A stretch of DNA of 64,000 bases from a virus. Lineage: Duplodnaviria; Caudoviricetes. Made by a program: the position numbers and the translations under genes. The notes beneath the pieces were generated by a model. It ran no database searches and had not been told where the DNA came from. It was given only the letters and a program-made list of their open reading frames with translations. The stretch spans positions 21,071 to 85,070 of the IMG/VR virus record IMGVR_UViG_2739367553_000005; one strand, given 5' to 3'. Positions 1 to 64,000 of the stretch are shown piece by piece. Positions within the stretch are counted from its first letter, which is position 1, and every line of letters starts with the position of its first letter.

Positions 1-43
1 CTACGATAAGTTCCGGTTTTACATAATTCATAATCTGTTCCAT
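1..43 (-). CDS. Phage holin, N-terminus only (runs off the window)
   Basis: Manual translation MEQIMNYVKPELIV with an AAAAGGAG RBS; typical start of Clostridia phage holins; lysis-cassette position. Confidence 0.7.
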   Translation of the reverse strand, partial: MEQIMNYVKPELIV

Positions 44-47
44 AATA

Positions 48-269
48 TTAATCTCCTTTTTCCTCTAAGTCCGCTATGCGGTGATTTGCAACTTTCATCT
101 GCTCTTCCAGTCTGAAAGTGCGCTCAATTACAGTATTATGCTTGTCAACTTTCTTTTCCAACTGCCCTATACGATAATTTGTCAGTTTGGAAGAAGCCAC
201 TATTCCTGCAAAAGTACCTATTCCACTTCCTGCCAATCCTATAAGAGCCACCATGATTTCCATAGGCAT
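48..269 (-). CDS. Small membrane-anchored coiled-coil protein of the lysis cassette
   Basis: Hydrophobic N-terminus (IMVALIGLAGSGIGTFAGIVAS) followed by a charged helix; directly upstream of the holin. Confidence 0.7.
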   Translation of the reverse strand: MPMEIMVALIGLAGSGIGTFAGIVASSKLTNYRIGQLEKKVDKHNTVIERTFRLEEQMKVANHRIADLEEKGD

Positions 270-288
270 ATATCCACCTCACGCTTTC

Positions 289-420
289 CTAAATTTTAGT
301 TGCCAGGATCAGCTGCTTTTCTGCATCAGTGATCCACCCCTTTATAACCGCATTTGCCAGCATGGTAACCGTAAGCTTACCCATACCACCGTCGTATAAC
401 CACATTAACATTTCAAACAT
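289..420 (-). CDS. XkdX-like small phage protein, 43 aa (not in ORF track)
   Basis: Manual translation MFEMLMWLYDGGMGKLTVTMLANAVIKGWITDAEKQLILATKI; GGAGG RBS; AVxKGWIT motif typical of XkdX. Confidence 0.7.
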   Translation of the reverse strand: MFEMLMWLYDGGMGKLTVTMLANAVIKGWITDAEKQLILATKI

Positions 421-422
421 AC

Positions 423-848
423 TTACACCTCCAGACTTGATAAAACTAAAGTACCAACGGTTGTTTTTAAAGATTCATTATCCTTTTTAATTTCTGCATT
501 CTCTGCTTCCAAAGCTGCAACTCGTTCCTGTAAATCTGGTGTCTTAAAATAGGCAATTATTACATCCGCCTTTCTATCCGTTACTCCGTCCTCATCCTTA
601 CCGATTACATAATCAGACTCTTCTGTTAATCTTTTCGCATATACTAAATCTTCACGAGCCCAATCAGTGTCTCCGGACAAGCCGATCTGAGCGATTTCAC
701 CATTAGCTTTCAAGAGAGCCTTGACGCTATCAAAGGAAGCCGATCCTTTCTGAAAGGTAACTGTACCCCCGGTTTCTCCCAATTTTATCCCGTCAGGTAC
801 CAGATCAAAAGCCTGATCCCCAAACTTAATTTTTTCGATATTATTCAT
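423..848 (-). CDS. Hypothetical phage protein following the tail fibre region
   Basis: 141-aa ORF with C-terminal coiled coil; position before the XkdX-like gene. Confidence 0.75.
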   Translation of the reverse strand: MNNIEKIKFGDQAFDLVPDGIKLGETGGTVTFQKGSASFDSVKALLKANGEIAQIGLSGDTDWAREDLVYAKRLTEESDYVIGKDEDGVTDRKADVIIAYFKTPDLQERVAALEAENAEIKKDNESLKTTVGTLVLSSLEV

Positions 849-917
849 TATTCAATCCTTTCCGCCTCTTAGGCATAAAAATAAGCCCCTACAGGAGCCA
901 TTGGTTTACATTAAACT

Positions 918-1184
918 TTACAATGCATCGAACCGATCAGCCTTCTCCTTGATCTGATCGAATTCTTCTTTTCCCATGAAATAGATCGACTGGCTTTCAA
1001 TACGTTCCTCCACCTCCTGGGCAGTGCCAGTCATGTCTATTCCTTCGATCTTCAGCTTACTAATAACACTCAGTTCTTTTCGGCAGAGGTTAATCAGCAG
1101 CACCTCTTTATTAGTTGGATCCGTCTTTTCTGTTAGCTGATTGATTATTGCTTCCAGTAGTTTTTCACAAACAAATTGTATCAT
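918..1184 (-). CDS. Hypothetical protein
   Basis: ORF 918-1226; likely ATG at 1184 after a GAAAGG RBS. Confidence 0.55.
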   Translation of the reverse strand: MIQFVCEKLLEAIINQLTEKTDPTNKEVLLINLCRKELSVISKLKIEGIDMTGTAQEVEERIESQSIYFMGKEEFDQIKEKADRFDAL

Positions 1185-1401
1185 GGTGACCTTTCTCCCG
1201 GCTTGGGGTAATAAAATAAGCCCCAATAAGGGACTGTTTTACAAGTTTAATAAGATAGTAATACTGGTATTATTTTATCTCATTCATATCAAGTGTACTA
1301 ATTTTATTATATTATCCTAGAAGATTTACATTTAATTACAGCAAGGTTGGTATAAATTTTAGTTCTTACAAACATACTATTAGTTAAAAAGGAGTCTAAT
1401 T

Positions 1402-2268
1402 ATGCTTACTATAGAATTAATCATGCAAACAATCGGTAATGATATAAAAACAAAAACCGCACAAATAATACTAAGCAATTTATTTAAATCTGATGATACT
1501 GAAAAATTAATAACGAAAGCAATAAATGAAATATGCAACCAAGTACAAAAAATCATTGATGATGCATTTATGAGAGAATACATTGCAAAAACTGACAGCA
1601 TTTCATCTAGAATTTCATCTTATATACTAACTAACGATACAGAAATGTTGGATGAATTATATTCTGATGCTTCTGATATGGTACATCAGTTAAAACGTTT
1701 TAATTCATTAGAAGGTATTATAGCATTTAATTCGATTTGCAGTCTCCATTTAATCGTTGTGAAAGCATTAGCTGAAAAAAAGAGCAAATATTACAAAGAT
1801 CTTACAAGACTTGGCAAAGAATATGCTCAAATGCTGATTAGTAAGACACCTATAATAAATGAAATTTTTAGTGAAAGCGTAAGTCATTCACGACCTTGCG
1901 ATATATCTAAACCGCATCAATCTTTCAATGGTTATTCGATCAAACAGGATGGTTTTAAGGAAAAATATATCTTAAAACTATACACCTATTTCAATGATTA
2001 TTGGAAAGATAATGCTATGATATATTCTGAATCAGAAATGGAGATTCCTCAATTTGATGATCAAAGACGTTTAAATTTTCTTATTCATAGTAACGGAGGA
2101 GCCTTTTTGGAGGAGGCAACTAAATACCCTCAAAACAAAAAAATATTTGATGATTTTAATGTCAAAGCAAGATCTGAGCGCGATTCATATCTTAATATGC
2201 GATTAGACATTTCGAACAAATTAATTAATACAATCACACAAGCATGTGAACAGTATAAAAACTTATAA
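1402..2268 (+). CDS. AT-rich moron protein, 288 aa, helical N-terminus, function unknown
   Basis: AAAAGGAG RBS; opposite strand to the late operon. Confidence 0.8.
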   Translation: MLTIELIMQTIGNDIKTKTAQIILSNLFKSDDTEKLITKAINEICNQVQKIIDDAFMREYIAKTDSISSRISSYILTNDTEMLDELYSDASDMVHQLKRFNSLEGIIAFNSICSLHLIVVKALAEKKSKYYKDLTRLGKEYAQMLISKTPIINEIFSESVSHSRPCDISKPHQSFNGYSIKQDGFKEKYILKLYTYFNDYWKDNAMIYSESEMEIPQFDDQRRLNFLIHSNGGAFLEEATKYPQNKKIFDDFNVKARSERDSYLNMRLDISNKLINTITQACEQYKNL

Positions 2269-2460
2269 AAGTGTAAGTTGTTCTAAATCCTGATACTGAC
2301 ACTAATCATTAAGAAAGTCGGCTCTGGCTGAAGCTTATCGGTCAGAGCATTCGTTAAGAAAAGAATTTCCTCACAATTATTTGTATCTTTATTACATTTC
2401 TTTTTAATCTAAACCATAAGGTCTTCAATTGTCTGATCTAATTTTACTTTAATCATTTTT

Positions 2461-2510
2461 CCTCTTTCTACTGTTTTACGGACAGTTCCGGTTTTACGTT
2501 AAATAGCAAT
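2461..2510 (+). repeat. Repeat site A (~50 bp, ends in core TAAATAGCAAT)
   Basis: cctctttctactgttttacggacagttccggttttacgttaaatagcaat; aligns with sites B and C. Confidence 0.9.
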
Positions 2511-2610
2511 ATTCAACTCCTTTTGATTTTCTTTTAATTGTATGCTGCTTTGCTTGTACCGTTTGTCTCTATAATAAATGCCTTTTCCACCTGCTTTCTA
2601 TGTTTAAAAA

Positions 2611-2649
2611 CAACAAAGAACCTGATTATCAAAAGACTTTCAGGTTCTT
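2611..2649 (-). terminator. Intrinsic terminator downstream of the 186-aa gene
   Basis: AAGAACCTGA / TCAGGTTCTT inverted repeat with a T-rich tail on the minus strand. Confidence 0.6.
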
Positions 2650-2691
2650 AAATCAACAATAAAGTATTGCAGTTAAATGTTATTTATAATA

Positions 2692-3252
2692 TTAAACTAA
2701 AGTTACCGCCAAATTTTCAATAATTAATCCAGTAAATTCTTCTGCAGCATTCATTACTTGTTCTCTAAATAGTGGTATAACTCTGTCTCGTACAAAATGT
2801 CCAGGATTATCATTATGATCAGGATCGACTTGTATTTCTAATTTGACCTGTAAATTCTTACTTGGTTCTGCCACGAACCTTGCCTTCATAATTCCTTTAG
2901 GATGTACACTGCCCCATTCATTATTAAGAAAAGTACATTTCCCAAGTGCACACGCCCAATATTCTCCATGAGTTGTAGATGTATATTGATAAGAAATATC
3001 TAAATCAAAATACCAAAGATAGTATTTGTTTTCAATTAATATCTTTTTAACGTAGCCATTGTTGGCTACGAATTTCTCTATATGGCCTTCTCCTTTTGCC
3101 ATTATTTTATTTCCATTTCCAAACCTATCAAGATTTTCCTTATACGTTGTAAGGTCTTTTTTCACTGAAGCATTCAATATTTTACTATTCATAAAATCTA
3201 CAAATTCTTTAGTAACTACCTTTTCTTCTGTTCTTTCAAGAACTTCATTCAT
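2692..3252 (-). CDS. Hypothetical cassette-borne protein, 186 aa
   Basis: GGAGG RBS, own terminator, lies between repeat sites A and B. Confidence 0.8.
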   Translation of the reverse strand: MNEVLERTEEKVVTKEFVDFMNSKILNASVKKDLTTYKENLDRFGNGNKIMAKGEGHIEKFVANNGYVKKILIENKYYLWYFDLDISYQYTSTTHGEYWACALGKCTFLNNEWGSVHPKGIMKARFVAEPSKNLQVKLEIQVDPDHNDNPGHFVRDRVIPLFREQVMNAAEEFTGLIIENLAVTLV

Positions 3253-3354
3253 TTCAATACCTCCATTTATTATGATTACTTTTCTTTATTATTTGTTTTT
3301 TTTCGAAATTAATTCATAAAATCCATTTTGATTATTTTTTCCATAATATTTTTT

Positions 3355-3403
3355 CCTCTTTCTGCTGTTTTCGGACAGCTCCGGCTCTCAACTAAATAGC
3401 AAT
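3355..3403 (+). repeat. Repeat site B
   Basis: cctctttctgctgttttcggacagctccggctctcaactaaatagcaat. Confidence 0.9.
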
Positions 3404-3614
3404 TCTTTTTCTTTCGAAATTCTTTCGGCGATTGCCTTGCAGATAACCACCACAATTGTTAATAGGATTGTGGTTCCACCTACCATATGTACTTTTGCTT
3501 TCTGTTTTACTTTTGAACAATAAATAAAATTTATTGGATCTCCTCCCAAATAATATTTGTTATTTTCCTACAATCTGATAAAATATTATTATCAAATTGA
3601 AAGGTCGTGATTTT

Positions 3615-4442
3615 ATGTTAGATGGATTCGACAAATTAGCAGAAGGAGCCGGAAAAGCTCTGAAAAACATTCCAGAACTTTATGATGACGCTCTAAAACC
3701 TTCCGCGCAAGAATCAGGAAAACTTTTGGCTCGAATACCTCGTGCAATCAATGCTGTCTTTGCTGATCTTGATAAATGGATACTAAACAAAGAATACAGC
3801 ATTGAAGAAACAAAAAAATTATTAAGTTATAAGCTTGAAAACATCTCACCCGAAAAAATCGTAACACCAGAACCATATGTTGCAATTCCAGCAATACAAG
3901 CAATTTCTTATTCAATGGATAGTAAAGAATTAAGAAACTTATATGCTAATCTTCTTGCTAAATCAATGAATATTGATACAAAAGCTTATGTTCATCCGTC
4001 ATTTGTTGAGATAATTAAACAGATGTCTCCTATTGATGCCCGAATCTTAAACGAAATGCCTTCCAATAAAACTCTTCCATATGTAAATTTGAGTTCGACA
4101 GAGTACGACTCTGAGGTGAAAACAATTAATTTAAATTTTATAAGTCGTAGATCATTTCCTTATGTTACATACATTGATTTTACAGATTATGAAACAGTAA
4201 ATTTATCTTTAGGCAATCTGTCTCGTCTCGGATTAACTGAAACACGATTTGCACAACAAGAACCAGTTCCACAAAAAATCAAAAAATCTCCTCATTATAA
4301 TCTATGTAAAACAGAATTAGAAACATTTTTGACTAATTCAAAATGGCGTTACGAAGAGCAACTCCTTTTTCTTTGTTTAACCAGCTTTGGAATGGGTTTT
4401 TATAATGTATGCATTGAATCATTTAATCCAAATATGTTATGA
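3615..4442 (+). CDS. DUF4393 / Abi-alpha family protein (candidate abortive infection)
   Basis: Motifs P..YVAIPAIQAISYSMDSKELRNLYANLLAKSM and VHPSFVEIIKQMSPIDA typical of DUF4393; C-terminal LTSFGMGFYNVC. Confidence 0.75.
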   Translation: MLDGFDKLAEGAGKALKNIPELYDDALKPSAQESGKLLARIPRAINAVFADLDKWILNKEYSIEETKKLLSYKLENISPEKIVTPEPYVAIPAIQAISYSMDSKELRNLYANLLAKSMNIDTKAYVHPSFVEIIKQMSPIDARILNEMPSNKTLPYVNLSSTEYDSEVKTINLNFISRRSFPYVTYIDFTDYETVNLSLGNLSRLGLTETRFAQQEPVPQKIKKSPHYNLCKTELETFLTNSKWRYEEQLLFLCLTSFGMGFYNVCIESFNPNML

Positions 4443-4582
4443 TCGCTATTAAAGTATTTGATAATTGATGATTTATAATTACTCAAATAGCAAAACTGTA
4501 TTCTTGCTTTCCTCTCTCTATTTCCATATTATGGAATCACAGGTGGCTGAGCACCAAGTACAAAAGAAAGGAGGATTTAAAA

Positions 4583-5082
4583 ATGTCTTTAGCCTTAGCT
4601 TTTTATAATCATCACGGTATAATTATGTGCGCCGACAAACTAATAACCGCTACGTACAATAGATCAGGTATTAATTATGAGATACATCAATCATCTACCG
4701 AAGATAAATTATTTCTGATTGAAAATCAATATGGACTATCATATGCTGGTACGGCTTCTATAGACAATGGTCCCATATCCGCAGTAATAGAAAAATAAAT
4801 TGAACTTAATCCCTTAGGTGATGAAAATCCTTTGACACAGCGGGGATTACTTTTTCTGTGGAAAACGATTATGTTTCTCACTTAATAAGTTCCGATCTTG
4901 TTCATTTTGATTATACTAAATTCACCATGCAAGATTCTATTGATTTTTTGCGTTTCTTAGTTAGTACAGTTTCTGGATTAATGCGTTTCGGACAATGCCT
5001 ACAAACTGTAGGCGATGAATGTAACATTTTAGCAATATATCCTAACGAAGCGTACTGGGTGCAGCATTCAATTTTGCATTAA
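4583..5082 (+). pseudogene. Disrupted Ntn-hydrolase/proteasome-like gene (two fragments in different frames)
   Basis: MSLALAFYNHHGIIMCADKLIT...GLSYAGTASI stops at 4798; C-terminal part (QDSIDFLRFLVST...TVGDECNILAI) resumes at 4858 in another frame. Confidence 0.5.
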
Positions 5083-5236
5083 CTGCTTTGTCTTTCATTG
5101 GTTCAGTTAGATTTTCTGTGTTGCAATTAACATCATTAAATATTTTTTCATAACCTAATGGCCGCCCTTGAGTACTTTTTTTGAGGACGGCTGATCTTCT
5201 TTTTAATTCAGCGTACATTCTTTTTTTAATCCACAT
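5042..5236 (-). CDS. Small basic ORF starting immediately after repeat site C
   Basis: 64-aa ORF whose ATG lies just beyond the site C arm; overlaps the convergent pseudogene end. Confidence 0.3.
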   Translation of the reverse strand: MWIKKRMYAELKRRSAVLKKSTQGRPLGYEKIFNDVNCNTENLTEPMKDKAVNAKLNAAPSTLR

Positions 5237-5242
5237 ATTTAT

Positions 5243-5295
5243 TTTCTTTCTGCTGTTTCACGGACAGCTCCGTTTCTACGCTAAATAGCAATTTA
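5243..5295 (+). repeat. Repeat site C, including the 15-bp CTAAATAGCAATTTA (5281-5295)
   Basis: tttctttctgctgtttcacggacagctccgtttctacgctaaatagcaattta. Confidence 0.9.
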
Positions 5296-5571
5296 GATAA
5301 CAAGTTTAATTCGGCGGATATGATATTAAGATCTTATACTATACCGTCTGCTACATATGCATCTGGTAAAGGTGCTATACAAATTAACGGATTCACAGCT
5401 GTGCCAAGCGGATACGCTGTTTATGGCAGCAGTGTTGATACTGGTCAGTCTGCTACGATGATAGCCGATCTTAACACAGTATCAGGGAGCAATGCGTATC
5501 TATCTTATTATTCTTCCGCGCAAGTAACTACTGCAATTATAGTAAGACTGATATTGATAAAAATACCTTAA
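5281..5571 (+). other. Silent alternative C-terminal cassette for the tail fibre (96 codons, LNSNLDNKFNSADMILRSY...LILIKIP)
   Basis: Open frame begins inside the repeat with the same LNSNL peptide found in the fibre; no RBS; converges on the expressed C-terminus with 9 bp between stop codons. Confidence 0.8.
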
Positions 5572-5580
5572 ATGATCATT

Positions 5581-6528
5581 TTAGAAATAAACATCCTGTA
5601 GTGTGACCTTATCTCCTGCGTTCAAAGCTGTTGCCAATAACAAATACATTGCATTATCATGTATGCTTACATAGCCATACTTTCCAGTATCATATTGCAT
5701 ATATTTATAAAACCCACCACCACTGGGGATAACGTCTGCCGGAAGATCACAAAGCTTAATTTCAGTGGTGGAAGCAGCGTACCATTCATTTAACCCCCAC
5801 ATGGAAAATCGTTTTATTTGACCATATTTTGTAAAAATCACTTTAGCCGAAGCATCTGAATTAATTGTGAACTTCGTCTCATAAGTTTTATAACTTAAAT
5901 TGCTATTTAGTACTTTAACTACCGCGGTCAAATTTTCGCCAATTTCTAGATCTTCACCCATGCCGATCCGCTCCCAGAGGTTATGCACAAATGCTGACGT
6001 TGGGATTTTATTCTGATCATTTGCATCCATGTTGGTAAGCATATTCTTCAGCAGAGCATTCTGATCCAGGTTCATTGTAACTGCTATGGACTTTGATATC
6101 TTCCCAAGTGCAGAAGCAATAGCCTCCCCAGCTATGATGTTGGCCAGTTCCGTGGCCTGCTCAAAGAGGGTGTTTATATCAACACTCCCATCAGTCCCCA
6201 CCTTAATCCCATTGCTTCCCTTTACCAATCCCAAGGTGTTCTGTGTAGCTGTCTTTGCACTTAAACTACCGTCAGCACTTACCTCCATTGTTGTGCCGTC
6301 TGGCTTTACCGTTCCGACACTGTTTGCCGTGGCTTTGCTTGTTCCCAAAGCCGAAACCTGCCAATAATCTAAATTGGTAGGCAATGTCCCAATAGGAGGC
6401 TTAGTGTGAACCACATAACTACTCCCATCATAGGATACTAAATTTAATATTTCATACTGCTTATTAGGATTGTATTCTTCCGAAGGTAGCATTCCTATCG
6501 TGCCATATACAACTTCTGTCTCATCCAT
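5581..6528 (-). CDS. Tail fibre / receptor-binding protein with switchable C-terminus
   Basis: Fibre-type repeats (KATANSVGTVKPDG, ATQNTLGLVKGSNG); LNSNL junction at 5896-5910; tail-module position. Confidence 0.8.
   Translation of the reverse strand: MDETEVVYGTIGMLPSEEYNPNKQYEILNLVSYDGSSYVVHTKPPIGTLPTNLDYWQVSALGTSKATANSVGTVKPDGTTMEVSADGSLSAKTATQNTLGLVKGSNGIKVGTDGSVDINTLFEQATELANIIAGEAIASALGKISKSIAVTMNLDQNALLKNMLTNMDANDQNKIPTSAFVHNLWERIGMGEDLEIGENLTAVVKVLNSNLSYKTYETKFTINSDASAKVIFTKYGQIKRFSMWGLNEWYAASTTEIKLCDLPADVIPSGGGFYKYMQYDTGKYGYVSIHDNAMYLLLATALNAGDKVTLQDVYF
5896..5910 (-). repeat. Repeat site D, inverted relative to A-C
   Basis: Minus strand reads CTAAATAGCAATTTA, identical to 5281-5295 on the plus strand. 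Confidence 0.9.
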
Positions 6529-7643
6529 TATTGCAGAATCTCCTTTCCTATAAACTTACCGGCTTCCAGCCTGAAACTGATTCCTTTAGCCGCTGTCCTG
6601 CTCTTAAGTTGCATTTTACTCATATCAACATAAAATTGTGGGATTGATATCTTAGCCGCTTGATCAACCTGCGCTTTTAAAATTTGTACCTGTTGCCAGT
6701 ACCACTTTGCATTGTCCTCAGTATCTTCCGGTACCACTCCACCTTCTACATATCGTTTTGCCATTAATGCACTGTTCTGTGCTGCAGCTGCGCTTTGACC
6801 GGCCGCTGTCTGGCTTACTCCTGCCTGTGCCGCTTTATCTCTTGCCACCTGCTCACTGGCACCTGCTGCTGTTGCTTTCTGAGTTGTGGTTAAAACATCT
6901 GCCGCTGTCTGATTCGCTGCTGCAGTTGCCGCGGCAGCCTTTGTGGTAGCTATTCCCGCCTGGGTGGTTGATACTACCGCACTATCGGCAGCCTGCTGAG
7001 CATTCTGGCCAGAAGTCGTGGCATCATCTTTGGTTTGTTCATAATAAAACTTTGCACAATCGTTCTCGCTTCCTGGAAAATCTTGATCCCCGAAGACATA
7101 GCGCTTTGTAAACTTCTGATAATTGAGTGCGGCATCACGAGCCGACTGTGCATCAAGCATATACTGGCGAAATTCAGTCTGTATGGCAGCGTCAAGTTTC
7201 TCCATTGTAACGGATCCGTTCACAATCATGGCAGTTATGGTACGGTCATTGATCTGCATTGATACAGTAGCCGTGCTGTCCACGGAATAGACAAACCGGG
7301 TAAGGTCAATTATCTTTTGGGTGCCGTCTGCTAATGTAAGTACGAGTTGATTTTGATCGTTAATATCAAAGTTTAACACAACCTTTTCAATGTCCAGGTC
7401 ATAAGTCTTTACTGATCCATTTTGATAGGTTATTGTAAATATCCCATTATCATCAACTGACACATCTCTTACCAGGGCATTGATCTGCGATTTATCGGCT
7501 TTATTTGCGTCCAGCTGTACGGTTCTGTTATCCAGTTCCTTTACTCCGTTTTCTGTATGTATTAAATTAGTACGATTCAGCGCTGTTTTTTGCGATGGTA
7601 GATTCTGCCAATCTGTAACTGTATAAAATGGTTGCAAAGCCAT
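6528..7643 (-). CDS. Tail fibre / baseplate-associated protein with Ala-rich helical repeats
   Basis: 371 aa; duplicated NAKWY/CAKFY motifs and an Ala/Gln-rich stalk; coupled to the fibre gene (TAATG overlap). Confidence 0.7.
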   Translation of the reverse strand: MALQPFYTVTDWQNLPSQKTALNRTNLIHTENGVKELDNRTVQLDANKADKSQINALVRDVSVDDNGIFTITYQNGSVKTYDLDIEKVVLNFDINDQNQLVLTLADGTQKIIDLTRFVYSVDSTATVSMQINDRTITAMIVNGSVTMEKLDAAIQTEFRQYMLDAQSARDAALNYQKFTKRYVFGDQDFPGSENDCAKFYYEQTKDDATTSGQNAQQAADSAVVSTTQAGIATTKAAAATAAANQTAADVLTTTQKATAAGASEQVARDKAAQAGVSQTAAGQSAAAAQNSALMAKRYVEGGVVPEDTEDNAKWYWQQVQILKAQVDQAAKISIPQFYVDMSKMQLKSRTAAKGISFRLEAGKFIGKEILQ

Positions 7644-7906
7644 TAGCCTTCACCCTCTTTCTTTTCAGGCTTATTACTGATTTTAGTTTTCTGTTCAGGC
7701 GGGTTTACCCAATCAGCCGCCGAGTAAAGTCCCTTCAATTTTTCCGGTTTCTCCGGTTCTATAATCTCTCCCGGCATTCCGGAATCTATCACCTGCGCAA
7801 TGGTAGCTACCTGCTTCGCATTTTGGATTCCGGTTGTAGTGACGGCATTCAGCATGTACTTCATCTGCAACACCTGTTCTTCCGTGTATGTGATTATCTT
7901 TTTCAT
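7643..7906 (-). CDS. Small hypothetical tail-region protein
   Basis: ATG at 7906 after an AAAGGAGG RBS. Confidence 0.65.
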   Translation of the reverse strand: MKKIITYTEEQVLQMKYMLNAVTTTGIQNAKQVATIAQVIDSGMPGEIIEPEKPEKLKGLYSAADWVNPPEQKTKISNKPEKKEGEG

Positions 7907-7972
7907 AGCTCCTCCTTTCGGACATAGAAAAAACGCCCGAAATCGGACGCTCATTCTAAATTCACCACATTA

Positions 7973-8608
7973 TTAAATTTCGTATTCAGGATATACCGCT
8001 TCCCAAACTTCACGATGATAGGTGTTGACTTCACCATAATTTGCATCGAAAATCTTCTTCACTTCATATCCCATATCCATTCCAGTACGCTTTAATTTTC
8101 GCCAATCAAAAGTTTTCCAGTCAACTCCATTTAGAGCGGCAACCCGTTTAATGGAATACCAGTCCTTGCTACGATCTAATTCCAATCGAAGCTGTTCCTT
8201 TTGCTTTTCTGACTGTATAAGTTCTTCCAATGCCTCAATATATGTTTGAGGTCGTTTCGGCTTAATAGCTTCCTCCAACTCGTAGAAACGTTTTACATAT
8301 TTTGCGGTAAATATAATTCCCTTTTCTCCAGTTGACTTATTTGCCAGAAAATCGCACCCTAGTCTGGTTGTTTCGTAGCAAGGCCGTTCTTCTCCCTTTG
8401 CGTCAATGTAGGTGGATTTCTTAAAATAATCAACCACGGACATTTGTCCTTCGTTCAATATCTGGATATAACCTTTCCTATCTTTGCGGCCTTCTAATTT
8501 CTTTAAAAGATCTGCATGAGGAACGTCCATCATCTCTGCAATTTCCAAAGTGGTAATTGTCTGTGTTTTCTTAATTTCTTCTGTAGTAAAAATTTCGGCT
8601 CTGCCCAT
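7973..8608 (-). CDS. Rha-family phage regulatory protein
   Basis: TITTLEIAEMM...H..LL, YF.KSTY.DAKGEERPCY..TRLGCDFLANK.TGEKG..FTAKYVKRF. Confidence 0.85.
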   Translation of the reverse strand: MGRAEIFTTEEIKKTQTITTLEIAEMMDVPHADLLKKLEGRKDRKGYIQILNEGQMSVVDYFKKSTYIDAKGEERPCYETTRLGCDFLANKSTGEKGIIFTAKYVKRFYELEEAIKPKRPQTYIEALEELIQSEKQKEQLRLELDRSKDWYSIKRVAALNGVDWKTFDWRKLKRTGMDMGYEVKKIFDANYGEVNTYHREVWEAVYPEYEI

Positions 8609-8844
8609 CTAAGCGTACCCTCCTAAATTTTCACTTCCGACTCTACATTCCGCAGAGCCAGTAAAATTATTTCGGGGCGTTTCCGGAGCATACCCGGAAA
8701 GGAGTTCCACCCCTTCATATTATTATATTAAGCTTTGCTGAAATAAGTTGTCGAATTCATAAAAAATTTTATATCAAATACTATCATAAAATTTTAAGAT
8801 AAAGAAAAGAACGTCCAGGTTTGGGCGCTCTTTTCTTTGATTAA

Positions 8845-9963
8845 TTAATCTTCAATCAATTTAAAATTAGTAATATTCTTTAAATGCCAAGTTTTTTTAC
8901 TCATATCTAGAGTACCTTTCATCTCAATCTTTATACCATCTCTATGTGCATCGCAAGCATGCTTATAATCTTCTTCCCCCAACTCAACTTTAATTGTCCT
9001 AAATTTATTGTCTAGACAAGTCAATATGGATATTTCCCTCTTATATCTCTCTTTGTCAATTCCTTCTTTCTTTAAAGTTTTTATATAACCGTCAACTAAA
9101 ATGTCTTTTGTTTCATCAACCATTTTATATCTTTTTGATATTTCGTTTAAAACAAAAAAATGGTTTCTTTTGATATTTACTTGTTCAATAATACCTGCTT
9201 TTTTTGTTATCGCAGATGCATATCTTATTTTCGTATCTATTTCAACATCAGAATCCTCTGGATTTAACTTTAATAAAGCATCGCACATATTCGCAGTAAT
9301 TCCAGTCATATATGCATTATTTATTAACCCATCAATATCAATTTTATTTTCAACAATATCATTAACCTGGTTTATTGCATTGCCTATCCTTCTTACTATT
9401 TTATGCTCTATTGAAGAATCTAGGTTACACTCATTTAAAGACATCTGCTCATTCTCTTCATCAACTACTTTAATATCAATATTAATAACAAAACTACCTT
9501 TTTCAGTTTGCCCTAATTTAAAACTATCAAGGAATTCCTTAGAATTATTAGTAGTTCTTAAACAAACTGGTGATTTATTTTGTTCTGCGCAAGCTGAATA
9601 TAAAATAAGTTCTTTTATTCCATCCAAACAGGAACTTGCATAACCAAGTGGCAATTCACCTTCTTCTGAAAACTTAGATATTATTCTAAATTCTAGAGTA
9701 TCATAAAAAGAAGTAATTATTTCTTTTATAATCTCATCAATATCCTTTTTATATAAAAATGATAAGCGCTCTAAAGTATTAGGAAGAACTTTATAAAAAT
9801 CCAAAAATTTCTCATTTGCTGGTATTGCAATAGTCTGATCTCCTTCATGAAAGACCATCATTTTCTTATTAGGAAAATTATAATCTCTAATCCAGTTACA
9901 CAGTAATAAATACTTCTCAAAAGAGTTTGCTGTAATTTTATATAGTTTTTCATGTTTATCCAT
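8845..9963 (-). CDS. 372-aa partner of the DUF4365 protein, function unknown
   Basis: AT-rich; start overlaps the upstream stop; hairpin terminator at ~8800-8840. Confidence 0.8.
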   Translation of the reverse strand: MDKHEKLYKITANSFEKYLLLCNWIRDYNFPNKKMMVFHEGDQTIAIPANEKFLDFYKVLPNTLERLSFLYKKDIDEIIKEIITSFYDTLEFRIISKFSEEGELPLGYASSCLDGIKELILYSACAEQNKSPVCLRTTNNSKEFLDSFKLGQTEKGSFVINIDIKVVDEENEQMSLNECNLDSSIEHKIVRRIGNAINQVNDIVENKIDIDGLINNAYMTGITANMCDALLKLNPEDSDVEIDTKIRYASAITKKAGIIEQVNIKRNHFFVLNEISKRYKMVDETKDILVDGYIKTLKKEGIDKERYKREISILTCLDNKFRTIKVELGEEDYKHACDAHRDGIKIEMKGTLDMSKKTWHLKNITNFKLIED

Positions 9964-10469
9964 TACAACACCCCCCTTTTCACCATATCCATTAATCTAA
10001 TTAATTCTACAGCTGTTAGCATTTGAGTTTCTGGAATTTTTATTCTAACCTTTTGACCATTTTTAGTATCAGGTAATCCTTTTAAAGAACACCAGTAAGC
10101 ACACTTTTCTAACTTCATTTCATTACATGACACTTGAACCCAATCATTTCGATTTTTAGGCAGAACAAATAAAATAAGTATTCTTGGAGTACCAATATTT
10201 AGCTGTATTAGATCTTTGTAATTCTTAACTTCTAAATCATATATTATAATCCCTGATTTAATTTTAGCATTAACTGTAGACTTCAGTTGAATATCAATAC
10301 CAAAGCCTGTTTGCCAATGCCTCTTTCTATCTGTACTATATTCAATATCATTAATTCTAGCATCTAAACCATAATCTGATTTGTACTCTTGAAATGATAA
10401 TCCTGCATATGCTGAAATTGCCTGCGCATACGCAACACTCAATTGTTCCTTTGTATGCTCCTCAGTCAC
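9963..10469 (-). CDS. DUF4365 family PD-(D/E)XK nuclease-like protein
   Basis: KEQLSVAY...DYGLDARI...IDIQLKST...YDLEVKNYKDL...PRILILFVLP...CAYWCSLKG. Confidence 0.8.
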   Translation of the reverse strand: MTEEHTKEQLSVAYAQAISAYAGLSFQEYKSDYGLDARINDIEYSTDRKRHWQTGFGIDIQLKSTVNAKIKSGIIIYDLEVKNYKDLIQLNIGTPRILILFVLPKNRNDWVQVSCNEMKLEKCAYWCSLKGLPDTKNGQKVRIKIPETQMLTAVELIRLMDMVKRGVL

Positions 10470-10688
10470 TTTTCCACCCCCGAATATTATACAATTTATA
10501 ATATATTAAAATAATGAGTATTTCAATAAGTTAAATTATAAATTATGGGGTTTTTTATCATATTAGAACATATGTTCTTAAATGTCAATATATGTAAACA
10601 AAAAATGAGTATTTAATAGAAATTCATTATATCTAATTTATTCGTAAAAAGGAGCAGGCGTTTTTCCTGCTCCTTTAAATGGATCTAT

Positions 10689-11105
10689 TTAATTATTAGC
10701 CACCGTCTCCACAACAACCTGACCATCTTTTACCCAGGCACCATCAGAACCAACTGTGTAACCGTCTGGGGTTGTGGTGTCGTGGAGCATAGCCCAATCA
10801 TCGCCAAAATAATAATACTTACCATCTGCCGGATCATGAAACCAAGTGCTTTTCAGTAAGAATCCATCTTCGCTACAATAATACCAGTCATATTTGTGAT
10901 TTTGAACCCATTGACTCTGGGCAAGGCTTCCATCTTGCTTATAGTATACCCATCTCTCCTGTCCACTGCTATCAGTCCTTGAACTGAATGGCATATCGCG
11001 AATACTGTCTGTCCATGGAATAGATGCTGCATTTTGTGCAAACACACCACTTGACATAATTAACATTATTGAAAGAGTTAGTAAAATGGTTACAATCTTT
11101 TTCAT
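10689..11105 (-). CDS. Secreted protein with cell-wall/choline-binding repeats
   Basis: Signal peptide; WVYYKQDG, WYYCSEDG, YYYFGDDWAM, TTPDGYTVGSDGAWV repeats. Confidence 0.85.
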   Translation of the reverse strand: MKKIVTILLTLSIMLIMSSGVFAQNAASIPWTDSIRDMPFSSRTDSSGQERWVYYKQDGSLAQSQWVQNHKYDWYYCSEDGFLLKSTWFHDPADGKYYYFGDDWAMLHDTTTPDGYTVGSDGAWVKDGQVVVETVANN

Positions 11106-11178
11106 TCCGCACCTCCAAATAATTATATGTAAATAGTACCATTATTTGTGTACGCTGTAAATAGCTTGTACCACTATA

Positions 11179-13155
11179 CTAATCCCAGTCAACATTTCCT
11201 CCCATATTTTGAATTGAATACCTTATTGCATCTAATCTGTTATATACCTGTTTTAACATTCTCAAAACTCCCCACGATCCAGCCCAATCATCGCCTTCAA
11301 AATAATAATCCTGCCGACAATAAACTCTTGCTGTTTTAATATCACCAGTCCCTTTAAGTTCTATAGCTTCACGCATTAGGTCACTTCCAATTGTCATTCG
11401 TGCCAGCTCTCCAGACGGTCCACTTGTAACAATGTCTGTAATATTAACATACCCGTTAGCAGACATGAGAGTTCCGGTTCCATTAGCACTTACCTGATAG
11501 TCTCCTAATCGCACAACCGAATTATTTGCCACGAACAAATTTGCTCCTATGTTTATAGATCCACCAACCACTCTACCGCTGAACGTAGCATTTCCATCAC
11601 CGTCCAGCTGAAAATTATTACTGTTAACAATAAGCCGGTTTCCGGATATCGTTACCTTATCGCTTTCGACTGATAACTGTGCTGATACATCACCTTTACT
11701 TACTTTCAATGATATCTGCTGCGCTGTCTGTTCAAATCGAGAATTCGTATCATTTTTAAGATTTGTCACCGAAGCAACAATCCCATCCGCTCTGATATTC
11801 AGTGACGCTTCTGCATCTTTCGCCCTGGTCACTTCCGCGAGAATCTGATCCGCTGTCACCTTAAACTGTGCTTCCGTGTATTCTTTCAAATCTGTTACCC
11901 GGACAGAAACTTCCTCCACGGATTTTTTAATAACAGCTGTCTTTCCCTCTAACTGAATTATCTGATCTCCAAGTCCAAAACTTTGTTCCTGCTCAATATT
12001 ACCTTTCGCAACATAAGTATCCGTCATTCCCTGTATGCCTTTCAAGGTTCGCTGAAGGCAAAAGGTTTCAATCACATCGTCCGTAGTATAGCATATGATC
12101 CCGTCACCAACCTCTACCCACGGCAGAGCCGGTCCAACGATTTGACAGGGTCTGTACAATCTTCCTGAAATATAATCATAAACTATAGCAGCAATCGAAA
12201 GGAGTTCTTGTTCCGATTTTCCATAGACCAGGTAATTTCCCTGAATTACATAACAGTTACTTCCCGGGCCATAGGACGCGCCTACGTCTCCCTCTTCCTG
12301 CCGGATCTGTACCTTATCAATCGGATATACCACATAATCTTCATAATGTGTCTCTGTTTGTTTGTAGTAGGATAATGTTTCCGCATTGGTCATCTCTGAT
12401 GGAAATAATTCGTCATCAGGGTATAAGTTTTCAGACGGGAACAGACCGGAAGTACCCAAATACTTATATGTAAGCCGGCCAGTCTTATCGAAATTCCCAA
12501 AGCAACCGTTTAACTCACAGATAGCCATTAAAACCTTACGGCCGTCTAGCTGCTCCGGTTCAATAGTCTTTGTTATCTGCATATCGTCCAGGGGTAATTC
12601 CGCTATGATCTGTGTAACACCCACATGATTACAAAGCGAATCCCTGAACAATTTCAATGTCAGGGGAAAGGTTAATCCCTGGTACCAGTCTGCCACATCA
12701 ATATCAAATTTCATCATGCGATCATAGGCTACAATCTTTTTTCGTCGTCTGTCAACCTGCTCCCGGACAAAGCTATCTACTCTATAGATCCCCAAGGCCA
12801 TTTCATAGCCACCAATCTCAACAGTTGCCATAAATTCTTTCCCAGTTAGATCCATTAATACATCCGCCACCGTTACTTCAAACATGGAAGCACAGCACTC
12901 GCCAAAAGTTAAATTCTGGCTTGAGCATAGACTCTCTGTTATTGTCACGGATTCGGATATTATCTGGCTATTATCAATGACATACACTGGCTCCTGATCA
13001 ACAGGAAATAAATCGTCGGAGGGAAACAGGTTATCTTCCGGATAAATCATCTTTATCTCTTCATCAAAGAAACGTAGTTTTATATGCCGTCGTGTGGCAG
13101 AACCCATATTATCTGCCCGAAACAATTCTTTTATTTCATCTGGGATATTCAGCAC
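11179..13155 (-). CDS. Phage minor tail / tail-tip (Tal-like) structural protein
   Basis: 658 aa; siphovirus-type N-terminus, coiled-coil FEQTAQQISLKVSKG region, beta-rich C-terminus. Confidence 0.75.
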   Translation of the reverse strand: MLNIPDEIKELFRADNMGSATRRHIKLRFFDEEIKMIYPEDNLFPSDDLFPVDQEPVYVIDNSQIISESVTITESLCSSQNLTFGECCASMFEVTVADVLMDLTGKEFMATVEIGGYEMALGIYRVDSFVREQVDRRRKKIVAYDRMMKFDIDVADWYQGLTFPLTLKLFRDSLCNHVGVTQIIAELPLDDMQITKTIEPEQLDGRKVLMAICELNGCFGNFDKTGRLTYKYLGTSGLFPSENLYPDDELFPSEMTNAETLSYYKQTETHYEDYVVYPIDKVQIRQEEGDVGASYGPGSNCYVIQGNYLVYGKSEQELLSIAAIVYDYISGRLYRPCQIVGPALPWVEVGDGIICYTTDDVIETFCLQRTLKGIQGMTDTYVAKGNIEQEQSFGLGDQIIQLEGKTAVIKKSVEEVSVRVTDLKEYTEAQFKVTADQILAEVTRAKDAEASLNIRADGIVASVTNLKNDTNSRFEQTAQQISLKVSKGDVSAQLSVESDKVTISGNRLIVNSNNFQLDGDGNATFSGRVVGGSINIGANLFVANNSVVRLGDYQVSANGTGTLMSANGYVNITDIVTSGPSGELARMTIGSDLMREAIELKGTGDIKTARVYCRQDYYFEGDDWAGSWGVLRMLKQVYNRLDAIRYSIQNMGGNVDWD

Positions 13156-13167
13156 TTCACAACCTCC

Positions 13168-13566
13168 TTAATACTCAGTTATCGTTATCTTAATCGGCTT
13201 GTAGAGTATATCTTTTTTCTTCTCATTAACATTCACAATCTCATAGGGAATATCTGAAATATAAAACGCCCCCGATTTATACGAGGACGTGTTTGGATTC
13301 CAATATTCAATTTGACATTTTACCCTGTTTCCATGTGGTACAAAGGCATTCAGCTTATCAACATCTTTTAGCCATAAGTGTGTGGTGGAAAATTCCATAG
13401 AGGTGGCAGTATGAGGTAAGGCATTACGATGAAGTTCTCCGTTTCCATCTCGGTAGGGATCCAGATCCATTATCTGATCCGGCGTGCACTTATATGATTC
13501 CAGTGCAATTAATTCATTTGGAAACACTGTTCCATTTATTTTTAATAGCCAGCCTTCAAACGCCAT
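13168..13566 (-). CDS. Distal tail-like phage protein
   Basis: MAFEGWLLKING...DPYRDGNGELHRNALPH; GGAGG RBS; precedes the tail-tip gene. Confidence 0.65.
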   Translation of the reverse strand: MAFEGWLLKINGTVFPNELIALESYKCTPDQIMDLDPYRDGNGELHRNALPHTATSMEFSTTHLWLKDVDKLNAFVPHGNRVKCQIEYWNPNTSSYKSGAFYISDIPYEIVNVNEKKKDILYKPIKITITEY

Positions 13567-13655
13567 TCGCCCACCTCCAGACATACAAAAAAGCGCCATC
13601 TCTACGACAACGCTTTCTTTTCATTCTATACCACAATATCATTTTAACATATTAG

Positions 13656-13673
13656 ATGTGGGAAATGTGGGAA
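13656..13673 (-). promoter_or_regulatory. Tandem 9-bp repeat (TTCCCACAT x2), putative late-promoter activator site
   Basis: Perfect tandem repeat followed on the minus strand by -10-like TGTTAAAAT / TATAGAAT and the tail genes. Confidence 0.5.
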
Positions 13674-13679
13674 TGTTAT

Positions 13680-14612
13680 TTAGTCATAAGTATACCGCAC
13701 AATCGAATTTTTTCCATCATTAAATAAATCATCTCTTTGTAACAAAATTCTATATGCATTGTCATAAAATGGAGAGGGAAAAAGATTATTGAATTTTACA
13801 AGTTCTCCATCTCCCAACCAAGAAAAGACTATATCATTACGAACCTTCAATATGCCTACGATATTTCTAGAGATATCATAATCACATGAATCATTATGTA
13901 ATTTTTTCTTTAGTATAATTGCATGTTGTGCATGTGGTCTTAAAAAAGTTGAAGGTAATGCAATTCTTAAGTCAATTGTTATTATATCATTTCCGTTTTC
14001 TACACCATTAATTGCTTCATTACTATCTGCTGCAATTAACATAACATATTGATATCTTAACGGATCATCACCTTTTAATATTCTCGTTACCATTTCAGAA
14101 TTATAATTATTTTTAATTCTATTAATATATGTTGCATAGGTAATTTTCCCTATACTTTGACAGTAATATTTATTTAAGCCAAACCATAATGCAATCCAAT
14201 GATTATCAACCGCATCAATGCAGCAAGTATTAATTCCATAGTGCTGCAACATACCTTCAATAATATCATATGAGTTTTTGTTATCCTTGTTTAAATGTAT
14301 TTCTTTTGAAAATTTTTTATCATTTAAAGATGCATTGATAATTTTTTTTAGTCTAGAAATTTTCAATCCACTTTTATTTGTTTTTTCGTGTAATAAACTG
14401 GGCAGCATAGATTCATATAAATTACACTGTCCTCTGTAATAAACTTTTCCATATTCCTGATTTAAAAGTTTGGCGTAACCAATAATTTTATTTAATCCAT
14501 GACAGTCAAATACTTCGTAAATTGGTACGCTATGGCCATTACTAAATTTAAAATCTTCAACGTACAATGTTCCTCTAATATTATTTTTACCCAATACTTT
14601 TGGATTTTTCAT
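13680..14612 (-). CDS. FRG domain protein
   Basis: YYRGQ...MLPSL...GMLQHYGINTCCIDAVDNHWIALWFG...LRPHAQHA. Confidence 0.85.
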   Translation of the reverse strand: MKNPKVLGKNNIRGTLYVEDFKFSNGHSVPIYEVFDCHGLNKIIGYAKLLNQEYGKVYYRGQCNLYESMLPSLLHEKTNKSGLKISRLKKIINASLNDKKFSKEIHLNKDNKNSYDIIEGMLQHYGINTCCIDAVDNHWIALWFGLNKYYCQSIGKITYATYINRIKNNYNSEMVTRILKGDDPLRYQYVMLIAADSNEAINGVENGNDIITIDLRIALPSTFLRPHAQHAIILKKKLHNDSCDYDISRNIVGILKVRNDIVFSWLGDGELVKFNNLFPSPFYDNAYRILLQRDDLFNDGKNSIVRYTYD

Positions 14613-14695
14613 TTTAGTACTCCAATATTATTTTAAATGCTAAATATTAAGATCAAACAACATGATTAAACAATAAAACACCTTTATTTTTTTGA

Positions 14696-15865
14696 TTACA
14701 CATCTAATTCGATCTTTCCTTCATCGGTAGTAGAAATAATATTTTTAATAAATAAATTAATTACATCTGTAATTTTTATATTTTGTTCCAGAATGTAAGA
14801 TTTTATATGAGAATAGAGAATATCTAAATTAATAAAATCAGAACAATAATTCATACCCATTTCTTCTAAAGATTTTTTTAATAACATATTATCATCAAAT
14901 CCAATTAAAATCGAACGTAAGTATTGATTCTTAATGTAATCATTGCTTAGTCTTGATTCATTAACATCGTATCCTGCTTTAATTATAGTACACTCATAAT
15001 CTCTTCCATCTTTAATTGCAGTACCTATATTATTTTCAAGAATATATTTTAATCCCGATAATGATTCCTGAGACGATAATCCAGGATCCGGACAAAAAAT
15101 TGGACATTTTTGTTCTTTAGCGAATTCTATAGAATGCATGGATCCGCTTTTTTCTTCGCATTCCATTGCAACTATTGCCTTAGACAATCCAACTATTAAT
15201 CGATTTCTATTTATAAATCTATATTTTTCTGCTCTCGTTTTAACAGGATATTCTGATAATAAAGTACCTCCATTTTTTAATATAGCGTCGGCTAATATTA
15301 CATTTTCCTTTGGATATACTCTATCTAACCCATGTGCAAGAACAGCAATAGTTTTACCTTTTGAGGTCAAGCAAGCAATATGGGATAATCTATCAATACC
15401 GTAAGCAAGACCGGAAATAATGGCAAACCCTTCATTAACCCATTGAGGAATTAAATAATTAATTGCATTAAATCCGAACTGTGTTGGTCTTCTAGTACCT
15501 ATAGAAGCTATCGCCTTGTCAAAGCCAATATTTGGATTTGCTCCTTTATAATAAATGATTGCTGGAGGATTATTTATTCTCATTAAATTGCATGGATAAT
15601 TGTCACTTGAGTAAATAGCTGTATAAACCCCCAGTTCCTGATTGATTTTCAATATTTCATCAGCCTTATTAAGAGCTTCGCTAAGTTTGCTATAATCAGA
15701 TAAAACATCCTTATAAGTCAACAACTCCATATTTGTGAGAAAGATATTGGAATTATTCTGGTCAAACAAACTGACAAGGACATCAGGATTGTAATCTAAT
15801 ATTATTTTTAATAATACATCATTTCTTAACCCCAGTTCATTTAGGGCAATTATATATCTTTCCAC
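14696..15865 (-). CDS. DprA/Smf (DNA_processg_A) domain protein, ShosA-like antitoxin
   Basis: AIASIGTRRPT, IISGLAYGIDRLSH, TIAVLAHGLDRVYP, FINRNRLIVGLS, SGSMHS. Confidence 0.85.
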   Translation of the reverse strand: MERYIIALNELGLRNDVLLKIILDYNPDVLVSLFDQNNSNIFLTNMELLTYKDVLSDYSKLSEALNKADEILKINQELGVYTAIYSSDNYPCNLMRINNPPAIIYYKGANPNIGFDKAIASIGTRRPTQFGFNAINYLIPQWVNEGFAIISGLAYGIDRLSHIACLTSKGKTIAVLAHGLDRVYPKENVILADAILKNGGTLLSEYPVKTRAEKYRFINRNRLIVGLSKAIVAMECEEKSGSMHSIEFAKEQKCPIFCPDPGLSSQESLSGLKYILENNIGTAIKDGRDYECTIIKAGYDVNESRLSNDYIKNQYLRSILIGFDDNMLLKKSLEEMGMNYCSDFINLDILYSHIKSYILEQNIKITDVINLFIKNIISTTDEGKIELDV

Positions 15866-15889
15866 TTTTATACTTCCTTAAATAAGATT

Positions 15890-17094
15890 TTACGAATTAA
15901 AAATTTTATACAATTCTGTAATCTCATCTTTTGCGCTGTCTTCATAATCCAAATACCGTACTTCTGAATTTACATTTTTATATTCGTATCCAATATTATA
16001 TACATCTCCTGAAATATTGTAATCTACTTTTTGAAAAGGCTTTCCAAAGTTACCTAAGGAAACAAACACTATTTTATTAACTCCAAGTTTTTTTAATAAA
16101 TTTCTAATAGCATTAAATGTATTTCCATGAGTCATATAATCATCAAAGATACAAACATTAAATCTATTCTCTTTTTTTAACCGGTCAATTTTAGATCTAT
16201 ATTCAGGGTTGATCCTAATCGTTTCAAATTCCTTATTTGCTCCCATTGAAGTTCTGGCAGTCTGATTTGCAAGCATATGCGCCTGGGTTTTAGGTTTAAC
16301 CCGCTCTAATATATTGGGATTATTCATTTGATTTTTTGGTAAACGCTTTCCTTTTATGTAGCGAACCTGAGTCATAAAACTAAAAATATATTCATTCAAA
16401 TGGCAGTCTGATGATGGAATCATACCAAAAAGTTCTATATCATCAAATAACTGAGTGTTAGTCATACCTGCTAAAAAGTGGTAAAGTAAAATAGTGTAAT
16501 AATTTCTACTTGTACCCTTTTTAACAGACTTTCAAAATGCTCCACCATTTCACGCTCACTATCCGTTTTAGCTTTGTATTTATATCTTCCGTCCATTAAA
16601 GATAGAGCTTTCACATTTGGTTCAATTTCTAATTCAGCATACCAACTTTCTTGATTATTTAAAGTTTTAATAAACTTAAATAATTGCTTAGGAGTATCAA
16701 CATGGACACCATAGAACTCTGCTTTATCTTCTACAGGTATCCACGTTGGAACTATAAAGAGTGAGTGGCTTAAAACCGCTAAATGAAAATCCACTTCTTT
16801 ACCACTGACAAAAACAAAGAAGTGATTTTTTGTCTTATGTTGACTGATAAAGTCACGAACTTTACTTCTCACACAAAATTTTAAATTAATAAATCCCCTT
16901 TTATTAAAAAAATTTTTAGCAGCATTTAATTGTGACAAATCCCGACTAACAAAAAAAATTTTATTTTCGTCAGCAGTACATAATTCATTTGCATATTCCA
17001 AAAAGTTATAAACCTTTTTCTCATGTTCGATTTTATCATAATTAGTAAATGATAACCTAAGTAAATCAAGATTACAAAATAGTATCTTCTCCAT
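15890..17094 (-). pseudogene. HAD-like plus phosphoribosyltransferase fusion (ShosT-like toxin) split by a -1 frameshift near 16520
   Basis: ORFs 16471-17094 and 15890-16465 join if the A5 run (plus-strand T 16518-16522) is A6, reading ESLLKKGTSRNYY...AGMTNTQ; PRTase motif VCIFDDYMTHGNTF. Confidence 0.75.
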
Positions 17095-17194
17095 ATTTTA
17101 TCCCCCGTATATGATATAAGATTATTTTATCATATTTTGATAGTTTTGCAAACCAGAAAAATACAAACAATTAATTGATCTCAAGTTGATTTAA

Positions 17195-17644
17195 CTAATA
17201 ATTAACACAACACAAGAATTTATCAATTTTCTTCTGAACAGTTGTCCTATCATAATTCAGTTCCTTTGCAATTTCTTCATAAGGTCTACGCTCAATATAC
17301 CGATAATACAAGATCTGCTTAATCTCCACCTGCTCCGGTCCCAATTTTTCCAACAAGTACTCAATCTCCAGTTTCATATCCTCAAACAGCTGCTCGTTTC
17401 CTTTCAAATCAATCAGGAGCTGCCGGACCATCTTTTCCCTTTCCTCATTCGATTTCACGCTTGCACCGGAAACCACAAAATGGCATTCTGTAAACGGGAA
17501 CTGCTTCAGGGATCCTTTTACAATTCCATATTCAGAAGTCAGTGGATTATTCTCATAGTATTTTATCCTGCGCCTGAGACGCTTAATTTCAGATTCCAGG
17601 TATGTATAAGTTGCTAAATATTCCCTCGTCAATTTCATAATCAA
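17195..17644 (-). CDS. Phage late transcriptional regulator (ArpU/RinA-like, sigma region 4-type HTH)
   Basis: C-terminal YRYIERRPYEEIAKELNYDRTTVQKKI; directly downstream of terL. Confidence 0.7.
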   Translation of the reverse strand: MIMKLTREYLATYTYLESEIKRLRRRIKYYENNPLTSEYGIVKGSLKQFPFTECHFVVSGASVKSNEEREKMVRQLLIDLKGNEQLFEDMKLEIEYLLEKLGPEQVEIKQILYYRYIERRPYEEIAKELNYDRTTVQKKIDKFLCCVNY

Positions 17645-17651
17645 ATCCTCC

Positions 17652-19367
17652 TTAAAATGGTCGCTTCATGGCCTTTGCTTCTGCGGTAAAACCACCCTCA
17701 ATAAATCTTTCTAATTGGCTTAGGCTATCGGGGCTGTCATCATGCGGATTGTCACCGATTTGAACAAATGTAGTGAGCTCGTCCATAGCATCATTATATT
17801 CCTGAGTTCGCATGTATCTATGAATTCCCGGAGGGTCATTCTTTGCAGCCTCTTTAATAAGTTGATTTGGTGCCAAGAAAATAAACCTCCGCTTAATATC
17901 GCCAGAATACTGAATGATTTTCGCCATCTTCGCCATCTTATTTGGTGCCTTTGTGGAAGTAATTGAACATTTATACCCCTGACGAATTAAATCATCATTC
18001 ACATACTTAGCGTACATTTCACCACCGTTGTTCGCTTCAAAGTTTATCTGCTGAATTTTGTTTCCAACAATCTTCCCTTCAACAACGGGTATAGTAACCT
18101 CTTTAATGCCCTTATTAAAAACCCAGTCTGGTAGATACACATCTCCATTTTCATATTCAAATCCAATTGGCATGGAAAGAGCGTCACCACCACCCCAAGC
18201 CACATCACACGCTGTAACTACACGAACAAAACCACTCTCGGGCAATATTCCAAAAAAGAATCTAAGCTCGTCTTCTGGAAATAACAATCCCTCTCGAATA
18301 AATGGATTTTGCTGATACTTTGCCATCCATTCATTTTTATCCAGCCTATCTTTCATATCAAGATAATACTTTGTTGAAAATCCCTTTATCTCGTATTGGA
18401 AATTTGATTCTTCCTTTTCATTTAATGCTGGTATTTTTCGAAATCGGAATCTTGTATTGTAGGCATTTTCTTTTTCAATTTTACCCAAGGGATCTATTGT
18501 ATTCCACCTAGTCCCCACCATTAGTTCCCTTGCCCCGTCATTTTTACGGTCGACCATCTTATTCAAATATTCCTGATAGGTATTCTCCATACGAATCGGA
18601 TTTAATGAATGCTCACGATCTCGGATAAGGTCATCTACGTAAAGGTAACCATCTGCAGATATATCAACAGCACCGGTCCATGTGCCATCAATACCACGGC
18701 ATGTGAGACTGGCAAAGCGATCTGGTTCTCCCAGGTTGATTTCCAAATCTTCTGCACTTGTCTTCTGCAGCTTAGAATCCGGGAATATCTCAGCAAAAGT
18801 GTATTCCTTTGTATTTATAAGGTTTATAGCTTCACCATAGAAACCTTTTGCCAGCTTTCCGGAATGGCCGCCCATGGCATTATGACTGTTAGGACGCTTT
18901 CCAATAATCCAAGCCATGAAGAAAATGCATATAGTACTCTTTCCAACACGAGAGGGCATTGAAAGGCCGTAAAAGTCAAGTTTTTTATCTTCCAGATCCT
19001 GAAGATCATCGGCAACCACCTTCAGCGTATTTCGCCGTGGAAGATAAAAACGCTTATCTGGCTTCCGGTCCTTCTCCATGTAAATCAAAAACGATTCAAA
19101 CAGGAACGGAGCTTCAAAGAGCAAAGTTTTCCAGTACAGGTCATCCCATCGGGTATCCATGGTTTGGACAAACCTTGTGACCGCCCATTTCTTTATAAAC
19201 CCGGAATAAGCCATGATAAAATCCCGGTTATCAACCGGCAAATCCGGATTATCTTGCATTGTATATTGAAGTTCTGATAACAGAATGTTTAGAATGTCGT
19301 AAGAAGGCGGCGTTTCAATTTGCCGCTTTAATTTTTTGATTATTTCCCGGTGCTCATGGAAATCCAT
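17652..19367 (-). CDS. terL: Terminase large subunit
   Basis: Walker A MPSRVGKS, Walker B YLYVDD, MVGTRW, nuclease DVAWGGGD and HDDSPDSLS. Confidence 0.92.
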   Translation of the reverse strand: MDFHEHREIIKKLKRQIETPPSYDILNILLSELQYTMQDNPDLPVDNRDFIMAYSGFIKKWAVTRFVQTMDTRWDDLYWKTLLFEAPFLFESFLIYMEKDRKPDKRFYLPRRNTLKVVADDLQDLEDKKLDFYGLSMPSRVGKSTICIFFMAWIIGKRPNSHNAMGGHSGKLAKGFYGEAINLINTKEYTFAEIFPDSKLQKTSAEDLEINLGEPDRFASLTCRGIDGTWTGAVDISADGYLYVDDLIRDREHSLNPIRMENTYQEYLNKMVDRKNDGARELMVGTRWNTIDPLGKIEKENAYNTRFRFRKIPALNEKEESNFQYEIKGFSTKYYLDMKDRLDKNEWMAKYQQNPFIREGLLFPEDELRFFFGILPESGFVRVVTACDVAWGGGDALSMPIGFEYENGDVYLPDWVFNKGIKEVTIPVVEGKIVGNKIQQINFEANNGGEMYAKYVNDDLIRQGYKCSITSTKAPNKMAKMAKIIQYSGDIKRRFIFLAPNQLIKEAAKNDPPGIHRYMRTQEYNDAMDELTTFVQIGDNPHDDSPDSLSQLERFIEGGFTAEAKAMKRPF

Positions 19368-19459
19368 AGAAAAAGAGCCTCCTTTCCCTTGTGTTTAACA
19401 AAGGTCCGAAGGCTCACTAGGCTCTGGTTTAAATCAGACATATTACTAATTATTTAAAC

Positions 19460-19786
19460 TTGATTATTGATGATTTTTTAGCCGTATCACAGACTATGCT
19501 AATGGCGTTAAATATAAATCTATATACAAGAAATATAAATAAAAGCAATGTTATAGAATACATACGTAAAGTGACAGCTATAACAAAGCTTAAGCTCAAA
19601 TTTATTATGCATATAGACCTGCATAAAGAAATAAAATCCACATCAATAGATTTATCCAAAAAGCTGTCAGTTTTAATGGCTAACTCAAAAGAGCTGCAAT
19701 ACTGCAAATTGCTTTTTAATGAAACCTTTAAATCATTAAATATACTATATCCACTACAAGGGACCAATATCCGTTTGTTTTCTTGA
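19460..19786 (+). CDS. Hypothetical AT-rich moron protein
   Basis: 108-aa ORF on the counter strand; weak support. Confidence 0.4.
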   Translation: MIIDDFLAVSQTMLMALNINLYTRNINKSNVIEYIRKVTAITKLKLKFIMHIDLHKEIKSTSIDLSKKLSVLMANSKELQYCKLLFNETFKSLNILYPLQGTNIRLFS

Positions 19787-19800
19787 TCGACTTTACATAT

Positions 19801-20247
19801 TTATGTATTATTATTTATAGTAAGTTCAGTACTTCCCTTGGTCTTAACCAAATCAATTACACCAGTTGACTTAGAATGTACGTCATAAACAATTTCAATT
19901 TTATCTTTTGTTAATATCAGCTCTTTTAATCCAACGCTTCCCTTATCTGAATCATAAGTTATATTATTTAATTGTATAGTCTTAGTATCAATCCAGAATG
20001 CATTTTTTTCGGACATAGGAATAAACACTTTTCCTATTACCATTTTTAAATAATTAAAATCAATATTATGCGTTCCGTTATAATTAAATTTCAAAATAAT
20101 TTCTATTGCTTTCCAGCTTTTACACAAAGCCTCTTTATTAGTATATTTCTTTTTGATTTTGTAATAGTAAAATATCAATATCATGACTGAAATTAAAAGC
20201 GCTAACAGTATTAAAACATTTATCTTTAGTATAGATAACCACTTCAT
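19801..20247 (-). CDS. Hypothetical protein with N-terminal TM helix
   Basis: GGAAGG RBS; hydrophobic residues 5-28. Confidence 0.65.
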   Translation of the reverse strand: MKWLSILKINVLILLALLISVMILIFYYYKIKKKYTNKEALCKSWKAIEIILKFNYNGTHNIDFNYLKMVIGKVFIPMSEKNAFWIDTKTIQLNNITYDSDKGSVGLKELILTKDKIEIVYDVHSKSTGVIDLVKTKGSTELTINNNT

Positions 20248-20259
20248 TTGTGCACCTTC

Positions 20260-20544
20260 CTATTTTTTATTAAGTATAGCATAACTCCAAAAGAAATGGC
20301 AATTACTCACTTCCACAACAAACTCTTTATTGCACTTATTATTTTTGCACTTGAAAGGTAGATTGTGTATTCTAGTTTCAGGCAAAATTTTAAGTGCCTT
20401 CTTGTCACACCATGGACAAACTGCCCAACGGCTCCCATCTGGCAGTACTCTTATATCTGCCTGCCCTCCATCTTCTGGAGGATTCATGACACTGCCAAAT
20501 GCATCATGTTCTATTGATTCAATTACTTTACTTATGTTAATCAC
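20260..20544 (-). CDS. Small Zn-ribbon protein
   Basis: CPWC...CKNNKC motifs; GAGGTG RBS. Confidence 0.7.
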   Translation of the reverse strand: MINISKVIESIEHDAFGSVMNPPEDGGQADIRVLPDGSRWAVCPWCDKKALKILPETRIHNLPFKCKNNKCNKEFVVEVSNCHFFWSYAILNKK

Positions 20545-20597
20545 CTCGCTTTTTCAATAAAAAACCAACCACCGAGTATTGATGGTTGGATATCACA

Positions 20598-21131
20598 TTA
20601 TTTAAGCCTTTTTTTCTTGCAATACATATTATCTACGAACAGTTGAATAAACACTGCAACTACCATAGAAAAAAAGACAGGTATACCTATATGAATTAAC
20701 AATACTGCAATTAAAGGTATTGCTGCTTGTGTACAATAAGCAATTGATCCACACAATTTAACAGAGCCTTGGACAAACCATTTCAATATTATTATTAATA
20801 CTATGAAGTGAATTATAATCGTAATTGGCTCATATATATCTACCTGCTTTTCTCCGCTGATCAAAAACCAAAACGAAATTGTTAATATAGATTTAACAAG
20901 ATCTTTTAGTGTATCAAAAAGAAAATCTTTTATTTTTGCATTATTATCTTTAAATTTTAATACCCCAGTAGCCCAAAATAATGCCGCTACAATTTGGTAA
21001 CTACCAAGTAAAGAACTATTTTGCTCTAATTTATATTTACCAAGTAAGGTTAGTGAAATAAAAAAAATAATATCAATCAAAATATCAGTCAAAGCTACAA
21101 CTTTCTTTTTCATTCGTAATACTCCATTCAT
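20598..21131 (-). CDS. Multi-pass membrane protein (moron)
   Basis: About six hydrophobic segments; AT-rich. Confidence 0.7.
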   Translation of the reverse strand: MNGVLRMKKKVVALTDILIDIIFFISLTLLGKYKLEQNSSLLGSYQIVAALFWATGVLKFKDNNAKIKDFLFDTLKDLVKSILTISFWFLISGEKQVDIYEPITIIIHFIVLIIILKWFVQGSVKLCGSIAYCTQAAIPLIAVLLIHIGIPVFFSMVVAVFIQLFVDNMYCKKKRLK

Positions 21132-21188
21132 TCATGATACAATGACTATATCATACCAACCACCAATATTCAATTTCCAATGTTCAAA

Positions 21189-21259
21189 TTGGGCTGCCCG
21201 GATTCGAACCAGGAAATGCAGGAATCAAATCCTGTGCTTTACCATTTGGCAATAGCCCA
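21189..21259 (-). tRNA. tRNA-Gln(TTG)-like gene, degenerate (6-nt anticodon loop)
   Basis: TGGGCTATTGCCAAATGGTAAAGCACAGGATTTGATTCCTGCATTTCCTGGTTCGAATCCGGGCAGCCCA: TGGTAA D-loop, GGTTCGAATCC T-arm, CAGGA/TCCTG anticodon stem. Confidence 0.8.
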
Positions 21260-21275
21260 TAAGTAGATCAGCTTC

Positions 21276-21596
21276 CTAACAATTATTGCGACAGTGATAT
21301 GATCCCCCTACCATCAAGTTAATTTCTTTTTCACTGAATCCGCACTTGTCCAGCCTGCGGACCGCCTTATATTTTTCTTTTGGATGCAAATTTTTATATA
21401 CCTGGCGAATCACCTGTAGGCTTTTGGAGATTCCGTCAACAAGTTTCAGCAACATATCTCTTACAATCTCAATTACCTCTTTCGCGGTTTGGCTGGCCTT
21501 TACGATTGACCTCTTGAACTCAATTACCTGTATTCCTGTATGTACTATTTCCTCTTTCTGCTGTTCTGAGAAACACATCATATCTGCTACCTCCAT
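21276..21596 (-). CDS. Hypothetical phage protein
   Basis: 106-aa ORF in the operon direction. Confidence 0.6.
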   Translation of the reverse strand: MEVADMMCFSEQQKEEIVHTGIQVIEFKRSIVKASQTAKEVIEIVRDMLLKLVDGISKSLQVIRQVYKNLHPKEKYKAVRRLDKCGFSEKEINLMVGGSYHCRNNC

Positions 21597-21757
21597 ATCG
21601 GCGCCAAAGCCAGAATATACATGATTGCCATAACACCAAATCCGACCGTTGCTGCCTTATTTCTTTTCCAGATCAGCCCTCTAGAGAACCAAAGAATGAA
21701 AATCACCATGAATACATTCCAGGCTGTTACAATCCATTTCAATGCTTCCATATCCAT
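21587..21757 (-). CDS. Small two-TM membrane protein, 56 aa (not in ORF track)
   Basis: Manual translation MDMEALKWIVTAWNVFMVIFILWFSRG...ILALAPIWR; AGGGGGT RBS. Confidence 0.55.
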   Translation of the reverse strand: MDMEALKWIVTAWNVFMVIFILWFSRGLIWKRNKAATVGFGVMAIMYILALAPIWR

Positions 21758-22155
21758 CACCCCTCTTTTACATCTGCCAAATCAAATACGATACCTCTGC
21801 AGTACGGTTCTTCATTTTCATAAATCATAAATGTTTCATGGGGGATATCCGTTTTATATGTCCATGTAATCATATTTCCATTTTCATCTAATGCAGCTTT
21901 ATCGCACCACAAGGCTTCAATATAGTTTGCAAGCTCTAAACCATCTTGAGATACACCGGTCCTATCAAAAAATACCTTTCCACCATCAAAGCAGCCGCCC
22001 TCATCATAAATTGCTCCATCAAACTCGATCAAGTCATCAGAAGCACCACTGACGATTACGAGACCGGCATCTATGGCAGCACGCCTCACGTCTCTGAAGA
22101 TCTCATAGCCGTATTCTCGACCATTTATTAATTGTGCCAATTCTTTCTTGTCCAT
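21757..22155 (-). CDS. Conserved hypothetical phage protein
   Basis: GLVIVSGASDDLIEFDGAIYDEGGC...TDIPHETF...CRGIVF pattern; AAAGGAG RBS. Confidence 0.75.
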   Translation of the reverse strand: MDKKELAQLINGREYGYEIFRDVRRAAIDAGLVIVSGASDDLIEFDGAIYDEGGCFDGGKVFFDRTGVSQDGLELANYIEALWCDKAALDENGNMITWTYKTDIPHETFMIYENEEPYCRGIVFDLADVKEG

Positions 22156-22167
22156 GGATATCTCCTT

Positions 22168-22539
22168 TCAAAATTCATAGTCCTTAGGGCCACATTCCGG
22201 ATCTTCTACGGGATCTGGTTCTTTACCAACTATCCTGTTTGCTAATTCCAGCGCCATCTGGTCATAAGGGATTGAACCATCTGTTTCTTGTAAATATCCA
22301 TAGATAGAAGCAACTAAAGCATTATACCAGTCGCCTTTCTGCAAAAACTCAGCCCTGACCACCTCTGCAGCTTCTTGGAGACAGCCGTCACTTTCAATGC
22401 TTTCGCTGTTCATCCATTCCACAAACTGCATGAAAAAAGTATTTGAATTAGTTTTCATAATTTCTTCATTCGCTGCGATTACCTTATAATTTTTCACTTT
22501 TCTTACCTCCCACAATAAGTTCAACGAGTTGCTTTGCAT
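22168..22539 (-). CDS. Hypothetical phage protein
   Basis: 123-aa ORF in the operon direction. Confidence 0.6.
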   Translation of the reverse strand: MQSNSLNLLWEVRKVKNYKVIAANEEIMKTNSNTFFMQFVEWMNSESIESDGCLQEAAEVVRAEFLQKGDWYNALVASIYGYLQETDGSIPYDQMALELANRIVGKEPDPVEDPECGPKDYEF

Positions 22540-22681
22540 CCAGGTGCTGGAACTTGATTTAACTAATATAATTCTATTACTTTCGTGTTGCTTAATTGAC
22601 AGAATTTGGCAATAGTAGTAAAATAATACGCAAAGAAATAATACTTTAATCGAAACAAAAACTTTAAAAGGGAGGACGCTT

Positions 22682-23077
22682 ATGGGCTTTCTTGATGGTT
22701 TTATGCAAGGCTTTAAAAATAATCAAAGCAATAAAGAAATTGTAGATATGTACCATGAAATAAACGAACTTGATACTAACTACAGGGATAAAGCTTTTAA
22801 CAATGCTACATCTAAAAATGGCTGGTATAAATGTCCGAAATGCGGTAAAAATTTTAGAAAATCTGAAATTGACATTGACCATATTGTACCTAAAAGCCAA
22901 GGCGGCGATAATTCACGTTACAATTTACAATTGCTTTGTTATCACTGCAACCGTTCGAAGCAAGCAGATACATCAGACACATCTTCGGATTTAAAAAAAC
23001 GCCGCAACGAGCTTAATCAACAGGATAAAGAAGATCTAAATTTTTTAAATAATATATCCAAAAATTCAAGGAGGTAA
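22682..23077 (+). CDS. HNH endonuclease (moron)
   Basis: CPKC...IDIDHIVPKSQGGDNSRYNLQLLCYHCNRSK; GGGAGG RBS. Confidence 0.9.
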   Translation: MGFLDGFMQGFKNNQSNKEIVDMYHEINELDTNYRDKAFNNATSKNGWYKCPKCGKNFRKSEIDIDHIVPKSQGGDNSRYNLQLLCYHCNRSKQADTSDTSSDLKKRRNELNQQDKEDLNFLNNISKNSRR

Positions 23078-23081
23078 CATT

Positions 23082-23300
23082 ATGTCATTTTTTGAAAGCT
23101 TAGGTAAGGTAGTTGGTAGCGTTGCTGGAGCTGCTTGTGATGAACTTCAGGCCAAAAACGAACGTATTCAAAATTATAAAGATAGGCATGATAGGTTAGA
23201 TGATGAAAGTCTTATTAATAAAACTAAAAGTAGTCATGGAGATGAGAAAATTGCCTGTATGATGCTTTTAAAAGAACGAGGATATGGTAATAATAATTAA
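23082..23300 (+). CDS. Small protein co-transcribed with the HNH gene
   Basis: GGAGG RBS; followed by a terminator (AACAGCACC...GGTGCTGTT). Confidence 0.7.
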   Translation: MSFFESLGKVVGSVAGAACDELQAKNERIQNYKDRHDRLDDESLINKTKSSHGDEKIACMMLLKERGYGNNN

Positions 23301-23388
23301 TCAACAGCACCTCTCTGTGGGGTGCTGTTCTTATATTATGCCCCATCGGATTCATATTAATATAGTTCATACTATACCTCCATCAATC

Positions 23389-23592
23389 CTAGTTCTCCCA
23401 TTCAACATTAACTCTCAGAAACTTAATTCCTGCTTTCTTTCCGGAGTAACAATGTGATATAGTAATTAACACATATCCAATACTTAATCCAGACCAGTCA
23501 GCCAGTTCTCTTGACGTATCTGCCACATAAAGCGGCAACTCATATTCATCGGTTTCTACTGCCATGTACAGTTTTTTCTTCATAGCAAACAA
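23389..23592 (-). CDS. Hypothetical phage protein
   Basis: MAVETDEYELPLYVADTSRELA pattern common in Firmicutes phages. Confidence 0.65.
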   Translation of the reverse strand: MFAMKKKLYMAVETDEYELPLYVADTSRELADWSGLSIGYVLITISHCYSGKKAGIKFLRVNVEWEN

Positions 23593-23599
23593 CCCTTAT

Positions 23600-24049
23600 T
23601 CATTTTTTAAGAAAAATTGAAATCCATCTTCTGGACTGGACACGATTCACAACTGTCACCGTATCCCCATCTTTTTCAATCTCTACATTGCAGTTATACT
23701 GGAGAATAGTTCGTCTGAACTTTCTGGCCAGATCATCATCTAGCAGGTTATAAATCATATACAGATTCCCGGCTTTATCTATAATAGGCTTCTTGCCTTC
23801 GGGAATCTCACTTTCCAGGCACTGAATAATTGCTCCTCGGGTATGTCTGCCAAAATAGAAAAACAACCAACCGGCTAATGGCCACTTTCCGTCATTCAGA
23901 AAGTATGGGTCATATCTGGGAATCCACCAAGGTTTATTTAAAGAGAACTGAACGTACCATTCATAGCATTCCTGAGTTTTGAAATTCGCAAAAGCAAACA
24001 GGAAAGTTCCTCTATGTCTTTTGGCGAACAATAGTTTTCGATTAAACAT
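23600..24049 (-). CDS. Hypothetical protein
   Basis: 149-aa ORF; GAGG RBS. Confidence 0.6.
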   Translation of the reverse strand: MFNRKLLFAKRHRGTFLFAFANFKTQECYEWYVQFSLNKPWWIPRYDPYFLNDGKWPLAGWLFFYFGRHTRGAIIQCLESEIPEGKKPIIDKAGNLYMIYNLLDDDLARKFRRTILQYNCNVEIEKDGDTVTVVNRVQSRRWISIFLKK

Positions 24050-24115
24050 TAATGTATCCTCCTGAGGTAAGGCCTTTTTAGTTTTTTGAATTTTTTTAAA
24101 TCACTTTAGGAATCA

Positions 24116-24550
24116 TCATATCAGATAGAGATTATTTTCTATAGCCCGACATTTCAGCTCATACATTTCTTTTTCCTGTTCTTCTTTTCGTTTAACATAA
24201 GCTGGATTATATTGTCTTTCAAATCTTTGAGTATAATATGTAAAAACCTTTGCAGTGTTTAAAGCTGGTTTCCAAAGGTTTATATACCACGTTTCATAAA
24301 TGTCTCGATCCACAGCATCTTCTAGAATTGCAAAACGGTATTTCTTGAAATTATGTTTAACGTCGCCAGTATGCTCATTACCAGTTATATGTCCCCTAAC
24401 CCTTGACAGCAAATGCTCACTATTCCCAACATACATTAATTCATTATCATCATTGTAAAAGAAATATAAGCCAGAAGAATACTTGTCTAAATCATGGTAA
24501 TCACCAACATTATAAAACTCGCTTAAAGATAACTCCTGAAGCATTATCAT
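24116..24550 (-). CDS. GIY-YIG nuclease domain protein (UvrC-N-like)
   Basis: SGLYFFY...LMYVGNSEHLLSRVRGH...YETWYINLWKPALN. Confidence 0.8.
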   Translation of the reverse strand: MIMLQELSLSEFYNVGDYHDLDKYSSGLYFFYNDDNELMYVGNSEHLLSRVRGHITGNEHTGDVKHNFKKYRFAILEDAVDRDIYETWYINLWKPALNTAKVFTYYTQRFERQYNPAYVKRKEEQEKEMYELKCRAIENNLYLI

Positions 24551-24970
24551 TTTATAGTTCCTCCCCTATTTATCTAATTCTTGATTAGTTACAGCAAATC
24601 TATCAGATGCAAAACTCATTACTTCAATTCATAAAAGGCCTTTTTATCTTTGAGAAAACTCAGGCAGCTAACTACGCCCAGAAAGCCATTTCTGTATACC
24701 CCCTCTAGCCCCATATCTTCACCAAATCACTACCTAGACTCTATCTTTAAATATTGCATAAATCCAATGCATTTTTTTAAGCACATTATACAAAGCAAAA
24801 GGATTGTATTTGATTACTCATCTCAACTATTCGTTAAATTACCGTTTAACGCAGTCTTGACCTTAAAATATGCACAAAATTATTGGTGATTAATATGCAC
24901 ATTGTATAAGTCCTATTGAATTTTATCTTTTGTATGAGTAAATTTAGATATTGTCAGAATATTCGATATG

Positions 24971-25603
24971 TTAATCCGGTAATTCGTCAGCCGATTCCGG
25001 CAGCAGGTCAACTGTGTGAGCCCTGGCTTCTATCTCCTCGCGGCTTACTGTTATGCGTGCCGTTCCGTCTGCTCCTCTTGGTTGCCCCATGTTCCACCCA
25101 TAATGTCGGTTGAGCGCCGGGAGTATTTTCATGGGGTTTGAGCCACCAGAAATCAATTTGTTGCTCAAACTTTCTTCTCTTTCGGAGTTGAGTTTTTTGT
25201 ATATCTCGGAGGCACCAGAAGCGACTTGTGTCTCATTATTGCCCCAAGAATAGAAAGTATCTTGATTAATACCAGTAAGCTTAGAGAAACCAATAATACT
25301 AATCTCCTTGTCATATTCATAACAGAGAGTTATATAAACATCACATATATTACTAATAAGGTCTATATTATAAGCATTACTTACTCTGCTATCTATAATT
25401 AACTTATCTTTATTAACACCAAATAAAGCTTTATTTATATATATAAGGGCAGCATTCCAACGACTCTGGGGTTCCTTACGCATATCAGAGATACCACGTC
25501 CCTCTATGTATTCTTGGAGATATAGAGATATCTCATTTTCAAAGACATCAACTGTATTCCCATCAGTATCAGCTACAGTAGTGTAATTAATATTATCTGA
25601 CAT
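24971..25603 (-). CDS. Putative terminase small subunit
   Basis: HTH ISIIGFSKLTGINQDTFYSWG and NPMKILPALNRHYGWN, typical of gp3-like TerS; upstream of terL in the same direction. Confidence 0.55.
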   Translation of the reverse strand: MSDNINYTTVADTDGNTVDVFENEISLYLQEYIEGRGISDMRKEPQSRWNAALIYINKALFGVNKDKLIIDSRVSNAYNIDLISNICDVYITLCYEYDKEISIIGFSKLTGINQDTFYSWGNNETQVASGASEIYKKLNSEREESLSNKLISGGSNPMKILPALNRHYGWNMGQPRGADGTARITVSREEIEARAHTVDLLPESADELPD

Positions 25604-26547
25604 AATGTTTTATATCTCCTTTCTGGCTCTTATACAGGTATATATAAAAGCTTTATATATTTATTATCTGGGTAGATACCACAGATTTATTAATCTTTAA
25701 TTACCTGATCTGATAATGCCAGGGTTATCCGGTCAACAGGATCAGGAATTACTTGGTTCAAAAGTTCCAAACATTCATTCCGTTGCTCTGGATTGGTGCA
25801 TTTCCCAGTGTCATTAAACCTGCAGCTTTCCCGGCTACACTTATCACTTATTCCCTGCATATCATCAACTCCTTGATTTTTAGATTCACTCTGATTCTGC
25901 TCTAACTGTGCTATGACAAATAGATTTAAAATCCATTCTGACGTTCAAATTCGCCCCGTTCGCCGTTCTAAATGTCTTCCGTGGATATTTTCTCACCTGC
26001 CAATTTAAAATCGATTTACGGTCAAATAAAAAAGCCGCCACCTATTGCAAGATACGTTTGCAACGGGTCACGGCTCCGAGAGCTACCAAGCACCGGGGTG
26101 GACAAGTCAACACTCCCTGTATATGTATATATTAACGTGGCTATATACTGCCTTCTTTTAGTTGTCATTGACTATACCTTACCAGACAATTAAATAACTG
26201 TCAATATCTGGTATAAAGTTTTTTTATGTACCCCTATATAGTTATTATACTTACCTCAGGGGATACAGAAAGCCTAAGAGTATATTATTAATAACACAAT
26301 ATGTCTATATATATTTTATAATATATAGGGCTAAAAAATGCATATTTTTGAATATAAAAAGCAGGCTTCAAAGCTTTTTACTGCTCTTCTGCCTGCCTAA
26401 TAAAATCACCATGATAAATTCTCAATGTCCGGAAGATATACCCTTGAGTATTTCTTGTAGAGCCCCCTCGGCTTTTTTAGATTAGCATAAAATGAATTTC
26501 AAATCAACCCTTGACAAGAAATTATGTTTGTGCTATTTGTATTATAA

Positions 26548-26623
26548 CAGCCACCGGCATGGCTGCCCCCAAACGGTATGCCGGAGAGGTTCGGCCTTGC
26601 AGATGATGCAGGGCTTTTCTTTT
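26548..26623 (+). ncRNA. Putative small RNA (promoter, hairpin, terminator)
   Basis: TTGACA at 26511; CCGGCAT/ATGCCGG stem; GCCTTGCA/TGCAGGGC hairpin plus T tract; no ORF. Confidence 0.35.
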
Positions 26624-26667
26624 GTCTGAAAATAACTCAAAAATCACAATGAGAATTATATGAATCT

Positions 26668-27075
26668 TTATAATAAAAATTTATCGGAAATATCATCATA
26701 TGGATATATTATTGTCACGTCGCCTTTTTCATCAATTAAAAGTATATGTAATTTTATTAACTGCCGGAAATAATCAGGAATTAATTTACATTGTCTTTTA
26801 TATTTAATGTGCTTAGGCACTGCTATCGAATAAATTGACAAATCGTTTTTCATGCTTTTAATTAGCTGTCCCAGGCAGGTATTGAAATCCAATCCAACTG
26901 AACTTGTAATTCCTTTAGCTTCGACTATCCAGCACTCATCATTCTTTCTTGCAATTAAATCAACTTGGTTTAAAGTATCAATTTCATAGCCTAAGTCATT
27001 AAAATATTTTTCAATAGAAAACTGTATAAAAGCTTCGTTTGGATATGAATTATCTTTTTTAAAATATTTATTCAT
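26668..27075 (-). CDS. Stand-alone PD-(D/E)XK restriction-endonuclease-like protein
   Basis: NEA...VDLIARK...WIVEAKG...GQL motif. Confidence 0.75.
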   Translation of the reverse strand: MNKYFKKDNSYPNEAFIQFSIEKYFNDLGYEIDTLNQVDLIARKNDECWIVEAKGITSSVGLDFNTCLGQLIKSMKNDLSIYSIAVPKHIKYKRQCKLIPDYFRQLIKLHILLIDEKGDVTIIYPYDDISDKFLL

Positions 27076-27156
27076 AAATTTGACCTTGAATTAATAATCA
27101 CGAGTTTATAGTTACAATTCAAACATTTAAAGAGCCAGCAACCGCCGACCCTTAAA

Positions 27157-27414
27157 TTATATTCGTTCTATCCCGTATTCATAAATCGTATCACTTGGCA
27201 AATCAATTTCATCGGTCCAAAATACGCAAGTCCGACTTTCGTCAACCTGGACCTGCTGGAACAATCCATAAATATTTTTCAGATCTGCAAACTGTGCTAT
27301 GTTGCCGATGTCTTCTTTAACGTCATATAACACTTCTTTGCCATCGTCAAAAATCACTTGTAATAAATAATCATCTAATGGCTTTAATTCTTTTATTCTT
27401 GGTATCATTCCCAC
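27157..27414 (-). CDS. DUF2442 family protein (putative antitoxin)
   Basis: IKELKPLDDYLLQVIFDDG...YDVK...F.QV.VD....V.W..EIDLPSDTIYE. Confidence 0.8.
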   Translation of the reverse strand: MGMIPRIKELKPLDDYLLQVIFDDGKEVLYDVKEDIGNIAQFADLKNIYGLFQQVQVDESRTCVFWTDEIDLPSDTIYEYGIERI

Positions 27415-27439
27415 ACCTCCAGACGGGCGAAAAAGCCGC

Positions 27440-27691
27440 TTATAATGGCGGTAATTTCTTTAGATTCTGGCTATCCCACATATCTAATAATTCATTGTGA
27501 TTCTGGGACATCCACTCTTTAACAAGTTCCTGTGCTCTCCGGGGTAAATCTCCTTCTGTCATTTCCATAGTCCGCAAATCAAAGATTCCGATATGCTCAC
27601 CATACAAAGCATGTAAATGACTTGGTTCATGTTCCTTTGGTTTGAAGAACATTTTAATTACTATCCCATAGAACCTTGCTATCTCTGGCAC
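27440..27691 (-). CDS. DUF4160 family protein (putative toxin)
   Basis: GTG start, MPEIARFYGIVIKMFF..EHEPSHLHALYGE...W...N.EL...W. Confidence 0.85.
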   Translation of the reverse strand: MPEIARFYGIVIKMFFKPKEHEPSHLHALYGEHIGIFDLRTMEMTEGDLPRRAQELVKEWMSQNHNELLDMWDSQNLKKLPPL

Positions 27692-27736
27692 CTTATCAAC
27701 TCCTTTTATCATTACTTCTTGTATGGTTATATTATA

Positions 27737-28188
27737 TTCTATTATCATGTAATAGTCAATTCTATTATTGCGTAATTTTTAATTTTCTTTATATTCCATA
27801 ATCTGTCCTGGTTGACACCTGAGAAGTTTACACAAATTACATATGACTTCACAAGTAACATTCTCATTTTTTACCAACTTATAAACAGTAGCCCGATGAA
27901 TCCCATTATCTATAAGCCACTGCTTTTTTAGGCCTTTTTTATCCATCAAAATCCAAAACTTTTCAAAGTCAATAATTCCATTCTCTCCATAGTTTGCCAC
28001 TGTCTCACCGCTTTCTATTATCGTGTATCATTCTATATACAATAATATTCTAAAATCGTGTAATTGTCAACATTCTATTGTCATGTACTTTTCCAACAAG
28101 CCCAACATTTTTATTCTATTTTTGTGTAATATGTAGATATTCTATTTTCGTGTAATTTTCTATTGAAATTAATTCTATTATCGTGTAA
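27737..28188 (+). promoter_or_regulatory. Array of eight 16-bp direct repeats, consensus TTCTATTATCGTGTAA (putative operators)
   Basis: Copies at 27737, 27760, 28013, 28048, 28073, 28114, 28140 and 28173; the last sits between TTGAAA (28163) and TATAAT (28189). Confidence 0.75.
27779..28000 (-). CDS. Cro/C1-type HTH transcriptional regulator
   Basis: GIHRATVYKLVKNENVTCEVICNLCKLLRCQPGQIMEY. Confidence 0.85.
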   Translation of the reverse strand: MANYGENGIIDFEKFWILMDKKGLKKQWLIDNGIHRATVYKLVKNENVTCEVICNLCKLLRCQPGQIMEYKEN

Positions 28189-28242
28189 TATAATGATATA
28201 GCAAGCAACACAAAACAATTCAATCGAAAGGTGGTAATCACT

Positions 28243-28527
28243 ATGACAAAGACGGCTAGGAAAGAAGTAGTTAAGGCAATCGCAAAAGTATTCGAAGTTT
28301 CACCAAATAAGGTAACTCTATTAGAATCCAGCGGAAACATTGAGAGTTTCAAGAATAACGGTATGTTTGATGAGTCCGAAGAGAATTTTTCTATAAACAT
28401 CAGATACAACAATTTCTTATCAAAAGGCTATAGTGTATTGGTCAGTTGTGTTAAATCAGGAAGTAACAAAGATTACATTGCACATAGTCATACGGTTATC
28501 GAAAGTGAAGCATATGACACCATTTAA
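28243..28527 (+). CDS. Hypothetical protein, first gene of the plus-strand small-gene operon
   Basis: AAAGGTGG RBS; 94 aa. Confidence 0.7.
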   Translation: MTKTARKEVVKAIAKVFEVSPNKVTLLESSGNIESFKNNGMFDESEENFSINIRYNNFLSKGYSVLVSCVKSGSNKDYIAHSHTVIESEAYDTI

Positions 28528-28530
28528 TAA

Positions 28531-28585
28531 ATCCCCTGAAGAGTCTTTGAAGATTAAGACGAAACCGCCTGCCGGCGGTCGGGAT
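28531..28585 (+). ncRNA. Type I hammerhead ribozyme
   Basis: ATCCC-CTGAAGA-GTCTT(tgaagatt)AAGAC-GAAA-CCGCC(tgcc)GGCGG-TC-GGGAT: complete core and three perfect stems; cleavage after C28580. Confidence 0.93.
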
Positions 28586-28620
28586 ACACGCACATTACAA
28601 CCAAATAAGGAGGTTTTACA

Positions 28621-28827
28621 ATGGCAAATTTAGCACACTTATTCCACGTAGGACAGAAATTAAAAATCAGAAATGATGACTTTGATTCACTTCATAAATT
28701 CAATGATGGGATTGTAAAGGAAGCGCACGAACATCATATCATAGTAACAGAAACAAAAACAAATACAGACGGTTGGTATGAAGAAGGTCTTAACATTGAT
28801 ATGCTTTACCCTGAATACAATTTTTAG
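28621..28827 (+). CDS. Hypothetical small protein
   Basis: AAGGAGG RBS 3' of the hammerhead. Confidence 0.7.
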   Translation: MANLAHLFHVGQKLKIRNDDFDSLHKFNDGIVKEAHEHHIIVTETKTNTDGWYEEGLNIDMLYPEYNF

Positions 28828-28857
28828 TCTTAACTTATAAAATGAAAGGAGCTCCAC

Positions 28858-29034
28858 ATGAAAACAGAACACAGGGTAGACAATTGGAATCAAAATAAAA
28901 TCTGGATCTGCAAAATCTCAAAATGCAATCACTACTACATAGGCCAGCAAGTGGGTTGCCTGAACTTACGACCGGTAAGAGTTTCAAAATCTTATTACAA
29001 GTCAATCATCTTTAATCCCAAATTTGCATATTAG
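28858..29034 (+). CDS. Hypothetical 58-aa protein (not in ORF track)
   Basis: Manual translation MKTEHRVDNWNQNKIWICKISKCNHYYIGQQ...; AAAGGAG RBS. Confidence 0.6.
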   Translation: MKTEHRVDNWNQNKIWICKISKCNHYYIGQQVGCLNLRPVRVSKSYYKSIIFNPKFAY

Positions 29035-29048
29035 GCGACGTTGTCGCC

Positions 29049-29100
29049 TCTCTAATGCGGGTATCCGGTCTCAACCCCGGAGGAAGTCGCAGAGCGGAGA
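29049..29100 (+). ncRNA. Twister ribozyme (P1 type, minimal, variant pseudoknot)
   Basis: TCTC-TAA-TGCG-GG-TAT-CCGG-TCTCAACC-CCGG...CGCA-GAGCG-GAGA: P1, P2 and P4 stems pair; GG/CC replaces the usual GC/GC pseudoknot. Confidence 0.75.
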
Positions 29101-29136
29101 AATCACAGATGAGACCACATGAAAGGCGGTACTTAT

Positions 29137-29547
29137 ATGAAAAAGACTACTAATAAAATTCAAGAGAATTACATGTTATCTAAAGCGCACCTCGAAACCC
29201 TGGAGGACAAAGAAAACAAACTGGAGCACCAGTATATCATTGACAATGGAATCATTAATCCGGACGGCTCCATACCTGAACACATCTATTGCATAGAAGA
29301 CGAGGAAACATTTAACAAGGCAAATGAAGAACAGGCAGCAACTGCTGAAGCTTCAGGTTTATGGCAGGAAATATTAGCAGCCAGGGAGATACTTTCCATA
29401 GCAGAATCAAAACTTATCGAGTATGGATTATCTATAGTTCCGGACAAGCAACGGGAAATCTTGAAAAAGGCAGTTAAAGAAAATTATACCACACGTTTGA
29501 AGGTCATTGACATGGTTCTGAAGCTTGATGTTTCTACAGTAAAATGA
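29137..29547 (+). CDS. Hypothetical protein
   Basis: AAAGGCGG RBS; 136 aa. Confidence 0.7.
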   Translation: MKKTTNKIQENYMLSKAHLETLEDKENKLEHQYIIDNGIINPDGSIPEHIYCIEDEETFNKANEEQAATAEASGLWQEILAAREILSIAESKLIEYGLSIVPDKQREILKKAVKENYTTRLKVIDMVLKLDVSTVK

Positions 29548-29560
29548 CTGAATGAAAGCA

Positions 29561-29591
29561 CCCACCCCTGAGGTCACGAGGGTAGAAAGGA
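29561..29591 (+). repeat. 31-bp leader repeat fused to an RBS, copy 1
   Basis: cccacccctgaggtcacgagggtagaaagga. Confidence 0.8.
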
Positions 29592-29598
29592 AGATAAG

Positions 29599-29808
29599 TT
29601 GAAGGAATACAGAGTGGATTTTATAAACCAGGAAAAAGGAAAAAGAAATCACAGGGATTATGCTACTTTAAAAAATGCGGCAAAGTTTGCAAATTCTCTA
29701 GGATGTGATAATTATGCAATTAAGAAATATAGCTATAAAACATCCTGTTTTGAATATATGGATGAAGAGGAAGTAAGAGATGTTATGAAAATTGTTGATC
29801 AGGGATAA
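29599..29808 (+). CDS. Hypothetical small protein
   Basis: TTG start after the repeat-borne RBS. Confidence 0.55.
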   Translation: MKEYRVDFINQEKGKRNHRDYATLKNAAKFANSLGCDNYAIKKYSYKTSCFEYMDEEEVRDVMKIVDQG

Positions 29809-29818
29809 AAAACAAAAA

Positions 29819-29849
29819 CCCACCCCAGAGGTTACGAGGGCAGAAAGGA
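29819..29849 (+). repeat. 31-bp leader repeat fused to an RBS, copy 2
   Basis: cccaccccagaggttacgagggcagaaagga; 3 mismatches to copy 1. Confidence 0.8.
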
Positions 29850-29854
29850 TTATC

Positions 29855-30040
29855 ATGAAAAGAATCGTACCGACTATAGGCAAGATTTACACCAATCGTG
29901 GCGGCGGTGATTACCTATGCAAAAATGTACTTATTAATGGATAAGCAATAATGGTTCGAGTCAGCGACGGTTGGCGGCTTAGGGCTCACGGCATCTGCCA
30001 GTACGAAGATGGAACCATCGAATGGGATTATTCCGCATAA
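29855..30040 (+). pseudogene. Small phage gene with an in-frame TAA at codon 30
   Basis: MKRIVPTIGKIYTNRGGGDYLCKNVLING*AIMVRVSDGWRLRAHGICQYEDGTIEWDYSA. Confidence 0.6.
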
Positions 30041-30062
30041 CATTGAGGCGGCTACTGCCGCC

Positions 30063-30122
30063 CCTTTAATGCAGCCGGAAAAGCTCCGCAGGTCACAAGC
30101 CCTGGTAAATGCAGAGTGGAGG
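30063..30122 (+). ncRNA. Twister ribozyme (P1 type, canonical)
   Basis: CCTT-TAA-TGCA-GC-CGGA(aaagc)TCCG-CAGG-TCACAAGC-CCTG-gtaaa-TGCA-GAGTG-GAGG matches the clostridial twister pattern UAAUGCAGC...GGUYACAAGCCC...GCAGAGU. Confidence 0.88.
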
Positions 30123-30133
30123 AAAACAATAAT

Positions 30134-30856
30134 TTAAGTCATATGATTTATTTGATAATTTTTAAGTTCATGCATTTTTATTAAATCCATTATTTCTTCA
30201 TTCATTGAGGAAAACTTTTCATCATCCATAGTAGAACATAACATTATTTTAAATCCATTTTCAAATCTTTTTAATCCATATATGTCGTCTCCATAAGATT
30301 CTAATATTGTAAATAACCTTGAATCAAATCTTCTTCTAATATTACGAGGTATAGGTTCAAAGGTAACCTCTAATTCCGAATAATTTATCCTTTCTCTGAA
30401 CTTTGACCCCTTTTCTATTGATTCGAAAGAATCATTTACCATACTTTTCATTTCTTCTTTTGCCTCTTCCGTCACATTGGGCAGCTCATCTATTCTTCTT
30501 TCCAACGCTTGGCTTAGATCGCATCGCATCTTTTCCATAGTCTGATTTATTATATCTGTTTCACCTTTAACCCTGTCAAGCTTTTCATTTATTTTAACAT
30601 AAATTTTATTAGTCTCAGAATTATTTACTTGTCCCCACCAGATCGCTATAAAAGCAAGCGCAATAGACACTCCACTGGCGATAAATGAAATTATATTTAC
30701 AATATCAGTATTATCACTTAACCTAATTGCACAAATAAAAACAATTATACCTATCAAAATTCCTATTAACCAAAAATAATCTTGCTTTCTCCAATTTGAA
30801 CTATTATTCTCCATCTGGTGCCCCCTAAAACATTTCATTTTATTCTTTAAAAGCAC
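30134..30856 (-). CDS. Two-TM membrane protein with coiled coil (moron)
   Basis: Two N-terminal hydrophobic helices; likely ATG at 30814; AT-rich. Confidence 0.7.
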   Translation of the reverse strand: MLLKNKMKCFRGHQMENNSSNWRKQDYFWLIGILIGIIVFICAIRLSDNTDIVNIISFIASGVSIALAFIAIWWGQVNNSETNKIYVKINEKLDRVKGETDIINQTMEKMRCDLSQALERRIDELPNVTEEAKEEMKSMVNDSFESIEKGSKFRERINYSELEVTFEPIPRNIRRRFDSRLFTILESYGDDIYGLKRFENGFKIMLCSTMDDEKFSSMNEEIMDLIKMHELKNYQINHMT

Positions 30857-30901
30857 TTATAAATTAAATCTGCAGGCTTTTTATTGAAAAAAGTTATAGT
30901 A

Positions 30902-31642
30902 TTAATAATCTTGTTTTAAATTTGTTTTGACAAATTGTTTAACCATCTTTCTTAAATTCATTACATCATTTAATATAGCCAAATTTTCATTTTCAAACCA
31001 CTTAATAAAATCTTTTTCTTTTAATTTTTTTAAAGTATCAATATCAATCATAATAGTTTTAAAAACATCATATCTCTTATTAATTATCTGTAGATCTTTA
31101 ATTAATTTATCTATTTCAGCGTATTGAGAATTAACTTGCAATTGTAATACTAATTCTATATAAACGCTTTCACAAGCTATAAATGAATTAACCATGAAAT
31201 GGTATTCACTTACCCCCGATGTGTTAATATATGACACCGCAGAATTAAATGCCTTAGTCATATTGGAGTTATATATTGCATATTCTTTTATAATGTACCC
31301 ACAAAATTCTCTTTTTATATTTTTTATTTCCTTTTCCTTTTCTGCCAATAAAGTCTTATCAAGTTGCTTATTGCTATTATTAATGGAAATATACATTACT
31401 ATCAATGTTATGATTGCACCAATAATGGCCCCTAAGTATCCCCCTAAAAATGACATCCAGACCTCATTATTAACATTACTTGGATAGTTACTTCCTAAAA
31501 CTAATTTATCAATACATATTGGAAATATAGCAGAAATAGCAATTACTATTAATATAGGCAATAAATGTTTCTTCAACCCAGTTTCCTCCATATAGTTTTT
31601 TTCATCATACACCAAAATCAAATAAAAGAAAATACCCGTCAA
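30902..31642 (-). CDS. Two-TM membrane protein (moron)
   Basis: WMSFLGGYLGAIIGAIITLIVMYISI motif; AT-rich. Confidence 0.7.
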   Translation of the reverse strand: MTGIFFYLILVYDEKNYMEETGLKKHLLPILIVIAISAIFPICIDKLVLGSNYPSNVNNEVWMSFLGGYLGAIIGAIITLIVMYISINNSNKQLDKTLLAEKEKEIKNIKREFCGYIIKEYAIYNSNMTKAFNSAVSYINTSGVSEYHFMVNSFIACESVYIELVLQLQVNSQYAEIDKLIKDLQIINKRYDVFKTIMIDIDTLKKLKEKDFIKWFENENLAILNDVMNLRKMVKQFVKTNLKQDY

Positions 31643-31683
31643 TTAAAAATCGACAGGCATTTCAACTTGATTCATTTCAGAAT

Positions 31684-32439
31684 CTATTCATAATTCTTAA
31701 TAATCAATTCTTTATATCTCCTACTCTTATCCTTATTCACCAGATTATCCATTCTGTCAACTTCTATGATGGTATATCCCTCAAACAAATCCCTGATCTG
31801 CTGGCAGTCATTATAGGACAATACAAATTTCCCTTTAATATTGCCCAGGCATCTTTGTAATCTTTCATGGTCCTCTGGGTTGAACCGATCCGGGTAATAC
31901 TTCTCCGCTTCGTAATAGGGCGGATCCAGATAAAATAATGCATCCGGCCTGTCATATGTTTTTATCAGCCGTTCAAAGTCCTGGTTCTCTATTACCACTC
32001 GATTTAACCGTCCTGACACCTCTTTCAGATAATCAACAGCTTTCTGCATGTCTCTTGGACAAACTCTAAAAGATTTACAGTCTGTCCCAAAACTCTCCCT
32101 GATCAGGCAGAAGAATCGGGCGGCCCGTTGTATGTCAGTCATTCCTCTGGTATTCCTGCTTAACTCGTCAAAGAACTGCTCTCTGGACATAAGCAGCCAT
32201 TCCAGTTCCTTCTGCAGTGTTTCCGGGTGATATTTAACCACCCGGTATAAATTAATCAATTCTCCATTCACATCGTTAAAGACTTCCAATGGTGCATGTT
32301 TATCCTTTGAAAATAAGACCCAACCGGCTCCGCCGAATACCTCAATATACCGGCTGTATGAACCCAGATCCGGGAACTGCTCAAGTATTTGCTTCCGTAA
32401 TAACTTCTTTCCACCAATCCAACTAATAAAACTATTCAT
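31684..32439 (-). CDS. DNA adenine methyltransferase (Dam/D12 class)
   Basis: WIGGK, YIEVFGGAGWV, NDVNGELINLY, YLDPPYY. Confidence 0.92.
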   Translation of the reverse strand: MNSFISWIGGKKLLRKQILEQFPDLGSYSRYIEVFGGAGWVLFSKDKHAPLEVFNDVNGELINLYRVVKYHPETLQKELEWLLMSREQFFDELSRNTRGMTDIQRAARFFCLIRESFGTDCKSFRVCPRDMQKAVDYLKEVSGRLNRVVIENQDFERLIKTYDRPDALFYLDPPYYEAEKYYPDRFNPEDHERLQRCLGNIKGKFVLSYNDCQQIRDLFEGYTIIEVDRMDNLVNKDKSRRYKELIIKNYE

Positions 32440-32479
32440 TACAAAACCTCCTTTTTGGAGAATCTCAATAGAACAATTT

Positions 32480-33631
32480 TTAAGAATCTAATAGATGAAA
32501 TTTACATGCTATTTCCTGTATTACATTTACAGTTACTCCATTACCCGCCTGCTTATAGAGCTGATTATCGCTATTGACCATAGCTGCCTGCTCAAAATAT
32601 TTATCTTTCCAGCCCTGCAAACGAAAGCATTCTCGTGGGGTAAGCTTGCGAATTTTAGGAACCTTATCCCTCACGCAAACAACTGCTTGACTACATGAAG
32701 TTGTTAATGTATGAACTTTCCCCTTGCCAACCCGCCCCCGCTTAGTAGTACTATTGGGATAATCAAGTTTAATGCTATCTCCTACCTCAGCGCGAGTGTA
32801 ACCTTTTTCATTTGCATCTCGGATTAAAAAACCTTCTCTATGCTTCTTGATTTTTAATGAAAGATTATTTTGGCTGCCTGTTCCTCTGATAGGTAATACT
32901 TTTCTTCCGGTTCTTCTTCTAAGAAATCCAACAATAAACACTCTTTCTCTACTTTGCGGGATTCCGAAATCTTTGGTATTGAGAACTTGCCATTCTGCAT
33001 CATAGCCGACTTCGTCCAATTCAATGAGAAGTTTGGTAAAATCGAGCCCTCGATTAACACTAAGTAAGTTTTTAACGTTCTCAATAAATAGGATTGAGGG
33101 TTTATTTTCTTCCGGCAGGTCTCTAATAAGTCCTGTAACTGTGAAAAACAAACTTGAACGTTTCCCAGCAAATCCAAGTCTTTTCCCGGCAATGGAAATG
33201 TCTTGGCACGGAAATCCGAAACACCACACATCTGCTCTGGGCAATTCTCTGGCTGCAATATTTCTGATATCATTTGCGTACCATTCCCCATTTCTGTACT
33301 TCTCCTTTAAAATCTCTATTTGCCTTTCTCTAAATGGAAGCTGAAAAAGGTATTGATTTTGCTCTTCGGATATTAAATGCATAGATGTATAACTCATTAC
33401 TGCATATTTATCCCATTCACAAAAGCCAACACATCTATGACCAGCAAGTTCCATTCCTTTTCTAAATCCACCAATGCCAGAAAAAAAATCCAAAAATGTA
33501 AGACTCATTTTGTCAAGAAGCTGCTGCAGCATTAGTCCGGATGGCTTCGCTCCTTTTAAATTGATATCAAAATTGAGCATAGCACATAGTATTACTGCAA
33601 TTCTATGTAAAATTGTTTCTTCTTTACACAT
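32480..33631 (-). CDS. C5-cytosine DNA methyltransferase (motif I begins near 33508)
   Basis: FSGIGG, GFPCQDIS, ENVKNLL, PQSRERVFIVG, RKLTPRECFRLQG, YKQAGNGV. Confidence 0.92.
   Translation of the reverse strand: MCKEETILHRIAVILCAMLNFDINLKGAKPSGLMLQQLLDKMSLTFLDFFSGIGGFRKGMELAGHRCVGFCEWDKYAVMSYTSMHLISEEQNQYLFQLPFRERQIEILKEKYRNGEWYANDIRNIAARELPRADVWCFGFPCQDISIAGKRLGFAGKRSSLFFTVTGLIRDLPEENKPSILFIENVKNLLSVNRGLDFTKLLIELDEVGYDAEWQVLNTKDFGIPQSRERVFIVGFLRRRTGRKVLPIRGTGSQNNLSLKIKKHREGFLIRDANEKGYTRAEVGDSIKLDYPNSTTKRGRVGKGKVHTLTTSCSQAVVCVRDKVPKIRKLTPRECFRLQGWKDKYFEQAAMVNSDNQLYKQAGNGVTVNVIQEIACKFHLLDS
32854..33291 (-). CDS. Overlapping alternative-frame ORF inside the C5-MTase, EcoHK31I-beta-like
   Basis: Same strand, shifted frame; FSLNWTKSAMMQNGKF...ECLLLDFLEEEPEEKYYLSEEQ. 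Confidence 0.5.
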   Translation of the reverse strand: MGNGTQMISEILQPENCPEQMCGVSDFRAKTFPLPGKDLDLLGNVQVCFSQLQDLLETCRKKINPQSYLLRTLKTYLVLIEGSILPNFSLNWTKSAMMQNGKFSIPKISESRKVEKECLLLDFLEEEPEEKYYLSEEQAAKIIFH

Positions 33632-33694
33632 CTAATTACATATCGTATAATTTTCTAAGAACACAAATCCAACATGATCTAGAGGATAAAACTC

Positions 33695-34945
33695 ATGAAT
33701 AAAATCACTCAAATCACGAAACGCGATATAATAGATATTATAAATAATGGTATAGTAGTAGATACAGACAATATTATAAATTCAGAAATTTATGAAAATA
33801 TTTACGAAGATAAAAATTATAAAATTTGCTATCATGGCCGCTTAGATGAGATTGATTTTCTTAAGAGAATATATGATCTACAAAATATCCCATCAATGGA
33901 TTCAAGATTTTCAGATGCTGAAGGCGATATATGGCAACATACGGTTAATAATTATGATTGGGACGATGATTGGATATTTTCAGATAGTAGATTTGAATTA
34001 TTATATGGCGATGATGAAGTATTCTTAAAATTTATATGTGAAATATTCCATCCCATAGTAAGAAACGAAAGTCAACCTTGGAAAAAAATATTAAAAATAA
34101 TTAATGATCTTCTAAGAATAGATGGGTATGAACTATATGAACATAGCCATATATCTGGTAGGGCAATTTATTTTTGGAGAGAGACAGGTGAAAATTTTGT
34201 TGAGATACCGGATAATACACATTCTAAATTCTATGAACTAAAATTAATTGGAGAAGGTTCTTATGCAAAGGTTTTTAAATACAGAAATGATACTTATCAA
34301 AAGATGTTTGTTATAAAAAGAGCAAAATCAGACTTAGATGATAAAGAATTGGAAAGATTTAAGCGAGAATATGAGCAGATGAAATCTCTGAATTCACCAT
34401 ACATAGTTGAAGTCTATGGATATGACGATAGTAAGCATGAATATTCAATGGAATACATGGATTTTACATTAGATAAATATATTTCAACCAATAATGGTAA
34501 CCTTACTTTTAAACAACGAAAAGGAATTTCTATGCAGATATTAAGAGCATTTAAATATATACATTCTAAAGAATTACTTCATCGTGATATTTGTCCCAAA
34601 AACATTTTAGTAAAAAAATATGATGATGTTGATGTATTTAAAGTATCTGATTTTGGTTTAGTTAAGATTCCAAATAGTAACCTAACATCACTAAATACAG
34701 AATATAAAGGATATTTTAATGATCCTGAATTAAGATTAGAAGGCTTTGCCTCATATGGAATAGTACATGAAATATACGCCTTAACTAGAGTAATATATTT
34801 TGTAATGACAGGTAAAACCAATACAGATAAAATTCTCAATGAATCCCTTAAAAGTTTTGTATTAAAAGGATTGAATCCAGATAAAAGATTACGATTTCAA
34901 AACATCGAACAACTTACTAAGGCATTTTCAGATATAACAGAATAA
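33695..34945 (+). CDS. AbiJ-N-terminal-domain / Ser-Thr protein kinase fusion
   Basis: N-terminal GRLDEIDFLKRIYDL...DSRF.DAEGDIWQH..NN.DW; kinase motifs IGEGSYAKV, VIKR, HRDICPKNILV, DFG. Confidence 0.85.
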   Translation: MNKITQITKRDIIDIINNGIVVDTDNIINSEIYENIYEDKNYKICYHGRLDEIDFLKRIYDLQNIPSMDSRFSDAEGDIWQHTVNNYDWDDDWIFSDSRFELLYGDDEVFLKFICEIFHPIVRNESQPWKKILKIINDLLRIDGYELYEHSHISGRAIYFWRETGENFVEIPDNTHSKFYELKLIGEGSYAKVFKYRNDTYQKMFVIKRAKSDLDDKELERFKREYEQMKSLNSPYIVEVYGYDDSKHEYSMEYMDFTLDKYISTNNGNLTFKQRKGISMQILRAFKYIHSKELLHRDICPKNILVKKYDDVDVFKVSDFGLVKIPNSNLTSLNTEYKGYFNDPELRLEGFASYGIVHEIYALTRVIYFVMTGKTNTDKILNESLKSFVLKGLNPDKRLRFQNIEQLTKAFSDITE

Positions 34946-35020
34946 TATGTACGTTTGTAAAAATCTATTTACCGCTACAACTCTATAAAATCCGAGCTGT
35001 AGCGGTTTTATATTATATAA

Positions 35021-35404
35021 CTATATTTTAAAATGATTAACGCTACTAAGTGATTTATTATGAATATTAAAAATCTGCCTTACACTATACCCCATTTTGT
35101 CTGCAATAACGTCCCATGTATAACCTCTTATGTACCGATATTTCATCAATCGCTTTTCCTGTTCATCTTCCATATTCTCAATTTTATCATATAGTTCCAG
35201 GCAAATTTTCACCTTCTGGTATCGGTAGCAAATAACTTTCTGTTTCAGATCATTAAGAGCATCTACATATTTATCGTCGTAACCATAAGAAGCCATCTCT
35301 TTCTGTATTATCTGGATATCTTCATCCGCATCAGAAATAGCAGCATTGAATGCAACCAGATTTTTTAATTGATCCATTGTCTTATTTTTCATTAGGCTAT
35401 ACAC
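35021..35404 (-). CDS. DUF1492/ArpU-like transcriptional regulator
   Basis: KYRYIRGYTWDVIADKMGYSVRQIFNIHNKSL. Confidence 0.75.
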   Translation of the reverse strand: MYSLMKNKTMDQLKNLVAFNAAISDADEDIQIIQKEMASYGYDDKYVDALNDLKQKVICYRYQKVKICLELYDKIENMEDEQEKRLMKYRYIRGYTWDVIADKMGYSVRQIFNIHNKSLSSVNHFKI

Positions 35405-36438
35405 CTCTCTCTTATGTTTCTTAATGTGTCAGGAGTTGATTGAGCATAATAAGCTGCCGTTACCGAAGGGCTTCCATGACCCATAATCTCCTGAATTGTT
35501 CCAATGTCCACACCTTTGTTTTTGAGTGTCATTCCGAGCGTCTTCCGGATCTTATGTGGGTATACCCTACTCTTTACCATGGCGCGCTTTCCGATAGTTT
35601 TAAGAATGCTCCTAATTCCGGAAGTAGTCATTTGATCATGCGGCGCCTTACACTGAGGAAACATAAAAGGGCTATCGTCATTCCGGGAGTCCATATATTT
35701 GCGGTAATAATATCTTGCATCATCATCTAAAAATATCGGCCGGTATTTGTCGCTCTTCTCACCCAAGATCATGATATCACCGGTATTCCAATCTATCTGG
35801 TCAAGAGTTATCTCTACCAGCTCCCCTACTCTGGCACCGGTGCTGCGAAGCACTTCTATTAAAGCACGTTCCCGGTAACTCTTACAGGCGTCTTTCATTT
35901 TTGTCATCTCTTCAGGCTTAAAATAATCAATCGGCTTTTTGATAGCTTTGAGTGGATCCGTTGCCTCGACCGGATTTTCTCCAATCAATTTTTCCTTTCG
36001 CATCCAAGTGAAGAAAGCAGAGAGGAAACGTCTTTCATTATTTACGGTTATGGCCTGATTCTTCTTGCCACTGGCATTTATATTCCGCTTCTCATACCAG
36101 GACAGGTAATAGCTGATATCGGATTCCTCTATCCTATCCAGCGGCTTGTCAATCAAGGTAATCAGGCGTTTAACTGAACTAAGATATGCTTGCTTAGTAT
36201 TATCTTTTATTTTTTTCTTCACTATAAAAAGCTGAACGATGTACTTATTCTTCTGATCCGTGTCATTCTGATATTCTACCGGAAGAGTGGTTATTTCTTC
36301 CATGTTGACATTGACAAATTCCTTTATGATTACCTGATGAAGAATGTCTAAAACATCTTTAGTCACATGCTCTGCCATGGCAACAATAATGTTGTTAATT
36401 ACCTGCGCTTTTATGGTTTGTCCATTCATAATATGCAA
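35392..36438 (-). CDS. Second tyrosine recombinase (XerD-like)
   Basis: STGARVGEL, VYPHKIRKT, IQEIMGHGSPSVTAAYY (R-H-R-H-Y catalytic set). Confidence 0.92.
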   Translation of the reverse strand: MHIMNGQTIKAQVINNIIVAMAEHVTKDVLDILHQVIIKEFVNVNMEEITTLPVEYQNDTDQKNKYIVQLFIVKKKIKDNTKQAYLSSVKRLITLIDKPLDRIEESDISYYLSWYEKRNINASGKKNQAITVNNERRFLSAFFTWMRKEKLIGENPVEATDPLKAIKKPIDYFKPEEMTKMKDACKSYRERALIEVLRSTGARVGELVEITLDQIDWNTGDIMILGEKSDKYRPIFLDDDARYYYRKYMDSRNDDSPFMFPQCKAPHDQMTTSGIRSILKTIGKRAMVKSRVYPHKIRKTLGMTLKNKGVDIGTIQEIMGHGSPSVTAAYYAQSTPDTLRNIRERCIA

Positions 36439-36617
36439 TCTCCTTTTCTTAAAATTTCAGTTGCTTAAGGAGACATTTTCTTTTATAATATCCTTAAGCG
36501 TGAAGCGGTAGACGAACTTTGGTCGGGGACTCTGCCGCTTGTTTATTGTTTGAAAATCGAATGTATGTTCTTTTGATGTTATTTTTTTACCGGGGTCTAT
36601 GCCCCGGTAGTAAAACT

Positions 36618-37337
36618 TTAAATTTTTTCTTCTATCCTATTTAGAAATCTTACAAAGTAGTTTGATACATAATATACTTTTAAAGTTGATTCTCCTACAC
36701 TAACATCTTCTTGATTGCAAAACCCAGTTTTAGTTGTTCTTATAATAAGGCTTTCTATATCTTCATATGTTAAAGAAAAATCCTTACTTGCCTTTTTTAA
36801 AAAAATAAACCAAACATCAACGATCTTTTGATATTCTCTTATATTTTTTTTGGGATCATAAAATTCTCCATAATAACTTTTCTCACACTTATATAATTCA
36901 ATTAATAGTTGCATCTCTCGATAAGATAATTCTTCAATACAATGTAGCCATTCTTCATATTCATCTATTTTATATTTGTTTTTGTTTATAAAAGTATTTT
37001 TAAATAATGCGGCTAAAAATAAAATTTTATCATTTTGTGCAAGCCTGTTTATGACATCAAGAGTCTTAACAAACTCCATAATAAAATTAATATCAGTGAC
37101 TTTTTCCTTTGTAATTAATTCTGGTTCATTTAGTATAAATTCACAAAATTCCTTTCTCTTTTTAACTTGGTAATCCTCTATGTTCTTCTCTGCTACAGAA
37201 TCCAAATAATCACCTATAATGGGTAAATATTGAATTAGTTGAGAACGTACAGTATGCAATATTGGATTGGAGTATTTGTCACTAACAGTTTCTGCAATTT
37301 TCAATTCTTTCTTCACTTCATTAAATTTATCCGACAT
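36618..37337 (-). CDS. Hypothetical moron protein, weak resemblance to Abi-alpha-type proteins
   Basis: AT-rich, 239 aa; helical N-terminus and wHTH-like C-terminus. Confidence 0.7.
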   Translation of the reverse strand: MSDKFNEVKKELKIAETVSDKYSNPILHTVRSQLIQYLPIIGDYLDSVAEKNIEDYQVKKRKEFCEFILNEPELITKEKVTDINFIMEFVKTLDVINRLAQNDKILFLAALFKNTFINKNKYKIDEYEEWLHCIEELSYREMQLLIELYKCEKSYYGEFYDPKKNIREYQKIVDVWFIFLKKASKDFSLTYEDIESLIIRTTKTGFCNQEDVSVGESTLKVYYVSNYFVRFLNRIEEKI

Positions 37338-37415
37338 TATTTAGTCCCCCTTTATATACCTAATAACAAAATACTATTACTTTTTCAATATAAAAGCAAG
37401 TATAACCCTTCCATT

Positions 37416-39041
37416 TCAGGCAAATCTAAGCTGCGCCTGACTATCATCAATCCTCATGTTAGGCATTCGCTTTCCAATTTTCAAATATGGACAATTCGCT
37501 GTAACCAATGCTTCAGCAACAATAGGAACAACACTGTTTCCAATACGGGCTACCTGTTCAGAAACCGGATATTTTTTACTCTCATAATCGTGATCTATGA
37601 TGTAATCCTCTGGGAATCCCTGACCCAGTTTTAATTCCGGTTCGGCTTTTAGCATTCGAAGGAAGATATCCAGAATTACATATTCATTACCAAGGACCGT
37701 AACCAAGGCAAACCGATCTTTTGTCACAATAGTATGAAGCGGTTCTTTCAGGCTTACTCCGGTTACATCACCACCATAGTATTTAATGATAAACTGGCTC
37801 ACCCAAGTACATTTCTGCGCTGTTTCTTCATCAACACCCTTCTTTAGCAGTTCTTCCTTACTAATTGCAAGAATACTGACATGTCCAAAATGCCCCGGAC
37901 TGGTTGTTATTGTATGTATCGGCTCCCATAAAGGCTGTCCCACTCCCGTCTTATAAAACTTCGTGAGAAAAGCCGCCACCAGTCCATATCGGTTACTGGT
38001 GTCAATCGTCATTACAGGTTCATCTACCGATTGACCTCTTACCTCGGACATAGAGGTTTCTGAATGATACTGAATCATAATAGGACTAATATAGCAATGT
38101 TCATTCTTGGTGACTATTGTGCTCATAGGGTCTTCAACGGAGCGATTCCGATCTGTACAAAATCCAGTTTGCCCCGACTGCATGATATATGACGTCACAG
38201 TGCCAAATCCATGCTTCTGCGTAATTGTAGGCATAGGCTTATGAATGCTCTGTCCTCGGAAGTGATCACCCCCATGGTTGACCTGAACTATAAACGGTTC
38301 CGGACAATTAAAAACATATTTATCCAGTCCCCTAGCGATCCGGTTCATCGTCTTGTCTGCCAGTGGCTTCTTTCTCCCAAAGATAGACTTTCCTAAATCT
38401 GTTAGATCCAGGTGCTTCCAGATAGGCTCCCACTTTTCAAGCCCATTTGTTCCGTTTTTGTTATGTGTGGGCTCCGGCCAGACAATTGGCCTTCCGTCCC
38501 TCCGGAAGATTGCATACCACCGTTTTCTTGTAGTGGGTGCTCCATAATCAGCAGCTACCAGTTCCCGGCTATCAAAGACATATCCCAGGGACTTCATCGC
38601 CGTAATAAATTTCAGGTAGTCTTCCCCTTTGCGTTCCTTTATGGGATACCCCTCTTTATCTAGCGGTCCCCACTGCTGAATCTCTTCAACATTCTCCATC
38701 AGGATAACATCAGGTAGAATGGCTTTCGCATGTTTATACACAGCCCATGGAAGAATCCTCAGACCTTTTTCTCTTGGTTTACCGCCCTTTGCCTTACTAT
38801 GGCTGGTACAATCCGGGCTTGCCCACATCAAGGCTACATGTCGACCTTTTACATACTTTTGCAGGTCAACCTTGAAGATGTCCTCTGTCAGATGCAGTGT
38901 GTCTGGGTGATTCGTTTTATGCATCCTGATTGCTTGGGGATTGTGATTAATCGCAATATCTACATGCCTTCCCAACGCCATTTCGATTCCAACGCTTGCT
39001 CCACCACCACCGGCAAAGCAATCTATTATTAAATCTCTCAT
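37416..39041 (-). CDS. C5-cytosine DNA methyltransferase (long TRD)
   Basis: FAGGGG, WASPDC, MENVEE, PTTRKRWY, IGNSV. Confidence 0.9.
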   Translation of the reverse strand: MRDLIIDCFAGGGGASVGIEMALGRHVDIAINHNPQAIRMHKTNHPDTLHLTEDIFKVDLQKYVKGRHVALMWASPDCTSHSKAKGGKPREKGLRILPWAVYKHAKAILPDVILMENVEEIQQWGPLDKEGYPIKERKGEDYLKFITAMKSLGYVFDSRELVAADYGAPTTRKRWYAIFRRDGRPIVWPEPTHNKNGTNGLEKWEPIWKHLDLTDLGKSIFGRKKPLADKTMNRIARGLDKYVFNCPEPFIVQVNHGGDHFRGQSIHKPMPTITQKHGFGTVTSYIMQSGQTGFCTDRNRSVEDPMSTIVTKNEHCYISPIMIQYHSETSMSEVRGQSVDEPVMTIDTSNRYGLVAAFLTKFYKTGVGQPLWEPIHTITTSPGHFGHVSILAISKEELLKKGVDEETAQKCTWVSQFIIKYYGGDVTGVSLKEPLHTIVTKDRFALVTVLGNEYVILDIFLRMLKAEPELKLGQGFPEDYIIDHDYESKKYPVSEQVARIGNSVVPIVAEALVTANCPYLKIGKRMPNMRIDDSQAQLRFA

Positions 39042-39094
39042 TTTTTAAAGAAGCCCGGTATACCCTTACCCCTGCAGGAGGCTGGCTCCTTTCC

Positions 39095-39505
39095 TTATAT
39101 TTTCTTTCTTGTTCTCCAAATCCGTTCCAGTTCTTCCAGAGTTACATGGATAAGGAGATTGCTTATAAAGCTGCAATTACCATATTCTTTGGACATGGCC
39201 CCAATCATATCAACAAGACCATTCCAGTATTCTTCTGTATCATTTGGAGCGCTGTATTTTTTAAACAGCTTCCATGCTCCGGTTAAACATTCTTCATATT
39301 GTTTATCCTGAAGAGGAACGCCGCCGGATTTAATTCTTTTTATTTCTTGCCAAACAACCAAACAAAACAACCTGCGCATTACAGGGTTCACATGCTTTTT
39401 TATCATTTGCGCAACATGCTCCGGATTAACCATCTGGCGATTTTTCATTAGTTTCCATGCGTCCGTATAAGCGGACCAATATTTTCTAAGTTCATTCTCT
39501 TCCAT
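39095..39505 (-). CDS. Hypothetical phage protein with internal duplication
   Basis: YWSAYTDAWKLMK / CLTGAWKLFKKY repeats. Confidence 0.65.
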   Translation of the reverse strand: MEENELRKYWSAYTDAWKLMKNRQMVNPEHVAQMIKKHVNPVMRRLFCLVVWQEIKRIKSGGVPLQDKQYEECLTGAWKLFKKYSAPNDTEEYWNGLVDMIGAMSKEYGNCSFISNLLIHVTLEELERIWRTRKKI

Positions 39506-39508
39506 CGT

Positions 39509-39859
39509 TTACACCGCCTTGAAAGGAATACAATATCGAGCCTTAATTTTTGCCTTATCGTCTATATAAACATCAGCAAATATTTTCCGTGAATCGTTTC
39601 CATAAAACTCTACCATTTCAGGTAAGTTCTCATTCACAGCGTCAAATTCCAGGTCGAATCCTCGACACCATGAAACAGCCTCTTCCAAGCGGTTCCCACA
39701 TCTGCAAGTCCAAAGAACTATTTTATTTCCCTCATTACGTCTTATAATCAAATGATTAATCAGTGCCGTGTTCGGACTACCAATTCCGGGCCAGACACTT
39801 TCACATAAGGTCCCATCAAAATCAACAGCATAAATTGTGTATCTTCTATTTTCGCTCAT
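39509..39859 (-). CDS. HAD-superfamily phosphatase-like phage protein
   Basis: IYAVDFDGTL, LWTCR, ADVYIDDK. Confidence 0.85.
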   Translation of the reverse strand: MSENRRYTIYAVDFDGTLCESVWPGIGSPNTALINHLIIRRNEGNKIVLWTCRCGNRLEEAVSWCRGFDLEFDAVNENLPEMVEFYGNDSRKIFADVYIDDKAKIKARYCIPFKAV

Positions 39860-40134
39860 ATTCCACCTCCTTTATACTCCGATCACAAGGAAAGCAACTC
39901 TCATCACCAAATCTTCCGTCATAATGTTTACAGGTCCCGCAGTTCTTCCCGATCCACCACATTATTTTCTTTCGCAATAGCCTATGTAAGTTATATTTCA
40001 TCAGCAATATACCTCCATTAATCGCAAAAGATCAGAATAAAGAATGCCCATAAGCAATTAGGATTCTTTGTAATACAAATTCCTACAGCTACGGCAATGG
40101 CCACACTTACCCATTTAACCCAATTCTTCAAAGT

Positions 40135-41064
40135 TCAATCTCCTTTCATTTCTATGCAAAAAGATGCTGCTTGGAAAACTATTGCTAATTTTGCTATTAA
40201 ATCTTTGGTCTGCCGGCGCTCGCTTTCGTCCATCTGCAGATAATGTTTAATTTTTCGCTCAGGACGACCAGCTCCCCAAGGTCCAGATTCAATCATGCTA
40301 CGCACTTTATCCAGGTTCTCGGTTAAATACATTTGGTATACCCGTCCACGAATGGCTTTTGCTGACTTACCAATAACTGTTGCCATCTGCTCATATTTCT
40401 TTCCTGCAATGATCAATTCACCTAAAAGCGTAAATTCGTCAGCTGTCCACTTAACGGTATTATCTGCTTTTACTGGACGATCCTTGACTTTAAGATCTAT
40501 AAGGCGGCGTTGTATTGCCCCTTCAGTACGCCCCATGAGTTTTGATAACGCCTGTACCCCGTACTGCTGTTTCTTAACCAGTCTGATTAATTTATTATCC
40601 TCTGCAGCAGACCATGGTATAGTTTTAATCCGTCTCCGGTTTTCACAATCATGTCTGCGTTTTCCTTGTACCCACGCAGGTTCTTCCCCCAACGCCAAAG
40701 GCTCGAATCGGGAGAAATCAAGAAACGTCTGATTCTTTTCCGCCCACACCCAGAACTCATTCAAAAAGACTATCTTAAAAGAATTGCTTCTGATCCGCTT
40801 CGTATGTATAGGGAAGTCTCTGTTCTTTACCCACGAAATCATTTTGTATCCACTACTTGATTTTCCGAGCCCCAATGCCGTCTGTAACTGGTTCCAAGTA
40901 ACATAATCTCCTGCATCAAGAAAGGCTCCTAAGCCCATTCGCTGACTCTTTAGAACAACAGCTGTTTCCGTTCTGTTCAGCTTTTTGGCAATACCTTTTA
41001 CTGATATGGTACCCCACTTTTCTTCAAGGTAAGATTCATCTTCATGAGACCAATTTCGTTTCAT
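40135..41064 (-). CDS. Phage protein with repeated Myb/HTH-like modules
   Basis: WSHEDESYL, WSAAEDNKL and WTADEFTLL repeats. Confidence 0.7.
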   Translation of the reverse strand: MKRNWSHEDESYLEEKWGTISVKGIAKKLNRTETAVVLKSQRMGLGAFLDAGDYVTWNQLQTALGLGKSSSGYKMISWVKNRDFPIHTKRIRSNSFKIVFLNEFWVWAEKNQTFLDFSRFEPLALGEEPAWVQGKRRHDCENRRRIKTIPWSAAEDNKLIRLVKKQQYGVQALSKLMGRTEGAIQRRLIDLKVKDRPVKADNTVKWTADEFTLLGELIIAGKKYEQMATVIGKSAKAIRGRVYQMYLTENLDKVRSMIESGPWGAGRPERKIKHYLQMDESERRQTKDLIAKLAIVFQAASFCIEMKGD

Positions 41065-41876
41065 CCTGGCGCCTCTTGAAAATCTGAGATGCGCATTTGT
41101 CCTGCAGGTTCAAAATTCATCCATAAGACTTCTCTCTTTTTACTTGATATTTGTGAATAGCAGATAGTTTCTTCTTTATGCCATCCACATAACCGATCAT
41201 TATATAGTTTGCTATCATATCCACTTAGTAATACCGGTCCTTTATGAGCCTGCAATACGTCTATCAAGTTATTCTGCTGTTTATCCTCCATTTCATAGCG
41301 ATACTGTTTTCCATGCCTTGTACTCAGCACATACGGAGGATCCGCATAGATTAAAACTTTCGAGTTGTTAAACCGTTCAATTACCTCTGCAGCTGGGCGG
41401 TTCTCAATCTGCACTCCCCGGATCCGTTCGGCTGCCTGCATTATCTTTTCTGGTAACACACACCAGTCTTTTGCAGCATAAGCTTTTTCTCTTCCCTGCA
41501 CATCGTTTTTCCAGCCCACCTTGCTATTGTTAGTGCGGAATCCATATCCCATGTTCAGCCTTATGTAAAAATTAACTGCCTTGTCAAAACTATCATCTGG
41601 TACCGTTCTAAAGGCGTCATCATAAATTTGTCTGGCGTAAGGAGTTAAATAAATTTCTCTGGCTAGTCTTTCTGGATCCTTGCGAATCCATTCAAAAAGG
41701 TTTACCACATTACCGTCCAGATCGTTTACTGTTTCAATGTTGGATCGTGGTTTATTAAATAGCACAGCTCCGCTGCCGAAGAATGCTTCTAAATAACTGT
41801 GATGTTCCGGGAAGAAACTTATGATCCAATCTGCTATACTCCATTTACTTCCCGGATATTTCATAACTGCTTTCAT
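41061..41876 (-). CDS. Second DNA adenine methyltransferase (Dam/D12 class)
   Basis: YPGSK, YLEAFFGSGAV, NDLDGNVVNLF, YADPPY. Confidence 0.92.
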   Translation of the reverse strand: MKAVMKYPGSKWSIADWIISFFPEHHSYLEAFFGSGAVLFNKPRSNIETVNDLDGNVVNLFEWIRKDPERLAREIYLTPYARQIYDDAFRTVPDDSFDKAVNFYIRLNMGYGFRTNNSKVGWKNDVQGREKAYAAKDWCVLPEKIMQAAERIRGVQIENRPAAEVIERFNNSKVLIYADPPYVLSTRHGKQYRYEMEDKQQNNLIDVLQAHKGPVLLSGYDSKLYNDRLCGWHKEETICYSQISSKKREVLWMNFEPAGQMRISDFQEAPG

Positions 41877-41989
41877 TTTTCTTGAAAGGAACCCAGCGCG
41901 CTTTTCCTAGGAAGGTTCCGGCTCCTTTCTTTATTTTGTTGACCCTTTACTTAAAATATTTTATAATAAATGAAAATAGGAGGTGTAAA

Positions 41990-42277
41990 ATGGTGAACTA
42001 TTCTATAATCCAATATGAAACTGAAAAGGGCATTATTAAAGTTGAAGTGAAAGTACATGATAACGTCATAACTGTTAAAAACTTAGACAATGATTGCTGG
42101 CAAAGCCCCTTCGATGAATCGCTGGAATTTGATATGTGTGAAACCAGCCGTATTAACGATCTAGATTCAAACGAAATGCTTGCTATCCTAGACACCTTAA
42201 GGGGTGATTTCGATTGCTCCATTATTACAGGTTCTGAAACCCAACCCAATACTATAAATTTTCTTGATATTCCTTAA
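41990..42277 (+). CDS. Small acidic moron protein
   Basis: AGGAGG RBS; counter strand. Confidence 0.6.
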   Translation: MVNYSIIQYETEKGIIKVEVKVHDNVITVKNLDNDCWQSPFDESLEFDMCETSRINDLDSNEMLAILDTLRGDFDCSIITGSETQPNTINFLDIP

Positions 42278-42387
42278 AACGGGTCTTATAGACTCGTTTT
42301 TTTATACGTCAAATCCTAATTTACCTGATTAAACTCTATGTTTTTAGTACAAAAAAACTACCAACTGAATGTTGATAGTTGGTAGTT

Positions 42388-42915
42388 TTAAAATTCTAAA
42401 CTTTTTATTTCATAAATTTTTAAAGGAGTACTTACTTTCTTTTTTCCGCTTATACGGTATTCCAGATACACTTTAAAACCGCTCCTAAGTCTTTCTGGGT
42501 TCCAGAATATTTCCCGCTGCCGATATCTTACTTTTACTGTTGTTTTAGATTCTATGTTTAACAAATTCTCTAATTCATTAACATCGTCTTCGCAACTAAA
42601 TAGATTCCCAATTTCTACTTTATTTCCATCCGAATATTCTAAAAGCACTTTACAATCACTCATTCCAGATGTATGTTTTTTAGAATTATATGCAGTTATG
42701 TTAAATTCTATAGTCATATCATCAGGTATCCTACCAATGCATTTGGGTATCACATTATGTTCTGAATCTTCGTACAGTGCTTTATAACCAATATTAAGCA
42801 TAGTAAGTTCACATTCCAATTTGATTCCCCCGAAATTATCAGTAATAAGGTCAACAGAAAATCCTAACATAGATTCCAACAGCGGAAAAACAACACCTGT
42901 AACTATCTGGTCCAC
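42388..42915 (-). CDS. Hypothetical moron protein
   Basis: GGGGGTG RBS; AT-rich. Confidence 0.65.
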   Translation of the reverse strand: MDQIVTGVVFPLLESMLGFSVDLITDNFGGIKLECELTMLNIGYKALYEDSEHNVIPKCIGRIPDDMTIEFNITAYNSKKHTSGMSDCKVLLEYSDGNKVEIGNLFSCEDDVNELENLLNIESKTTVKVRYRQREIFWNPERLRSGFKVYLEYRISGKKKVSTPLKIYEIKSLEF

Positions 42916-43439
42916 ATTATCACCCCCCTATTATCAATAGTATACAATAGGGATAACCAACTATCAATATTCAATTATCAATGAACAATAAATCTTTTAT
43001 ATTTTAATTATTAGTATGTAACAAGGTTATCGATTCGATATGGGATATACCCACCACGATAATACATCTGCTTTATCATGTCTTTATTTGGCTTTCCGAA
43101 AACCAAATTACCCTTTCGATTGTCCGGGAAAAGACCTCTTATTCTTGCCACTAAATATAACAACTCAAATTTCATAATGTACCTCCATCAAATTTTGGTT
43201 TTGTCAAGATCCAGATACTTCCTGTATTATTAATGTTTATTACACACACCATATTTTCGAGGTGATATAGTGGAAAATAATTTATCTAAATTACTCTTTA
43301 AAAGTACCAGTACCAGACATTACTTTATAACACTCCCAATATGGTTACAGGTAATATTGCATGAAGATCATTCGTACATTGATACTGCTGCACAATTACA
43401 CCATGTAGCAGGGATCTTGTTACAGCAAAAAGCAATAGT

Positions 43440-43703
43440 TTAAAAGTGTTTGATTTTCTTTCCGCAATTTAAACAGAATTTCAAATCATACTCTGACAAA
43501 AATTCCGAATTAAATTCATATCCACAATCTGCACATTTTCCGAAAGCGCCGTCATTTGCCAGCTGGGCTGGAATCTGCTTCTCCAAAGCTTTTACACCCA
43601 TCTCAAGAGCCATCTTCTCACTGATCGCATTTAGTCCCGGTCTCGTTATGGACAAACCAAATCTCATATTTGCAAGGGTTCTTTCTGCTAAATATTCCGT
43701 CAT
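43440..43703 (-). CDS. Small phage protein with C-terminal Zn ribbon
   Basis: CADC...CLNCG. Confidence 0.65.
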   Translation of the reverse strand: MTEYLAERTLANMRFGLSITRPGLNAISEKMALEMGVKALEKQIPAQLANDGAFGKCADCGYEFNSEFLSEYDLKFCLNCGKKIKHF

Positions 43704-43742
43704 GTATATACTCCTCTCTGTTCTAATTCCATTAAGTTCCTA

Positions 43743-44168
43743 TTAAAATTCGGCTACGATGTCCCCACTATTATCCAAATAGATCAATTCATAATGTGGG
43801 TGGCAGTTCTCTTTATGGCAGGTTCCTTCAAAGCAGATATCCAAGTTCATGCTGTCATTTGAACCGACAATTGTTCCTTTAATATTTCCTCTGCTTTTGG
43901 ATTTCAGAATCACATTCATTCCCATAAGAGCAAACGGTATATTACGACATTCTTTCATTCGCTCGAACTGTTCAACATCACAAAACAAATCACATGGTCT
44001 GAATTTATGAATCAGCTTTATGCTTTTTACAAATCGCAAAAACTCAGCAAAGCTATCAAATAGATCCCCCATTTCTAAGTAGGTATTATACTTAGCCTTT
44101 CCCGGCGTTTCACCGCAAGCATTTACCGGCCTATTATATCTTGATAAAGTAATCAAATATGTATTCAT
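43743..44168 (-). CDS. Hypothetical phage protein
   Basis: 141-aa ORF with RBS. Confidence 0.65.
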   Translation of the reverse strand: MNTYLITLSRYNRPVNACGETPGKAKYNTYLEMGDLFDSFAEFLRFVKSIKLIHKFRPCDLFCDVEQFERMKECRNIPFALMGMNVILKSKSRGNIKGTIVGSNDSMNLDICFEGTCHKENCHPHYELIYLDNSGDIVAEF

Positions 44169-44191
44169 ATTACCCTTTCTGCCTAAGCAGG

Positions 44192-44509
44192 TTATGTATC
44201 AACCTTTACAACTTCACGCCACGCCAATACCTGATAATAAGGAATCTCCTGAAACCATTGGCTTTTCCATTTTCCGGATACATAAACCATTCGGATATTC
44301 TGTATAACGCCTGGAGAAATACTCTTAAATCCAGGTAAAGCCCTTACTGTAGTTTCATATTCCCCATCATATTTAGGCTGCCTTTCCTTAATCGGAATCC
44401 ACCTTAACGATTCAAGTACATCGTCAAGAAGCCACACTGCTCTAAGCAATTCATCTTTGGTCATAGCCGCACGTTCTTCCCGTGTAGGCTTTTGAGTGCT
44501 TAATGTCAT
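44192..44509 (-). CDS. Hypothetical phage protein (DUF551-like)
   Basis: RWIPIKERQPKYDGEY...VLAWRE. Confidence 0.6.
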   Translation of the reverse strand: MTLSTQKPTREERAAMTKDELLRAVWLLDDVLESLRWIPIKERQPKYDGEYETTVRALPGFKSISPGVIQNIRMVYVSGKWKSQWFQEIPYYQVLAWREVVKVDT

Positions 44510-44525
44510 AATTACACCTTACTCT

Positions 44526-46562
44526 CTAAAATGGAATTTCTCCCTGCTCCACATTGTAAAATCCATCATCTGATTTATTCCAGCCATAGATTTTATTTTC
44601 AGCAGGTGAGTTTTTAAGCCGCTTTGTTTCTGTTTCATAGTATAAAGGTACGAAATAATCCATTGTTCCACCGTCACGATCCTTTGCAATTTCGATCACA
44701 TTGGTGGATTCAAATAAAGGGTTATTATCATTCCAACCAAACATTTGCTTACCAAGCCTTTTAAAGTCATTATTTACCCTGTGTACTATCAAGGCATTGT
44801 CAACGGCATTGCCTAGATCCGCGGTACCGGAAATATCGTCCAGCCGGAGGAATCCCATAGCCTTTCTGGGGTGTGCTACAAATAACACATGGACATTGTG
44901 TTTCTTAGCAATCCGCTGCATATCCAGAATAAACGCTGTCTGCGCCTCGAATTTATTATCCGATAGGCAAAGGATATTGAAAGCCATCAGATTATCCAGA
45001 ATCAGCAAGTCCAGTTTCTTTTCCACGATGGCTTTTTCAAACTGCTCTGCCACCGCGCGGTAATCATTACCATAATCGTTGTTGTACAGGAAGAAATGTT
45101 GCCCTAACCATTCTGCAATTTGCTCTTTATATTTTCGTGTGACATTGTAATATCCCTCGAACTGTGTAGGTTCCGTATATCCTCTACCGGCTGCCTGCAG
45201 ATCCATCCATCTCATAAAATTCTTTGGAGCCAACTCTCCGGAGAATATACCCACATTATTTCCAGACTCTACTGCATCCAAGGTCATCTCTGAAATGACA
45301 CTTGACTTACCCGAAGCTCTTAATCCAGACATAATAGTTACATATCCCTTTTTAAGTCCCCTCAGTTTTTTGTCAATATCGGCAATTCCACTTTTTACAA
45401 AACGCTCCTCCGGCACTTGAAGATCCAGAATGTTTCTCGCGGTGAAGAAAACCGGATTCCCCTGGACAGGAACTATGCTTTGTATTGGTCGCTGTATTAC
45501 CGGTTGTCGAGAGTAGATTTTTCTTTCATACTCCTGCTGCCGCTTTTCATAAGCATCTGGCTCGAATAGTTTTCTTACGTCTTGCCATGTTTTATCGGAA
45601 CAGGAATTGTGAAAACAGTGAAATCCTATGGCTCCTGACCTGGTCTGAAAGATACAGGCATCTTTTCCTTTATGGTTGCTGTCAAAAGGACACTCTTCCA
45701 AAATGAATTTAATTCCATCACTGTAACTGGACTTTCTATACCGGATATAAAACCGCTGCAGCCAATCTTCCAGGTCAAATTCCTTTGGGTTATAGTTATT
45801 ATACTTCTGTGGTTTCTCCTGCTTTTCCGGTATCAAGGACACTAACTTTTCCAGATAAATTCTATCCGTTGGCTCCCGGCTCCCCTCTGAAAGCAAGTGG
45901 CTAAGCCTATGTGGATTCTGTTCCGTGTTGCTACCTTTTCGGGCCATAGTTCCATATAATTTACAGATCCGGGAAGGATTGAAATTGGTGGTATCAATCT
46001 TCAATTCATCATCACTGAAAAACATATCCAAAGCTGCTAAGCAACCTTTGACCAGCTTTTTGTTATCCTCGTTATTAGCGATCTGTATCCGGTATAGCAG
46101 ATGGATGCCGTTACCGCTCAAAGCTGTTACTGGATCATTGAATCCAAGATTCTTCATGAACACATAAATCTGATTACCGCGTTCCTTTGCTTTATGCAGC
46201 TGCTCATCAGAACTGGAGACACCCGCCGGCCTTTGCGGATCCACATCTATGAAAAGCCATTTATACCCCACAATATCATTGTCATTAGTCGTATTCTTTG
46301 CGTTCATAACAAACTTTTCTCGCTGCTCCCGGGAATAACAATCCTCTTTCACTTTGCCCAGGGTTATGTAAATATTGCTATCAGTAGAATTTAATCGGCA
46401 AAGCTGGTCAATCAAGGATTCCGGTGATTTAAAGTATCCGCTGTAAACTTTCTTGCCATTAGCTTCCAGACACCGCACCTCAAACAATTCACCTTCCGGT
46501 TTAATGACATTGATTGTTTTGCGTATTTCATCAGGTTCAAATAATTTATGTCCTATTGCCAT
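44526..46562 (-). CDS. Primase/helicase fusion (N-terminal primase-like domain, C-terminal SF4 helicase)
   Basis: IDVDPQRP, SGNGIHLLY, CPF..CFHNSC Zn motif; Walker A GLRASGKSS, LILDNL, FVAHPRK. Confidence 0.85.
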   Translation of the reverse strand: MAIGHKLFEPDEIRKTINVIKPEGELFEVRCLEANGKKVYSGYFKSPESLIDQLCRLNSTDSNIYITLGKVKEDCYSREQREKFVMNAKNTTNDNDIVGYKWLFIDVDPQRPAGVSSSDEQLHKAKERGNQIYVFMKNLGFNDPVTALSGNGIHLLYRIQIANNEDNKKLVKGCLAALDMFFSDDELKIDTTNFNPSRICKLYGTMARKGSNTEQNPHRLSHLLSEGSREPTDRIYLEKLVSLIPEKQEKPQKYNNYNPKEFDLEDWLQRFYIRYRKSSYSDGIKFILEECPFDSNHKGKDACIFQTRSGAIGFHCFHNSCSDKTWQDVRKLFEPDAYEKRQQEYERKIYSRQPVIQRPIQSIVPVQGNPVFFTARNILDLQVPEERFVKSGIADIDKKLRGLKKGYVTIMSGLRASGKSSVISEMTLDAVESGNNVGIFSGELAPKNFMRWMDLQAAGRGYTEPTQFEGYYNVTRKYKEQIAEWLGQHFFLYNNDYGNDYRAVAEQFEKAIVEKKLDLLILDNLMAFNILCLSDNKFEAQTAFILDMQRIAKKHNVHVLFVAHPRKAMGFLRLDDISGTADLGNAVDNALIVHRVNNDFKRLGKQMFGWNDNNPLFESTNVIEIAKDRDGGTMDYFVPLYYETETKRLKNSPAENKIYGWNKSDDGFYNVEQGEIPF

Positions 46563-47317
46563 GTCTCTCCACCATCATCTGCAGGATCTGGCTCATTTGG
46601 TTTGTTTTCAAGATAATTACCATCAAGCACCTTAGGGAAATTGTTCGGCCTTACAAACCAATCAAACGTGATGGTCCAGCCTCCTTTGCTTTGTCCAAGA
46701 AGAAATGGGCTATAGCGAATATTATCAATGGCCTTTAGAACATCATCAATTCCATAATCCCTTATCCGAACTTTTAGCCATTCATGCCTTTGAGACTCCG
46801 GCACCAATCTTGATATGTGCTTTACTGCCGGTAAAGAGTTCCAAGCATCAACGACACGTTGCACGTCAGTGCTACGAACAGTATCGTTAGATACTGTATT
46901 ATTATCTGGTTCTATATTTGGTTTATTATCTGGTTTTATATCTGGTATAGGTCGAACATTATCGCCCTTTCCATTGGACGATTTTGTCTCTTCCATTGGA
47001 CGTTTTTGCACAATGGATAATCCTTTTTCAGACAATGCATACCACAAAGTACGATCATAGGCATTTTCATTGTAATTTCCGGTAATGATAATCTCTTCTT
47101 CACGTAAATGCTTTAGTGCATTTTTAATCTGTCGCTCAGACACATAGGGGAATAGTTCATTAAATGCTCTTGTACTGTTATATGTCCAGTAATTACCGTC
47201 ATAAAAGTTTTGTTCATTAGCACGATTCTTTTCAATCCAATAATAAATATGATTGAGGAGAACAGCTTCTAAAATCCCATATTCTCCTGCTATTTCTGAA
47301 TCAAAACTATGTGTCAT
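46553..47317 (-). CDS. Replication initiator-like protein (N-terminal wHTH)
   Basis: YWTYNSTRAFNELFPY; C-terminal WTITFDWFVRPNNFPKVLDGNY. Confidence 0.75.
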   Translation of the reverse strand: MTHSFDSEIAGEYGILEAVLLNHIYYWIEKNRANEQNFYDGNYWTYNSTRAFNELFPYVSERQIKNALKHLREEEIIITGNYNENAYDRTLWYALSEKGLSIVQKRPMEETKSSNGKGDNVRPIPDIKPDNKPNIEPDNNTVSNDTVRSTDVQRVVDAWNSLPAVKHISRLVPESQRHEWLKVRIRDYGIDDVLKAIDNIRYSPFLLGQSKGGWTITFDWFVRPNNFPKVLDGNYLENKPNEPDPADDGGETWQ

Positions 47318-47319
47318 AT

Positions 47320-47799
47320 TTACACCCTCCCGTCAATAACTACTTCCTTTTGAGCTTTCTTTTGATGATATTTTAAGCGCGCATATTCCCGTTTCTTTTC
47401 AGCATTTCTCCTGTAATAATTACTTTGATACTGCTTCGCTTGTTCATAATGAGTCGTTACATATTTCCGACATCTTTTCGTATTTTTATTCGTATCATAA
47501 TTAACCTTTATTTTATCCAGAATTTCTTCCCGGCGACGTTTATAATAAGATTGGTTATATTCATGTCGATCAACGTAAGGTCTTACACCACGCTTGGCCG
47601 CCGTTTGACGGCCAATGTGATAATCCTTTCCAGCATTCCTATGTAATTTCTCATCATTCCAGGCTTCGTAATGCTCATAATCTCGGGTATTGGATTCTGA
47701 ATAATCCTCTGCTTCCAATTGGTCATTTCTACAATCGGCATATGGGCAATTGAAGCAATCAGGATAGCAGCATTTAGGAGGTCTTTTCTGCATAATCAT
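47320..47799 (-). CDS. Basic hypothetical protein
   Basis: CCYPDCFNCPYADC; Lys/Arg-rich C-terminus. Confidence 0.65.
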   Translation of the reverse strand: MIMQKRPPKCCYPDCFNCPYADCRNDQLEAEDYSESNTRDYEHYEAWNDEKLHRNAGKDYHIGRQTAAKRGVRPYVDRHEYNQSYYKRRREEILDKIKVNYDTNKNTKRCRKYVTTHYEQAKQYQSNYYRRNAEKKREYARLKYHQKKAQKEVVIDGRV

Positions 47800-48532
47800 T
47801 CACTCCTAACAACTCCAAAATCTTCGCTCCTGATTCTTCCGGTCTACAGAAAAGAAATCTGCATCCGTATTTTTCTTCCATTGTCAGGCAGGCTTTTGCC
47901 AGCCATTCTCCGGTTGCCGCATAGGGATATTTCTGCACCTTTTTATACCGTGGTTTTCCATTCCCCCAGAAGCCGATCATTTCTTTTCCATTCACCAAAA
48001 TGCCAAGCCTGGGATTCTGCCATAAGGACAAATCATCAATAGAAGTAACCTTGTCCTCATTCTCAACCAGTATGTAAAGCCGTATTCCACTATTCTGTGC
48101 CCGCTTAAGTCCTCGGTGAAAGAATCCGTGTCTCTTAACATAAAGAGCCTGGAATTGGTTCATAACGCTTTCAGGAACTCCATATTTGTAGCATACCTCA
48201 TTAATATCCTTTTCAGCGAAACGGTCAGTATCATCATCACAGATTGAATGAAAGACCTCGCATACACAACCTGCAGGAATATTCTCTTTTTCAGAAATCA
48301 CCCTGATTGCTGCCTCAATCTCTCTTTTAGGCATTTGCTTAACCTGGATATCTCCAATAAGCTCATGAATTGAAAACTTGGTATCTACTACTGATGACAT
48401 ATTTGTCAGCAAAGCATAATCGCCACAAGGAAGCTTGGAACGCATTACGTTGATTCCACAAGACTTAAAATATTGTCCCTTTAGTTCATGTTTTGAGGGC
48501 TTATTTCTTGTATCTTCAATTATCGTTACCAT
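47774..48532 (-). CDS. ERCC4-domain nuclease (putative resolvase) with an internal insertion
   Basis: IIEDTR, RSKLPCGDY, VVDTKFSIHEL, LYILVEN. Confidence 0.75.
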   Translation of the reverse strand: MVTIIEDTRNKPSKHELKGQYFKSCGINVMRSKLPCGDYALLTNMSSVVDTKFSIHELIGDIQVKQMPKREIEAAIRVISEKENIPAGCVCEVFHSICDDDTDRFAEKDINEVCYKYGVPESVMNQFQALYVKRHGFFHRGLKRAQNSGIRLYILVENEDKVTSIDDLSLWQNPRLGILVNGKEMIGFWGNGKPRYKKVQKYPYAATGEWLAKACLTMEEKYGCRFLFCRPEESGAKILELLGVNDYAEKTS

Positions 48533-49301
48533 TTTCACCAACCTTTGCATATGTAAAGTCATATAGTTTGCTGTTTCTTTTACCTTTAAGGCAGCACTGG
48601 ACAAAACCATCACTCAAATTGAGTTTTTCTGCCGTTTCTTTGATAGAAGCTCCCACAAAAATTAAACTTCCACTTTTATCATTAACCACCACAGGCTTTC
48701 TAAAGTCCTTTGGAGGATTTTGTATTCGTTTTCTAGCTGCTGTCCTACGCCTTCTTTGATTGTATTCAAACCTGTTTTCTTCTCTGTATTTGCGCATATA
48801 TTCTGTTCGGTGTTCCCGTCTTTTTGGTGTTTTATTGAGCGTATTATGATAAGTTCTACGATAATCCGTACAATCATATTTTTTTCTAAGTGCCTTTATC
48901 CTATTAGGATTTGCATTGTCCCATTTTTTTTGAGCTGCAATTCTTCTCTTTTTTCTTTCATTATCCGAAAGAATCTCATCTTTCAAATCACCACCCAGAG
49001 TTCTGTTATAGCCATACTTTCTATCATTAGCTTTATATTTAGAAATTAGTGCAATTTCCATTTTTTTTGCTTCATCTTTACCTAACTTGTTAGCAACAAT
49101 TAAATGTTGAAAATTCTCCCAGCCATATTTCAAGATTGCATTTTGAAAATATGGATTCCTTTTGTATCTTTGACCTTTGCTTCCCCATCTATCAGTAGGT
49201 TTTATAGATGTTATCCCTATATATCTTTTTCCAGAGGGCGAAATATGTATGTAAACACTAAAATTCTTTTCTATCTTTTTCGTGTTCTCCAGAGTTATCA
49301 A
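48516..49301 (-). CDS. Free-standing GIY-YIG homing endonuclease with NUMOD1-like C-terminus
   Basis: VYIH.SPSGKRYIGIT, E.ALI..Y.AN....GYN.T.GG, ASIKETAEKL. Confidence 0.85.
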   Translation of the reverse strand: MITLENTKKIEKNFSVYIHISPSGKRYIGITSIKPTDRWGSKGQRYKRNPYFQNAILKYGWENFQHLIVANKLGKDEAKKMEIALISKYKANDRKYGYNRTLGGDLKDEILSDNERKKRRIAAQKKWDNANPNRIKALRKKYDCTDYRRTYHNTLNKTPKRREHRTEYMRKYREENRFEYNQRRRRTAARKRIQNPPKDFRKPVVVNDKSGSLIFVGASIKETAEKLNLSDGFVQCCLKGKRNSKLYDFTYAKVGENGNDN

Positions 49302-49693
49302 CCAGAACCACCTCCTCGGGGACGATAAACACGCTCACCCTCAAGCCATTTCTCTTCTTCCTTTTGGTCCTTAACCATGCTACGTAATTTATCAATGAAT
49401 GGTTTATTGGCCTTGTCTGAATAGAATTTTGCAACTCGCTCAAGTTCAAGAGATCTATCCTTTGCAGCTCTGCGCCTGTTCCGGCTTATATGCCAACGAG
49501 TAGTGATTTTGTTACGCTCTTTGCAGTCATTCTCGAATTCAATTGCATGAAGAAAATCTTGTACTTTTTTATCTTCTGCGAACATTTCTGTACATGCTGT
49601 CTGATATTCTTTCTGGCATGTCACCAAATAATCAAGAAAATTTTTTATTACATCGGAAGGCTTCGGCTCATTTTTCTTTTTCACTTGCGGCAC
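49298..49693 (-). CDS. Hypothetical phage protein
   Basis: 131 aa; C-terminal RVYRPR motif. Confidence 0.7.
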   Translation of the reverse strand: MPQVKKKNEPKPSDVIKNFLDYLVTCQKEYQTACTEMFAEDKKVQDFLHAIEFENDCKERNKITTRWHISRNRRRAAKDRSLELERVAKFYSDKANKPFIDKLRSMVKDQKEEEKWLEGERVYRPRGGGSG

Positions 49694-49699
49694 CTCCTG

Positions 49700-50146
49700 T
49701 TAATTAAAGGGCAATCCTTCATCCTCAACTCCATCTGGGATATTAACAAAATCGTTACCAATGGCACCAGAAGTTCCTGGCGCATTTGACGGCTGACTTC
49801 CACCGCCAGAAGAAGCATTTTTACCGTCAGCAAATTCCTGCTCTTCAACAACAACATCTGTGGTGTAGACCTTTACGCCGTCCTTATTTGTATAACTACC
49901 GGTCTGGATCCTGCCAGAAACAAGCACTCTCATACCCTGGCGGAAATACTTCTCTGTAAACTCGCCACCTTTGTCAAAAGCTATACAGTTGATAAAATCT
50001 GCTGTTTGTTCATTATTGTCCTGTCCCCTGCGTTTTTTTCGATCCACCGCAAGAGTATATCTGGCTATTGCCATGGCTCTCTCGCCCTGTGAATATCTTA
50101 CTTCTGGATCACGGGTCAATCTCCCGCATAAAATCACACGATTCAT
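49700..50146 (-). CDS. ssb: Single-stranded DNA-binding protein
   Basis: MNRVILCGRLTRDPEVRY...ADFINCIAF...acidic tail ending LPFN. Confidence 0.93.
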   Translation of the reverse strand: MNRVILCGRLTRDPEVRYSQGERAMAIARYTLAVDRKKRRGQDNNEQTADFINCIAFDKGGEFTEKYFRQGMRVLVSGRIQTGSYTNKDGVKVYTTDVVVEEQEFADGKNASSGGGSQPSNAPGTSGAIGNDFVNIPDGVEDEGLPFN

Positions 50147-50198
50147 ATTTATGTCCTTCTTTCTCCGCCGGCCCATCACTGAACCGGCGGTAATGTTG

Positions 50199-50921
50199 TT
50201 ATGAAATCACTGTAAACTGCGGTAAATCTTCCAGTGCGAAACCAAGATACTTTTTGATATTTCTCATGGCTTCATTCTTCCAAGCGCCGCCATCAGCTTC
50301 AAAAATTGCACACTCAACTCCACGCCCATCGCTCTGCTTCATACGGAATACAAATGCACTTTCAGGCTGCTCTACTTCAATAAAGGTACGGAACGGGCGC
50401 AGATTCACTGGGTTTGGAACGATTGCTTTGTCAACAGAAGTAATTCCTGTCTTAACCGTAGCCGTCTGCGTTACTCCATCATCCCCATACTGAGCCACAG
50501 ATTCATCTTTTACAGTACCGGCAAATCTAAGTAATAAAGCTCTGTCATCATTGCTGATAAATTTTGACTGCAAAGCGATGATAAAACTTTCATGGTCCAT
50601 GTACCTGCCATAGCTGAAATCCGGAATCATAGCTGATACATTTACAAGACATTCACGTTTTCGATCTCCATCAAGGCAAGAAATCAGCCTAACTTCCGTG
50701 GGGGAAACCACCTGCACCAGCATCTGATTTGACATTTCGTCATTAAATGCTTTTGCATAGTCGATAAGGCCGGTAAGTGTATTCATTTCAATGGCTGCCG
50801 CCCGGAGATCATTATCTACTCGATAAATCTGCTTATCGGAATATGTATCTCCATTAATCGTAAGAAGATTTGCTTCACTTAATCCAACTACATACTGTAA
50901 TGCCTCTCTAGTCATATCCAT
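50199..50921 (-). CDS. Conserved hypothetical phage protein
   Basis: PNPVNLRPFRTFIEVEQPESAFVFRM...LFEADGGAWK-like pattern. Confidence 0.75.
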   Translation of the reverse strand: MDMTREALQYVVGLSEANLLTINGDTYSDKQIYRVDNDLRAAAIEMNTLTGLIDYAKAFNDEMSNQMLVQVVSPTEVRLISCLDGDRKRECLVNVSAMIPDFSYGRYMDHESFIIALQSKFISNDDRALLLRFAGTVKDESVAQYGDDGVTQTATVKTGITSVDKAIVPNPVNLRPFRTFIEVEQPESAFVFRMKQSDGRGVECAIFEADGGAWKNEAMRNIKKYLGFALEDLPQFTVIS

Positions 50922-50935
50922 AATTCATATCCTCC

Positions 50936-51370
50936 TTAAGCCTGTTTGGCTGCTCTCAAATCAACTACTTTGCCATCTGATTCTTCTTTGATTTCACCGG
51001 TATCTGGATCAACTGTTTTCCCGTCAACCTTTAAATCTCCCTGCGGTGTCTGATAATCTTTCAAGGACATCTGTCCACGAAGCTGCTTACCATATTCCTG
51101 AGCGAATGTTTCACCAGTTTTCAGATCCTTACCGATTGCCATTCTGGTAGCAATAGGAGCTACCGGAGCCGTTTTGGTTTCAACGGAAACATCGACCTCA
51201 GCATCGTCACGATCCTCATTCTGCTGTAAAGTAACCTTAACAGTGATTGCTCTCTTATTTTTCCAAGGAGTATTTGGATCCTGCATATTCTCTAAAACCT
51301 TACCCATAGCTGCATCGAACTTCTCCTGCAGGGCACCGCCTGCAAATTCTTTTAAATTTACTTCTGCCAT
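50936..51370 (-). CDS. Conserved hypothetical phage protein
   Basis: GGALQEKFDAAMGKVLENMQDPNTPWKNKRAITVK; GGAGG RBS. Confidence 0.75.
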   Translation of the reverse strand: MAEVNLKEFAGGALQEKFDAAMGKVLENMQDPNTPWKNKRAITVKVTLQQNEDRDDAEVDVSVETKTAPVAPIATRMAIGKDLKTGETFAQEYGKQLRGQMSLKDYQTPQGDLKVDGKTVDPDTGEIKEESDGKVVDLRAAKQA

Positions 51371-51465
51371 GATATCTTCCTCCATAGGCACTAATTGACA
51401 AGTTACATCTATTTCAACCCGGGTTAAAATCATCTTATAGTTTAGAGACTTTTCGGTCCTATCTA

Positions 51466-52008
51466 TCAGTAATTTTTCAACATTGTTTTCATCTTTTTAA
51501 GTATTCTTTTTTCTACGCGGCTTACATATGATTGTGATATTCCAAAACGTTCAGCAACCTCATGTTGCTTATAACGCCGCGTCTCACCAATGCCGTATAG
51601 CAAGCAGATTATTTTACATTCCCTATCCGGAAGAGAATGAATGGCATCGATAAGTGCCTTTATTCTTTCTGCTTTTTCAAGTTTATCCATATCCTCGTCC
51701 TCGTAACTTAAAGTATCACCGATAGTTAAAGGAGTTTCATCTGTACCTGGGATTACAGTTTCAAAAGATACAGTATGCGAATATTTTTTGATTTTACGAA
51801 TGTACATCAAAATATCATTGTGAATCACCCTTGTAGCATATGTAGCAAAGTTAATGCCTTTTTCTATATCAAAGGTGTCGGCTGCCTTAATCAATCCAAT
51901 CATTGCTACAGATTCATAGTCTTCTTCATAGCTAAACTTCTGCGCTACTGAAATGGCCAACCTTATGTTATTAGTGATTAAACATTCACGACGCTCAACA
52001 GGACTCAT
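51466..52008 (-). CDS. Sigma-70 family factor resembling sporulation sigmaE/sigmaK
   Basis: IGLIKAADTFD, FATYATRVIHNDILMYIRK, QHEVAERFGISQSYVSRVEKRILKKM. Confidence 0.85.
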   Translation of the reverse strand: MSPVERRECLITNNIRLAISVAQKFSYEEDYESVAMIGLIKAADTFDIEKGINFATYATRVIHNDILMYIRKIKKYSHTVSFETVIPGTDETPLTIGDTLSYEDEDMDKLEKAERIKALIDAIHSLPDRECKIICLLYGIGETRRYKQHEVAERFGISQSYVSRVEKRILKKMKTMLKNY

Positions 52009-52060
52009 AGAACGTAATATTTCAATTGTATTTTCAGCTTTTGAATATTTGGGGATTGTT

Positions 52061-52627
52061 TTATACTCTTTCCAAATCGTAATAGATCAACTCCTCATTA
52101 TCAGGGATCGGGCATTCATCATCTTTCCATTCCAGTGGTTTTATGCTCGACCAATGCTTTGTACCAGTATCATATAAACCAATAATTCTCAGAACCTCTT
52201 CTGTATAACACCGACTGTCAATTAGAAGCCGGTCAGAACGGTCATGCGCCCGATTATCAAGATTCTCCAATAGGTATTTATTTAACTTACATACGTCACT
52301 TAAATCTTTCTGTGATGGCTTGTGATGTAAGGTATATGTAATTCCATTCACTGCTTGCAGAACTGCTCTATCTGCCCATTTAGTTGTTTTAAGGCATGAT
52401 GTATAGAGCCATAACTTCCCGTTGTATCCGTTTGCTTGAAGTCTGTGAATCATCTCCACCACTCTTGGAGCGATCTCCATAGGTTCGCCGCCAGTAATAA
52501 CAAGCTCTTTATATTTTAATAAGTCCTCAAATTTAACCGCCGGTACATCACCGATATGCTCATTACAGCAATTCGGACAATTACGTGGGCAGTCATATGT
52601 AACGATTACTCTTGCTACATCTTTCAT
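52061..52627 (-). CDS. Radical SAM domain protein
   Basis: CPRNCPNC (CxxxCxxC), ITGGEP. Confidence 0.85.
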   Translation of the reverse strand: MKDVARVIVTYDCPRNCPNCCNEHIGDVPAVKFEDLLKYKELVITGGEPMEIAPRVVEMIHRLQANGYNGKLWLYTSCLKTTKWADRAVLQAVNGITYTLHHKPSQKDLSDVCKLNKYLLENLDNRAHDRSDRLLIDSRCYTEEVLRIIGLYDTGTKHWSSIKPLEWKDDECPIPDNEELIYYDLERV

Positions 52628-52640
52628 AAAACTCCTTTCA

Positions 52641-53372
52641 TCAAAATGGACTTTTATCCAGTTCCACTGCAAGTCCTGGTATTGCGCAATTTACATTAAT
52701 ACTTCTGCCAGTCACTTTCTGCATTTCATTGATAAAATACTTACCAGAACTAGAACCGGCTCCTAGATGGCACATTATGATGTTCCTAAGGTTTGGTGAA
52801 TTGTTCGCTTTAATGGCTCCGATACAGGTTTCCAGTGAAGCATGTCCCAGAAGTTTATGCTCATAGTTTGGTAGGTTCTTATCAATGAATTGTTCCTGGT
52901 AATTTGCTTCAATCAAGAAGTGTTGAACCTGCTGTTTCTGGAAATTGTACGGTATGTACTCATAGTCAGTAACGAACAGCAATCTTCCCATTTCTTCATG
53001 TTCAATTAGGTATCCAAAGTTTGGAGTTCCGTTATGGGGAATATGGAAAGTAATAACCTTGAACCCTCCTATATGAACCGCTTTAAACTCAGGCACGCTG
53101 TAAAACTGTGCACCGGAGATTTCTCCCACGGCTTGTTTTGTTTCTTCATTGGTATATACCGGGATTCCGGCTTTTAGATAATCTTTAGTATATTTAGAAT
53201 GATCTGAATGCCCATGTGTAAGCAAACAGCCTTTTATCTTTAGAATTTGCCAGTCAATGGCTTTTTTAATTTCTTTGAACGGGCAGCCACATTCAAGAAG
53301 TAGAATTTCATTATCTGCTATGAGCGCATATCCGTTGCCTTTGCTAGAACTGCCTATTACTTTTAATTTCAT
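52641..53372 (-). CDS. MBL-fold metallo-hydrolase (phage nuclease)
   Basis: GSSSKGN, THGHSDH, TDYEY, EANY, HAS, MCHL. Confidence 0.88.
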   Translation of the reverse strand: MKLKVIGSSSKGNGYALIADNEILLLECGCPFKEIKKAIDWQILKIKGCLLTHGHSDHSKYTKDYLKAGIPVYTNEETKQAVGEISGAQFYSVPEFKAVHIGGFKVITFHIPHNGTPNFGYLIEHEEMGRLLFVTDYEYIPYNFQKQQVQHFLIEANYQEQFIDKNLPNYEHKLLGHASLETCIGAIKANNSPNLRNIIMCHLGAGSSSGKYFINEMQKVTGRSINVNCAIPGLAVELDKSPF

Positions 53373-53391
53373 GCAAGCGTCTTCAGCTCCT

Positions 53392-54315
53392 TTATGCCCA
53401 ATCAGGGTTTTGCGGCTGTGGCGATGACGGTTCAGGTTCAGTCTGTTGCGCTTGAACCTCCAATTCATCTGCAGGTACTTCATCCTGTTCAACCGGATCA
53501 GATTCCTCTTGCATTGGAAATTCCTGTGCATTGGCATAACTCTGAACATCATAGGCTACATTCTCTGCAACAACATCTGCCGAGTCAATATCTTCTGCCT
53601 TATCAGCTGCTTCAATGGCAAATACATCACCATACTGCTGAACAATCTGCTTACAGGCCCTGGAAGTTACTGTTTTCTTGACCATCATGTCAGTAAATTC
53701 AGCATGAGTACCGCTGTTTTCTTTATAGCCATACCCCTTTTTCCATGCGGTCTTAATCTGATTGATGTTCATCACTTCCATGTATGTACTGCCATCAGCG
53801 AGGATAACTATGCAATAGGCACCTTTGATTTTGCTCAAGTCGATATTTTCAAAATCCTGTTTATGCTCGTCAAGAATCTTTCGACCATTTTCAATATGGT
53901 ACTTGAACGTATCTCCTTCATAGATGACCTCGGCATTGATATCTTTCGCCCCGTATCTATGTGCCATGGCCTTATGGCCGTGATAGGAAACCTGACACTG
54001 TAACTTACCGCCATAAGCTATTGGATAACACTGTCGCTTCTGCATTGATAGGCCCATTGTTACCATATCCATAAGAGAATTTGCAATGCTTGCCTGAGAG
54101 CAGGTTGACAGCACTTCTTTACCGTTCCTGTCCTTAGTTTCTTTTAAAATTAGATATGCACCCATTAAAGCATTTGTAGGATTGTAATCTGCCGGGAATG
54201 TAAGCCCATATTCCTGCTTCTGTTTCAACTGTGCATTTAAACCATCGATTAGGGCATTATTTACAATTAATGCTGCCTGCTGATTTGCCGTTGTAGCCAC
54301 TTCCTGTTTTGCCAT
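53392..54315 (-). CDS. recT: RecT-family single-strand annealing protein
   Basis: CSQASIANSLMDMVTMGLS...CYPIAYG...AEVIYEGDTF...MVKKTV. Confidence 0.85.
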   Translation of the reverse strand: MAKQEVATTANQQAALIVNNALIDGLNAQLKQKQEYGLTFPADYNPTNALMGAYLILKETKDRNGKEVLSTCSQASIANSLMDMVTMGLSMQKRQCYPIAYGGKLQCQVSYHGHKAMAHRYGAKDINAEVIYEGDTFKYHIENGRKILDEHKQDFENIDLSKIKGAYCIVILADGSTYMEVMNINQIKTAWKKGYGYKENSGTHAEFTDMMVKKTVTSRACKQIVQQYGDVFAIEAADKAEDIDSADVVAENVAYDVQSYANAQEFPMQEESDPVEQDEVPADELEVQAQQTEPEPSSPQPQNPDWA

Positions 54316-54317
54316 GA

Positions 54318-54566
54318 TTATTTATCCCCTTTCTGTTCAATGGATTTCCCTTTTAACTCTTCAACAACTTTTCCAGCAATCATCTTAACCTTATCCCGGA
54401 AAGATTTGATCTCACTTTCCGCTACATCAACCTCGGTGACAATTCCCTTGGCAGAAGAATTTATCTGGATCAGGTCTCCGATAGAGACCGCCTCCTCCGA
54501 AAAATATGTATAGGATTTACCACTGGGGACTTCTCCCTTTAAAAACTGCGCTTTAATAATTTGCAT
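54318..54566 (-). CDS. Small hypothetical protein
   Basis: KAQFLKGEVPSGKSYTY; RBS present. Confidence 0.65.
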   Translation of the reverse strand: MQIIKAQFLKGEVPSGKSYTYFSEEAVSIGDLIQINSSAKGIVTEVDVAESEIKSFRDKVKMIAGKVVEELKGKSIEQKGDK

Positions 54567-54711
54567 TAATTCCCCTCCATTTTCTTTTCCATCATTTTTA
54601 CTATTTGTTTCAGATATCTCATATCTTCATCTTTTAGTCGTTTAGCCGCTGTAATAAATATTTTCAATGCGTGTATGAATTCCGTAATGCGCACAATACT
54701 ATCATCGTCCA

Positions 54712-56715
54712 TTATGCAACCTCAACCATCAACTCTTTGTTATCTGCCCTGCTCATGACAATCAACTGGCTCTCACATACTGGCAGCCGCCACGGGTCAA
54801 GGCTTTCACCATCATCAAGAATTACCGGGCACTGAATGCCTACAATCTTCTGAATAGTCAGTGCGATAATCATCATAGCTTCTATTTTCCTGCCATGGTT
54901 CGCCGTATTGTCGTGGATTTCAAAGCCATCAATTCTTGGAACGCAGTAATCCTTTTTATAGCCACCATTCTTAGCAAAGGCAAATAAATCCCATGTTACT
55001 CTGCCGCCAAAGTGGCTGTTAATTGAATCGACCAGAAGTTCATTCTTTCTCTGATCCAGCTGATCCAACAAGTCAAGGATTTTCTCACAATCAGCTTTTG
55101 ACTGTTCTTTCTGCAGCTGCTCATTACGAAGAAAAGATAATCGTTCTTCCAGTTCGACATTCTTAGCTGTTCTGGAAATCTTCTCTTTAACAGAATCCAA
55201 TTCAGCCTGTAACTCGGCTTTCTGTAACCGTAGTGTAGCTCGATAATCCGCTCCAGTATTTGCAGATCTTAGAGCTTCTTCCTTTTTAAGAATCTCTTGG
55301 CAAAGGGCTTCATATTCCTGATTATCTGATAAATCAACCTGCCCTGGAAGAGCGTTTAATTCATCCATTGCCTTATTCTTTGCGCCATTAGCTACAACTT
55401 TCTGCTCATTGGAAAACTTAATACGTTTCTCGATCTCTGGGAGTTCTTTTATCTCCAACTGTTCAATTTCCGTTTTAAGTGTACGTCCCTTTTCAGATAT
55501 TGTAGTCAGTAGATCCACTCTCTGCTGTTCCCACTCTTTTTTGTCATTTTCATACTTAGCAAGGTGTTTCTGGCTGTTTACTTCATATTGCTCTTGTTTT
55601 TGAATCTTTATATCTTCTGGTAAATCCTGTCCGCAGGTTGGGCAGACAAATACAGCCGATCCCAACATTGGAAGTGGCACATACTGAGGGAATACTCTTT
55701 TCGATGTGTTAGTGTATTCTTCCAATAAACTGGCTTTATGTTCTTTTTTTCGCTCAATAGATTCCAGCACTCTCTGCTTATCCATTTCAGCCATAGAAGA
55801 ATTATTCATAGCCTGACGAAATTGAATTTCTGCTTCATCAATGCGTTTCTGAATTTCTCTCTTCTGTTCAACCAATGTTGCATTGGCAGCCTGTTCAATG
55901 CCGGAACGTTTAAATTGGAGATCCATAATATCTTTGGACATGGAATCAAACTGTTTTGACTGCGCAAGTGAATCTTCTTCCTGCTTCTCAATGCCTGCAA
56001 TCTGGCGCTGCATCTCGTTTTTCTGTAATTCCAGTTCAGCCGTATCTACATCCTTAACAATCTGACGATTAACCTCGTCTATACGCCCAGGATAACCAGC
56101 AATCTCTTTATTCAGCTTTGTAACGCTCGCTTTATTCATGGAAGAGATCTCTTCGACATCATACTTCTCGAGTAAAGGTACCAGTTCTGCGAATTCCGGA
56201 TATTTTGAAACGATATCATTTATGGTAATATCCTGCGGTAGCTTAAAAAGGAAATCTCTCATATCTTTAGGTTTCTTTGCCAGAAATGCCCCGATGTTCA
56301 TACACATCAGCAAGTCATCAAAATCAAAGTCAAAGTAGGCAATAAAGTCTTTAAGATTCTTCTCCACACCATTGATGGAATATGTATTGTCATCAGAATA
56401 GCTGCTATCCTTTTTAATGGTTCGTTTCTGGACTTTTTTTGCAATGATTTCTTTCCCATCAACCATCATTGTTATTTCACCAACCACCGGAACATCTGCC
56501 ACAGGAACCTTATCAACTTCCCGGCGTACCTTTGGGTTACTGGTCAAATCATTGCCTACTCCATGAAGCACCCACATGAGCAATTCTGCAGTGGTTGATT
56601 TACCCAAACCATTTGCACCTTTAATATGGGTAATCTTGTTCCCAAACTGAACATCAAAGTTTTTAAATCCTTTGAAGTTTTCGCAGTGCGCGCTAACCAA
56701 CTTTACTATATGCAT
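54712..56715 (-). CDS. SMC/Rad50-like AAA ATPase with long coiled coil
   Basis: ENFKGF, GANGLGKST, CPTCGQ hook, PVILDDGES. Confidence 0.88.
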   Translation of the reverse strand: MHIVKLVSAHCENFKGFKNFDVQFGNKITHIKGANGLGKSTTAELLMWVLHGVGNDLTSNPKVRREVDKVPVADVPVVGEITMMVDGKEIIAKKVQKRTIKKDSSYSDDNTYSINGVEKNLKDFIAYFDFDFDDLLMCMNIGAFLAKKPKDMRDFLFKLPQDITINDIVSKYPEFAELVPLLEKYDVEEISSMNKASVTKLNKEIAGYPGRIDEVNRQIVKDVDTAELELQKNEMQRQIAGIEKQEEDSLAQSKQFDSMSKDIMDLQFKRSGIEQAANATLVEQKREIQKRIDEAEIQFRQAMNNSSMAEMDKQRVLESIERKKEHKASLLEEYTNTSKRVFPQYVPLPMLGSAVFVCPTCGQDLPEDIKIQKQEQYEVNSQKHLAKYENDKKEWEQQRVDLLTTISEKGRTLKTEIEQLEIKELPEIEKRIKFSNEQKVVANGAKNKAMDELNALPGQVDLSDNQEYEALCQEILKKEEALRSANTGADYRATLRLQKAELQAELDSVKEKISRTAKNVELEERLSFLRNEQLQKEQSKADCEKILDLLDQLDQRKNELLVDSINSHFGGRVTWDLFAFAKNGGYKKDYCVPRIDGFEIHDNTANHGRKIEAMMIIALTIQKIVGIQCPVILDDGESLDPWRLPVCESQLIVMSRADNKELMVEVA

Positions 56716-57163
56716 CAGAATTTACCTCCCTTAAGTTTTTAATGAATTTTTGTATAGCCTGAAACATATCATTTTCTAAATCTTTATATGGATCCCGTTT
56801 ACTTAAATCAGCTTTAGAATCATTTCCTGACGGCTCAACACAATGTTCCTCTTCCTGTTTCAGACGATAATAAAGTAGGTGTAACAGGTTAGAATTAGTC
56901 ACATTATCAACAGATAAATATTTTTCTACCATTGAACGGTTGCCCTTTGTTACAACTATTCTGAATGCATGACGTATGGCCCTCTCAACACCAGCGTTGG
57001 TTGTGTTGTATTTTTTTGCGATCTTTTCATATAGAGCCATAATTTTAATATCATGAGATCCTGTTTCAAATAATCCCACGATTTCAGCTATGTATTCAAT
57101 ACCGATTACAGAAGCTGGCATACCCATATTAATCAGTACATCTTTTGCCCTGTCTTTAATCAT
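56693..57163 (-). CDS. Spo0A C-terminal DNA-binding domain protein (no receiver domain)
   Basis: LINMGMPASVIGIEYI...LYEKIAKKYNTTNAGVERAIRHAF...TNSNLL. Confidence 0.8.
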   Translation of the reverse strand: MIKDRAKDVLINMGMPASVIGIEYIAEIVGLFETGSHDIKIMALYEKIAKKYNTTNAGVERAIRHAFRIVVTKGNRSMVEKYLSVDNVTNSNLLHLLYYRLKQEEEHCVEPSGNDSKADLSKRDPYKDLENDMFQAIQKFIKNLREVNSDAYSKVG

Positions 57164-57786
57164 TTGTCATATACCTCCAACTTGGAAACAGAAACTTCAT
57201 ATGCTCTGCGATACTCTATCTGCGTTTCGGACATCTTCTTCTCATAATTCCGGCTCTGAATTCTTCCAAATATTTCCATCCTACAACCGACAGAAAGCCC
57301 CATAGCATATCTTGCGTTTCTCCCCCATACAATACAGGGAATATAATCTGATTTTCCATATGGGCGGTTCACAGCAAGAAGCAGATCAGCAATCTCACGT
57401 CCAAGCGGAGTCTTTCTATATACCGGCGGCTTGCACAGATACCCATTCAGCGTAATAGAATTCGTTTTGGTATAGTCTGTAAATTTCTGGTCCATTAAGA
57501 ATATTTCCTTAACGAATACAGAAAGAATAAGCCTTTTTTTATCTCCACCGCACTGGTTAAATGAACGAAACTGTCCAACAACTTCTACCGTGTTGCCCAT
57601 GGAGATCCCGTCCGTATTTATCAGCCGTTCTGAGATGATAAGTGGAATAATGTCCACCTGCTCGCTAAGCCGTGTTACAGCCAAATCTACTGAGTAAAAT
57701 CCCTCGCCAAATACCTCATGGTTAAAAGTAAAACCGGAAACTATTTCTCCGATTAAAGTAACTGTATTGTTCTGCAGTGCATCCAT
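57160..57786 (-). CDS. Tandem-OB single-stranded DNA-binding protein
   Basis: NNTVTLIGEI...FNHEVFGEGFY; RKTPLGREIADLLLAVNRPYGKSDYIPCIVWGRNA. Confidence 0.85.
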   Translation of the reverse strand: MDALQNNTVTLIGEIVSGFTFNHEVFGEGFYSVDLAVTRLSEQVDIIPLIISERLINTDGISMGNTVEVVGQFRSFNQCGGDKKRLILSVFVKEIFLMDQKFTDYTKTNSITLNGYLCKPPVYRKTPLGREIADLLLAVNRPYGKSDYIPCIVWGRNARYAMGLSVGCRMEIFGRIQSRNYEKKMSETQIEYRRAYEVSVSKLEVYDK

Positions 57787-57798
57787 AGTGTTTTCCTC

Positions 57799-58071
57799 CT
57801 ATTTAAGCTGTAATTTTTCAGCAACCATTGTATAAATCATTTCAAGAGTTTCTCTCTGTGCAATCTTACATTTGGGCGATGTTGCTATCACCACTTTGAG
57901 AAGTAAAAAAACACATCCGGCAATAACGCCTGTGACTGTACCGTTAATTTCAGTTGTGATTTCGCCATTCTTCCCTGGCTGTTTCTTAAAAGATAAATTT
58001 ACAGGCTCGATCTTTGCCTGCTCTGTTTCGGGTAAAGATGCTAATAAAATAGCTTTTAATAATTCTTCCAT
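57799..58071 (-). CDS. Hypothetical protein
   Basis: GGAGG RBS; 90 aa. Confidence 0.6.
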   Translation of the reverse strand: MEELLKAILLASLPETEQAKIEPVNLSFKKQPGKNGEITTEINGTVTGVIAGCVFLLLKVVIATSPKCKIAQRETLEMIYTMVAEKLQLK

Positions 58072-58113
58072 CTTGATTTCCTCCTGCGAATCCCTTATAC
58101 TGGGATTGTAAAA

Positions 58114-58305
58114 TTATTTAGTATCAAATTGATTCCCTGGGAGGTGCGACTCCTGGGGTTTCTGTATTTCAGATAAATCAGCCATAGTAAGTCCTCTTAG
58201 AATGGCGTTTATCCAAAATTCTTTCATATTCCAGTCAACCTGAACTGGTCCATGATCATCAATAGCTTGTAAGATAATTTCTGCTGTTTTACGCTTGTCC
58301 ACCAT
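58114..58305 (-). CDS. Hypothetical protein
   Basis: GAGG RBS; 63 aa. Confidence 0.55.
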   Translation of the reverse strand: MVDKRKTAEIILQAIDDHGPVQVDWNMKEFWINAILRGLTMADLSEIQKPQESHLPGNQFDTK

Positions 58306-58465
58306 TGTCTTTACCTCTCACTCCACATCGGCTGTGCCGATGATCAGGCCATCATTGATGCAAACCGGATACCAGTTGCCTAACATAACCTGCCTATCAA
58401 GTTCTAAAATCGGGACAGAGTTAATATCTTTATGTTCTGTTGCAGATAAATTCTTCATCTCTTAT

Positions 58466-58684
58466 TCACCTCCCTTCTATCTCTTCAACCGCTGAATCAA
58501 TTTCTTCTATACTTCTTCCAAGAAATTGTGCCAACTCTACGGCAAGTACTACAACATTAGCCTTACTACCATTTTTTTCATAAGAGCCTGGGAATTTTCC
58601 AGTTCGTACCTTTTCAATGAAAAATCCCCGGTCTACACCAACTATCTTTGCTGCCGTGGCAGTTCTAACACGATTCTTTTTCAA
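58466..58684 (-). CDS. Small HTH protein (excisionase-like)
   Basis: TATAAKIVGVDRGFFIEKVRTGKFPG. Confidence 0.6.
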   Translation of the reverse strand: MKKNRVRTATAAKIVGVDRGFFIEKVRTGKFPGSYEKNGSKANVVVLAVELAQFLGRSIEEIDSAVEEIEGR

Positions 58685-58783
58685 TGCTTTCTACCTCCGT
58701 TTTTATTGAGATTACTTATCTCCCCTTTTTAATTGACACGTTCTTAATACAGTGGTATATTATAGCTATTCGAACGTGTGTTC

Positions 58784-58993
58784 TTATGCAATTTTATCTT
58801 CTCTTTTGAAAAGATCTTCTAATGATAATTCCGGATCAAGTAATTCCCGAATTAATAGAACTTCCGACCAAGAAAAGTCTGTCATACCATTTAGCTTATT
58901 TCTGAGACTTTTTTCAGACATATTGGCTAAAGTTGCAAACCTTCCTATTGTATAGCCTCTTTTATCAATTTCATTTCTTAGCCGATAATACAT
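58784..58993 (-). CDS. Cro-like repressor
   Basis: TIGRFATLANMSEKSLRNKLNGMTDFSWSE; divergent from cI. Confidence 0.8.
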   Translation of the reverse strand: MYYRLRNEIDKRGYTIGRFATLANMSEKSLRNKLNGMTDFSWSEVLLIRELLDPELSLEDLFKREDKIA

Positions 58994-59005
58994 ATCATCG
59001 CCTCC

Positions 59006-59140
59006 TTTACCGTTGACGGTTATTTATGTTGTAAGTATATATCCTTTAACGGTAAAAGTCAACTGATATTTTAGATTATTTTACCGTTAATGGAAAATTG
59101 TTATTGACATTTTATATACTAAGCGGTAAAATATTACCGT
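59006..59140. promoter_or_regulatory. cI/cro intergenic operators (TTACCGTT...ACGGTAA-type half-sites) and divergent promoters
   Basis: tttaccgttgacggtta, tttaacggtaaa, tttaccgttaatggaaa, aagcggtaaa, ttaccgt; TTGACA at ~59104. Confidence 0.65.
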
Positions 59141-59157
59141 AGTAGGAGGTGAGAAAA

Positions 59158-59472
59158 ATGGGATTAGAAAGAATAAATGAATACAAAAAGAAATTAGGCA
59201 TGACTACAGAAGATTTATCGGAGAAGTCAGGTGTTCCTATCGGCACTTTGAATAAAATTTTAAGCGGAGCTACAAAAGATCCTAAATTAGAAACATTAAA
59301 AGCTATAGCTCGCGTATTAGGGTTGTCATTAGATGATTTTGATGATAGCAGTCGTAAAGCTATTTATGAACCTACATATGATGACATTCAAAGTCTCATT
59401 GCCAGAAACGGTAAGAAACTCACGCTCGAACAAAAACAGGACATTATTAGAACTCTTCTGTCCGATGACTAA
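59158..59472 (+). CDS. CI-like immunity repressor (HTH_3)
   Basis: MTTEDLSEKSGVPIGTLNKILSGATKDPKLETLKAIARVLG. Confidence 0.9.
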   Translation: MGLERINEYKKKLGMTTEDLSEKSGVPIGTLNKILSGATKDPKLETLKAIARVLGLSLDDFDDSSRKAIYEPTYDDIQSLIARNGKKLTLEQKQDIIRTLLSDD

Positions 59473-59483
59473 GGAGAAATTTT

Positions 59484-60140
59484 TTGTTGGAGCAAAACGG
59501 AATAATCGAGAAAACATTAGAAGTATTTAAAAAATGTGAGGTAAAAACTTTCCCTATTGACTGTATTAAAATAATCACTGGCCTTGATATACCATTATAT
59601 AAGTACTCGGATCTACCAGAGGCAAAGATCAATAAATGCCTCCAGGTTAGTGACGATGCTTTCACTCTTCAGGGCGTAATTTTTTACAATGATAAATTCC
59701 CTCATACAGAACGCCAACGATTTTCATTGATGCATGAAGTTGGTCATATTATACTTAATCATGAAGGGGAGTCTTCTGATAATGAAAAAGAGGCAGATCT
59801 ATTTGCAAGTAATATATTGGCTCCCAGATCCGTCATTTGGCATTTACATTTTAATTCAGTAAAAGATATTTGTGAGACTTTTGATGTGTCATGCATGGCA
59901 GCAAACCGAATATTAGCAGACTATAAGATATTCCCCTTGTGGGAACATAAAAACTTACATAAAAATATACGCGATTGGTTTTTTCCATACACTCACGCAA
60001 CTACCAAAAATACAACGAAAAAAGAATCAGATTATTATGATAACGACTCTGACTTTCTAAATGTTCACCGTTTCGTTGTAGGGGAAGAATACATTTTTAG
60101 TAATACAGAATATTATCATTTACATGGGTCAGTATTTTAA
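59484..60140 (+). CDS. ImmA/IrrE family metallopeptidase
   Basis: RQRFSLMHEVGHI...EKEADLFASNILAP. Confidence 0.88.
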   Translation: MLEQNGIIEKTLEVFKKCEVKTFPIDCIKIITGLDIPLYKYSDLPEAKINKCLQVSDDAFTLQGVIFYNDKFPHTERQRFSLMHEVGHIILNHEGESSDNEKEADLFASNILAPRSVIWHLHFNSVKDICETFDVSCMAANRILADYKIFPLWEHKNLHKNIRDWFFPYTHATTKNTTKKESDYYDNDSDFLNVHRFVVGEEYIFSNTEYYHLHGSVF

Positions 60141-60368
60141 TATATGGGGTACTAATATGATCTCTACAAAAAAAGCCACTACGATTATCTGTGAAAAGGA
60201 TAAAGATAAACGGAATGAGCTGATAGACAAGCTTTCAGATGAAGATGCAAAATATTTACTAAAACAATATTTAACTGTTATTCATGGGGATCCTTAATTT
60301 GATTTCAAAATAGAATTAAAATAGCCTATAGGCTTTTTAATATAAATCTAAAGAAAAGAGGGAATGGG

Positions 60369-60896
60369 ATGAAAAAGTTTAAATTGTTAATTGCTACTGC
60401 TATGATGTCTATAGTGTTGAGCTTCGCTTCTTTTGCTGGACAATGGCAGTCAGATTCCAACGGATGGTGGTATCAGAACGATGATGGTACATATCCAGTT
60501 AATGCTTGGCAATGGATTGACGGGGATGCAGATGGTGTTTTAGAATGTTACTATTTCAATGAAAAAGGCTACTGCCTTACTAATACGACTACACCTGATG
60601 GTAAAACCGTAAATTCAAACGGTGCACTGATTATTTCCGGCATTGTTCAAACACAGACTATACAGAACACCTCAACCGCAAAAAGCGGGAGCTCTGGTAA
60701 ATCAGGGGCTACCCAACCAACACAAACTGCTTCTAAGGAAACCACTTCTAATAATAAGGAACGAATGGTATGGGTATCAAGAACAGGGACAAAATACCAT
60801 TCTGATTCTAATTGCAGTAATATGAAAAATCCATCTCATATGACACAATCGGAAGCTGAGTCACTCGGTAGAACTCCCTGTTCGAAATGCTATTAA
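60369..60896 (+). CDS. Secreted cell-wall-binding repeat protein with C-terminal Cys/His metal-binding domain
   Basis: Signal peptide; GWWYQNDDG, YYFNEKGY; GTKYHSDSNC...PCSKC. Confidence 0.8.
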   Translation: MKKFKLLIATAMMSIVLSFASFAGQWQSDSNGWWYQNDDGTYPVNAWQWIDGDADGVLECYYFNEKGYCLTNTTTPDGKTVNSNGALIISGIVQTQTIQNTSTAKSGSSGKSGATQPTQTASKETTSNNKERMVWVSRTGTKYHSDSNCSNMKNPSHMTQSEAESLGRTPCSKCY

Positions 60897-61062
60897 TTAA
60901 ATTACAAAACCGCCCGGTGCTACCAACACCGAACGGCTTCACATAGATTATACCGACAGTGCCGATACATACTATTCTTCAAATACATTGTATCACCCTG
61001 GCACTAAACTGTAAACCGGTATAGTGTTATTTTTATACTCTTTTTCAGGAAAGGATGATTTT

Positions 61063-62325
61063 ATGTCGTTAGTAAAATGTCCAGAATGCCAAGGACAAAT
61101 AAGCACACAGGCAACTACATGCCCTCACTGTGGGTACCCAATTCTCCCAGTTGAAAATAATAAAAGCAAACGAGGCAGACCAAAGAAATCAGATCAACAA
61201 TCATTAATGCGTTTACCCAACGGCTATGGTACCATAAAAGCATTACCAGGTAATCGCCGTCGACCCTTTGCAGCAATGGTCAATCCTAAACTTACACTTA
61301 ATGAAGATACTGGGAAAAGCTATTATACATATGATTTTCTAGGATCTTTTCCGGAAAAGATAGATGCTTATAAAGCAATTTTAAGCTATCAGGAGAATCC
61401 ATATGATTTGAAAAATGACCTGACTATCAAAGAATTATACGATGTATGGTTACCCAAATACATAGATGATAATAACTTAGATGATAATAGGCGTAAAGCC
61501 TATGATGCAATTTTCAAATATTGCGAGCCAGTTTATGATATTAAAGTTACAAATTTCATGCCAGCTATGATTGAAGATCTTATAAAGAATGCGTACAAAA
61601 CTGGAGATAGGGGAAATGAAGCAGGTAAAAGAATAGCTGCTACTTCCACAGTAAAAAGCAACATGAAGATATTATTTAATCTTCTTTTTGATTACGCTGT
61701 CTTTCTCCGGATAGTATCCGATAACTACGCACGTACCTTTACAATAAACACCAGTAAGGAATCTAAGCAAACGTCAAGAGTAGGACGGCCATACACCAAT
61801 GAGGAGTTAGCAATTCTATGGGATAATATTGGAGATATTTTTATTGACATGACAATAGTTCAATGCTACTCTGGTTGGCGTCCGGGTGAAGTTATAACTC
61901 TCTCTGTAAATAATATCGATCTGAAAAACAGAACATATACTGGTGGAATTAAAACTGAAAATGGAATTAATAGAATAGTCCCGATCCACCCAAAAGTTTT
62001 ACCTATAATACAGAAGTACTATAATGAAGCCAATGATGTAGGACGTCCTATGCTGTTTGGACGTACAAAACAATTTCATGGTTCTTATAGATATATTGAA
62101 AATTCCTTTAGACATTCGTTGTTGAAAAAAGAAGAAGAACTCGGAATCTCGGGACATGTATTACACGATGGCAGACATACCTTCTCAACAATGGCAAAGA
62201 AATATGGAATTAATGAATTTGCAAGGAAAAAAATTATGGGTCATGCCATTAAAGATTTAACTGATAGGGTTTATACTCACATGGATATTGAATGGTTCCG
62301 AAATGAAATTGAGAAGATTTTATAG
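61063..62325 (+). CDS. int: Prophage tyrosine integrase with N-terminal Zn ribbon
   Basis: CPEC...CPHC; YSGWRPGE, HDGRHTF, IMGH, TDRVYTH. Confidence 0.92.
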   Translation: MSLVKCPECQGQISTQATTCPHCGYPILPVENNKSKRGRPKKSDQQSLMRLPNGYGTIKALPGNRRRPFAAMVNPKLTLNEDTGKSYYTYDFLGSFPEKIDAYKAILSYQENPYDLKNDLTIKELYDVWLPKYIDDNNLDDNRRKAYDAIFKYCEPVYDIKVTNFMPAMIEDLIKNAYKTGDRGNEAGKRIAATSTVKSNMKILFNLLFDYAVFLRIVSDNYARTFTINTSKESKQTSRVGRPYTNEELAILWDNIGDIFIDMTIVQCYSGWRPGEVITLSVNNIDLKNRTYTGGIKTENGINRIVPIHPKVLPIIQKYYNEANDVGRPMLFGRTKQFHGSYRYIENSFRHSLLKKEEELGISGHVLHDGRHTFSTMAKKYGINEFARKKIMGHAIKDLTDRVYTHMDIEWFRNEIEKIL

Positions 62326-62368
62326 TGTTGTATATCTTGTTGTATAGTGTTGTATAGTTTGTTGCATA
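62326..62368 (+). repeat. Four 9-bp direct repeats TGTTG(T/C)ATA, putative integrase arm sites at the prophage right end
   Basis: Copies at 62326, 62338, 62348 and 62360, immediately after the int stop. Confidence 0.6.
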
Positions 62369-62782
62369 GTACGTTACTACCAGTGTAATTATAGGTTGTT
62401 TTTGATTAATATTTATTCATTTATAATCAGCTAATATTCATATATCAGCTATAATCGCTTATAAAATACCATCGTTATTCATTCACAGTTTTTTCACAAG
62501 CCGTACAAAAATTATTTACATCTTCTACAAACTTACTTCACATCTCTCCTATATACTAAGTTATAGAAACAAGAACTACTCCAAACTTGTTTTATAAAAC
62601 TTTTTTTCATAACTCGCCGGTGAAACCCACATTTCACCGGCTCCTCCCTTTTTATCCTCTTTTTTCCATTTCCATTCCTTTCCAATTCCCTTATATCCTT
62701 TAAATTGGGTTGCAAAGATGTAGTTTCTATTATAGAATAGGAAACGTGCACCTGGCATATGCAGATTTGGAGGAAATTATAC

Positions 62783-64000
62783 ATGAAGAAAAATGTAATC
62801 GTAGGACAATCCGGCGGACCAACCGCTGTGATTAATGCAAGCCTTTACGGCGTTATAATAGAAGGAATGGCTCACGAAGAGATCGGCCGGGTTTACGGCA
62901 TGATCAATGGCATAGAAGGCTTCATGTCCGGGAATTATATGGATCTGACCAATGATTTAACACAGGAGGAACTGAAACTGCTGAAACTGACACCAGCGGC
63001 ATACCTTGGCTCCTGCCGTTATAAACTGCCCGATGATTTGTCATCACCATTCTACCCTGCACTGTTTGAAAAATTCCGTGCAATGGAAATCGGTTATTTC
63101 TTTTATATTGGCGGTAATGATTCCATGGATACCGTAAGCAAGCTTTCCCGGTACGCTTCTCATCACAAAAGCAGCATCAAATTTATCGGTATTCCTAAGA
63201 CCATTGATAATGATCTGATTCATACCGATCACACTCCAGGATTTGGAAGTGCTGCAAAATATGTGGCTGACACGGTACGGGAAATTGTTTTGGATTCCTG
63301 TGTTTATCAGCAAAAGTCTGTGACGATTGTTGAACTCATGGGGCGCCATGCAGGCTGGCTCACCGCTGCCAGTTCACTCGCAAGAAAATTTGAAGGAGAT
63401 AATCCTGTCCTGATTTATCTTCCGGAAGCTGCCTTTGAATTTGAACAATTTGCAGCAGATGTAGAAAAGGCTTTGTCTAAAAAAAGTTCCGTGATTGTCT
63501 GCATCTCTGAAGGAATTTCTGATGCAAATGGAAAATTTATTTGTGAGTACGCAGACGAAGTCCGAACCGATACATTTGGCCACAAGATGCTGACCGGAAG
63601 CGGTAAAATGTTAGAGAATTTTGTCCGCAATCGCTTTGGGGTAAAGGTTCGCTCCATTGAGCTTAACGTAAATCAGCGCTGCAGCGGCATGCTTGCATCG
63701 GCTACTGATATCGAAGAGGCGGTCGCAGCCGGCAGGGAAGGAATTAAAGCTTCCCTTAACGGAGCCACAGGTATTATGATCGCTTTCAAGCGTATCTCTG
63801 ATTCCCCTTATCAGATCCAATGCGTTACGGTTGATGTAAATGAAGTATGCAACAAAGAAAAGCTATTCCCTTCCCATTGGATCTGCGATCATGGTACCAA
63901 TGTTACAGAAGATTTTCTTACCTATGCCCTGCCTTTAATTCAGGGTGAGCCAGACAGGGTCATAAAGGATGGAAGACCCCTCTACCTGTACCGGTCTTAA
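62783..64000 (+). CDS. pfkA: Host 6-phosphofructokinase (PfkA family)
   Basis: GQSGGPTAVINAS, IGGNDSMDT, IPKTIDNDL, ELMGRHAGW; GGAGG RBS. Confidence 0.93.
   Translation: MKKNVIVGQSGGPTAVINASLYGVIIEGMAHEEIGRVYGMINGIEGFMSGNYMDLTNDLTQEELKLLKLTPAAYLGSCRYKLPDDLSSPFYPALFEKFRAMEIGYFFYIGGNDSMDTVSKLSRYASHHKSSIKFIGIPKTIDNDLIHTDHTPGFGSAAKYVADTVREIVLDSCVYQQKSVTIVELMGRHAGWLTAASSLARKFEGDNPVLIYLPEAAFEFEQFAADVEKALSKKSSVIVCISEGISDANGKFICEYADEVRTDTFGHKMLTGSGKMLENFVRNRFGVKVRSIELNVNQRCSGMLASATDIEEAVAAGREGIKASLNGATGIMIAFKRISDSPYQIQCVTVDVNEVCNKEKLFPSHWICDHGTNVTEDFLTYALPLIQGEPDRVIKDGRPLYLYRS

Follow-up and report, generated by a model that had tools for sequence, protein, structure and literature searches.

The window analysed here, a 64-kb stretch of prophage DNA, carries a tail-fibre gene that faces a silent alternative tip, and beyond that tip, between fibre and lysis block, lies an island of accessory genes divided by repeated copies of a short site. 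The features discussed below, in window coordinates, are:

1205-1246, minus strand: TERM flank, with an intrinsic terminator found by scan at 1219-1235 and a conserved TTTACAAGTTT block
1247-1258, plus strand: TAAGATAGTAAT, probably a degenerate core, at the far end of the array, with a homology breakpoint at 1249
1402-2268, plus strand: cargo gene of 288 aa, from the ORF list
2411-2458, minus strand: stub ORF of 15 codons linked to arm A, whose N-terminus resembles, by eye only, the intact arm-linked gene of L041
2459-2510, plus strand: site A, an arm (complement of a Shine-Dalgarno stretch, 24-nt motif, 9-nt spacer) and a core at 2500-2510
2692-3252, minus strand: cargo gene of segment A-B, 186 aa, from the ORF list
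3309-3344, minus strand: stub ORF of 11 codons linked to arm B, the remaining 5' end of a gene that L026, L022 and L009 carry intact
3345-3403, plus strand: site B, an arm and a core at 3393-3403
3597-4442, plus strand: Abi-alpha/PDC-S47 candidate defence gene, cargo of segment B-C, with its own promoter at 3557-3584
4484-4582, plus strand: degenerate core CAAATAGCAA (4484-4493) and conserved leader, with promoter-like TTGCTT-17 nt-TATTAT and then a Shine-Dalgarno stretch
4583-5082, plus strand: decayed cargo gene of segment B-C, with intact relatives of 213-225 aa
5042-5236, minus strand: ORF of 64 aa linked to arm C, the sole arm-linked ORF of appreciable length
5237-5295, plus strand: site C, an arm and the outer 15-bp crossover site of the fibre switch (5281-5295)
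5293-5571, plus strand: silent alternative fibre tip (tip2), in frame with LNSN
5581-6528, minus strand: tail-fibre gene, with constant part, inner crossover site D (5896-5910) and expressed tip (5581-5898)
35392-36438, minus strand: Xer-like tyrosine recombinase, with Pfam Phage_integrase and a SAM-like N-domain and with NCBIfam Xer-type matches below cut-off

The crossover sites C and D form a perfect 15-bp inverted repeat, CTAAATAGCAATTTA, which reads LNSNL in frame in both the fibre gene and the silent plus-strand tip, and the crossover separates the constant part from two convergent tips, which are 108 and 95 residues long when counted from the site's NSN. The codons AAT AGC AAT TTA are kept across unrelated fibre constant parts, the constant part of this fibre is 73-85% identical in relatives, where homology ends at D, and homologous tips, belonging to the same families, are found in silent as well as in expressed position among relatives. 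The inversion switch itself is thus supported by its conserved site codons and by the occurrence of tips in both positions. A search among longer proteins, which is weak evidence on this point, found no silent tip fused to a fibre, and other assemblies of this prophage are co-linear and have the same arrangement, with no excised, circular or inverted junction. A look-up of exact protein matches for other arrangements of this prophage likewise returned only co-linear copies, apart from L080, a 2.2-kb scaffold.

A repeat search of the whole window returned a three-copy family at 2475-2510, 3368-3403 and 5257-5292, with 78-86% identity between copies; the A/C pair extends to 74 nt (77% identity) and the A/B pair to 39 nt (82%). 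The 64 kb contain four exact copies of the core TAAATAGCAAT, on the plus strand at 2500, 3393 and 5282 and on the minus strand at 5899, all four copies falling inside 3.4 kb. An earlier note on this DNA had described A, B and C as direct repeats of ~50 bp, and so they are, at about 50-70 bp, each composed of the 10-11-bp core of fibre inversion and a conserved arm. Its further statement, that all three end in the fibre-inversion core, holds for the exact core but not for the full switch site, of which A keeps 12 and B 13 of the 15 bases; in both, the right half is missing.

The arm, ~45 bp long, consists of a 9-nt spacer, the 24-nt motif CGGAGCTGTCCG-N2-3-AAACAGCAG and a Shine-Dalgarno stretch. 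By chance, 0.01 matches to the arm pattern would be expected in the window, and in the whole 5.6-Mb genome it matches A, B and C only. Read directly in the sequence, the minus strand has a Shine-Dalgarno stretch and then an ATG after every arm, which bears out the claim that each arm runs into an RBS-like stretch and a short minus-strand ORF (15 codons at A, 11 codons at B and 64 aa at C, the last with no family match in Pfam, PHROG or PADLOC). Around site B, positions 3319-3404 are 85-88% identical to the arm and gene start in L026, L009 and L022, and positions 3348-3404 are 96% identical to the arm of the same-genus genome G429. Since the arms of the window are closer to those of other phages (85-93% identity) than to each other (78-80%), they argue for separate imports and against local duplication. 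The genes adjoining the arm differ from phage to phage.

The arm is not specific to the recombination site. Its 24-nt motif, nearly invariant and just upstream of the Shine-Dalgarno stretch at A, B and C, stands at the same position, without the core, before prohead-protease-like genes of unrelated phages (L042, L044 and L054), and outer switch sites without an arm occur in relatives. The arm is therefore not demonstrably part of the recombination site, and its presence ahead of capsid-protease genes suggests that its role is probably that of an expression leader and not of an attC-like site. The folds of five arm RNAs were no more stable than those of shuffled sequences (z between -0.3 and +0.3), which places the conservation in the sequence and not in the fold, and an Rfam search of positions 1-8000 gave nothing relevant and no family match to the arms. 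The sole stem in the arm has four to five invariant pairs and one variable pair with one compensated change against two mismatches, and so little of it varies that covariation is uninformative. A consensus scan of the arms found no terminator and a single weak promoter-like match (9/12), overlapping arm A.

Two other origins of the arm were considered and rejected. As a relic of fibre coding sequence (F[TS]DSS..LNSN is open in the fibre frame) it is contradicted by T-run indels that break the frame upstream, by non-synonymous variable positions and by the occurrence of the motif in non-fibre contexts; as a relic of the holin start, suggested by a 21-nt match at positions 2-22, it is contradicted by the shortness of the match and its restriction to arm A, relatives' arms diverging there. 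Wider searches returned little: literal motif strings gave unrelated primer matches only in the literature, arm C had no match in cultured-phage GenBank records, 400 genomes of the family, one per genus, yielded a single chance match with two mismatches, and a metagenome scan contributed three more loci.

Beyond A, B and C the array contains two further degenerate cores, at 4484 and at about 1247-1258. The alignment of the leader that follows the former with L018, L009, L026 and L022 begins exactly at the core, and this leader is found joined to three different left flanks. At the other end, the TERM flank aligns with the TERM flanks of seven relatives (L036, L023, L038, L014, L065, L062 and L074) and is 95% identical to that of a second prophage in the same genome, on contig C8; in relatives, the TERM flank directly abuts the outer core of the fibre switch.

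The cargo is heterogeneous. The 288-aa gene has no match in Pfam, PHROG, PADLOC or NCBIfam, and two weak promoter-like matches (9/12) lie upstream of it, at 1238-1265 and 1283-1310. As a side observation, an Atlas feature search gave for this protein a lead only, to Endotoxin_N-type helical proteins at 0.89. Segment A-B does hold a single gene, as had been proposed, whose 186-aa product is likewise without a match in these four collections and without a relative in viral contigs; the terminator attributed to it corresponds to a long-loop, terminator-like hairpin at ~2607-2650 that was read from the sequence by eye and was missed by the terminator scan. For segment B-C, the proposed Abi-alpha gene is confirmed (Pfam Abi_alpha, 2.3e-46; PADLOC PDC-S47, 1.9e-101), and so is the broken state of its neighbour, but the label given to the latter, Ntn-hydrolase, was dropped because family searches gave it no support, the only match being a weak one to Pfam MC2 (E 0.003-0.005). 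An intact relative of 214 aa (P0001) matches the decayed gene in two frames at about 94-95%, over residues 1-84 and 134-214; residues 85-133 are missing through an internal deletion, and there is a premature stop. The Abi-alpha promoter and gene recur as a core-bounded module in L017, L036 and G429, a cargo common to different contexts: the core followed by TCACTTTAAGG and the Abi-alpha gene stands after TERM in G429 and after a promoter flank in L017. Its left junction differs by about 75-200 nt among the window, L017 and L036, so that not all joints are precise.

We compared the locus with about 30 related prophages and viral contigs carrying the same fibre switch, a sample that includes many fragments and some elements that are kin to one another. 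The ground state is a TERM flank, a core and a silent tip, with no insert, and such empty sites occur in L038/L057, L059, L062, L065, L073, L074, L077 and L087, and in the second prophage on C8 of the same genome. One insert is present in L023, L036, L041, L014 and L034, two are present in L018 and the same-genus G429, and three in the window, whose array, with three arms and two degenerate cores, is the longest seen. The comparison of orthologous fibre loci that the earlier note had called for thus reveals no fixed cargo or site number: there are 0-3 core-bounded inserts, their cargoes differ, and the homology between relatives breaks at the core.

The copies of the core that bound an insert always have the same orientation, all of the tabulated intra-island cores (about a dozen) being oriented like the outer site. 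Homology between L018 and L034 (85% identity over 1029 nt) stops at the last base of the core, and homology to the window is lost at 1249 in L080 (95%), G439 (80%) and C8 (95%), each of which has TERM and then a core or core remnant there. In a set of 75 distinct AAATAGCAA sites, 12 right-flank clusters are found joined to the arm flank, eight to the fibre-constant flank and four to the TERM flank, and the leader is joined to three left-flank clusters; the sequence common to many joints is only 10-11 bp long, which we judge too short for ordinary homologous recombination. The repeats flank cargo ORFs and lie where close phages differ by indels; in L018 and L023, some ORFs without a promoter are a tight fit for their module. 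Imprecise cargo junctions are also found, in several cases. Both sides of the island have conserved backbones, a 141-aa gene and the fibre constant part, 73-85% identical. Taken together, the comparative pattern fits conservative recombination at the core better than homologous recombination.

No recombinase is encoded within about 30 kb of the sites, none is adjacent to the array or the fibre segments, and the prophage contig contains no serine recombinase. With the integron-integrase model (cut-off 265), the Xer-like protein reaches 54.9 bits. Only 9 of the 20 viral records with the sites contain its gene, which is absent from G429, a phage with an array, and from the L. sinapis prophage, G414 and G424; because this distribution does not follow that of the sites, we did not adopt it as the invertase. 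Further candidate recombinases are an integrase-like gene at 61024-62325 and small recombinases of the host, among them a 205-aa serine recombinase on contig C1.

By a narrow preference, we read A, B and C as composite junction elements bordering modules that accumulated in successive steps at the outer site of the switch, forming a partly fossil, integron-like moron array. Each would be a crossover core, (T)AAATAGCAA(T), fused to a portable leader of ~45 bp. Modules would enter at that outer site, with the silent tip on one side and its usual terminator on the other, by conservative recombination at the core with a circular module or a co-resident phage genome that carries its own arm-core site, so that TERM-core-tip would become TERM-core-cargo-arm-core-tip, and repeated events would produce an array of cores in one orientation. 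Arm-adjacent cargo on the minus strand may then be read along with the late fibre transcript, whereas plus-strand cargo (Abi-alpha, the leader-driven gene and the 288-aa gene) carries, or probably carries, its own promoter and would be expressed in the prophage state. The anatomy, the variation in insert number, the breakpoints at the core and the cargo shared among contexts are visible in the sequences themselves; we infer the recombination mechanism, the enzyme and any present-day activity from sequence comparison. The array is partly decayed, since the right half-site is gone from A and B, only one of the three arm-linked ORFs is more than a stub and several junctions are imprecise. The integron-like cargo array on a fibre switch that the earlier note had proposed is thereby retained as far as variable, core-bounded cargo in relatives goes, but with no adjacent recombinase and with A and B not being live inversion partners.

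Alternatively, and in our view improbably, although the idea deserves serious weight, the modules could be mobile regulatory cassettes that move without a dedicated recombinase: arm and core would form a conserved intergenic leader of 60-70 bp, modules would be exchanged by homologous or microhomology recombination, and the core would be only an ancestral neighbour. There is precedent in the PeSL of T4-type phages, a strong promoter and terminator stem-loop flanking non-essential ORFs in a hyperplastic region, which recombines by homology, drives shuffling and makes mini-circles, such circles being proposed as vectors (PMC2839356). As there, short conserved expression signals flank the cargo here and would explain its insertion, deletion and replacement between close phages; the arm is a conserved leader before a Shine-Dalgarno stretch and ATG, with its motif used elsewhere in phages, the conserved backbones on both sides allow swaps of whole islands, and some junctions are imprecise. 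The arms differ from PeSL in having no terminator-type hairpin and a single weak promoter-like match, near arm A, and in that many joints share the 10-bp core only. Against such cassettes, the TERM-core-cargo joints share only about 10 bp with other sites and yet recur independently, the leader, TERM, arm and fibre flanks all meet at the same 10-mer, homology between close relatives breaks off at the core's last base and not within the 45-bp arm, and all cores have one orientation.

It is less probable still, and in our estimation decidedly so, that the three units are simply expression signals, either binding sites of a late regulator or translation leaders, kept before three genes by selection. 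The near-invariant 24-nt motif just upstream of the Shine-Dalgarno stretch, its recurrence at the same place before prohead-protease-like genes and the conservation in sequence, not in fold (z about 0), would agree with this, but two of the three downstream ORFs are stubs of 11-15 codons, which leaves little to regulate, and neither the presence of the core at each copy nor the armless cores that bound modules would be explained. A working multi-site shufflon, in which A and B are live partners of D and the fibre has more than two C-termini, as in Min, Rin and R64, can be set aside almost entirely: A and B keep 12-13 of the 15 site bases and are inverted relative to D, but inversion there would flip cargo genes too and would give only truncated fibres, because the frames joined at A and B run for only 11 and 42 residues and look like none of the tips, so that the two are not working shufflon partners.

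Several known systems resemble the core-bounded array that we favour in one respect and differ in another. In the Mu G, P1 C, p15B Min and R64 systems, the Gin, Cin and Min serine invertases or Rci are encoded beside segments that hold alternative tips only. The C/D pair is like them in joining a constant part to alternative tips by in-frame inversion at a short site, and the locus differs from them in that the contig has no serine recombinase and A and B carry no tips. Integrons consist of the integrase IntI, an attI site and attC cassettes, the attC sites being imperfect palindromes that fold as single strands. Here, too, site-bounded modules are arrayed in one orientation, vary in number and content among relatives and have an 'empty' platform site; in contrast to integrons, there is no adjacent integron integrase (NCBIfam integron models score far below cut-off) and no folded site of the attC type, much of the cargo comes with its own promoters and in both orientations, and the role of platform falls to the crossover site of a fibre switch in a phage. 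In the dif modules of Acinetobacter plasmids and IMEX arrays, cargo is bounded by short tyrosine-recombinase sites (28-bp XerC/XerD sites) and the recombinase is encoded elsewhere; the modules of the window are likewise bounded by copies of a short site, but its core lacks XerC/XerD organisation.

The Rin shufflon of Bifidobacterium prophages swaps receptor-binding C-termini at an 11-bp asymmetric repeat, rix, and a second invertible locus without an adjacent recombinase is presumed to be served in trans (PMC6109161). Both cases concern a temperate phage of a Gram-positive gut bacterium that exchanges alternative tips at a short repeat; Rin has an adjacent tyrosine invertase and all its segments are tips, whereas here no invertase is adjacent and extra direct-repeat sites bracket non-fibre cargo. 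Lastly, P2/P4-type prophage hotspots are reported to be variable islands of defence genes between conserved phage genes (PMC9122126). The island described here is similar, lying between fibre and lysis block and including the Abi-alpha/PDC-S47 gene. We know of no report of internal repeated recombination sites in hotspots of the P2/P4 type.

The acquisition of morons by phages is usually ascribed to rare illegitimate recombination. In the phages compared here, a 10-bp site that is already used for fibre-tip inversion repeatedly borders accessory and defence modules, the number of which varies between close relatives, and these variable inserts suggest a site-specific route by which phages pick up accessory and defence genes. 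If this route is driven by a recombinase, moron gain and loss would become directly testable through the predicted circle and empty-site junctions, the status of the fibre-lysis junction as a cargo hotspot in these phages would be explained, and host-range switching would be linked with the turnover of defence genes in gut prophages. More tentatively, and with the odds somewhat against it, the site of the tip invertase may double as a gene-capture platform in temperate phages of Lachnospiraceae and related clostridia, where small circular modules of core and leader would be inserted, excised and reordered by a recombinase acting in trans. Such a platform, if real, would be the phage equivalent of an integron, and phages would then have a site-specific means of gaining morons that is coupled to host-range switching; the array points to an invertase, possibly encoded by the host, and to a widespread 24-nt phage leader motif.

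Late genes of the prophage lie on the minus strand, according to ORFs and family searches of the window, and the fibre region is laid out as follows in minus-strand reading order.

6528..7643 (-): fibre-associated gene, first in order
5581..6528 (-): fibre gene, after the fibre-associated gene
~890-5900: variable island, between the fibre gene and the small conserved genes
918..1226 and 423..848 (-): two small conserved genes, beyond the variable island
After these: 73-aa gene, holin (Phage_holin_5_2) and Amidase_2 endolysin, the endolysin just left of the window

Within the fibre gene, CTAAATAGCAATTTA at 5896-5910 (site D) reads LNSNL, and the same 15-mer, in inverted orientation at 5281-5295 (site C), starts an alternative tip whose frame stays open for 95 residues past the site. 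The expressed and silent tips are convergent, and with the inverted 15-mers this is how a fibre-tip inversion switch is laid out. In divergent fibres of relatives, AAT AGC AAT TTA is the meeting point of constant part and tip, and homologous tips are expressed in one phage and silent in another (locus L014 against L017 and L041; L034 against L018, in inverted orientation). By these sequence comparisons, the switch is general among relatives. In one same-genus prophage, L094 (G439:C306), the switch is rearranged or decayed: past the expressed tip, at 4880-5260, lies a directly oriented second tip, with a degenerate core TAAATAGTCTATTTA before it and a truncated inverted core adjoining the terminator flank (TERM) after it. 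Orphan tip segments bounded by the same core also occur past the lysis genes, often as an inverted convergent pair without the fibre constant part.

L008 9946(+) and 11196(-): 3.8-5 kb left of the window
L018 2758/3385, L057 12595/13249, L058 6862/7481, L009 454, L036 16401: related loci

One orphan tip of L036 and the expressed tip of L023 share 63% identity. The flank of the orphan-tip sites, CATATTATGAATGGGAA(A/T)TGTGG.., is conserved (L018 ~2720-2758, L057 ~13250-13290) and resembles the reverse complement of TTCCCAC/TTTCCCA; access of site D to these tips would require inversion of the whole lysis region.

The earlier note had described sites A, B and C as direct repeats sharing the fibre-inversion core, with an arm that runs into an RBS-like stretch and an ATG on the minus strand, and both descriptions hold. 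A repeat search recovered the three-copy family, the exact core TAAATAGCAAT occurs in the 64 kb only at A, B and C (+) and D (-), and the arm pattern, with 0.01 chance matches expected in the window, was found nowhere beyond A, B and C in a pattern scan of the 5.6-Mb assembly. On the minus strand each unit reads core, 9 variable bases, CGGA(G/A)CTGTCCG-N2-3-AAACAG(C/T)AG, Shine-Dalgarno (SD) stretch and ATG. The proposed inversion of A or B against D fares worse, as truncated fibres would result; A and B retain 12 and 13 of the 15 switch bases, and the ORFs after their arms are stubs, shortened versions of genes intact elsewhere. The island further contains the following features.

near 1247-1258: core relic
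1402-2268 (+): gene of a 288-aa cargo protein
4484: degenerate core CAAATAGCAA
4583-5082 (+): decayed cargo gene, copy of a 214-aa-type gene
64-aa ORF: cargo

The Abi-alpha-family gene reported in the array was confirmed and corresponds to the PADLOC candidate PDC-S47. No family was assigned to the 186-aa and 288-aa cargo proteins; Atlas feature neighbours of the latter include Endotoxin_N (0.89) and CTXL_M clusters, below the 0.9 level, so that kinship with Endotoxin_N-like helical proteins is a lead only. The retained parts of the decayed gene are ~94-95% identical to an intact 214-aa protein (P0001) encoded on a 121-kb NCBI genome contig. Other defence-type genes were seen inserted among the tail genes (8845-10469(-), a DUF4365 protein and a 372-aa partner matching PADLOC candidate PDC-M02A/B at 1e-53 and 6e-178), and two more in or beside the prophage: an AbiJ_NTD3-protein kinase fusion with PADLOC mad6, Stk2 and PD-T4-6-like matches at 33695-34945(+), and an AbiH gene at L008 8871-9845(-).

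Exact-pattern scans (arm, core, flanks), a fibre-protein scan, a same-genus DNA search and exact-protein look-ups gathered ~30 distinct related loci from Lacrimispora, Clostridium, other Lachnospiraceae and uncultured viral contigs. Compared at their fibre loci, as the earlier note had suggested, these vary in insert number from none to one, two and the three-arm window. In the empty state, common in the phages compared (L038/L057, L059, L062, L065, L073, L074, L077, L087), silent tip and core are followed directly by the conserved TERM flank (AAATAAGCCCC-loop-GGGAC..TTTACAAGTTT) and the next conserved gene, from which it follows that the arm is not needed for the switch. The second prophage of the same genome (contig C8) is also empty: C8:68464-69225 (L097 6465-7227) holds TERM, core, a 114-residue silent tip and the inverted core in the fibre gene, and its TERM flank matches window 1213-1249 at 95% identity. 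With the site present in both, recombination between these co-resident prophages would be possible.

The order in insert-bearing relatives is TERM, core, cargo, arm, core, tip, with one insert in L023, L036, L041, L014 and L034 and two in L018 (cores at 7113, 7451, 7932) and the genome G429 (cores at L093 4217, 3091, 2877), while the window has three arms and two degenerate cores. The stretch between the arm's SD and the following core is filled, in L018 and L023, by one promoterless ORF whose stop codon falls at or spans the junction. In a second type of module, a conserved promoter-like leader begins exactly at a core, an arm forms the other end, and the genes between them differ.

Window 4484-5292: leader module
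L018 7451-7942: leader module
L009 4808-5467: leader module

Homology repeatedly ends at the core. L018 and L034 share 85% identity over 1029 nt up to its last base; a leader module then follows in one of them and a decayed tip in the other. Over window 1-1249 the 2.2-kb scaffold L080 matches at 95% identity, and it continues with an intact TERM|TAAATAGCAA and a different gene; G439 (80%) and C8 (95%) part from the window there as well. A tally of 75 distinct sites gave 12 right-flank clusters next to the arm flank, 8 next to the fibre flank and 4 next to TERM; the leader occurs with 3 left flanks. The joint core|TCACTTTAAGG of the Abi-alpha module is identical in G429, after TERM, and L017, after an unrelated promoter flank; in G429 an arm 96% identical to window arm B sits on the module's opposite side, so module order differs between same-genus prophages. 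All tabulated cores inside islands share the outer site's direction. The sharing of ~10 bp at many independent joints, the single polarity and the coincidence with homology ends together form the footprint that conservative site-specific recombination acting on the core is expected to leave. Under ordinary homologous recombination, longer identity would be required and breakpoints would be spread over the 45-bp arm. Against local duplication, the three window arms each resemble arms of other phages more closely than they resemble one another.

Not every joint is precise. In L036, the window and L017 the left joint of the Abi-alpha module lies at three different distances from the promoter; secondary deletions or imprecise events must thus have taken place. 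By eye, the L036 core (~10413) aligns with a core-like stretch, TAAATAAAAT.., at window 3520-3540, in the Abi-alpha upstream region of the window and L017 versions; this sequence resemblance hints that some joints may have arisen at secondary, core-like sites. No recombinase was found adjoining the sites, nor any serine recombinase on the contig. A Xer-like tyrosine recombinase (35392-36438) has homologues in 9 of 20 site-bearing viral records and none in G429, with its two-module array, or the complete records G414 and G424; any enzyme acting at the core may be host-encoded. Other copies of the prophage, retrieved by exact-protein look-ups, showed no rearrangement of the array. The varying left joint, the recombinase searches and the unrearranged copies, with the stubs and partial sites at A and B and the truncated fibres expected on inversion, weaken the integron analogy.

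The arm's 24-nt motif, CGGAGCTGTCCG-N2-3-AAACAGCAG, is nearly invariant and also occurs on viral contigs unrelated to the fibre switch.

L042 4697, L044 2509, L054 2013, L043 2434 and relatives: 24-nt motif

It directly precedes the SD of 437-438-aa prohead-protease-like genes (L042/L053, L044/L045, L054) and, in the L043 family, heads a ~170-nt leader upstream of genes that we take, by position only, to encode scaffold and capsid. The arm has no Rfam match and no fold stability above shuffles. The motif is an undescribed phage leader or putative binding motif, and we take that of the arm to be a putative portable expression or protein-binding signal travelling with the modules.

The switch is similar to the Rin shufflon and to the inversion served in trans described with it (PMC6109161), as well as the Mu, P1, p15B and R64 systems; the island is like integron arrays in architecture and, like PeSL cassettes (PMC2839356), is built from portable expression signals. 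The locus lacks defining features of each, and a literature search turned up no earlier account of cargo modules with direct copies of a fibre-invertase crossover site at their borders. The interpretation in the earlier note is partly supported. We lean slightly towards reading the island as a partly fossil array, in which accessory-gene modules would have been assembled by recombination at the fibre-switch core.

Follow-up and report, generated by a model that had tools for sequence, protein, structure and literature searches.

A conserved tail-fibre tip module with putative site-specific inversion in prophages of a Lacrimispora-like Clostridium

Introduction

The end of a prophage tail-fibre gene that faces a silent reading frame across a short inverted repeat raises the question of whether the segment between the repeats inverts to exchange one fibre tip for another and, if it does, which enzyme catalyzes the exchange. 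The locus considered here lies in the window G000:C16:21291-85290, the whole stretch of 64,000 nucleotides that was analysed, and belongs to that end of a large prophage where the fibre and lysis genes are located, in a host genome of 5.63 Mb. The host is a Lacrimispora-like gut or silage Clostridium, a member of the genus Lacrimispora or of a close relative, and one of the related loci belongs to Lacrimispora xylanisolvens. The locus is probably a switch that exchanges the receptor-binding tip of the prophage tail fibre by site-specific DNA inversion. An earlier note on this DNA had proposed that inversion swaps the fibre tip for a silent in-frame alternative, a proposal supported by the recurrence of the arrangement, by homology that breaks off at the sites, by site variants mirrored within pairs, and by related cassettes that occupy either slot. 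Such switches are already known; this one differs from the closest of them in the lack of an adjacent recombinase, the single convergent pair of sites, and a site shared across the genus.

Anatomy of the locus

The fibre gene and its silent counterpart meet head-on between two crossover sites (Table 1). The 15-bp inverted repeat CTAAATAGCAATTTA, located at 5281-5295 (+) and 5896-5910 (-), is complementary at 15 of 15 positions with 600 nt between its arms, and is the sole perfect inverted repeat of 15 nt or more within 3000-9000. Its TAAAT and ATTTA arms flanking an AGCA centre can be read directly in the sequence. The minus-strand copy encodes LNSNL in frame within the 315-aa ORF 5581..6528, and the active C-terminus measures 109 residues from LNSNL to the stop. 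Reading from the plus-strand copy gives 96 codons without a stop (5281-5568), terminated at 5569-5571; this stop converges with that of the fibre gene (5581-5583) across 9 bp. In all of these particulars the description given in the earlier note is borne out. The word shufflon that it applied to the locus overstates the arrangement, which consists of one invertible segment and two intact cassettes. Upstream of the site, back to the previous stop, the plus-strand frame offers no start codon; its earliest in-frame ATG is at 5320.

Table 1. Coordinates of the features of the fibre locus and of the two candidate recombinase genes within the window
Feature	Position	Strand	Remarks
Solo direct copy D, left arm and site	2455..2513	+	TAAATAGCAAT kept
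Solo direct copy C, left arm and site	3346..3406	+	TAAATAGCAATT kept, TTTA end lost
Conserved 'left arm'	5235..5280	+	Outside the invertible segment; adjoins the silent-side site
Silent-side crossover site	5281..5295	+	Inverted copy; opens the start-less alternative frame
Silent alternative C-terminal cassette	5296..5571	+	91 codons after LNSNL, plus stop; converges on the active cassette
C-terminal cassette now expressed	5581..5895	-	104 residues after LNSNL, plus stop
Expression-side crossover site	5896..5910	-	In the fibre gene, reads LNSNL; homology to related fibres and metagenome contigs ends here
Constant N-terminal part of the tail-fibre protein, 206 aa	5911..6528	-	
Upstream tail-fibre or tail protein gene, 371 aa	6528..7643	-	Same operon; weak PHROG tail-fibre matches
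Xer-like tyrosine recombinase, 348 aa	35392..36438	-	Phage-internal; Pfam and NCBIfam matches; candidate invertase
Tyrosine recombinase, 433 aa	61024..62325	+	Far end of the phage-gene run; alternative candidate

The assignment of the gene to a tail fibre relies on sequence and structural similarity. The ORF 5581..6528 has weak PHROG matches to tail-fibre and structural proteins, and its constant part displays 70-85% DNA identity to prophages of the same genus, up to the site, and 75-90% identity at the protein level to proviruses in IMG/VR. The ESM Atlas model of the active tip matches the C-terminal domains of predicted tail-fibre proteins with TM 0.74-0.78, and an ESM Atlas feature search with the silent tip returned weak viral and tail-fibre leads only (scores 0.86-0.91). 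The silent cassette begins LNSNLDNKFNSAD, as do cassettes that are expressed in other phages. The gene upstream of the fibre accompanies the switch at 12 of 23 loci.

These features suggest a mechanism in which the constant part of the minus-strand fibre gene ends in the LNSNL codons that would themselves form the recombination site TAAATAGCAATTTA, and in which a second tip would be encoded by a frame that opens at the inverted site 600 bp away and has neither promoter nor start codon. A crossover between the sites would invert 5296-5895, fusing the stored tip in frame to the constant part and leaving the old tip in the silent slot. The reaction would be catalyzed by a tyrosine recombinase, with its overlap region presumably at the central AGCA, where partner sites co-vary. 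The same site may also permit the exchange of cassettes among prophages of the genus.

Distribution of the crossover site

The conserved core of the expression-side site is a 14-mer (5896-5909), and site alignments display conservation of these 14 bp with cassette-side flanks that vary freely. The 14-mer is present in five exact copies in the 5.63-Mb genome, compared with none for the reversed control. Four of the five constitute two convergent pairs, each within a prophage tail-fibre gene. The pair in the second prophage (contig C8) is inverted, with its copies 690 nt apart, and lies in a 248-aa fibre that carries LNSNL at the site; the N-terminus of this fibre is unrelated to that of the window, and the gene faces a 115-codon start-less, tip-like frame. 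The fifth copy (C16:16236) was considered as a chance occurrence and this was ruled out by a near-copy of the site, matching at 12 of 14 bases, that faces it 1.24 kb away. The two form a partly decayed third pair outside the window (given as 10 kb).

The paired arrangement recurs in the genus and was absent from the genomes of other genera surveyed. In 49 genomes of the genus the exact 14-mer is found 105 times, against 10 for the control, and by our count 27 convergent pairs and no divergent pair are present. The spacing of the convergent pairs ranges from 269 to 2022 bp and is mostly 500-710 bp; related phages carry two to three site pairs. A survey of 200 genomes from 132 other genera of the order revealed no pairs, and single matches (28) were close in number to those of the control (25). 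Within the genus, at least four N-terminal contexts that have no significant similarity to one another use the identical site.

Eight related loci were retrieved by DNA similarity of the constant region alone. The similarity of their fibres to that of the window ceases at the site (query positions 888-898), and a separate short match, consisting of the silent-side site and its flank, follows 390-650 bp away. The 14-mer is perfect in six of the eight despite a constant region at 70-85% DNA identity. The far site likewise opens a start-less frame of 41-117 codons in six of the eight, starting with LNSNL or a near variant, and the remaining two have no partner site in the short stretch examined.

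The silent slots are predominantly open. At least 60 stop-free codons follow 27 of 31 silent-side sites, as opposed to 16% of random positions; the four slots with fewer than 60 codons are decayed, and the frame of L045 is cut off after 7 codons. The DNA of the site appears to be constrained in its own right. Because AGC accounts for only 16% of the serine codons in the structural genes here, the invariant AAT-AGC-AAT-TTA points to a constraint on the DNA and not on the protein alone.

Evidence for recombination at the sites

The sites of a pair change together. The variant TAAATAGCGATTTA is present at both sites of L007 and the variant TAAATAGTGATTTA at both sites of L025, and the mirrored changes fall within the central asymmetric AGCA. 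Co-variation of the core is expected of the overlap region of a recombination site, because partner sites must match there.

Cassettes are found in both slots. A cassette designated Y is silent in G014, and is fused to a fibre and active in G031 and G022 (98% amino acid and 97% DNA identity). G014 and G031 are collinear in the constant part (79% identity) and in the downstream flank (71%); cassette Y is inverted between them and takes up the opposite slot. The silent cassette of G026 is the active tip in two IMG/VR proviruses (88% amino acid identity) that harbor a window-type N-terminus with a constant part 90% identical to that of the window; this cassette, too, is inverted between collinear flanks. 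In both comparisons the partner cassette differs as well, and neither represents a plain flip of one identical module.

Entire modules also appear to be mobile. Contigs from a silage metagenome match positions 5282-5909 of the window at 100% identity, a 628-bp module that starts in the silent-side site, and diverge on both sides. The diverging 30-mers are the exact borders of the two sites in a different fibre gene of G028, which encodes a 43-aa N-terminus; G028 itself contains a different module between these sites. Because the module is identical throughout and both breaks lie at the 14-mers, the whole two-tip module has evidently moved between unrelated fibre genes. In addition, one silent cassette is common to a window-type and a short-type fibre at 95% DNA identity, with homology ending at the site.

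The silent cassette of the window has so far a single representative. An exhaustive HMMER search of 1.84 billion representative proteins found only the record of its own 83-aa ORF, a word-indexed search of longer proteins found no homologue, and the exact junction patterns of both window cassettes had no match in JGI metagenomes or IMG/VR. Compared with 79 other cassettes, it shares only its first ~14 residues. The search suggested in the earlier note for this cassette fused to a fibre in another genome therefore came back without a homologue beyond the ORF record. The broader expectation of an alternative cassette on the same type of N-terminus is borne out by the related cassettes (cassette Y and that of G026) and fails for the window's own silent cassette. 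The inverted joint is absent from the assembled Logan contigs of the source sample and of three metagenomes, a kind of assembly that cannot show minority orientations.

Candidate recombinases

No recombinase adjoins the locus in the window, the nearest tyrosine recombinase gene being 29.5 kb away. The two tyrosine recombinases listed in Table 1 differ in their setting. The 433-aa enzyme is probably the prophage integrase. The 348-aa enzyme was considered for the same role and rejected, as its gene is syntenic and lies within the phage, flanked on either side by phage genes, and a separate 433-aa recombinase is present at the end. The gene for the 348-aa enzyme is intact, overlaps a small sigma-region-4-like gene (35021-35404), and occupies a conserved internal position in the large related phages found in G031, G018, and G035.

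Recombinase genes beside or inside the cassettes are found only in two related loci. In G006 a 348-aa Xer-like tyrosine recombinase (L018 10414..11460) is located between two pairs of sites and neighbours a fibre whose constant part is 51% identical to that of the window. In G011 the segment between the mirrored variant sites itself contains the gene for a 339-aa Xer-like tyrosine recombinase (L025 5385..6404). In the genome under study both enzymes have their best homologue in the product of 35392-36438, with 27-28% identity over the full length and E values of 1e-34 to 1e-39, compared with 1e-16 to 1e-20 for the next best.

The distribution of candidates across the genus is uneven. A homologue of the candidate at E 1e-30 or better is missing in 8 of 17 genomes with exact pairs. 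Clustering of all ORFs within ~10 kb of 23 loci revealed no recombinase family common to them, and only structural genes were widely shared. A 41-kb provirus rated 100% complete harbors a perfect pair, and its terminal recombinase is the only tyrosine recombinase found in it. The length of the conserved site, 14 bp, is short for a full tyrosine-recombinase site, which counts against the inversion-switch reading.

A tyrosine recombinase is the best-supported class of enzyme for the inversion. The chances that the acting enzyme here is the internal Xer-like recombinase are about even; the role would otherwise fall to the integrase or to a host enzyme acting in trans.

Alternative explanations

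A rather unlikely alternative is that the site marks a frozen or purely evolutionary boundary between modules. The 14-mer would then serve as a linker for rare tip exchange during co-infection, the silent cassette would be a stored relic, and the segment would have no useful flip rate here, its cognate recombinase being lacking or unexpressed. The want of an adjacent recombinase, with many loci having none in reach, agrees with such a history, as do the swaps of cassettes between phage backbones that are directly seen with breaks at the sites, the differing partner cassettes wherever a cassette is inverted, and the decay of some silent slots, such as that of L045. The orientation of the sites argues the other way: all 27 of 27 pairs are convergent, which inversion requires and replacement does not. 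The open frames in 27 of the 31 silent slots, maintained in DNA of 37% G+C, imply occasional expression. Moreover, both sites of the window are perfect and the candidate recombinase is intact, and the co-variation of partner cores fits the overlap region of a site-specific reaction, not a protein linker. An inversion switch remains the preferred interpretation of the locus.

A second alternative is inversion in trans by a small serine invertase whose gene lies elsewhere in the genome, a switch of the class that comprises the G segment of Mu (Gin), the C segment of P1 (Cin), Pin of e14, and Min of p15B. In these systems inversion exchanges tail-fibre C-termini on a constant N-terminus, and the sites are acted upon by an adjacent small serine invertase of about 190 aa with the aid of a Fis-dependent enhancer. 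Their gix and hix sites span 26 bp, consisting of two 12-bp half-sites around a 2-bp crossover. The layout of the present locus, with its constant N-terminus, convergent C-termini, and short inverted repeats, matches Mu G and P1 C, and the Mu, P1, and p15B precedent cited in the earlier note is apt for how the switch works; it does not extend to the adjacent serine invertase, since none is linked here. No Resolvase-family gene is present on the prophage contigs C16 and C8, and none lies near the related loci with the exception of large serine recombinases in G009. The genome does encode one small serine recombinase (204 aa, contig C1), and its gene is situated between a metal-transporting ATPase and a metal regulator, a context of metal homeostasis and not of phage. 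The recombinases embedded in related loci are tyrosine enzymes, and 14 bp are conserved here in place of a 26-bp site. A serine invertase was accordingly rejected as the agent, and its involvement is very improbable. The probability that a chance inverted repeat merely adjoins a chance open frame is negligible: a 15-bp match within 6 kb of A+T-rich DNA is conceivable by itself, but the counts in the genome and the genus against their controls, the second locus, and the open-frame statistics refute it.

Solo sites and the direct-repeat array

The silent-side site is accompanied by a conserved arm outside the invertible segment. On the minus strand, this left arm contains a hairpin (CGGAGCTGTCCG) and, after it, a ribosome-binding site with an ATG, and it adjoins the silent-side site in at least nine other genomes. 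The silent-side site recurs in direct orientation, together with ~45 bp of conserved flank, at ~3346-3406 and 2455-2513, and the window as a whole harbors one intact cassette pair and two solo sites without cassettes. The three direct units of left arm and site core bracket cargo, and the array holds an Abi-alpha defence gene. Comparable double units are found in G026 and G029. An integron-like platform, in which site-bounded cassettes are arrayed beside an integrase gene and a primary attachment site, was considered for these repeats; no integrase adjoins them, and the repeated arm can also be read as a 5' leader with a ribosome-binding site.

Comparison with known systems

Switching of an adhesin-like C-terminus by a tyrosine recombinase is represented by the R64 shufflon, in which Rci acts on pilV of a plasmid pilus. 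The R64 system consists of seven sfx sites and four segments with rci adjacent; its short sites are conserved on one side only, and a constant adhesin-like N-terminus is joined to alternative C-termini. The silent-side sites described here resemble those of R64 in having a conserved arm on one side, and the locus differs in concerning a phage fibre and not a plasmid pilus.

Among described systems, the Rin shufflon of Bifidobacterium breve and B. longum prophages comes closest. In this system a constant receptor-binding N-terminus is joined to start-less C-terminal cassettes at an 11-bp asymmetric repeat, tyrosine-family recombinases are implicated, and comparison of prophages was used to infer the inversions, every breakpoint of which fell at a site (Mavrich et al. 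2018, PMC6109161). The present locus shares with Rin the constant N-terminus and the start-less cassettes at a short site (14 bp here, 11 bp in Rin), and inversions between related genomes likewise break at the sites, the window's own silent cassette excepted. In contrast with Rin, whose gene adjoins its cassettes, the nearest candidate here is ~30 kb away and many loci have none; a single convergent pair replaces several tandem cassettes; and the host phylum and the site sequence differ. The identical site here is, moreover, common to at least four unrelated fibre backbones across the genus, and the exchange of cassettes and modules between phages can be demonstrated, two further differences from Rin.

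The same study described an orphan 8-bp locus in bifidophages integrated at tRNA-Met, where ~500 bp between short repeats are inverted between related prophages (PMC6109161). The segment contains one small gene together with the 3' portion of the adjacent gene, it has no flanking recombinase, and an invertase acting in trans was proposed (PMC6109161). The genes of that locus have no assigned function and two phages were compared, whereas the present one concerns a fibre gene and 27 loci. A precedent for a remote or host enzyme is RecV of Clostridioides difficile, a tyrosine recombinase that alone acts in trans to invert several switches at unlinked positions (PMC5903667), but RecV flips promoter or regulatory switches and not coding cassettes. 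A literature search yielded no description of a comparable system from Lacrimispora or elsewhere in the Lachnospiraceae. A tblastn search of the fibre against 50,697 phage records gave no match, and a megablast search with positions 1-20000 of the window gave nothing meaningful.

Biological implications

A tentative and rather doubtful proposal is that the 14-bp site acts as a common currency of the genus, with one recombination system, encoded at a distance in the phage or by the host, serving many unrelated prophages. If this is the case, one site would drive both the switching of tips within a phage and the trading of tips and two-tip modules by co-resident phages, and would also capture non-fibre cargo beside the silent slot, as in the Abi-alpha array. 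The site would then give access to a shared pool of receptor-binding cassettes with integron-like behaviour, rather than constitute a private switch. The question of a trans-acting invertase was left open by the bifidophage work (PMC6109161), and the 14-bp site with its defined partners makes it possible to test directly whether inversion in trans can be carried out by a remote Xer-like recombinase of the phage, by an integrase, or by an enzyme of the host. As tail-fibre tips determine which bacteria can be infected, stored spare tips represent bet-hedging for a temperate phage, and a crossover site shared by the genus would explain the free movement of receptor-binding domains between unrelated phages of gut and silage Clostridia.

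Additional site pairs in the source genome

The source genome harbors a second, independent fibre-tip switch in another prophage, located on contig C8 at 9495-10609 of locus L001 (G000:C8:59000-78000). The C8 prophage has no second recombinase, the sole one seen being a 373-aa gene that lies 36 kb away.

A third, partly decayed site pair lies ∼3.8-5 kb ahead of the start of the window, at 13237-14489 of locus L002 (G000:C16:3000-22000). The exact 14-mer (+) of this pair is followed by just 16 open codons, and a near-copy of the site (-), matching at 12 of 14 bases, is in frame with a 164-codon frame, open from stop to stop, that by visual inspection appears to be rich in beta-strands. The two sites enclose a 218-codon frame, which looks membrane-anchored.

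Coordinates of fibre-tip switch components, repeat units and associated genes
Feature	Location	Strand	Remarks
Direct unit copies (left arm + site core)	window ∼2455-2513, ∼3346-3406, 5235-5295		
186-aa gene	window 2692-3252	-	family unknown; bracketed by direct units
Abi_alpha abortive-infection gene	window 3597-4442	+	Pfam E 2e-46; bracketed by direct units
Split gene	window 4472-4798 + 4825-5082		bracketed by direct units
Small sigma-region-4-like protein	window 17195-17644		
T7-like large terminase	window 17652-19367		NCBIfam E 6.5e-15
AbiJ N-terminal domain + protein kinase domain fusion gene	window 33695-34945	+	
C8 site pair TAAATAGCAATTTAA	L001 9508-9522, 10213-10227	+, -	
C8 fibre	L001 9863..10609		248 aa
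C8 silent frame	L001, ends 9854		115 codons
Orphan convergent cassette pairs	L014 5711-6361, L014 15854-16501, L016 5385-5999		

Direct repeats and cargo beside the switch

Three direct copies of a ∼45-bp unit, consisting of the conserved left arm and the site core TAAATAGCAAT, are distributed over 2455-5295 of the window. On the minus strand, each copy presents a hairpin followed by a ribosome-binding site and then an ATG. The TTTA end of the site is missing from both solo copies. The array could reflect either the capture of cargo at the switch site or the duplication of a gene leader. The counterpart of the bracketed split gene in the related genome G024 is a single intact frame of 247 codons, and double units resembling the array are also present in G026 and G029.

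A leader composed of a terminator-like hairpin and a ribosome-binding site (…CAGTCCCTTATTGGGGCTTATTTT…) occurs twice in the window, at 860-960 and 1195-1275, where the copies stand before the genes at 423-848 and 918-1226. The same leader directly follows the silent-side site of the C8 prophage, and a degenerate stretch at ∼1262-1275 of the window resembles the site. These observations suggest that the 4 kb at 1260-5280 is an insertion at the old junction.

Gene order and other genes

The distal-tail and fibre genes have the terminase and sigma-region-4-like genes as their immediate upstream neighbours, and the portal and capsid genes are found past the lysis genes in L002. Either the gene order of the prophage is unusual or the region is a tandem pair of elements. 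The AbiJ/kinase fusion gene, which sits amid phage DNA methylase genes, is probably a prophage-borne defence gene.

Fibre tips in related phages

Tandem site copies with a 21-bp spacing are present at G004:C7:944980-945014, G033:C35:1092-1126, G028:C1:187924-187958 and ∼10560-10640 of extracted locus L020. The copies encode a seven-residue repeat (e.g. NVNSNLD) immediately ahead of the tip, and hence some fibres contain several in-frame crossover points.

The large related phages of G014 and G031 harbor convergent cassette pairs that are 'orphan' in that neither end adjoins a fibre N-terminus; they lie 6-17 kb from the expressed fibre. One such pair directly follows the terminase genes; the matching slot in the window is filled instead by DprA and FRG-domain genes (13680-17094). 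The orphan pairs may constitute a remote store of tips within reach of long inversions.

What the first reader, a model, noticed from the sequence alone, without database searches (positions are those of the whole stretch)
5281..5910. Invertible tail-fibre C-terminus (shufflon) with a silent in-frame alternative
Seen: a perfect 15-bp inverted repeat CTAAATAGCAATTTA at 5281-5295 (+) and 5896-5910 (-). It contains palindromic arms TAAAT/ATTTA around an asymmetric AGCA centre. It encodes LNSNL in the fibre, and the other copy opens a stop-free 96-codon frame. The two C-termini (109 and 96 aa) converge with 9 bp between their stops. Known precedent: Mu G-segment, P1 C-segment and p15B Min switch fibre C-termini this way. 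Inference: inversion swaps the receptor-binding domain.
Basis: partly seen in the sequence, partly recalled or inferred. Interest (0 to 1): 0.85.

Follow-up and report, generated by a model that had tools for sequence, protein, structure and literature searches.

The report
Two-site swappable phage tail-fibre tips
This prophage keeps a spare, backwards-facing tip for its tail fibre between two flip sites, and a second, symmetric site between the two tips appears to let tips be re-paired and traded among unrelated phages and a bacterial Rhs locus, but the enzyme that does the cutting is missing from this strain.

Summary
Observation confirmed: 15-bp inverted repeat at 5281-5295/5896-5910, tips of 109 and 96 aa, 9 bp between stops. 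It is a two-tip, recombinase-less member of a tyrosine-recombinase tail-fibre shufflon family of Lacrimispora prophages (Rin-like, known kind). B sits at 31 of 37 unbiased tip junctions (control 3%). The expressed tip occurs with 7 different neighbours, always switching at B. It is silent in five other loci, one behind the same fibre family. The identical 628 bp (0 mismatches, ending exactly at both A sites) sits in an Rhs-linked locus with unrelated flanks. Relatives with four tips carry a ~340-aa tyrosine recombinase beside A sites; this genome's best match is 27-29%. No flipped copy of this pair and no inverted joint were found, so switching in this strain is unproven and probably needs a helper. 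The scan noted this shufflon family, and site B once, on other DNA; I found no paper on site B.

The parts
5896..5910 (-). Site A inside the fibre gene (arms TAA/TTA, asymmetric 8-bp spacer ATAGCAAT), in frame as LNSNL
   Evidence: homology to other loci breaks here
5281..5295 (+). Inverted copy of site A heading the silent tip
5911..6528 (-). Constant N-terminus (206 aa) of the putative tail fibre / receptor-binding protein
   Evidence: 75-90% identical N-termini in 9 loci, each with another tip; only a weak PHROG tail-fibre hit, E 0.008; position between tail genes and holin
5581..5910 (-). Expressed tip (tip 1, 109 aa)
   Evidence: 5 homologues at 62-100%; expressed in window, L152, L174; silent in L156, L158, L226, L227, L241
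5281..5571 (+). Silent tip (tip 2, 96 aa, no own start in frame before the site)
   Evidence: AlphaFold six-strand beta sandwich, pLDDT 63; Atlas recognition 2445; no homologue among 1.84 billion representatives besides itself
5569..5583 (.). Site B: arms of site A around the palindromic spacer ATGATCAT; its arms supply both stop codons
5237..5280 (-). Conserved leader (short GC-rich inverted repeat plus ribosome-binding site) that follows outward-facing A sites and precedes cargo genes
   Evidence: 15 copies aligned, 78% mean identity; no Rfam match
3347..3403 (+). Second direct copy of leader plus site A (11-bp core intact, right arm decayed)
2457..2510 (+). Third direct copy of leader plus site A (right arm decayed)
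3597..4442 (+). Cargo between A copies: Abi-alpha family / PADLOC PDC-S47 gene
   Evidence: Pfam PF14337 E 2e-46; PDC-S47 E 2e-101
2692..3252 (-). Cargo between A copies: 186-aa gene of unknown function
   Evidence: no family
35392..36429 (-). Intact arm-less tyrosine recombinase, 30 kb away; only a weak candidate helper
   Evidence: R200, K225, H292, R295, H318, Y328 kept; 27-29% to the site-linked enzymes; no A or B site near it or its orthologues

Best explanation
The segment is a two-tip module, A>tip1>B<tip2<A, of a tyrosine-recombinase shufflon family of Lacrimispora phages. Step 1 (inferred from anatomy and relatives): recombination between the two inverted, asymmetric A sites flips 628 bp and puts tip 2 in frame behind the constant fibre N-terminus. 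Step 2 (shown as an outcome, mechanism inferred): crossovers at the symmetric B site between two molecules re-pair tips, so each tip behaves as an A-to-B cassette. Step 3 (shown as an outcome): crossovers at both A sites move the whole unit between unrelated backbones, including a bacterial Rhs-linked locus. The cognate enzyme is most likely the ~340-aa XerD-like family found beside A and B sites in four-tip relatives. This genome lacks it, so here the switch is mostly locked and moves only when a helper phage, or a weakly cross-reacting resident enzyme, supplies activity. The tips most likely set host or surface recognition (inferred).
For: Same N-terminus, different tip at LNSNL in all relatives. 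15 of 33 multi-member tip families occur both expressed and silent. Tip 1 is silent behind an 82% identical N-terminus and the same leader in L226. Outer spacers match at both ends in 17 of 17 loci across three spacer variants. B core exact in 23 and within one mismatch in 31 of 37 pairs chosen without B, against 6 and 130 of 4503 ordinary stops. Tip 1 has 7 different sequences beyond B in 8 loci, with homology ending at B; 20 tip families have more than one partner, which inversions at A cannot produce. Identical 628 bp with zero extension beyond the A sites in L152-L155. L240 and L241 share a 1748-bp recombinase module at 99.9% and differ in every tip, breaking at A. Closest relatives of that enzyme (69-89%) lie beside A/B sites, and tip 1 itself lies next to it in L241. 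Best match in this 99.98% complete genome is 29%.
Against: No flipped copy of this pair; all four pairs seen twice share orientation. No inverted joint in the source runs, though contigs drop rare forms. Tip 2 was never seen expressed. The sites have very short conserved arms, and no enzyme-site pairing was tested. Three loci with a tip ending directly on an inverted A, and two with B in the place of A, show the two classes are not strictly separate. Matching spacers may partly reflect common descent. The fibre identity and receptor binding rest on weak hits.
Confidence: 0.7

Rival explanations
1. The segment flips actively in this strain, driven in trans by the prophage's own second tyrosine recombinase (35392-36429) or by a host Xer-like enzyme.
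For: The enzyme is intact, is this genome's best match to the site-linked enzymes, and is kept at 84-97% in ten related prophages, several of which carry A pairs. Both A sites are perfect. A recombinase-less invertible locus with a trans enzyme was proposed for bifidophages (PMC6109161).
Against: Only 27-29% identity; no A or B site beside it or its orthologues; many genomes with pairs lack it (G404, G411, G413, G416, G419, G420, G422, G442), as does the second prophage of this genome. One unbroken 11,991-bp contig spans the locus in both source runs at about 100-fold depth.
Confidence: 0.2
2. B is not a recombinase target but a scar or a conserved double stop left by the way tips were captured; partners change by short-homology recombination at the shared 12-14 bp.
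For: B gives stop codons on both strands; about a third of junctions are degenerate; arms are short and AT-rich.
Against: An exact 8-bp palindrome inside the arms of A is kept across more than 100 unrelated tip families; breakpoints fall on it repeatedly; it stays the same while the outer spacer changes between three variants; stop codons alone do not need this sequence.
Confidence: 0.15
3. Tips change state only by exchange between molecules (A-to-B cassette replacement); inversion in cis is rare, and the silent tip is a passenger.
For: Repeated pairs keep their orientation; tip 2 is never seen fused; many pairs lie away from any N-terminus.
Against: The two outer spacers of one locus always match, which is what in-cis inversion needs; four repeats in one orientation is weak (about 1 in 16 by chance); earlier scan notes report alternative arrangements in four-tip relatives (not rechecked by reads here).
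Confidence: 0.12
4. Chance inverted repeat and chance open frame.
For: A 15-bp inverted repeat within 1 kb arises in a quarter of shuffled windows.
Against: 107 against 9 hits in the genus; a second such pair in this genome; breakpoints exactly at the sites.
Confidence: 0.01

Closest known systems
Rin shufflon of Bifidobacterium and Eggerthella prophages (PMC6109161; PMC8778435)
   Same: Constant N-terminus plus dissimilar ~100-aa variable C-termini, each behind a short asymmetric in-frame repeat; arm-less tyrosine recombinase in the four-tip relatives.
   Different: Other site sequence; no recombinase at this locus; one site class in Rin, with a second rix after the expressed gene, whereas here tips end on a distinct palindromic site; Rin was not reported to share tips with a non-phage locus.
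Recombinase-less inverted locus of bifidophages Bb423phi2 and 689b-1 (PMC6109161)
   Same: About 500 bp, two dissimilar segments, short crossover, no flanking recombinase, enzyme presumed in trans.
   Different: There both orientations were seen in two phages; here only one was. No central second site was described there.
Mu Gin / P1 Cin / p15B Min (from PMC6109161 and own knowledge)
   Same: Inversion replaces the fibre C-terminus at a site inside the reading frame.
   Different: Serine invertase next to the segment, longer sites, kilobase segments with assembly-chaperone genes; none of these here.
Xenorhabdus tailocin extra tail-fibre genes (10.1101/2025.04.19.648921)
   Same: Silent C-terminal fibre fragments swapped in at short repeats without a linked invertase; bacterial locus using phage fibre tips.
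   Different: Tailocin operon of enterobacteria, 7-bp repeat, 4.6-kb segment; no second site class; the host locus here is Rhs-linked.
Engineered Cre systems: heterospecific lox cassette exchange and loxPsym (PMC8762395)
   Same: One arm type with several non-matching spacers; an asymmetric spacer sets direction and a palindromic spacer removes it.
   Different: Engineered, 13-bp arms; here natural, with 3-5 bp conserved arms and untested chemistry.

Membership tests
Rin shufflon | Constant N-terminus with alternative, mutually dissimilar C-terminal cassettes | tested here: met
   the two tips do not hit each other; relatives carry other tips at the same site
Rin shufflon | Short asymmetric crossover site in frame ahead of each cassette, rare elsewhere in the host | tested here: met
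   5 copies of the 14-mer in 5.6 Mb, all at tips or cassettes of two prophages
Rin shufflon | Arm-less tyrosine invertase flanking the cassettes | tested here: not met
   none within 29 kb; met in four-tip relatives L088, L240, L241, L244
Rin shufflon | rix sequence, with a second direct rix right after the expressed gene | tested here: not met
   site differs from the published 11-mer; the expressed gene ends on site B
Rin shufflon | Inversions seen in reads | tested here: inconclusive
   only assembled contigs were served; no inverted joint
Gin/Cin/Min invertible fibre segments | Adjacent serine invertase | tested here: not met
   9 resolvase-family genes in the genome, none on this contig
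Gin/Cin/Min invertible fibre segments | Fis-dependent enhancer | not tested
   no tool for it; not expected in Clostridia (own knowledge)
Tyrosine-recombinase core site | Inverted arms around a 6-8 bp spacer that must match between partners | tested here: met
   arms plus 8-bp spacer; spacers match at both ends in 17 of 17 loci over three variants; comparative evidence only
Tyrosine-recombinase core site | Cleavage and exchange by the named enzyme | not testable with these tools
   needs a recombination assay
Phage receptor-binding tip domain | Beta-sandwich head with fold similarity to known fibre or tailspike heads | tested here: inconclusive
   six-strand model at pLDDT 63; best Z 6.1, tailspike/pyocin/RBP heads at Z 4-5; viral hits E 0.003 or weaker
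Integron-like cassette array (cargo at 2500-5295) | Integron integrase and folded attC sites | tested here: not met
   no enzyme above the integron-integrase cut-off among those tested; sites are 14 bp direct repeats with a leader

The most novel reading that the evidence does not exclude
One tyrosine-recombinase family runs a natural two-spacer cassette-exchange system: directional A sites flip or transplant tip pairs, a non-directional palindromic B site re-pairs single tips, and together they sustain a genus-wide pool of more than 100 tip families shared by unrelated prophages and a bacterial Rhs-linked locus whose 38-aa mini-fibre gene uses the same tips, perhaps to aim an antibacterial Rhs protein.
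Probability: 0.5. Interest if true: 0.78.

Novelty: new variant of a known kind. Interest (0 to 1): 0.58.

Why it matters
Fibre-tip inversion is known, but it is usually a closed set of tips within one phage. Here the evidence points to an open system: single ~300-bp tips bounded by two different sites are re-paired and passed, base-perfect, between unrelated phages and a host locus. If confirmed, this explains where shufflons get new cassettes, gives a natural counterpart of engineered lox cassette exchange and of symmetric loxPsym sites, links phage host-range parts to an Rhs locus, and names an enzyme (P0007/P0008 family) and two 14-bp sites that can be tested in one plasmid assay.

Tried and rejected
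Searches for the silent tip fused to any N-terminus found nothing: longer proteins, genome and viral contigs, 1.84 billion representatives. DNA of the segment was not found in 48 genus genomes. Tip 1 was not found in JGI metagenomes or GenBank phages. The full-length fibre model failed (pLDDT 32) and was not searched. Fold hits of tip 2 to dUTPase-like folds (Z 5-6) are a common arrangement, not evidence. No Rfam family for the leader; promoter hits at chance level. A dif-like origin of the sites or a site beside a host Xer gene was not found. My idea of a wider array of same-arm sites around the 345-aa recombinase was not supported: one weak look-alike only. The 605-bp contig of G418 that is exactly one A-tip-B-tip-A unit first looked like a sign of inversion; three flanks lead into it, so it is better read as a unit present twice. 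B counts are inflated by loci fetched with B in the pattern; I quote the unbiased counts. Outside the genus the 14-mer is at background (10 of 300 genomes). Small-share sequencing runs were not used. Paper searches found no description of this site or of site B.

Full report
Setting. The window is part of a prophage on contig C16 of a 5.6-Mb, nearly complete genome. Members of its genus are named Lacrimispora in fetched records. The ORF 5581-6528 (-) lies after the distal-tail and tail genes and before the holin and lysin. Its fibre identity rests on this position and weak PHROG hits.

Observation. The repeat alone could be chance (5 of 20 shuffles). It is not: the 14-bp core (site A) has 107 hits in 35 of 49 genus genomes against 9 for the reversed control, a second prophage of this genome has its own pair with unrelated tips, and outside the genus the hits fall to background.

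Site A is a crossover point. Six viral contigs and three genomes carry this N-terminus at 75-90% identity, each with a different tip starting at LNSNL. Of 33 tip families with several members, 15 occur both fused and silent. Our expressed tip is silent in L156 (88%), L158 (62%), L226 (83%), L227 (79%) and L241. L226 is the nearest thing to the flipped state: an 82% identical N-terminus, the same outer leader, tip 1 silent, but another tip expressed. Three spacer variants exist, and both ends of a locus share the variant in 17 of 17 loci. That is what a tyrosine recombinase needing matched spacers would leave, although shared descent explains part of it.

What is not shown. No copy of this pair in the other orientation was found. 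Tip 2 has no homologue at all apart from identical copies. Four pairs seen twice keep their orientation. Both source runs give one unbroken contig over the locus at about 100-fold depth, with no inverted joint; contigs would hide rare forms.

The bases between the stops are the spacer of a second site with the arms of A and a palindromic 8-bp centre; the arms provide the two stop codons. Among 37 pairs fetched without using B, the centre is exact in 23 and within one mismatch in 31; around 4503 ordinary stop codons the figures are 6 and 130. Inversion at A flips a pair but cannot change partners. Yet 20 tip families have more than one partner, and tip 1 is followed by 7 different sequences in 8 loci, with homology ending on B each time. 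So B is a crossover point too. A palindromic spacer would make it non-directional, as with loxPsym (PMC8762395); that step is inference. A few loci show B in the place of A, or a tip ending directly on an inverted A, so rare A x B events or short-homology deletions also occur.

The unit moves. The 628 bp from A to A occur with no mismatch, and no identity one base beyond, in four metagenome contigs from two studies. There tip 1 is fused to a 38-aa N-terminus, and the neighbours are a 351-aa gene and the locus seen in G422 (96% over 1.5 kb). In such loci the next gene is an Rhs/YD-repeat protein. The 351-aa gene is in 25 of 49 genus genomes, not in this one; I recognised no phage structural genes in the flanks I read. 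With no flanking homology, ordinary homologous recombination cannot explain the transfer. Its direction is unknown.

The enzyme. Four-tip versions exist. In G446 a 348-aa XerD-like recombinase lies between two A-B-A pairs in the same gene context as this window. Its closest relatives (69-89%) also lie beside A and B sites. L240 and L241 share a 1748-bp enzyme module at 99.9% but differ in all tips, breaking at A, and L241 holds tip 1 next to the enzyme. A related 339-aa enzyme goes with a variant spacer in Rhs loci and near other fibres. This genome has neither: best match 27-29%, the prophage's own 345-aa enzyme 30 kb away. That enzyme is intact but has no sites near it and is missing from many genomes with pairs. 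No serine recombinase lies on this contig. I therefore read this locus as an orphan module, locked most of the time.

Wider anatomy. Two more direct copies of A, each with a conserved leader and ribosome-binding site, lie at 2500 and 3393 and bracket cargo: a 186-aa unknown gene and an Abi-alpha/PDC-S47 gene. Inversion to these would give dead tips of 12 and 43 aa; recombination between them would excise cargo. A third silent tip of 140 aa with its own B and A sites lies 3.8-5.1 kb left of the window, beyond the lysin.

The tips. Tip 2 folds as a six-strand beta sandwich (pLDDT 63) with only weak matches, among them tailspike and fibre heads. Atlas neighbours of both tips are unnamed viral proteins. 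Receptor binding is likely from position and diversity but untested.

Comparison. It works like the Rin shufflon and most resembles the recombinase-less two-segment locus in the same paper (PMC6109161; PMC8778435). It is not a Rin member: other site, no flanking enzyme, and a second site class. It is not of the Gin/Cin/Min type. Silent fibre ends used by a bacterial locus without a linked invertase are known from Xenorhabdus tailocins. I found no paper describing site B or tip sharing with an Rhs locus. Earlier notes of this scan describe this shufflon family in other genomes, and one first-stage note proposes the B class; I had noted B before seeing it, and the tests above are my own.

Verdict. 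A real feature and a new variant of a known kind. The flip itself is ordinary and unproven in this strain. The two-site exchange and the shared tip pool are the interesting part, well supported as outcomes and untested as chemistry. Interest 0.58.

Noticed in passing
G000:C16 about 1400-40700 (window -19900 to 19400): Late genes are permuted: terminase, then distal tail, tail, fibre, lysis, then portal, capsid, tape measure. The same order occurs in G406, G409, G434, G440, G447, so it is not an assembly error; orphan tip pairs often sit at the two block junctions.
   Followed up: partly
L002:14946-16198 (window -5054 to -3802): Third silent tip (140 aa) with B and an inverted A; the other half of the unit holds a 210-aa cargo gene instead of a tip.
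   Followed up: partly
L001:10508-11227 (G000:C8): A second prophage of this genome has its own A-tip-B-tip-A pair (121 and 115 aa) with a perfect B and no recombinase besides its integrase.
   Followed up: partly
window 8845-10469: Two-gene candidate defence system PDC-M02A/B inserted in the tail module.
   Followed up: partly
window 13680-17094: FRG-domain gene plus ShosTA-like genes (DprA-like ShosA; ShosT matched by two adjacent ORFs) between the terminase block and the distal-tail gene.
   Followed up: partly
L063, L080, L081, L087, L095, L152, L217-L220, L230-L233: Rhs-linked locus in 25 of 49 genus genomes: 38-aa fibre-like N-terminus with swappable tips, a 351-aa tryptophan-repeat protein of no known family, and an Rhs/DUF6531 gene, in varied chromosomal contexts.
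   Followed up: partly
L216:4335-6885, L218:3916-6387, L219:4074-6105: The 339-aa recombinase is flanked by near-identical 430-690 bp copies of tip DNA (inverted or direct); real duplications or assembly traces of mixed populations.
   Followed up: no
L014:5457-5734, L071, L089: Single tips enclosed directly by inverted A sites; flipping would leave a 7-19 aa stub, an on/off form of the switch.
   Followed up: no
window 4583-5236: Short, apparently decayed ORFs (71, 74 and 64 aa) between the Abi-alpha gene and the leader at 5237.
   Followed up: no
L092 (G418:C42) and G439 contig ends: Assemblies break at these units because one pair or tip is present in two prophages of the same genome.
   Followed up: partly

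Follow-up and report, generated by a model that had tools for sequence, protein, structure and literature searches.

Which purpose do self-cleaving ribozymes serve when they stand between the small genes of a phage operon? Long phage transcripts were proposed to be processed into gene-length mRNAs (Perreault et al. 2011, PMC3088659), and arrays from Clostridium scindens and Agrobacterium tumefaciens cleave in vitro (PMC3088659). A 2019 review repeated the processing idea as an untested hypothesis and treated the function of such ribozymes, hammerheads and twisters among them, as unresolved in phages and bacteria (PMC6765202). The window analysed here, a 64,000-nt stretch of viral DNA (Caudoviricetes), contains a locus of this kind. 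It is best explained as a repressor-controlled, accessory operon carried by a prophage-like element of a Clostridia genome, with a cis-acting RNA module at five of its gene boundaries. One hammerhead and two type-P1 twisters, whose cores are intact as far as can be judged from the sequence, were shown to be encoded on the coding strand, in the gaps that separate a stop codon from the following ribosome-binding site (RBS). The first-pass annotation had placed one each behind genes 1, 3 and 6, shortly past the stop codon, and its coordinates were confirmed. The three ribozymes are indeed found within 1.6 kb (28531 to 30122, 1592 nt), and the first two do precede the next RBSs, at 28606 for gene 2 and at 29122 for gene 4.

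Genomic setting and gene content

The window encodes two tyrosine integrases, one at 35392-36438 and one at 61024-62325, surrounded by phage replication genes and tail-like genes. The locus thereby combines at least two same-strand ribozymes flanking genes with an integrase context, as in a clustered-ribozyme prophage operon. Upstream, a divergent gene on the minus strand (27779..28000) encodes a 73-amino-acid Cro/CI-type HTH regulator (Pfam HTH_26, E 5e-12; PHROG transcriptional repressor). Next to it stands an operator-like array of TTCTATTNTCGTGTAA-type repeats (28005..28199, repeat families D1-D3), and a promoter scan identified a sigma-70-like promoter-like site for the operon at 28163-28191 on the plus strand and a leftward promoter-like site at 28070-28042 on the minus strand. 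The operator region shares 84% identity over 253 nt with a region of the related genome G024 that is located upstream of a differently composed operon. Because a single promoter lies behind the operator array and divergent repressor, and because the promoter and terminator scan found no terminator-like site on the plus strand up to 30400, a single transcription unit is plausible for the ribozyme operon. Its transcript had been called early; the one feature suggesting such a timing is the layout of repressor and operator.

The six small genes announced by the first-pass annotation were recovered as open reading frames on the plus strand, but the last of them is interrupted. Gene 1 (28243..28527, 94 amino acids, RBS GAAAGGTGG) and gene 2 (28621..28827, 68 amino acids) have no known family, and gene 3 (28858..29034, 58 amino acids) is conserved in relatives. 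Gene 4 (29137..29547, 136 amino acids) belongs to a widespread helical family without a Pfam entry, gene 5 (29599..29808, 69 amino acids) starts with TTG, and gene 6 (29855..30040) is broken by an in-frame TAA (29942-29944), as revealed by comparison with an uninterrupted phage homologue (L038:3705-3977) that shares 54% identity with it across the stop. No Pfam, PHROG, NCBIfam or PADLOC family was found for the six proteins, gene 5 with a marginal PHROG match being the one exception. Gene 4 has 201 relatives at E<=1e-3; in viral contigs a profile search detected relatives where a single-sequence search had returned no match. The structure of its product was predicted with confidence (pLDDT 92.5); a Foldseek search yielded no hit at E<=0.001, and the matches from VIA-align, all generic helical ones, stayed under Z 7.

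Hammerhead and twister ribozymes

Rfam cmscan of region 28100-30300 produced three ribozyme matches, all under the gathering thresholds, and the scan of the whole window lists none of the three because none reaches the gathering score. Despite these scores, three lines of evidence speak for ribozymes: the local E-values, a strict descriptor and the compensatory changes seen in relatives.

The type I hammerhead (28531..28585, plus strand) begins 4 nt past the stop of gene 1 and was recognized by Rfam, fold, descriptor and covariation. In the regional cmscan it scored 19.2 bits as type I (RF00163, E 0.3, threshold 34) and 29.2 bits as RAGATH-1-HH (RF03152, E 0.03, gathering score 56.3), the low bit score being due to a short model and long loops. 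A strict type-I descriptor demanding CUGANGA, GAA, A15.1-U16.1, H17 and three stems matched once in the 64-kb window and twice in the 5.6-Mb genome, against 0.005 times per shuffled window. All core positions agree with the consensus (CUGAAGA 28536-42, GAA 28561-63, A28564-U28579, C28580), and N7 is A, U or C in three intact relatives and A, U, C or G across all six aligned copies, as expected. The minimum-free-energy fold reproduces the three stems of the alignment (stem I, 28531-35/28581-85; stem II, 28543-47/28556-60; stem III, 28564-69/28574-79, all on the plus strand), with Watson-Crick pairs adjoining the core and stem I open. In five sequences 16/16 pairs are kept, six of them changed on both sides, which none of 500 shuffles reached. 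Self-cleavage is predicted 3' of H17 (C28580), with the cut at 28580/28581. In stem I, neither a bulge nor a loop contact could be assigned. Relatives keep the sequence of loop II (UGAARAUU), which hints at a tertiary contact yet to be assigned.

Twister 3 (type P1 with P3, 30063..30122, plus strand) begins 23 nt past the last stop and aligns over its full length to RF03160, with 62.4 bits against a gathering score of 67.2 (E 3.7e-13 in the region, 2.3e-13 in the whole genome). P1, P2, P4, the U/A cut site (predicted cut U30067/A30068), T1 and T2 are all present, and covariation is in line with this fold: in eight same-genus twisters, 97% of the cells over 21 pairs, pseudoknots included, are paired, both partners differ in eight pairs, and neither pseudoknot is lost. 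The middle pair of T1 is A-U rather than C-G in the twisters of the genus, twister 3 included.

Twister 2 (type P1, 29049..29100, plus strand; predicted cut U29053/A29054) begins 15 nt past the stop of gene 3 and scored 34.4 bits (E 4e-5) against the gathering score of 67.2. It is without P3, a stem that is optional in twisters and absent in about 20% of them (Roth et al. 2014, via PMC5408937). Stems P1, P2 and P4 are present (UCUC/GAGA, UGCG/CGCA and CCGG/CCGG), and T2 is retained through a G-C flip, pairing GG with CC where the consensus pairs GC with GC. Pseudoknot T1 consists of C-G, U.C and C-G, i.e. its middle pair is mismatched, as it likewise is (A.C) in a high-scoring twister of G018. 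The junction before the 3' strand of P2 reads AGGAAGU, against AUAAA or GAAAA in genus relatives, and the loop pattern CCGGTCTCAACCCCGG matched 29 viral contigs in IMG/VR, none of which is a twister. Twister 2 is divergent and its activity may be weak.

Directly 5' of each twister stands a GC hairpin on the plus strand, GGCGAC-GUU-GUCGCC (29034..29048, overlapping the stop of gene 3) for twister 2 and the P0-like GGCGGC-UACU-GCCGCC (30047..30062) for twister 3, with a compensatory G-C to A-U change between the two. The same layout recurs in G011, G016 and G511. The hairpin of twister 2 is probably the optional twister stem P0, and the upstream fragment would have it as its 3' terminus. As for the transcript units 28581-29053 and 29054-30067 put forward earlier, both follow, as predicted coordinates, from the hammerhead and twister consensus.

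Motif X

Genes 5 and 6 are preceded by an element of 31 nt, RBS included, that we call motif X. Copy 1 (29561..29591, plus strand) reads CCCACC-CCUGA-GGU-C-ACGA-GGG-UAGAAAGGA and includes the RBS of gene 5, and copy 2 (29819..29849, plus strand) includes that of gene 6; the consensus, CCCRCC-CCNGA-GGU-N-ACGA-GGG-YAGAAAGGA, is followed by 5-8 nt and the start codon. Motif X is present in hundreds of Clostridia phages, with counts of more than 117 for viral contigs and more than 119 for species genomes, and was not found in 400 further genomes drawn from that class. No Rfam family matches it, and its sequence was found in no paper by a full-text literature search, whose coverage stops short of supplementary RAGATH motifs. 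It shows no tie to twister-P1, the latter being present in 0/50 X-bearing viral contigs. A hairpin model is compatible with the sequences (85% paired, compared with 21-55% when the partner is slid). Covariation in 45 sequences does not exceed that of shuffles, and it is only in rare variants (a replaced hairpin; a minimal GCCC-ACGA-GGGC form) that the fold finds support.

Motif X may, though with less than even probability, be an undescribed, very widespread intercistronic RNA element of Clostridia phages that would be the equivalent of a ribozyme at cassette boundaries. It could be a decay barrier combined with a ribosome-loading cassette, or the target of a processing enzyme. If motif X did the job of the ribozymes, it would become understandable that the same gene can have a twister, a hammerhead, X or nothing before it, and the comparison of X with the ribozymes would offer a direct handle on the purpose of bacterial self-cleaving ribozymes.

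Cassette exchange in relatives

Genome comparison revealed that relatives shuffle gene cassettes at the ribozymes. Gene 3 is found with 86-91% nucleotide identity in G018, G031 and G024 and in part in G016, and the element upstream of it is a plain RBS here and in G018, and motif X in G024 and G016. Gene 4 (89% nucleotide identity) is preceded by a twister here and by a hammerhead in G016. The block between the twister cut sites (29054-30067) is absent from G018, G031 and G024, which carry a single twister in its place, and the hammerhead forms an isolated homology island of 62-87 nt between unrelated flanking genes in G018 and G014. Within the genus, the order GC hairpin, twister, RBS and start recurs in unrelated contexts, and same-strand twister pairs lie 1.6-1.7 kb apart in G016 and G011. 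The operon analysed here is truncated directly past twister 3: similarity to relatives ends near 30132 (breakpoint at 30123..30136), and the 3' end of a convergent minus-strand gene (30134-30856) lies downstream, whereas in relatives an RBS and further genes come after the twister.

The loci of the gene 4 family present a similar variety. Among 20 viral loci scanned, type-P5 twisters stand on both flanks at L267, a type II hammerhead precedes L298 and a twister-sister follows L266; among the 45 loci inspected in all, some others have a type I hammerhead (L294/295), an X-like motif (L263) or a promoter before the gene. Most phage relatives of gene 4 have no adjoining ribozyme, and the hammerheads of two relatives are mutated in the core (G10.1 to A in G016, G5 to U in G026), from which it follows that the ribozymes are dispensable for the genes.

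Proposed processing of the operon transcript

On balance, we think it probable that the ribozymes cut the operon transcript so that each cassette becomes an mRNA unit of its own, with decay and translation uncoupled between cassettes. A single nascent transcript would be cleaved at 28580/81, 29053/54 and 30067/68 into three messages with structured ends. The first would comprise gene 1 and retain the folded hammerhead at its 3' end, the second would carry genes 2-3 and end with the GC hairpin preceding twister 2, and the third, with genes 4-6, would have the compact twister fold at its 5' end and the second GC hairpin at its 3' end. The last cut would also separate the message from read-through RNA running antisense into the convergent genes. 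The leader, RBS and 3' end of each cassette would thus be made independent of the neighbouring genes, an arrangement that would suit an array in which related elements shuffle their cassettes, and would explain how the same gene can have any of several unrelated ribozyme classes, or motif X, in front of it. The first-pass annotation had also proposed the cutting of one transcript, and the predicted cut sites and plausible single unit agree with it, but the operon-cutting hypothesis is already published and the arrangement has been described since 2011.

Several observations count against such insulation. Predicted RBS accessibility with and without upstream RNA is 0.55 and 0.53 for gene 2, and 0.48 and 0.47 for gene 4; since it is unchanged by the upstream RNA, insulation is not visible in silico here. 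The decay of this copy (the nonsense codon in gene 6, the truncation after twister 3) and the deviations of twister 2 weigh in the same direction. In Firmicutes, moreover, a 5'-OH end can attract RNase J1, as is the case with the glmS ribozyme product, so that cleavage could destabilise, rather than protect, the fragment downstream of the hammerhead.

Cassette shuffling also lends itself to another reading, in which the ribozymes and motif X are recombination linkers or hitch-hikers, i.e. DNA homology patches for cassette exchange whose cleavage is incidental or mildly useful. Homology between relatives does begin and end at the ribozymes, the hammerhead island lies between unrelated genes, the inter-twister block is present or absent as a unit, and core-mutated hammerheads persist in G016 and G026. 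We nevertheless find this reading rather unlikely: compensatory changes preserve all stems and both twister pseudoknots, which argues for selection on the RNA fold and not on DNA identity alone, structurally unrelated classes at the same junction point to a shared RNA-level activity, and homologous exchange would hardly be efficient over patches of 55-60 nt.

Cleavage could instead exert negative control or set an expression gradient, its 5'-OH ends being stripped of protection and open to a 5'-3' exonuclease and the downstream cassettes being lowered or timed in a glmS-like manner. In Bacillus, the 5'-OH product of glmS decays in an RNase J1-dependent way, and the type I hammerhead would give genes 2-3 a 5'-OH leader that lacks structure. 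Cellular RNases degrade the glmS RNA once it has been cleaved (PMC6765202), which speaks for the same reading. However, nearly the whole compact twister would stay at the 5' end of the downstream fragment, and crystallography suggests that the twister-cleaved 5' end is buried in the fold (PMC8782182), which would hinder an exonuclease. As there is no ligand-sensing domain, and constitutive self-cleavage alone gives no regulation, negative control appears improbable.

The first-pass annotation further suggested circularisation by an RtcB-type ligase, by which the 473-nt and 1014-nt fragments, with their 5'-OH and 2',3'-cyclic phosphate ends, would be joined. The host does encode RtcB (379 bits), the 1014-nt block is flanked by two twisters, same-strand twister pairs recur in the genus, and in the engineered 'Tornado' system twister-flanked RNA is circularised by RtcB. 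Conserved pairing of the fragment ends is missing, however, and nothing argues for ligation: the 1014-nt fragment has no predicted end-to-end pairing, the ends of the 473-nt fragment pair by 5 bp alone, a complement missing in G018, the relative compared there, and no more than 2-3 pairs would form in a P1 made from one strand of each twister. In relatives, more genes come after the second twister, so the unit is not closed. Perreault et al. (2011) raised the idea of circular products and sought circular or spliced products of hammerhead arrays, none being detected (PMC3088659). Circular RNA is thus a very unlikely outcome.

Equally unlikely is the view that some or all of the motifs are inactive relics of a decaying operon, for although gene 6 is broken, the operon is truncated at about 30132 and twister 2 (34.4 bits, T1 mismatch) has no close IMG/VR relatives by loop sequence, no flaw is seen in the cores or stems of the hammerhead and twister 3, both of which are near-identical to the intact-operon copies of G018, G031 and G014.

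Comparison with known systems

The locus leaves the general picture unchanged, and its value is that of a compact, tractable example, with one promoter and its own repressor, three ribozymes of two classes and natural junction swaps. These swaps (other class, motif X, nothing) amount to ready-made constructs for distinguishing insulation, stabilisation and destabilisation. The new details are the GC hairpins 5' of the twisters, the shuffling of cassettes at the ribozymes, the element swaps before one gene, the in-frame stop of gene 6, the truncation past the last twister and motif X.

Compared with the type-P1 twister family (RF03160), both copies share P1, P2, P4, the U/A cut site, the L1/L4 nucleotides and T2; T1 is kept in twister 3 and, given its U.C mismatch, perhaps in twister 2. 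Both differ from the family by scores under the gathering threshold and by T1/T2 variants. The hammerhead has the invariant core, three stems of 5-6 bp and open stem I of type I (RF00163), from which it departs by its score (19.2 bits against 34) and by a stem I with no contact assigned.

RiboJ, reportedly an engineered ribozyme insulator by Lou et al. in 2012, is said to make expression context-independent by cleavage before the RBS. The likeness would be that of a self-cleaving ribozyme placed before an RBS and removing upstream RNA; RiboJ is engineered, whereas phage arrays are natural, and the in-silico insulation test was negative here. Motif X can be compared with STAB-SD, which Agaisse and Lereclus are said to have described in 1996 as a 5' mRNA stabiliser of Bacillus thuringiensis cry3A. 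Motif X shares with it a perfect Shine-Dalgarno-like GGAGGU that has no start codon at the proper distance and lies upstream of the real RBS, and by analogy could keep a 30S subunit in place as an obstacle to 5'-3' decay. Unlike STAB-SD, it is intercistronic, is found in phages and has the form of a constant 31-nt cassette containing a small hairpin and a conserved ACGA.

The closest parallel to the whole locus is provided by the clustered phage hammerheads of Clostridium scindens, Agrobacterium tumefaciens and Azorhizobium caulinodans (PMC3088659), with which it has in common ribozymes on the coding strand, small variable genes, an integrase neighbour and the proposed processing into gene-length mRNAs. 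Unlike them, it combines a hammerhead with two twisters, each of which has a GC hairpin on its 5' side, and carries motif X at two junctions.

Ribozymes and their cut sites

The operon at 28243-30122 comprises six small ORFs on the plus strand, all with good ribosome-binding sites. An Rfam scan of 28100-30300 under permissive filters returned three plus-strand ribozymes, with matches below gathering score: a hammerhead 3' of gene 1 (28531-28585; 19.2 bits with the type I model, 29.2 bits with the RAGATH-1 model), a twister without P3 following gene 3 (twister 2, 29049-29100; 34.4 bits, E 4e-5) and a type-P1 twister following gene 6 (twister 3, 30063-30122; 62.4 bits, E 3.7e-13). In the whole window, the sole Rfam match at gathering score is a tRNA gene (21189-21259, minus strand, 41.5 bits), which lies amid minus-strand phage-like genes. 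The whole-genome scan gave only these two twister-P1 matches, and such matches occur in 11 of the 49 genomes of the genus. Twisters are cleaved between the U adjoining P1 and the conserved A (PMC5408937), and the cuts read off the consensus are predicted at 28580/81 (hammerhead, after C17), 29053/54 and 30067/68 (twisters), identical to those of the first-pass annotation.

A strict type I hammerhead descriptor has a single match in the window and two in the 5.6-Mb genome, against 0.005 matches per shuffled window. This copy was aligned with intact relatives from two same-genus genomes, an IMG/VR contig, where the ribozyme stands before a gene 4 homologue, and the Agathobaculum phage AB434P2. 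All 16 pairs are kept across the alignment, with both-side changes at two pairs per stem; none of 500 shuffles attained this result, and slid controls gave 0-1. Likewise, eight genus twisters compared over 21 pairs, those of the pseudoknots among them, are 97% paired, and 8 pairs have changed on both sides. The middle pair of pseudoknot T1, C-G in the consensus, is A-U in twister 3 and most genus copies; in other copies of the genus, U-A occurs in T1 and A-U in T2. The scan, the descriptor and these paired changes thus bear out the one hammerhead and two twisters first recognized from the sequence alone. Twister 2 is the weak member of the three: T2 is maintained via a G-C flip, T1 carries a U.C mismatch, the junction ahead of the 3' strand of P2 is unusual, and a search of IMG/VR with its loop sequence found no twister relatives. 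P3 is dispensable in ~20% of twisters (PMC5408937).

GC hairpins lie directly 5' of twister 2 (29034-29048) and twister 3 (30047-30062) and differ by a compensatory G-C to A-U change. They probably correspond to the optional twister stem P0 named in PMC5408937. The order hairpin, twister, ribosome-binding site and start codon recurs in unrelated contexts in three related genomes (G011, G016 and G511). Type-P1 twisters also occur as same-strand pairs, spaced by 1.6-1.7 kb, at L334:2273-4053 (G016:C11) and L335:2131-3770 (G011:C34), each twister with a GC hairpin before and a ribosome-binding site after it, and each pair enclosing a block of 3-4 genes.

Exchange of gene cassettes among relatives

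Comparison of the related loci indicates that gene cassettes are exchanged at the ribozymes. In G018 and G014 the hammerhead forms an island of 62-87 nt with 90-95% identity between unrelated genes. Gene 3 and its twister are conserved among relatives. G018, G031 and G024 lack the segment 29054-30067, which runs from the twister body through gene 4, motif X, gene 5, motif X and gene 6 to the hairpin. The elements are themselves replaced: gene 4 is preceded by a twister here and by a hammerhead in G016, and gene 3 by a plain ribosome-binding site here and by motif X in G024 and G016. Hammerheads with a mutated core are present in some relatives.

The family of gene 4 (29137-29547) comprises >200 clusters and has no Pfam entry; its model is confident and all-helical, with no informative PDB match. 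Among 45 viral loci with a member of the family, several different elements stand before the gene: a promoter with a palindromic operator, hammerheads of type I (stems I and II fully compensated) or type II, a type-P5 twister or an X-like motif. At L267 a type-P5 twister lies on either side of the gene, and L266 has a twister-sister downstream. In many phages the gene 4 relative comes first behind a strong promoter with a ATACTAACGTTAGTAT-like palindromic operator (L258, L260, L269, L270, L274 and L290-L292).

In G018, where the operon is longer, two more intergenic stretches are GC-rich (L132:13780-13860 and L132:13270-13400, minus strand), both with a CGG-UYAAG-CCG hairpin within a GGCGG/CCGCC-type stem and neither matching Rfam at E<=5. 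They may represent another boundary motif.

A sequence motif at the ribozyme-free junctions

The two ribozyme-free junctions, before genes 5 and 6, carry copies of motif X (29561-29591 and 29819-29849), a 31-nt element with the consensus CCCRCC-CCNGA-GGU-N-ACGA-GGG-YAGAAAGGA and the ribosome-binding site at its 3' end; other examples are L007:1477-1507 and L004:1802-1833. Its exact 21-nt core was found in >117 IMG/VR contigs and >119 species genomes, those among the matches listed being mostly Oscillospiraceae and other Clostridia, and the motif is widespread in phages and prophages of Clostridia. In a near-constant layout, X lies mostly 6-14 nt (at some loci up to ~50) after a stop codon and 5-8 nt before the start codon of small and diverse genes. 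X matched no Rfam family and a literature search by its sequence found no paper; it is probably undescribed. It shares phage-locus operons with twister-sister and RAGATH-5 motifs, as in a small-gene array (L088:1-3332, IMG/VR 3300029119_000136) whose junctions are, in order, two twister-sister, two RAGATH-5 and two X elements. What is conserved is chiefly the sequence: the copies are compatible with a small hairpin, for which covariation support is lacking except from rare variants whose inner hairpin is replaced or missing. Upstream of its ribosome-binding site X also contains a perfect GGAGGU, reminiscent of STAB-SD. Our best guess, a tentative one, is that X could act as a decay barrier and ribosome-loading cassette.

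Control region, operon end and neighbourhood

A divergent Cro/CI-type HTH regulator gene (27779-28000) and an operator-like array of TTCTATTNTCGTGTAA-like repeats between it and the operon (28005-28199) look like a self-contained genetic switch. A promoter-like site lies at 28163-28191, no plus-strand terminator-like site was found up to 30400, and the promoter region is 84% identical over 253 nt in G024, where it drives a different cassette set. Upstream of the regulator are a DUF4160/DUF2442 gene pair (27157-27748, minus strand) and a 135-aa ORF without family (26668-27075).

At the other end, gene 6 is broken by an in-frame TAA (29942-29944); an uninterrupted phage homologue (L038:3705-3977) is 54% identical across the stop. 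Similarity to relatives stops ~10 nt past twister 3: in G018, G031 and G024 the operon continues beyond the corresponding twister with a ribosome-binding site and additional genes, and here the sequence runs into the end of a convergent gene. The terminal position of twister 3 is therefore the outcome of a rearrangement, and the twister is no designed terminator.

The minus strand downstream encodes two membrane proteins, Dam-like (31684-32439) and Dcm-like (32480-33631) methyltransferases and a tyrosine integrase (35392-36438). With a plus-strand Stk2/mad6/PD-T4-6-like Ser/Thr defence kinase (33695-34945; PADLOC E 6e-38), the methyltransferases and integrase form a defence or anti-defence islet that adjoins the operon within the prophage region. 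The wider window is prophage-like, with a DnaB-like helicase, an SMC-like ATPase, a tail-like protein and a second integrase.

Proposed role of the ribozymes

The best-supported reading, and a reasonable one, is that the ribozymes would cut a polycistronic RNA co-transcriptionally into separate messages. Upon cleavage, the upstream fragment would end 3' in the GC hairpin, and the modules would make each cassette autonomous by giving it a constant leader, a constant ribosome-binding site and a 3' end formed by a hairpin; such autonomy fits the shuffling and the interchangeable ribozyme classes. In a simple in-silico test, accessibility of the ribosome-binding sites was unchanged by cleavage. 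Circularisation by an RtcB-type ligase, also suggested in the first-pass annotation, finds little support: the host has RtcB, but fold predictions show no pairing between the ends of the fragments, and circles were not detected by Perreault et al. (PMC3088659).

A useful feature of the locus is that it offers natural swap variants of the element before one gene. Processing into separate messages is an already published hypothesis (PMC3088659, PMC6765202) to which we add cassette autonomy, and the operon is a further example of a known arrangement.
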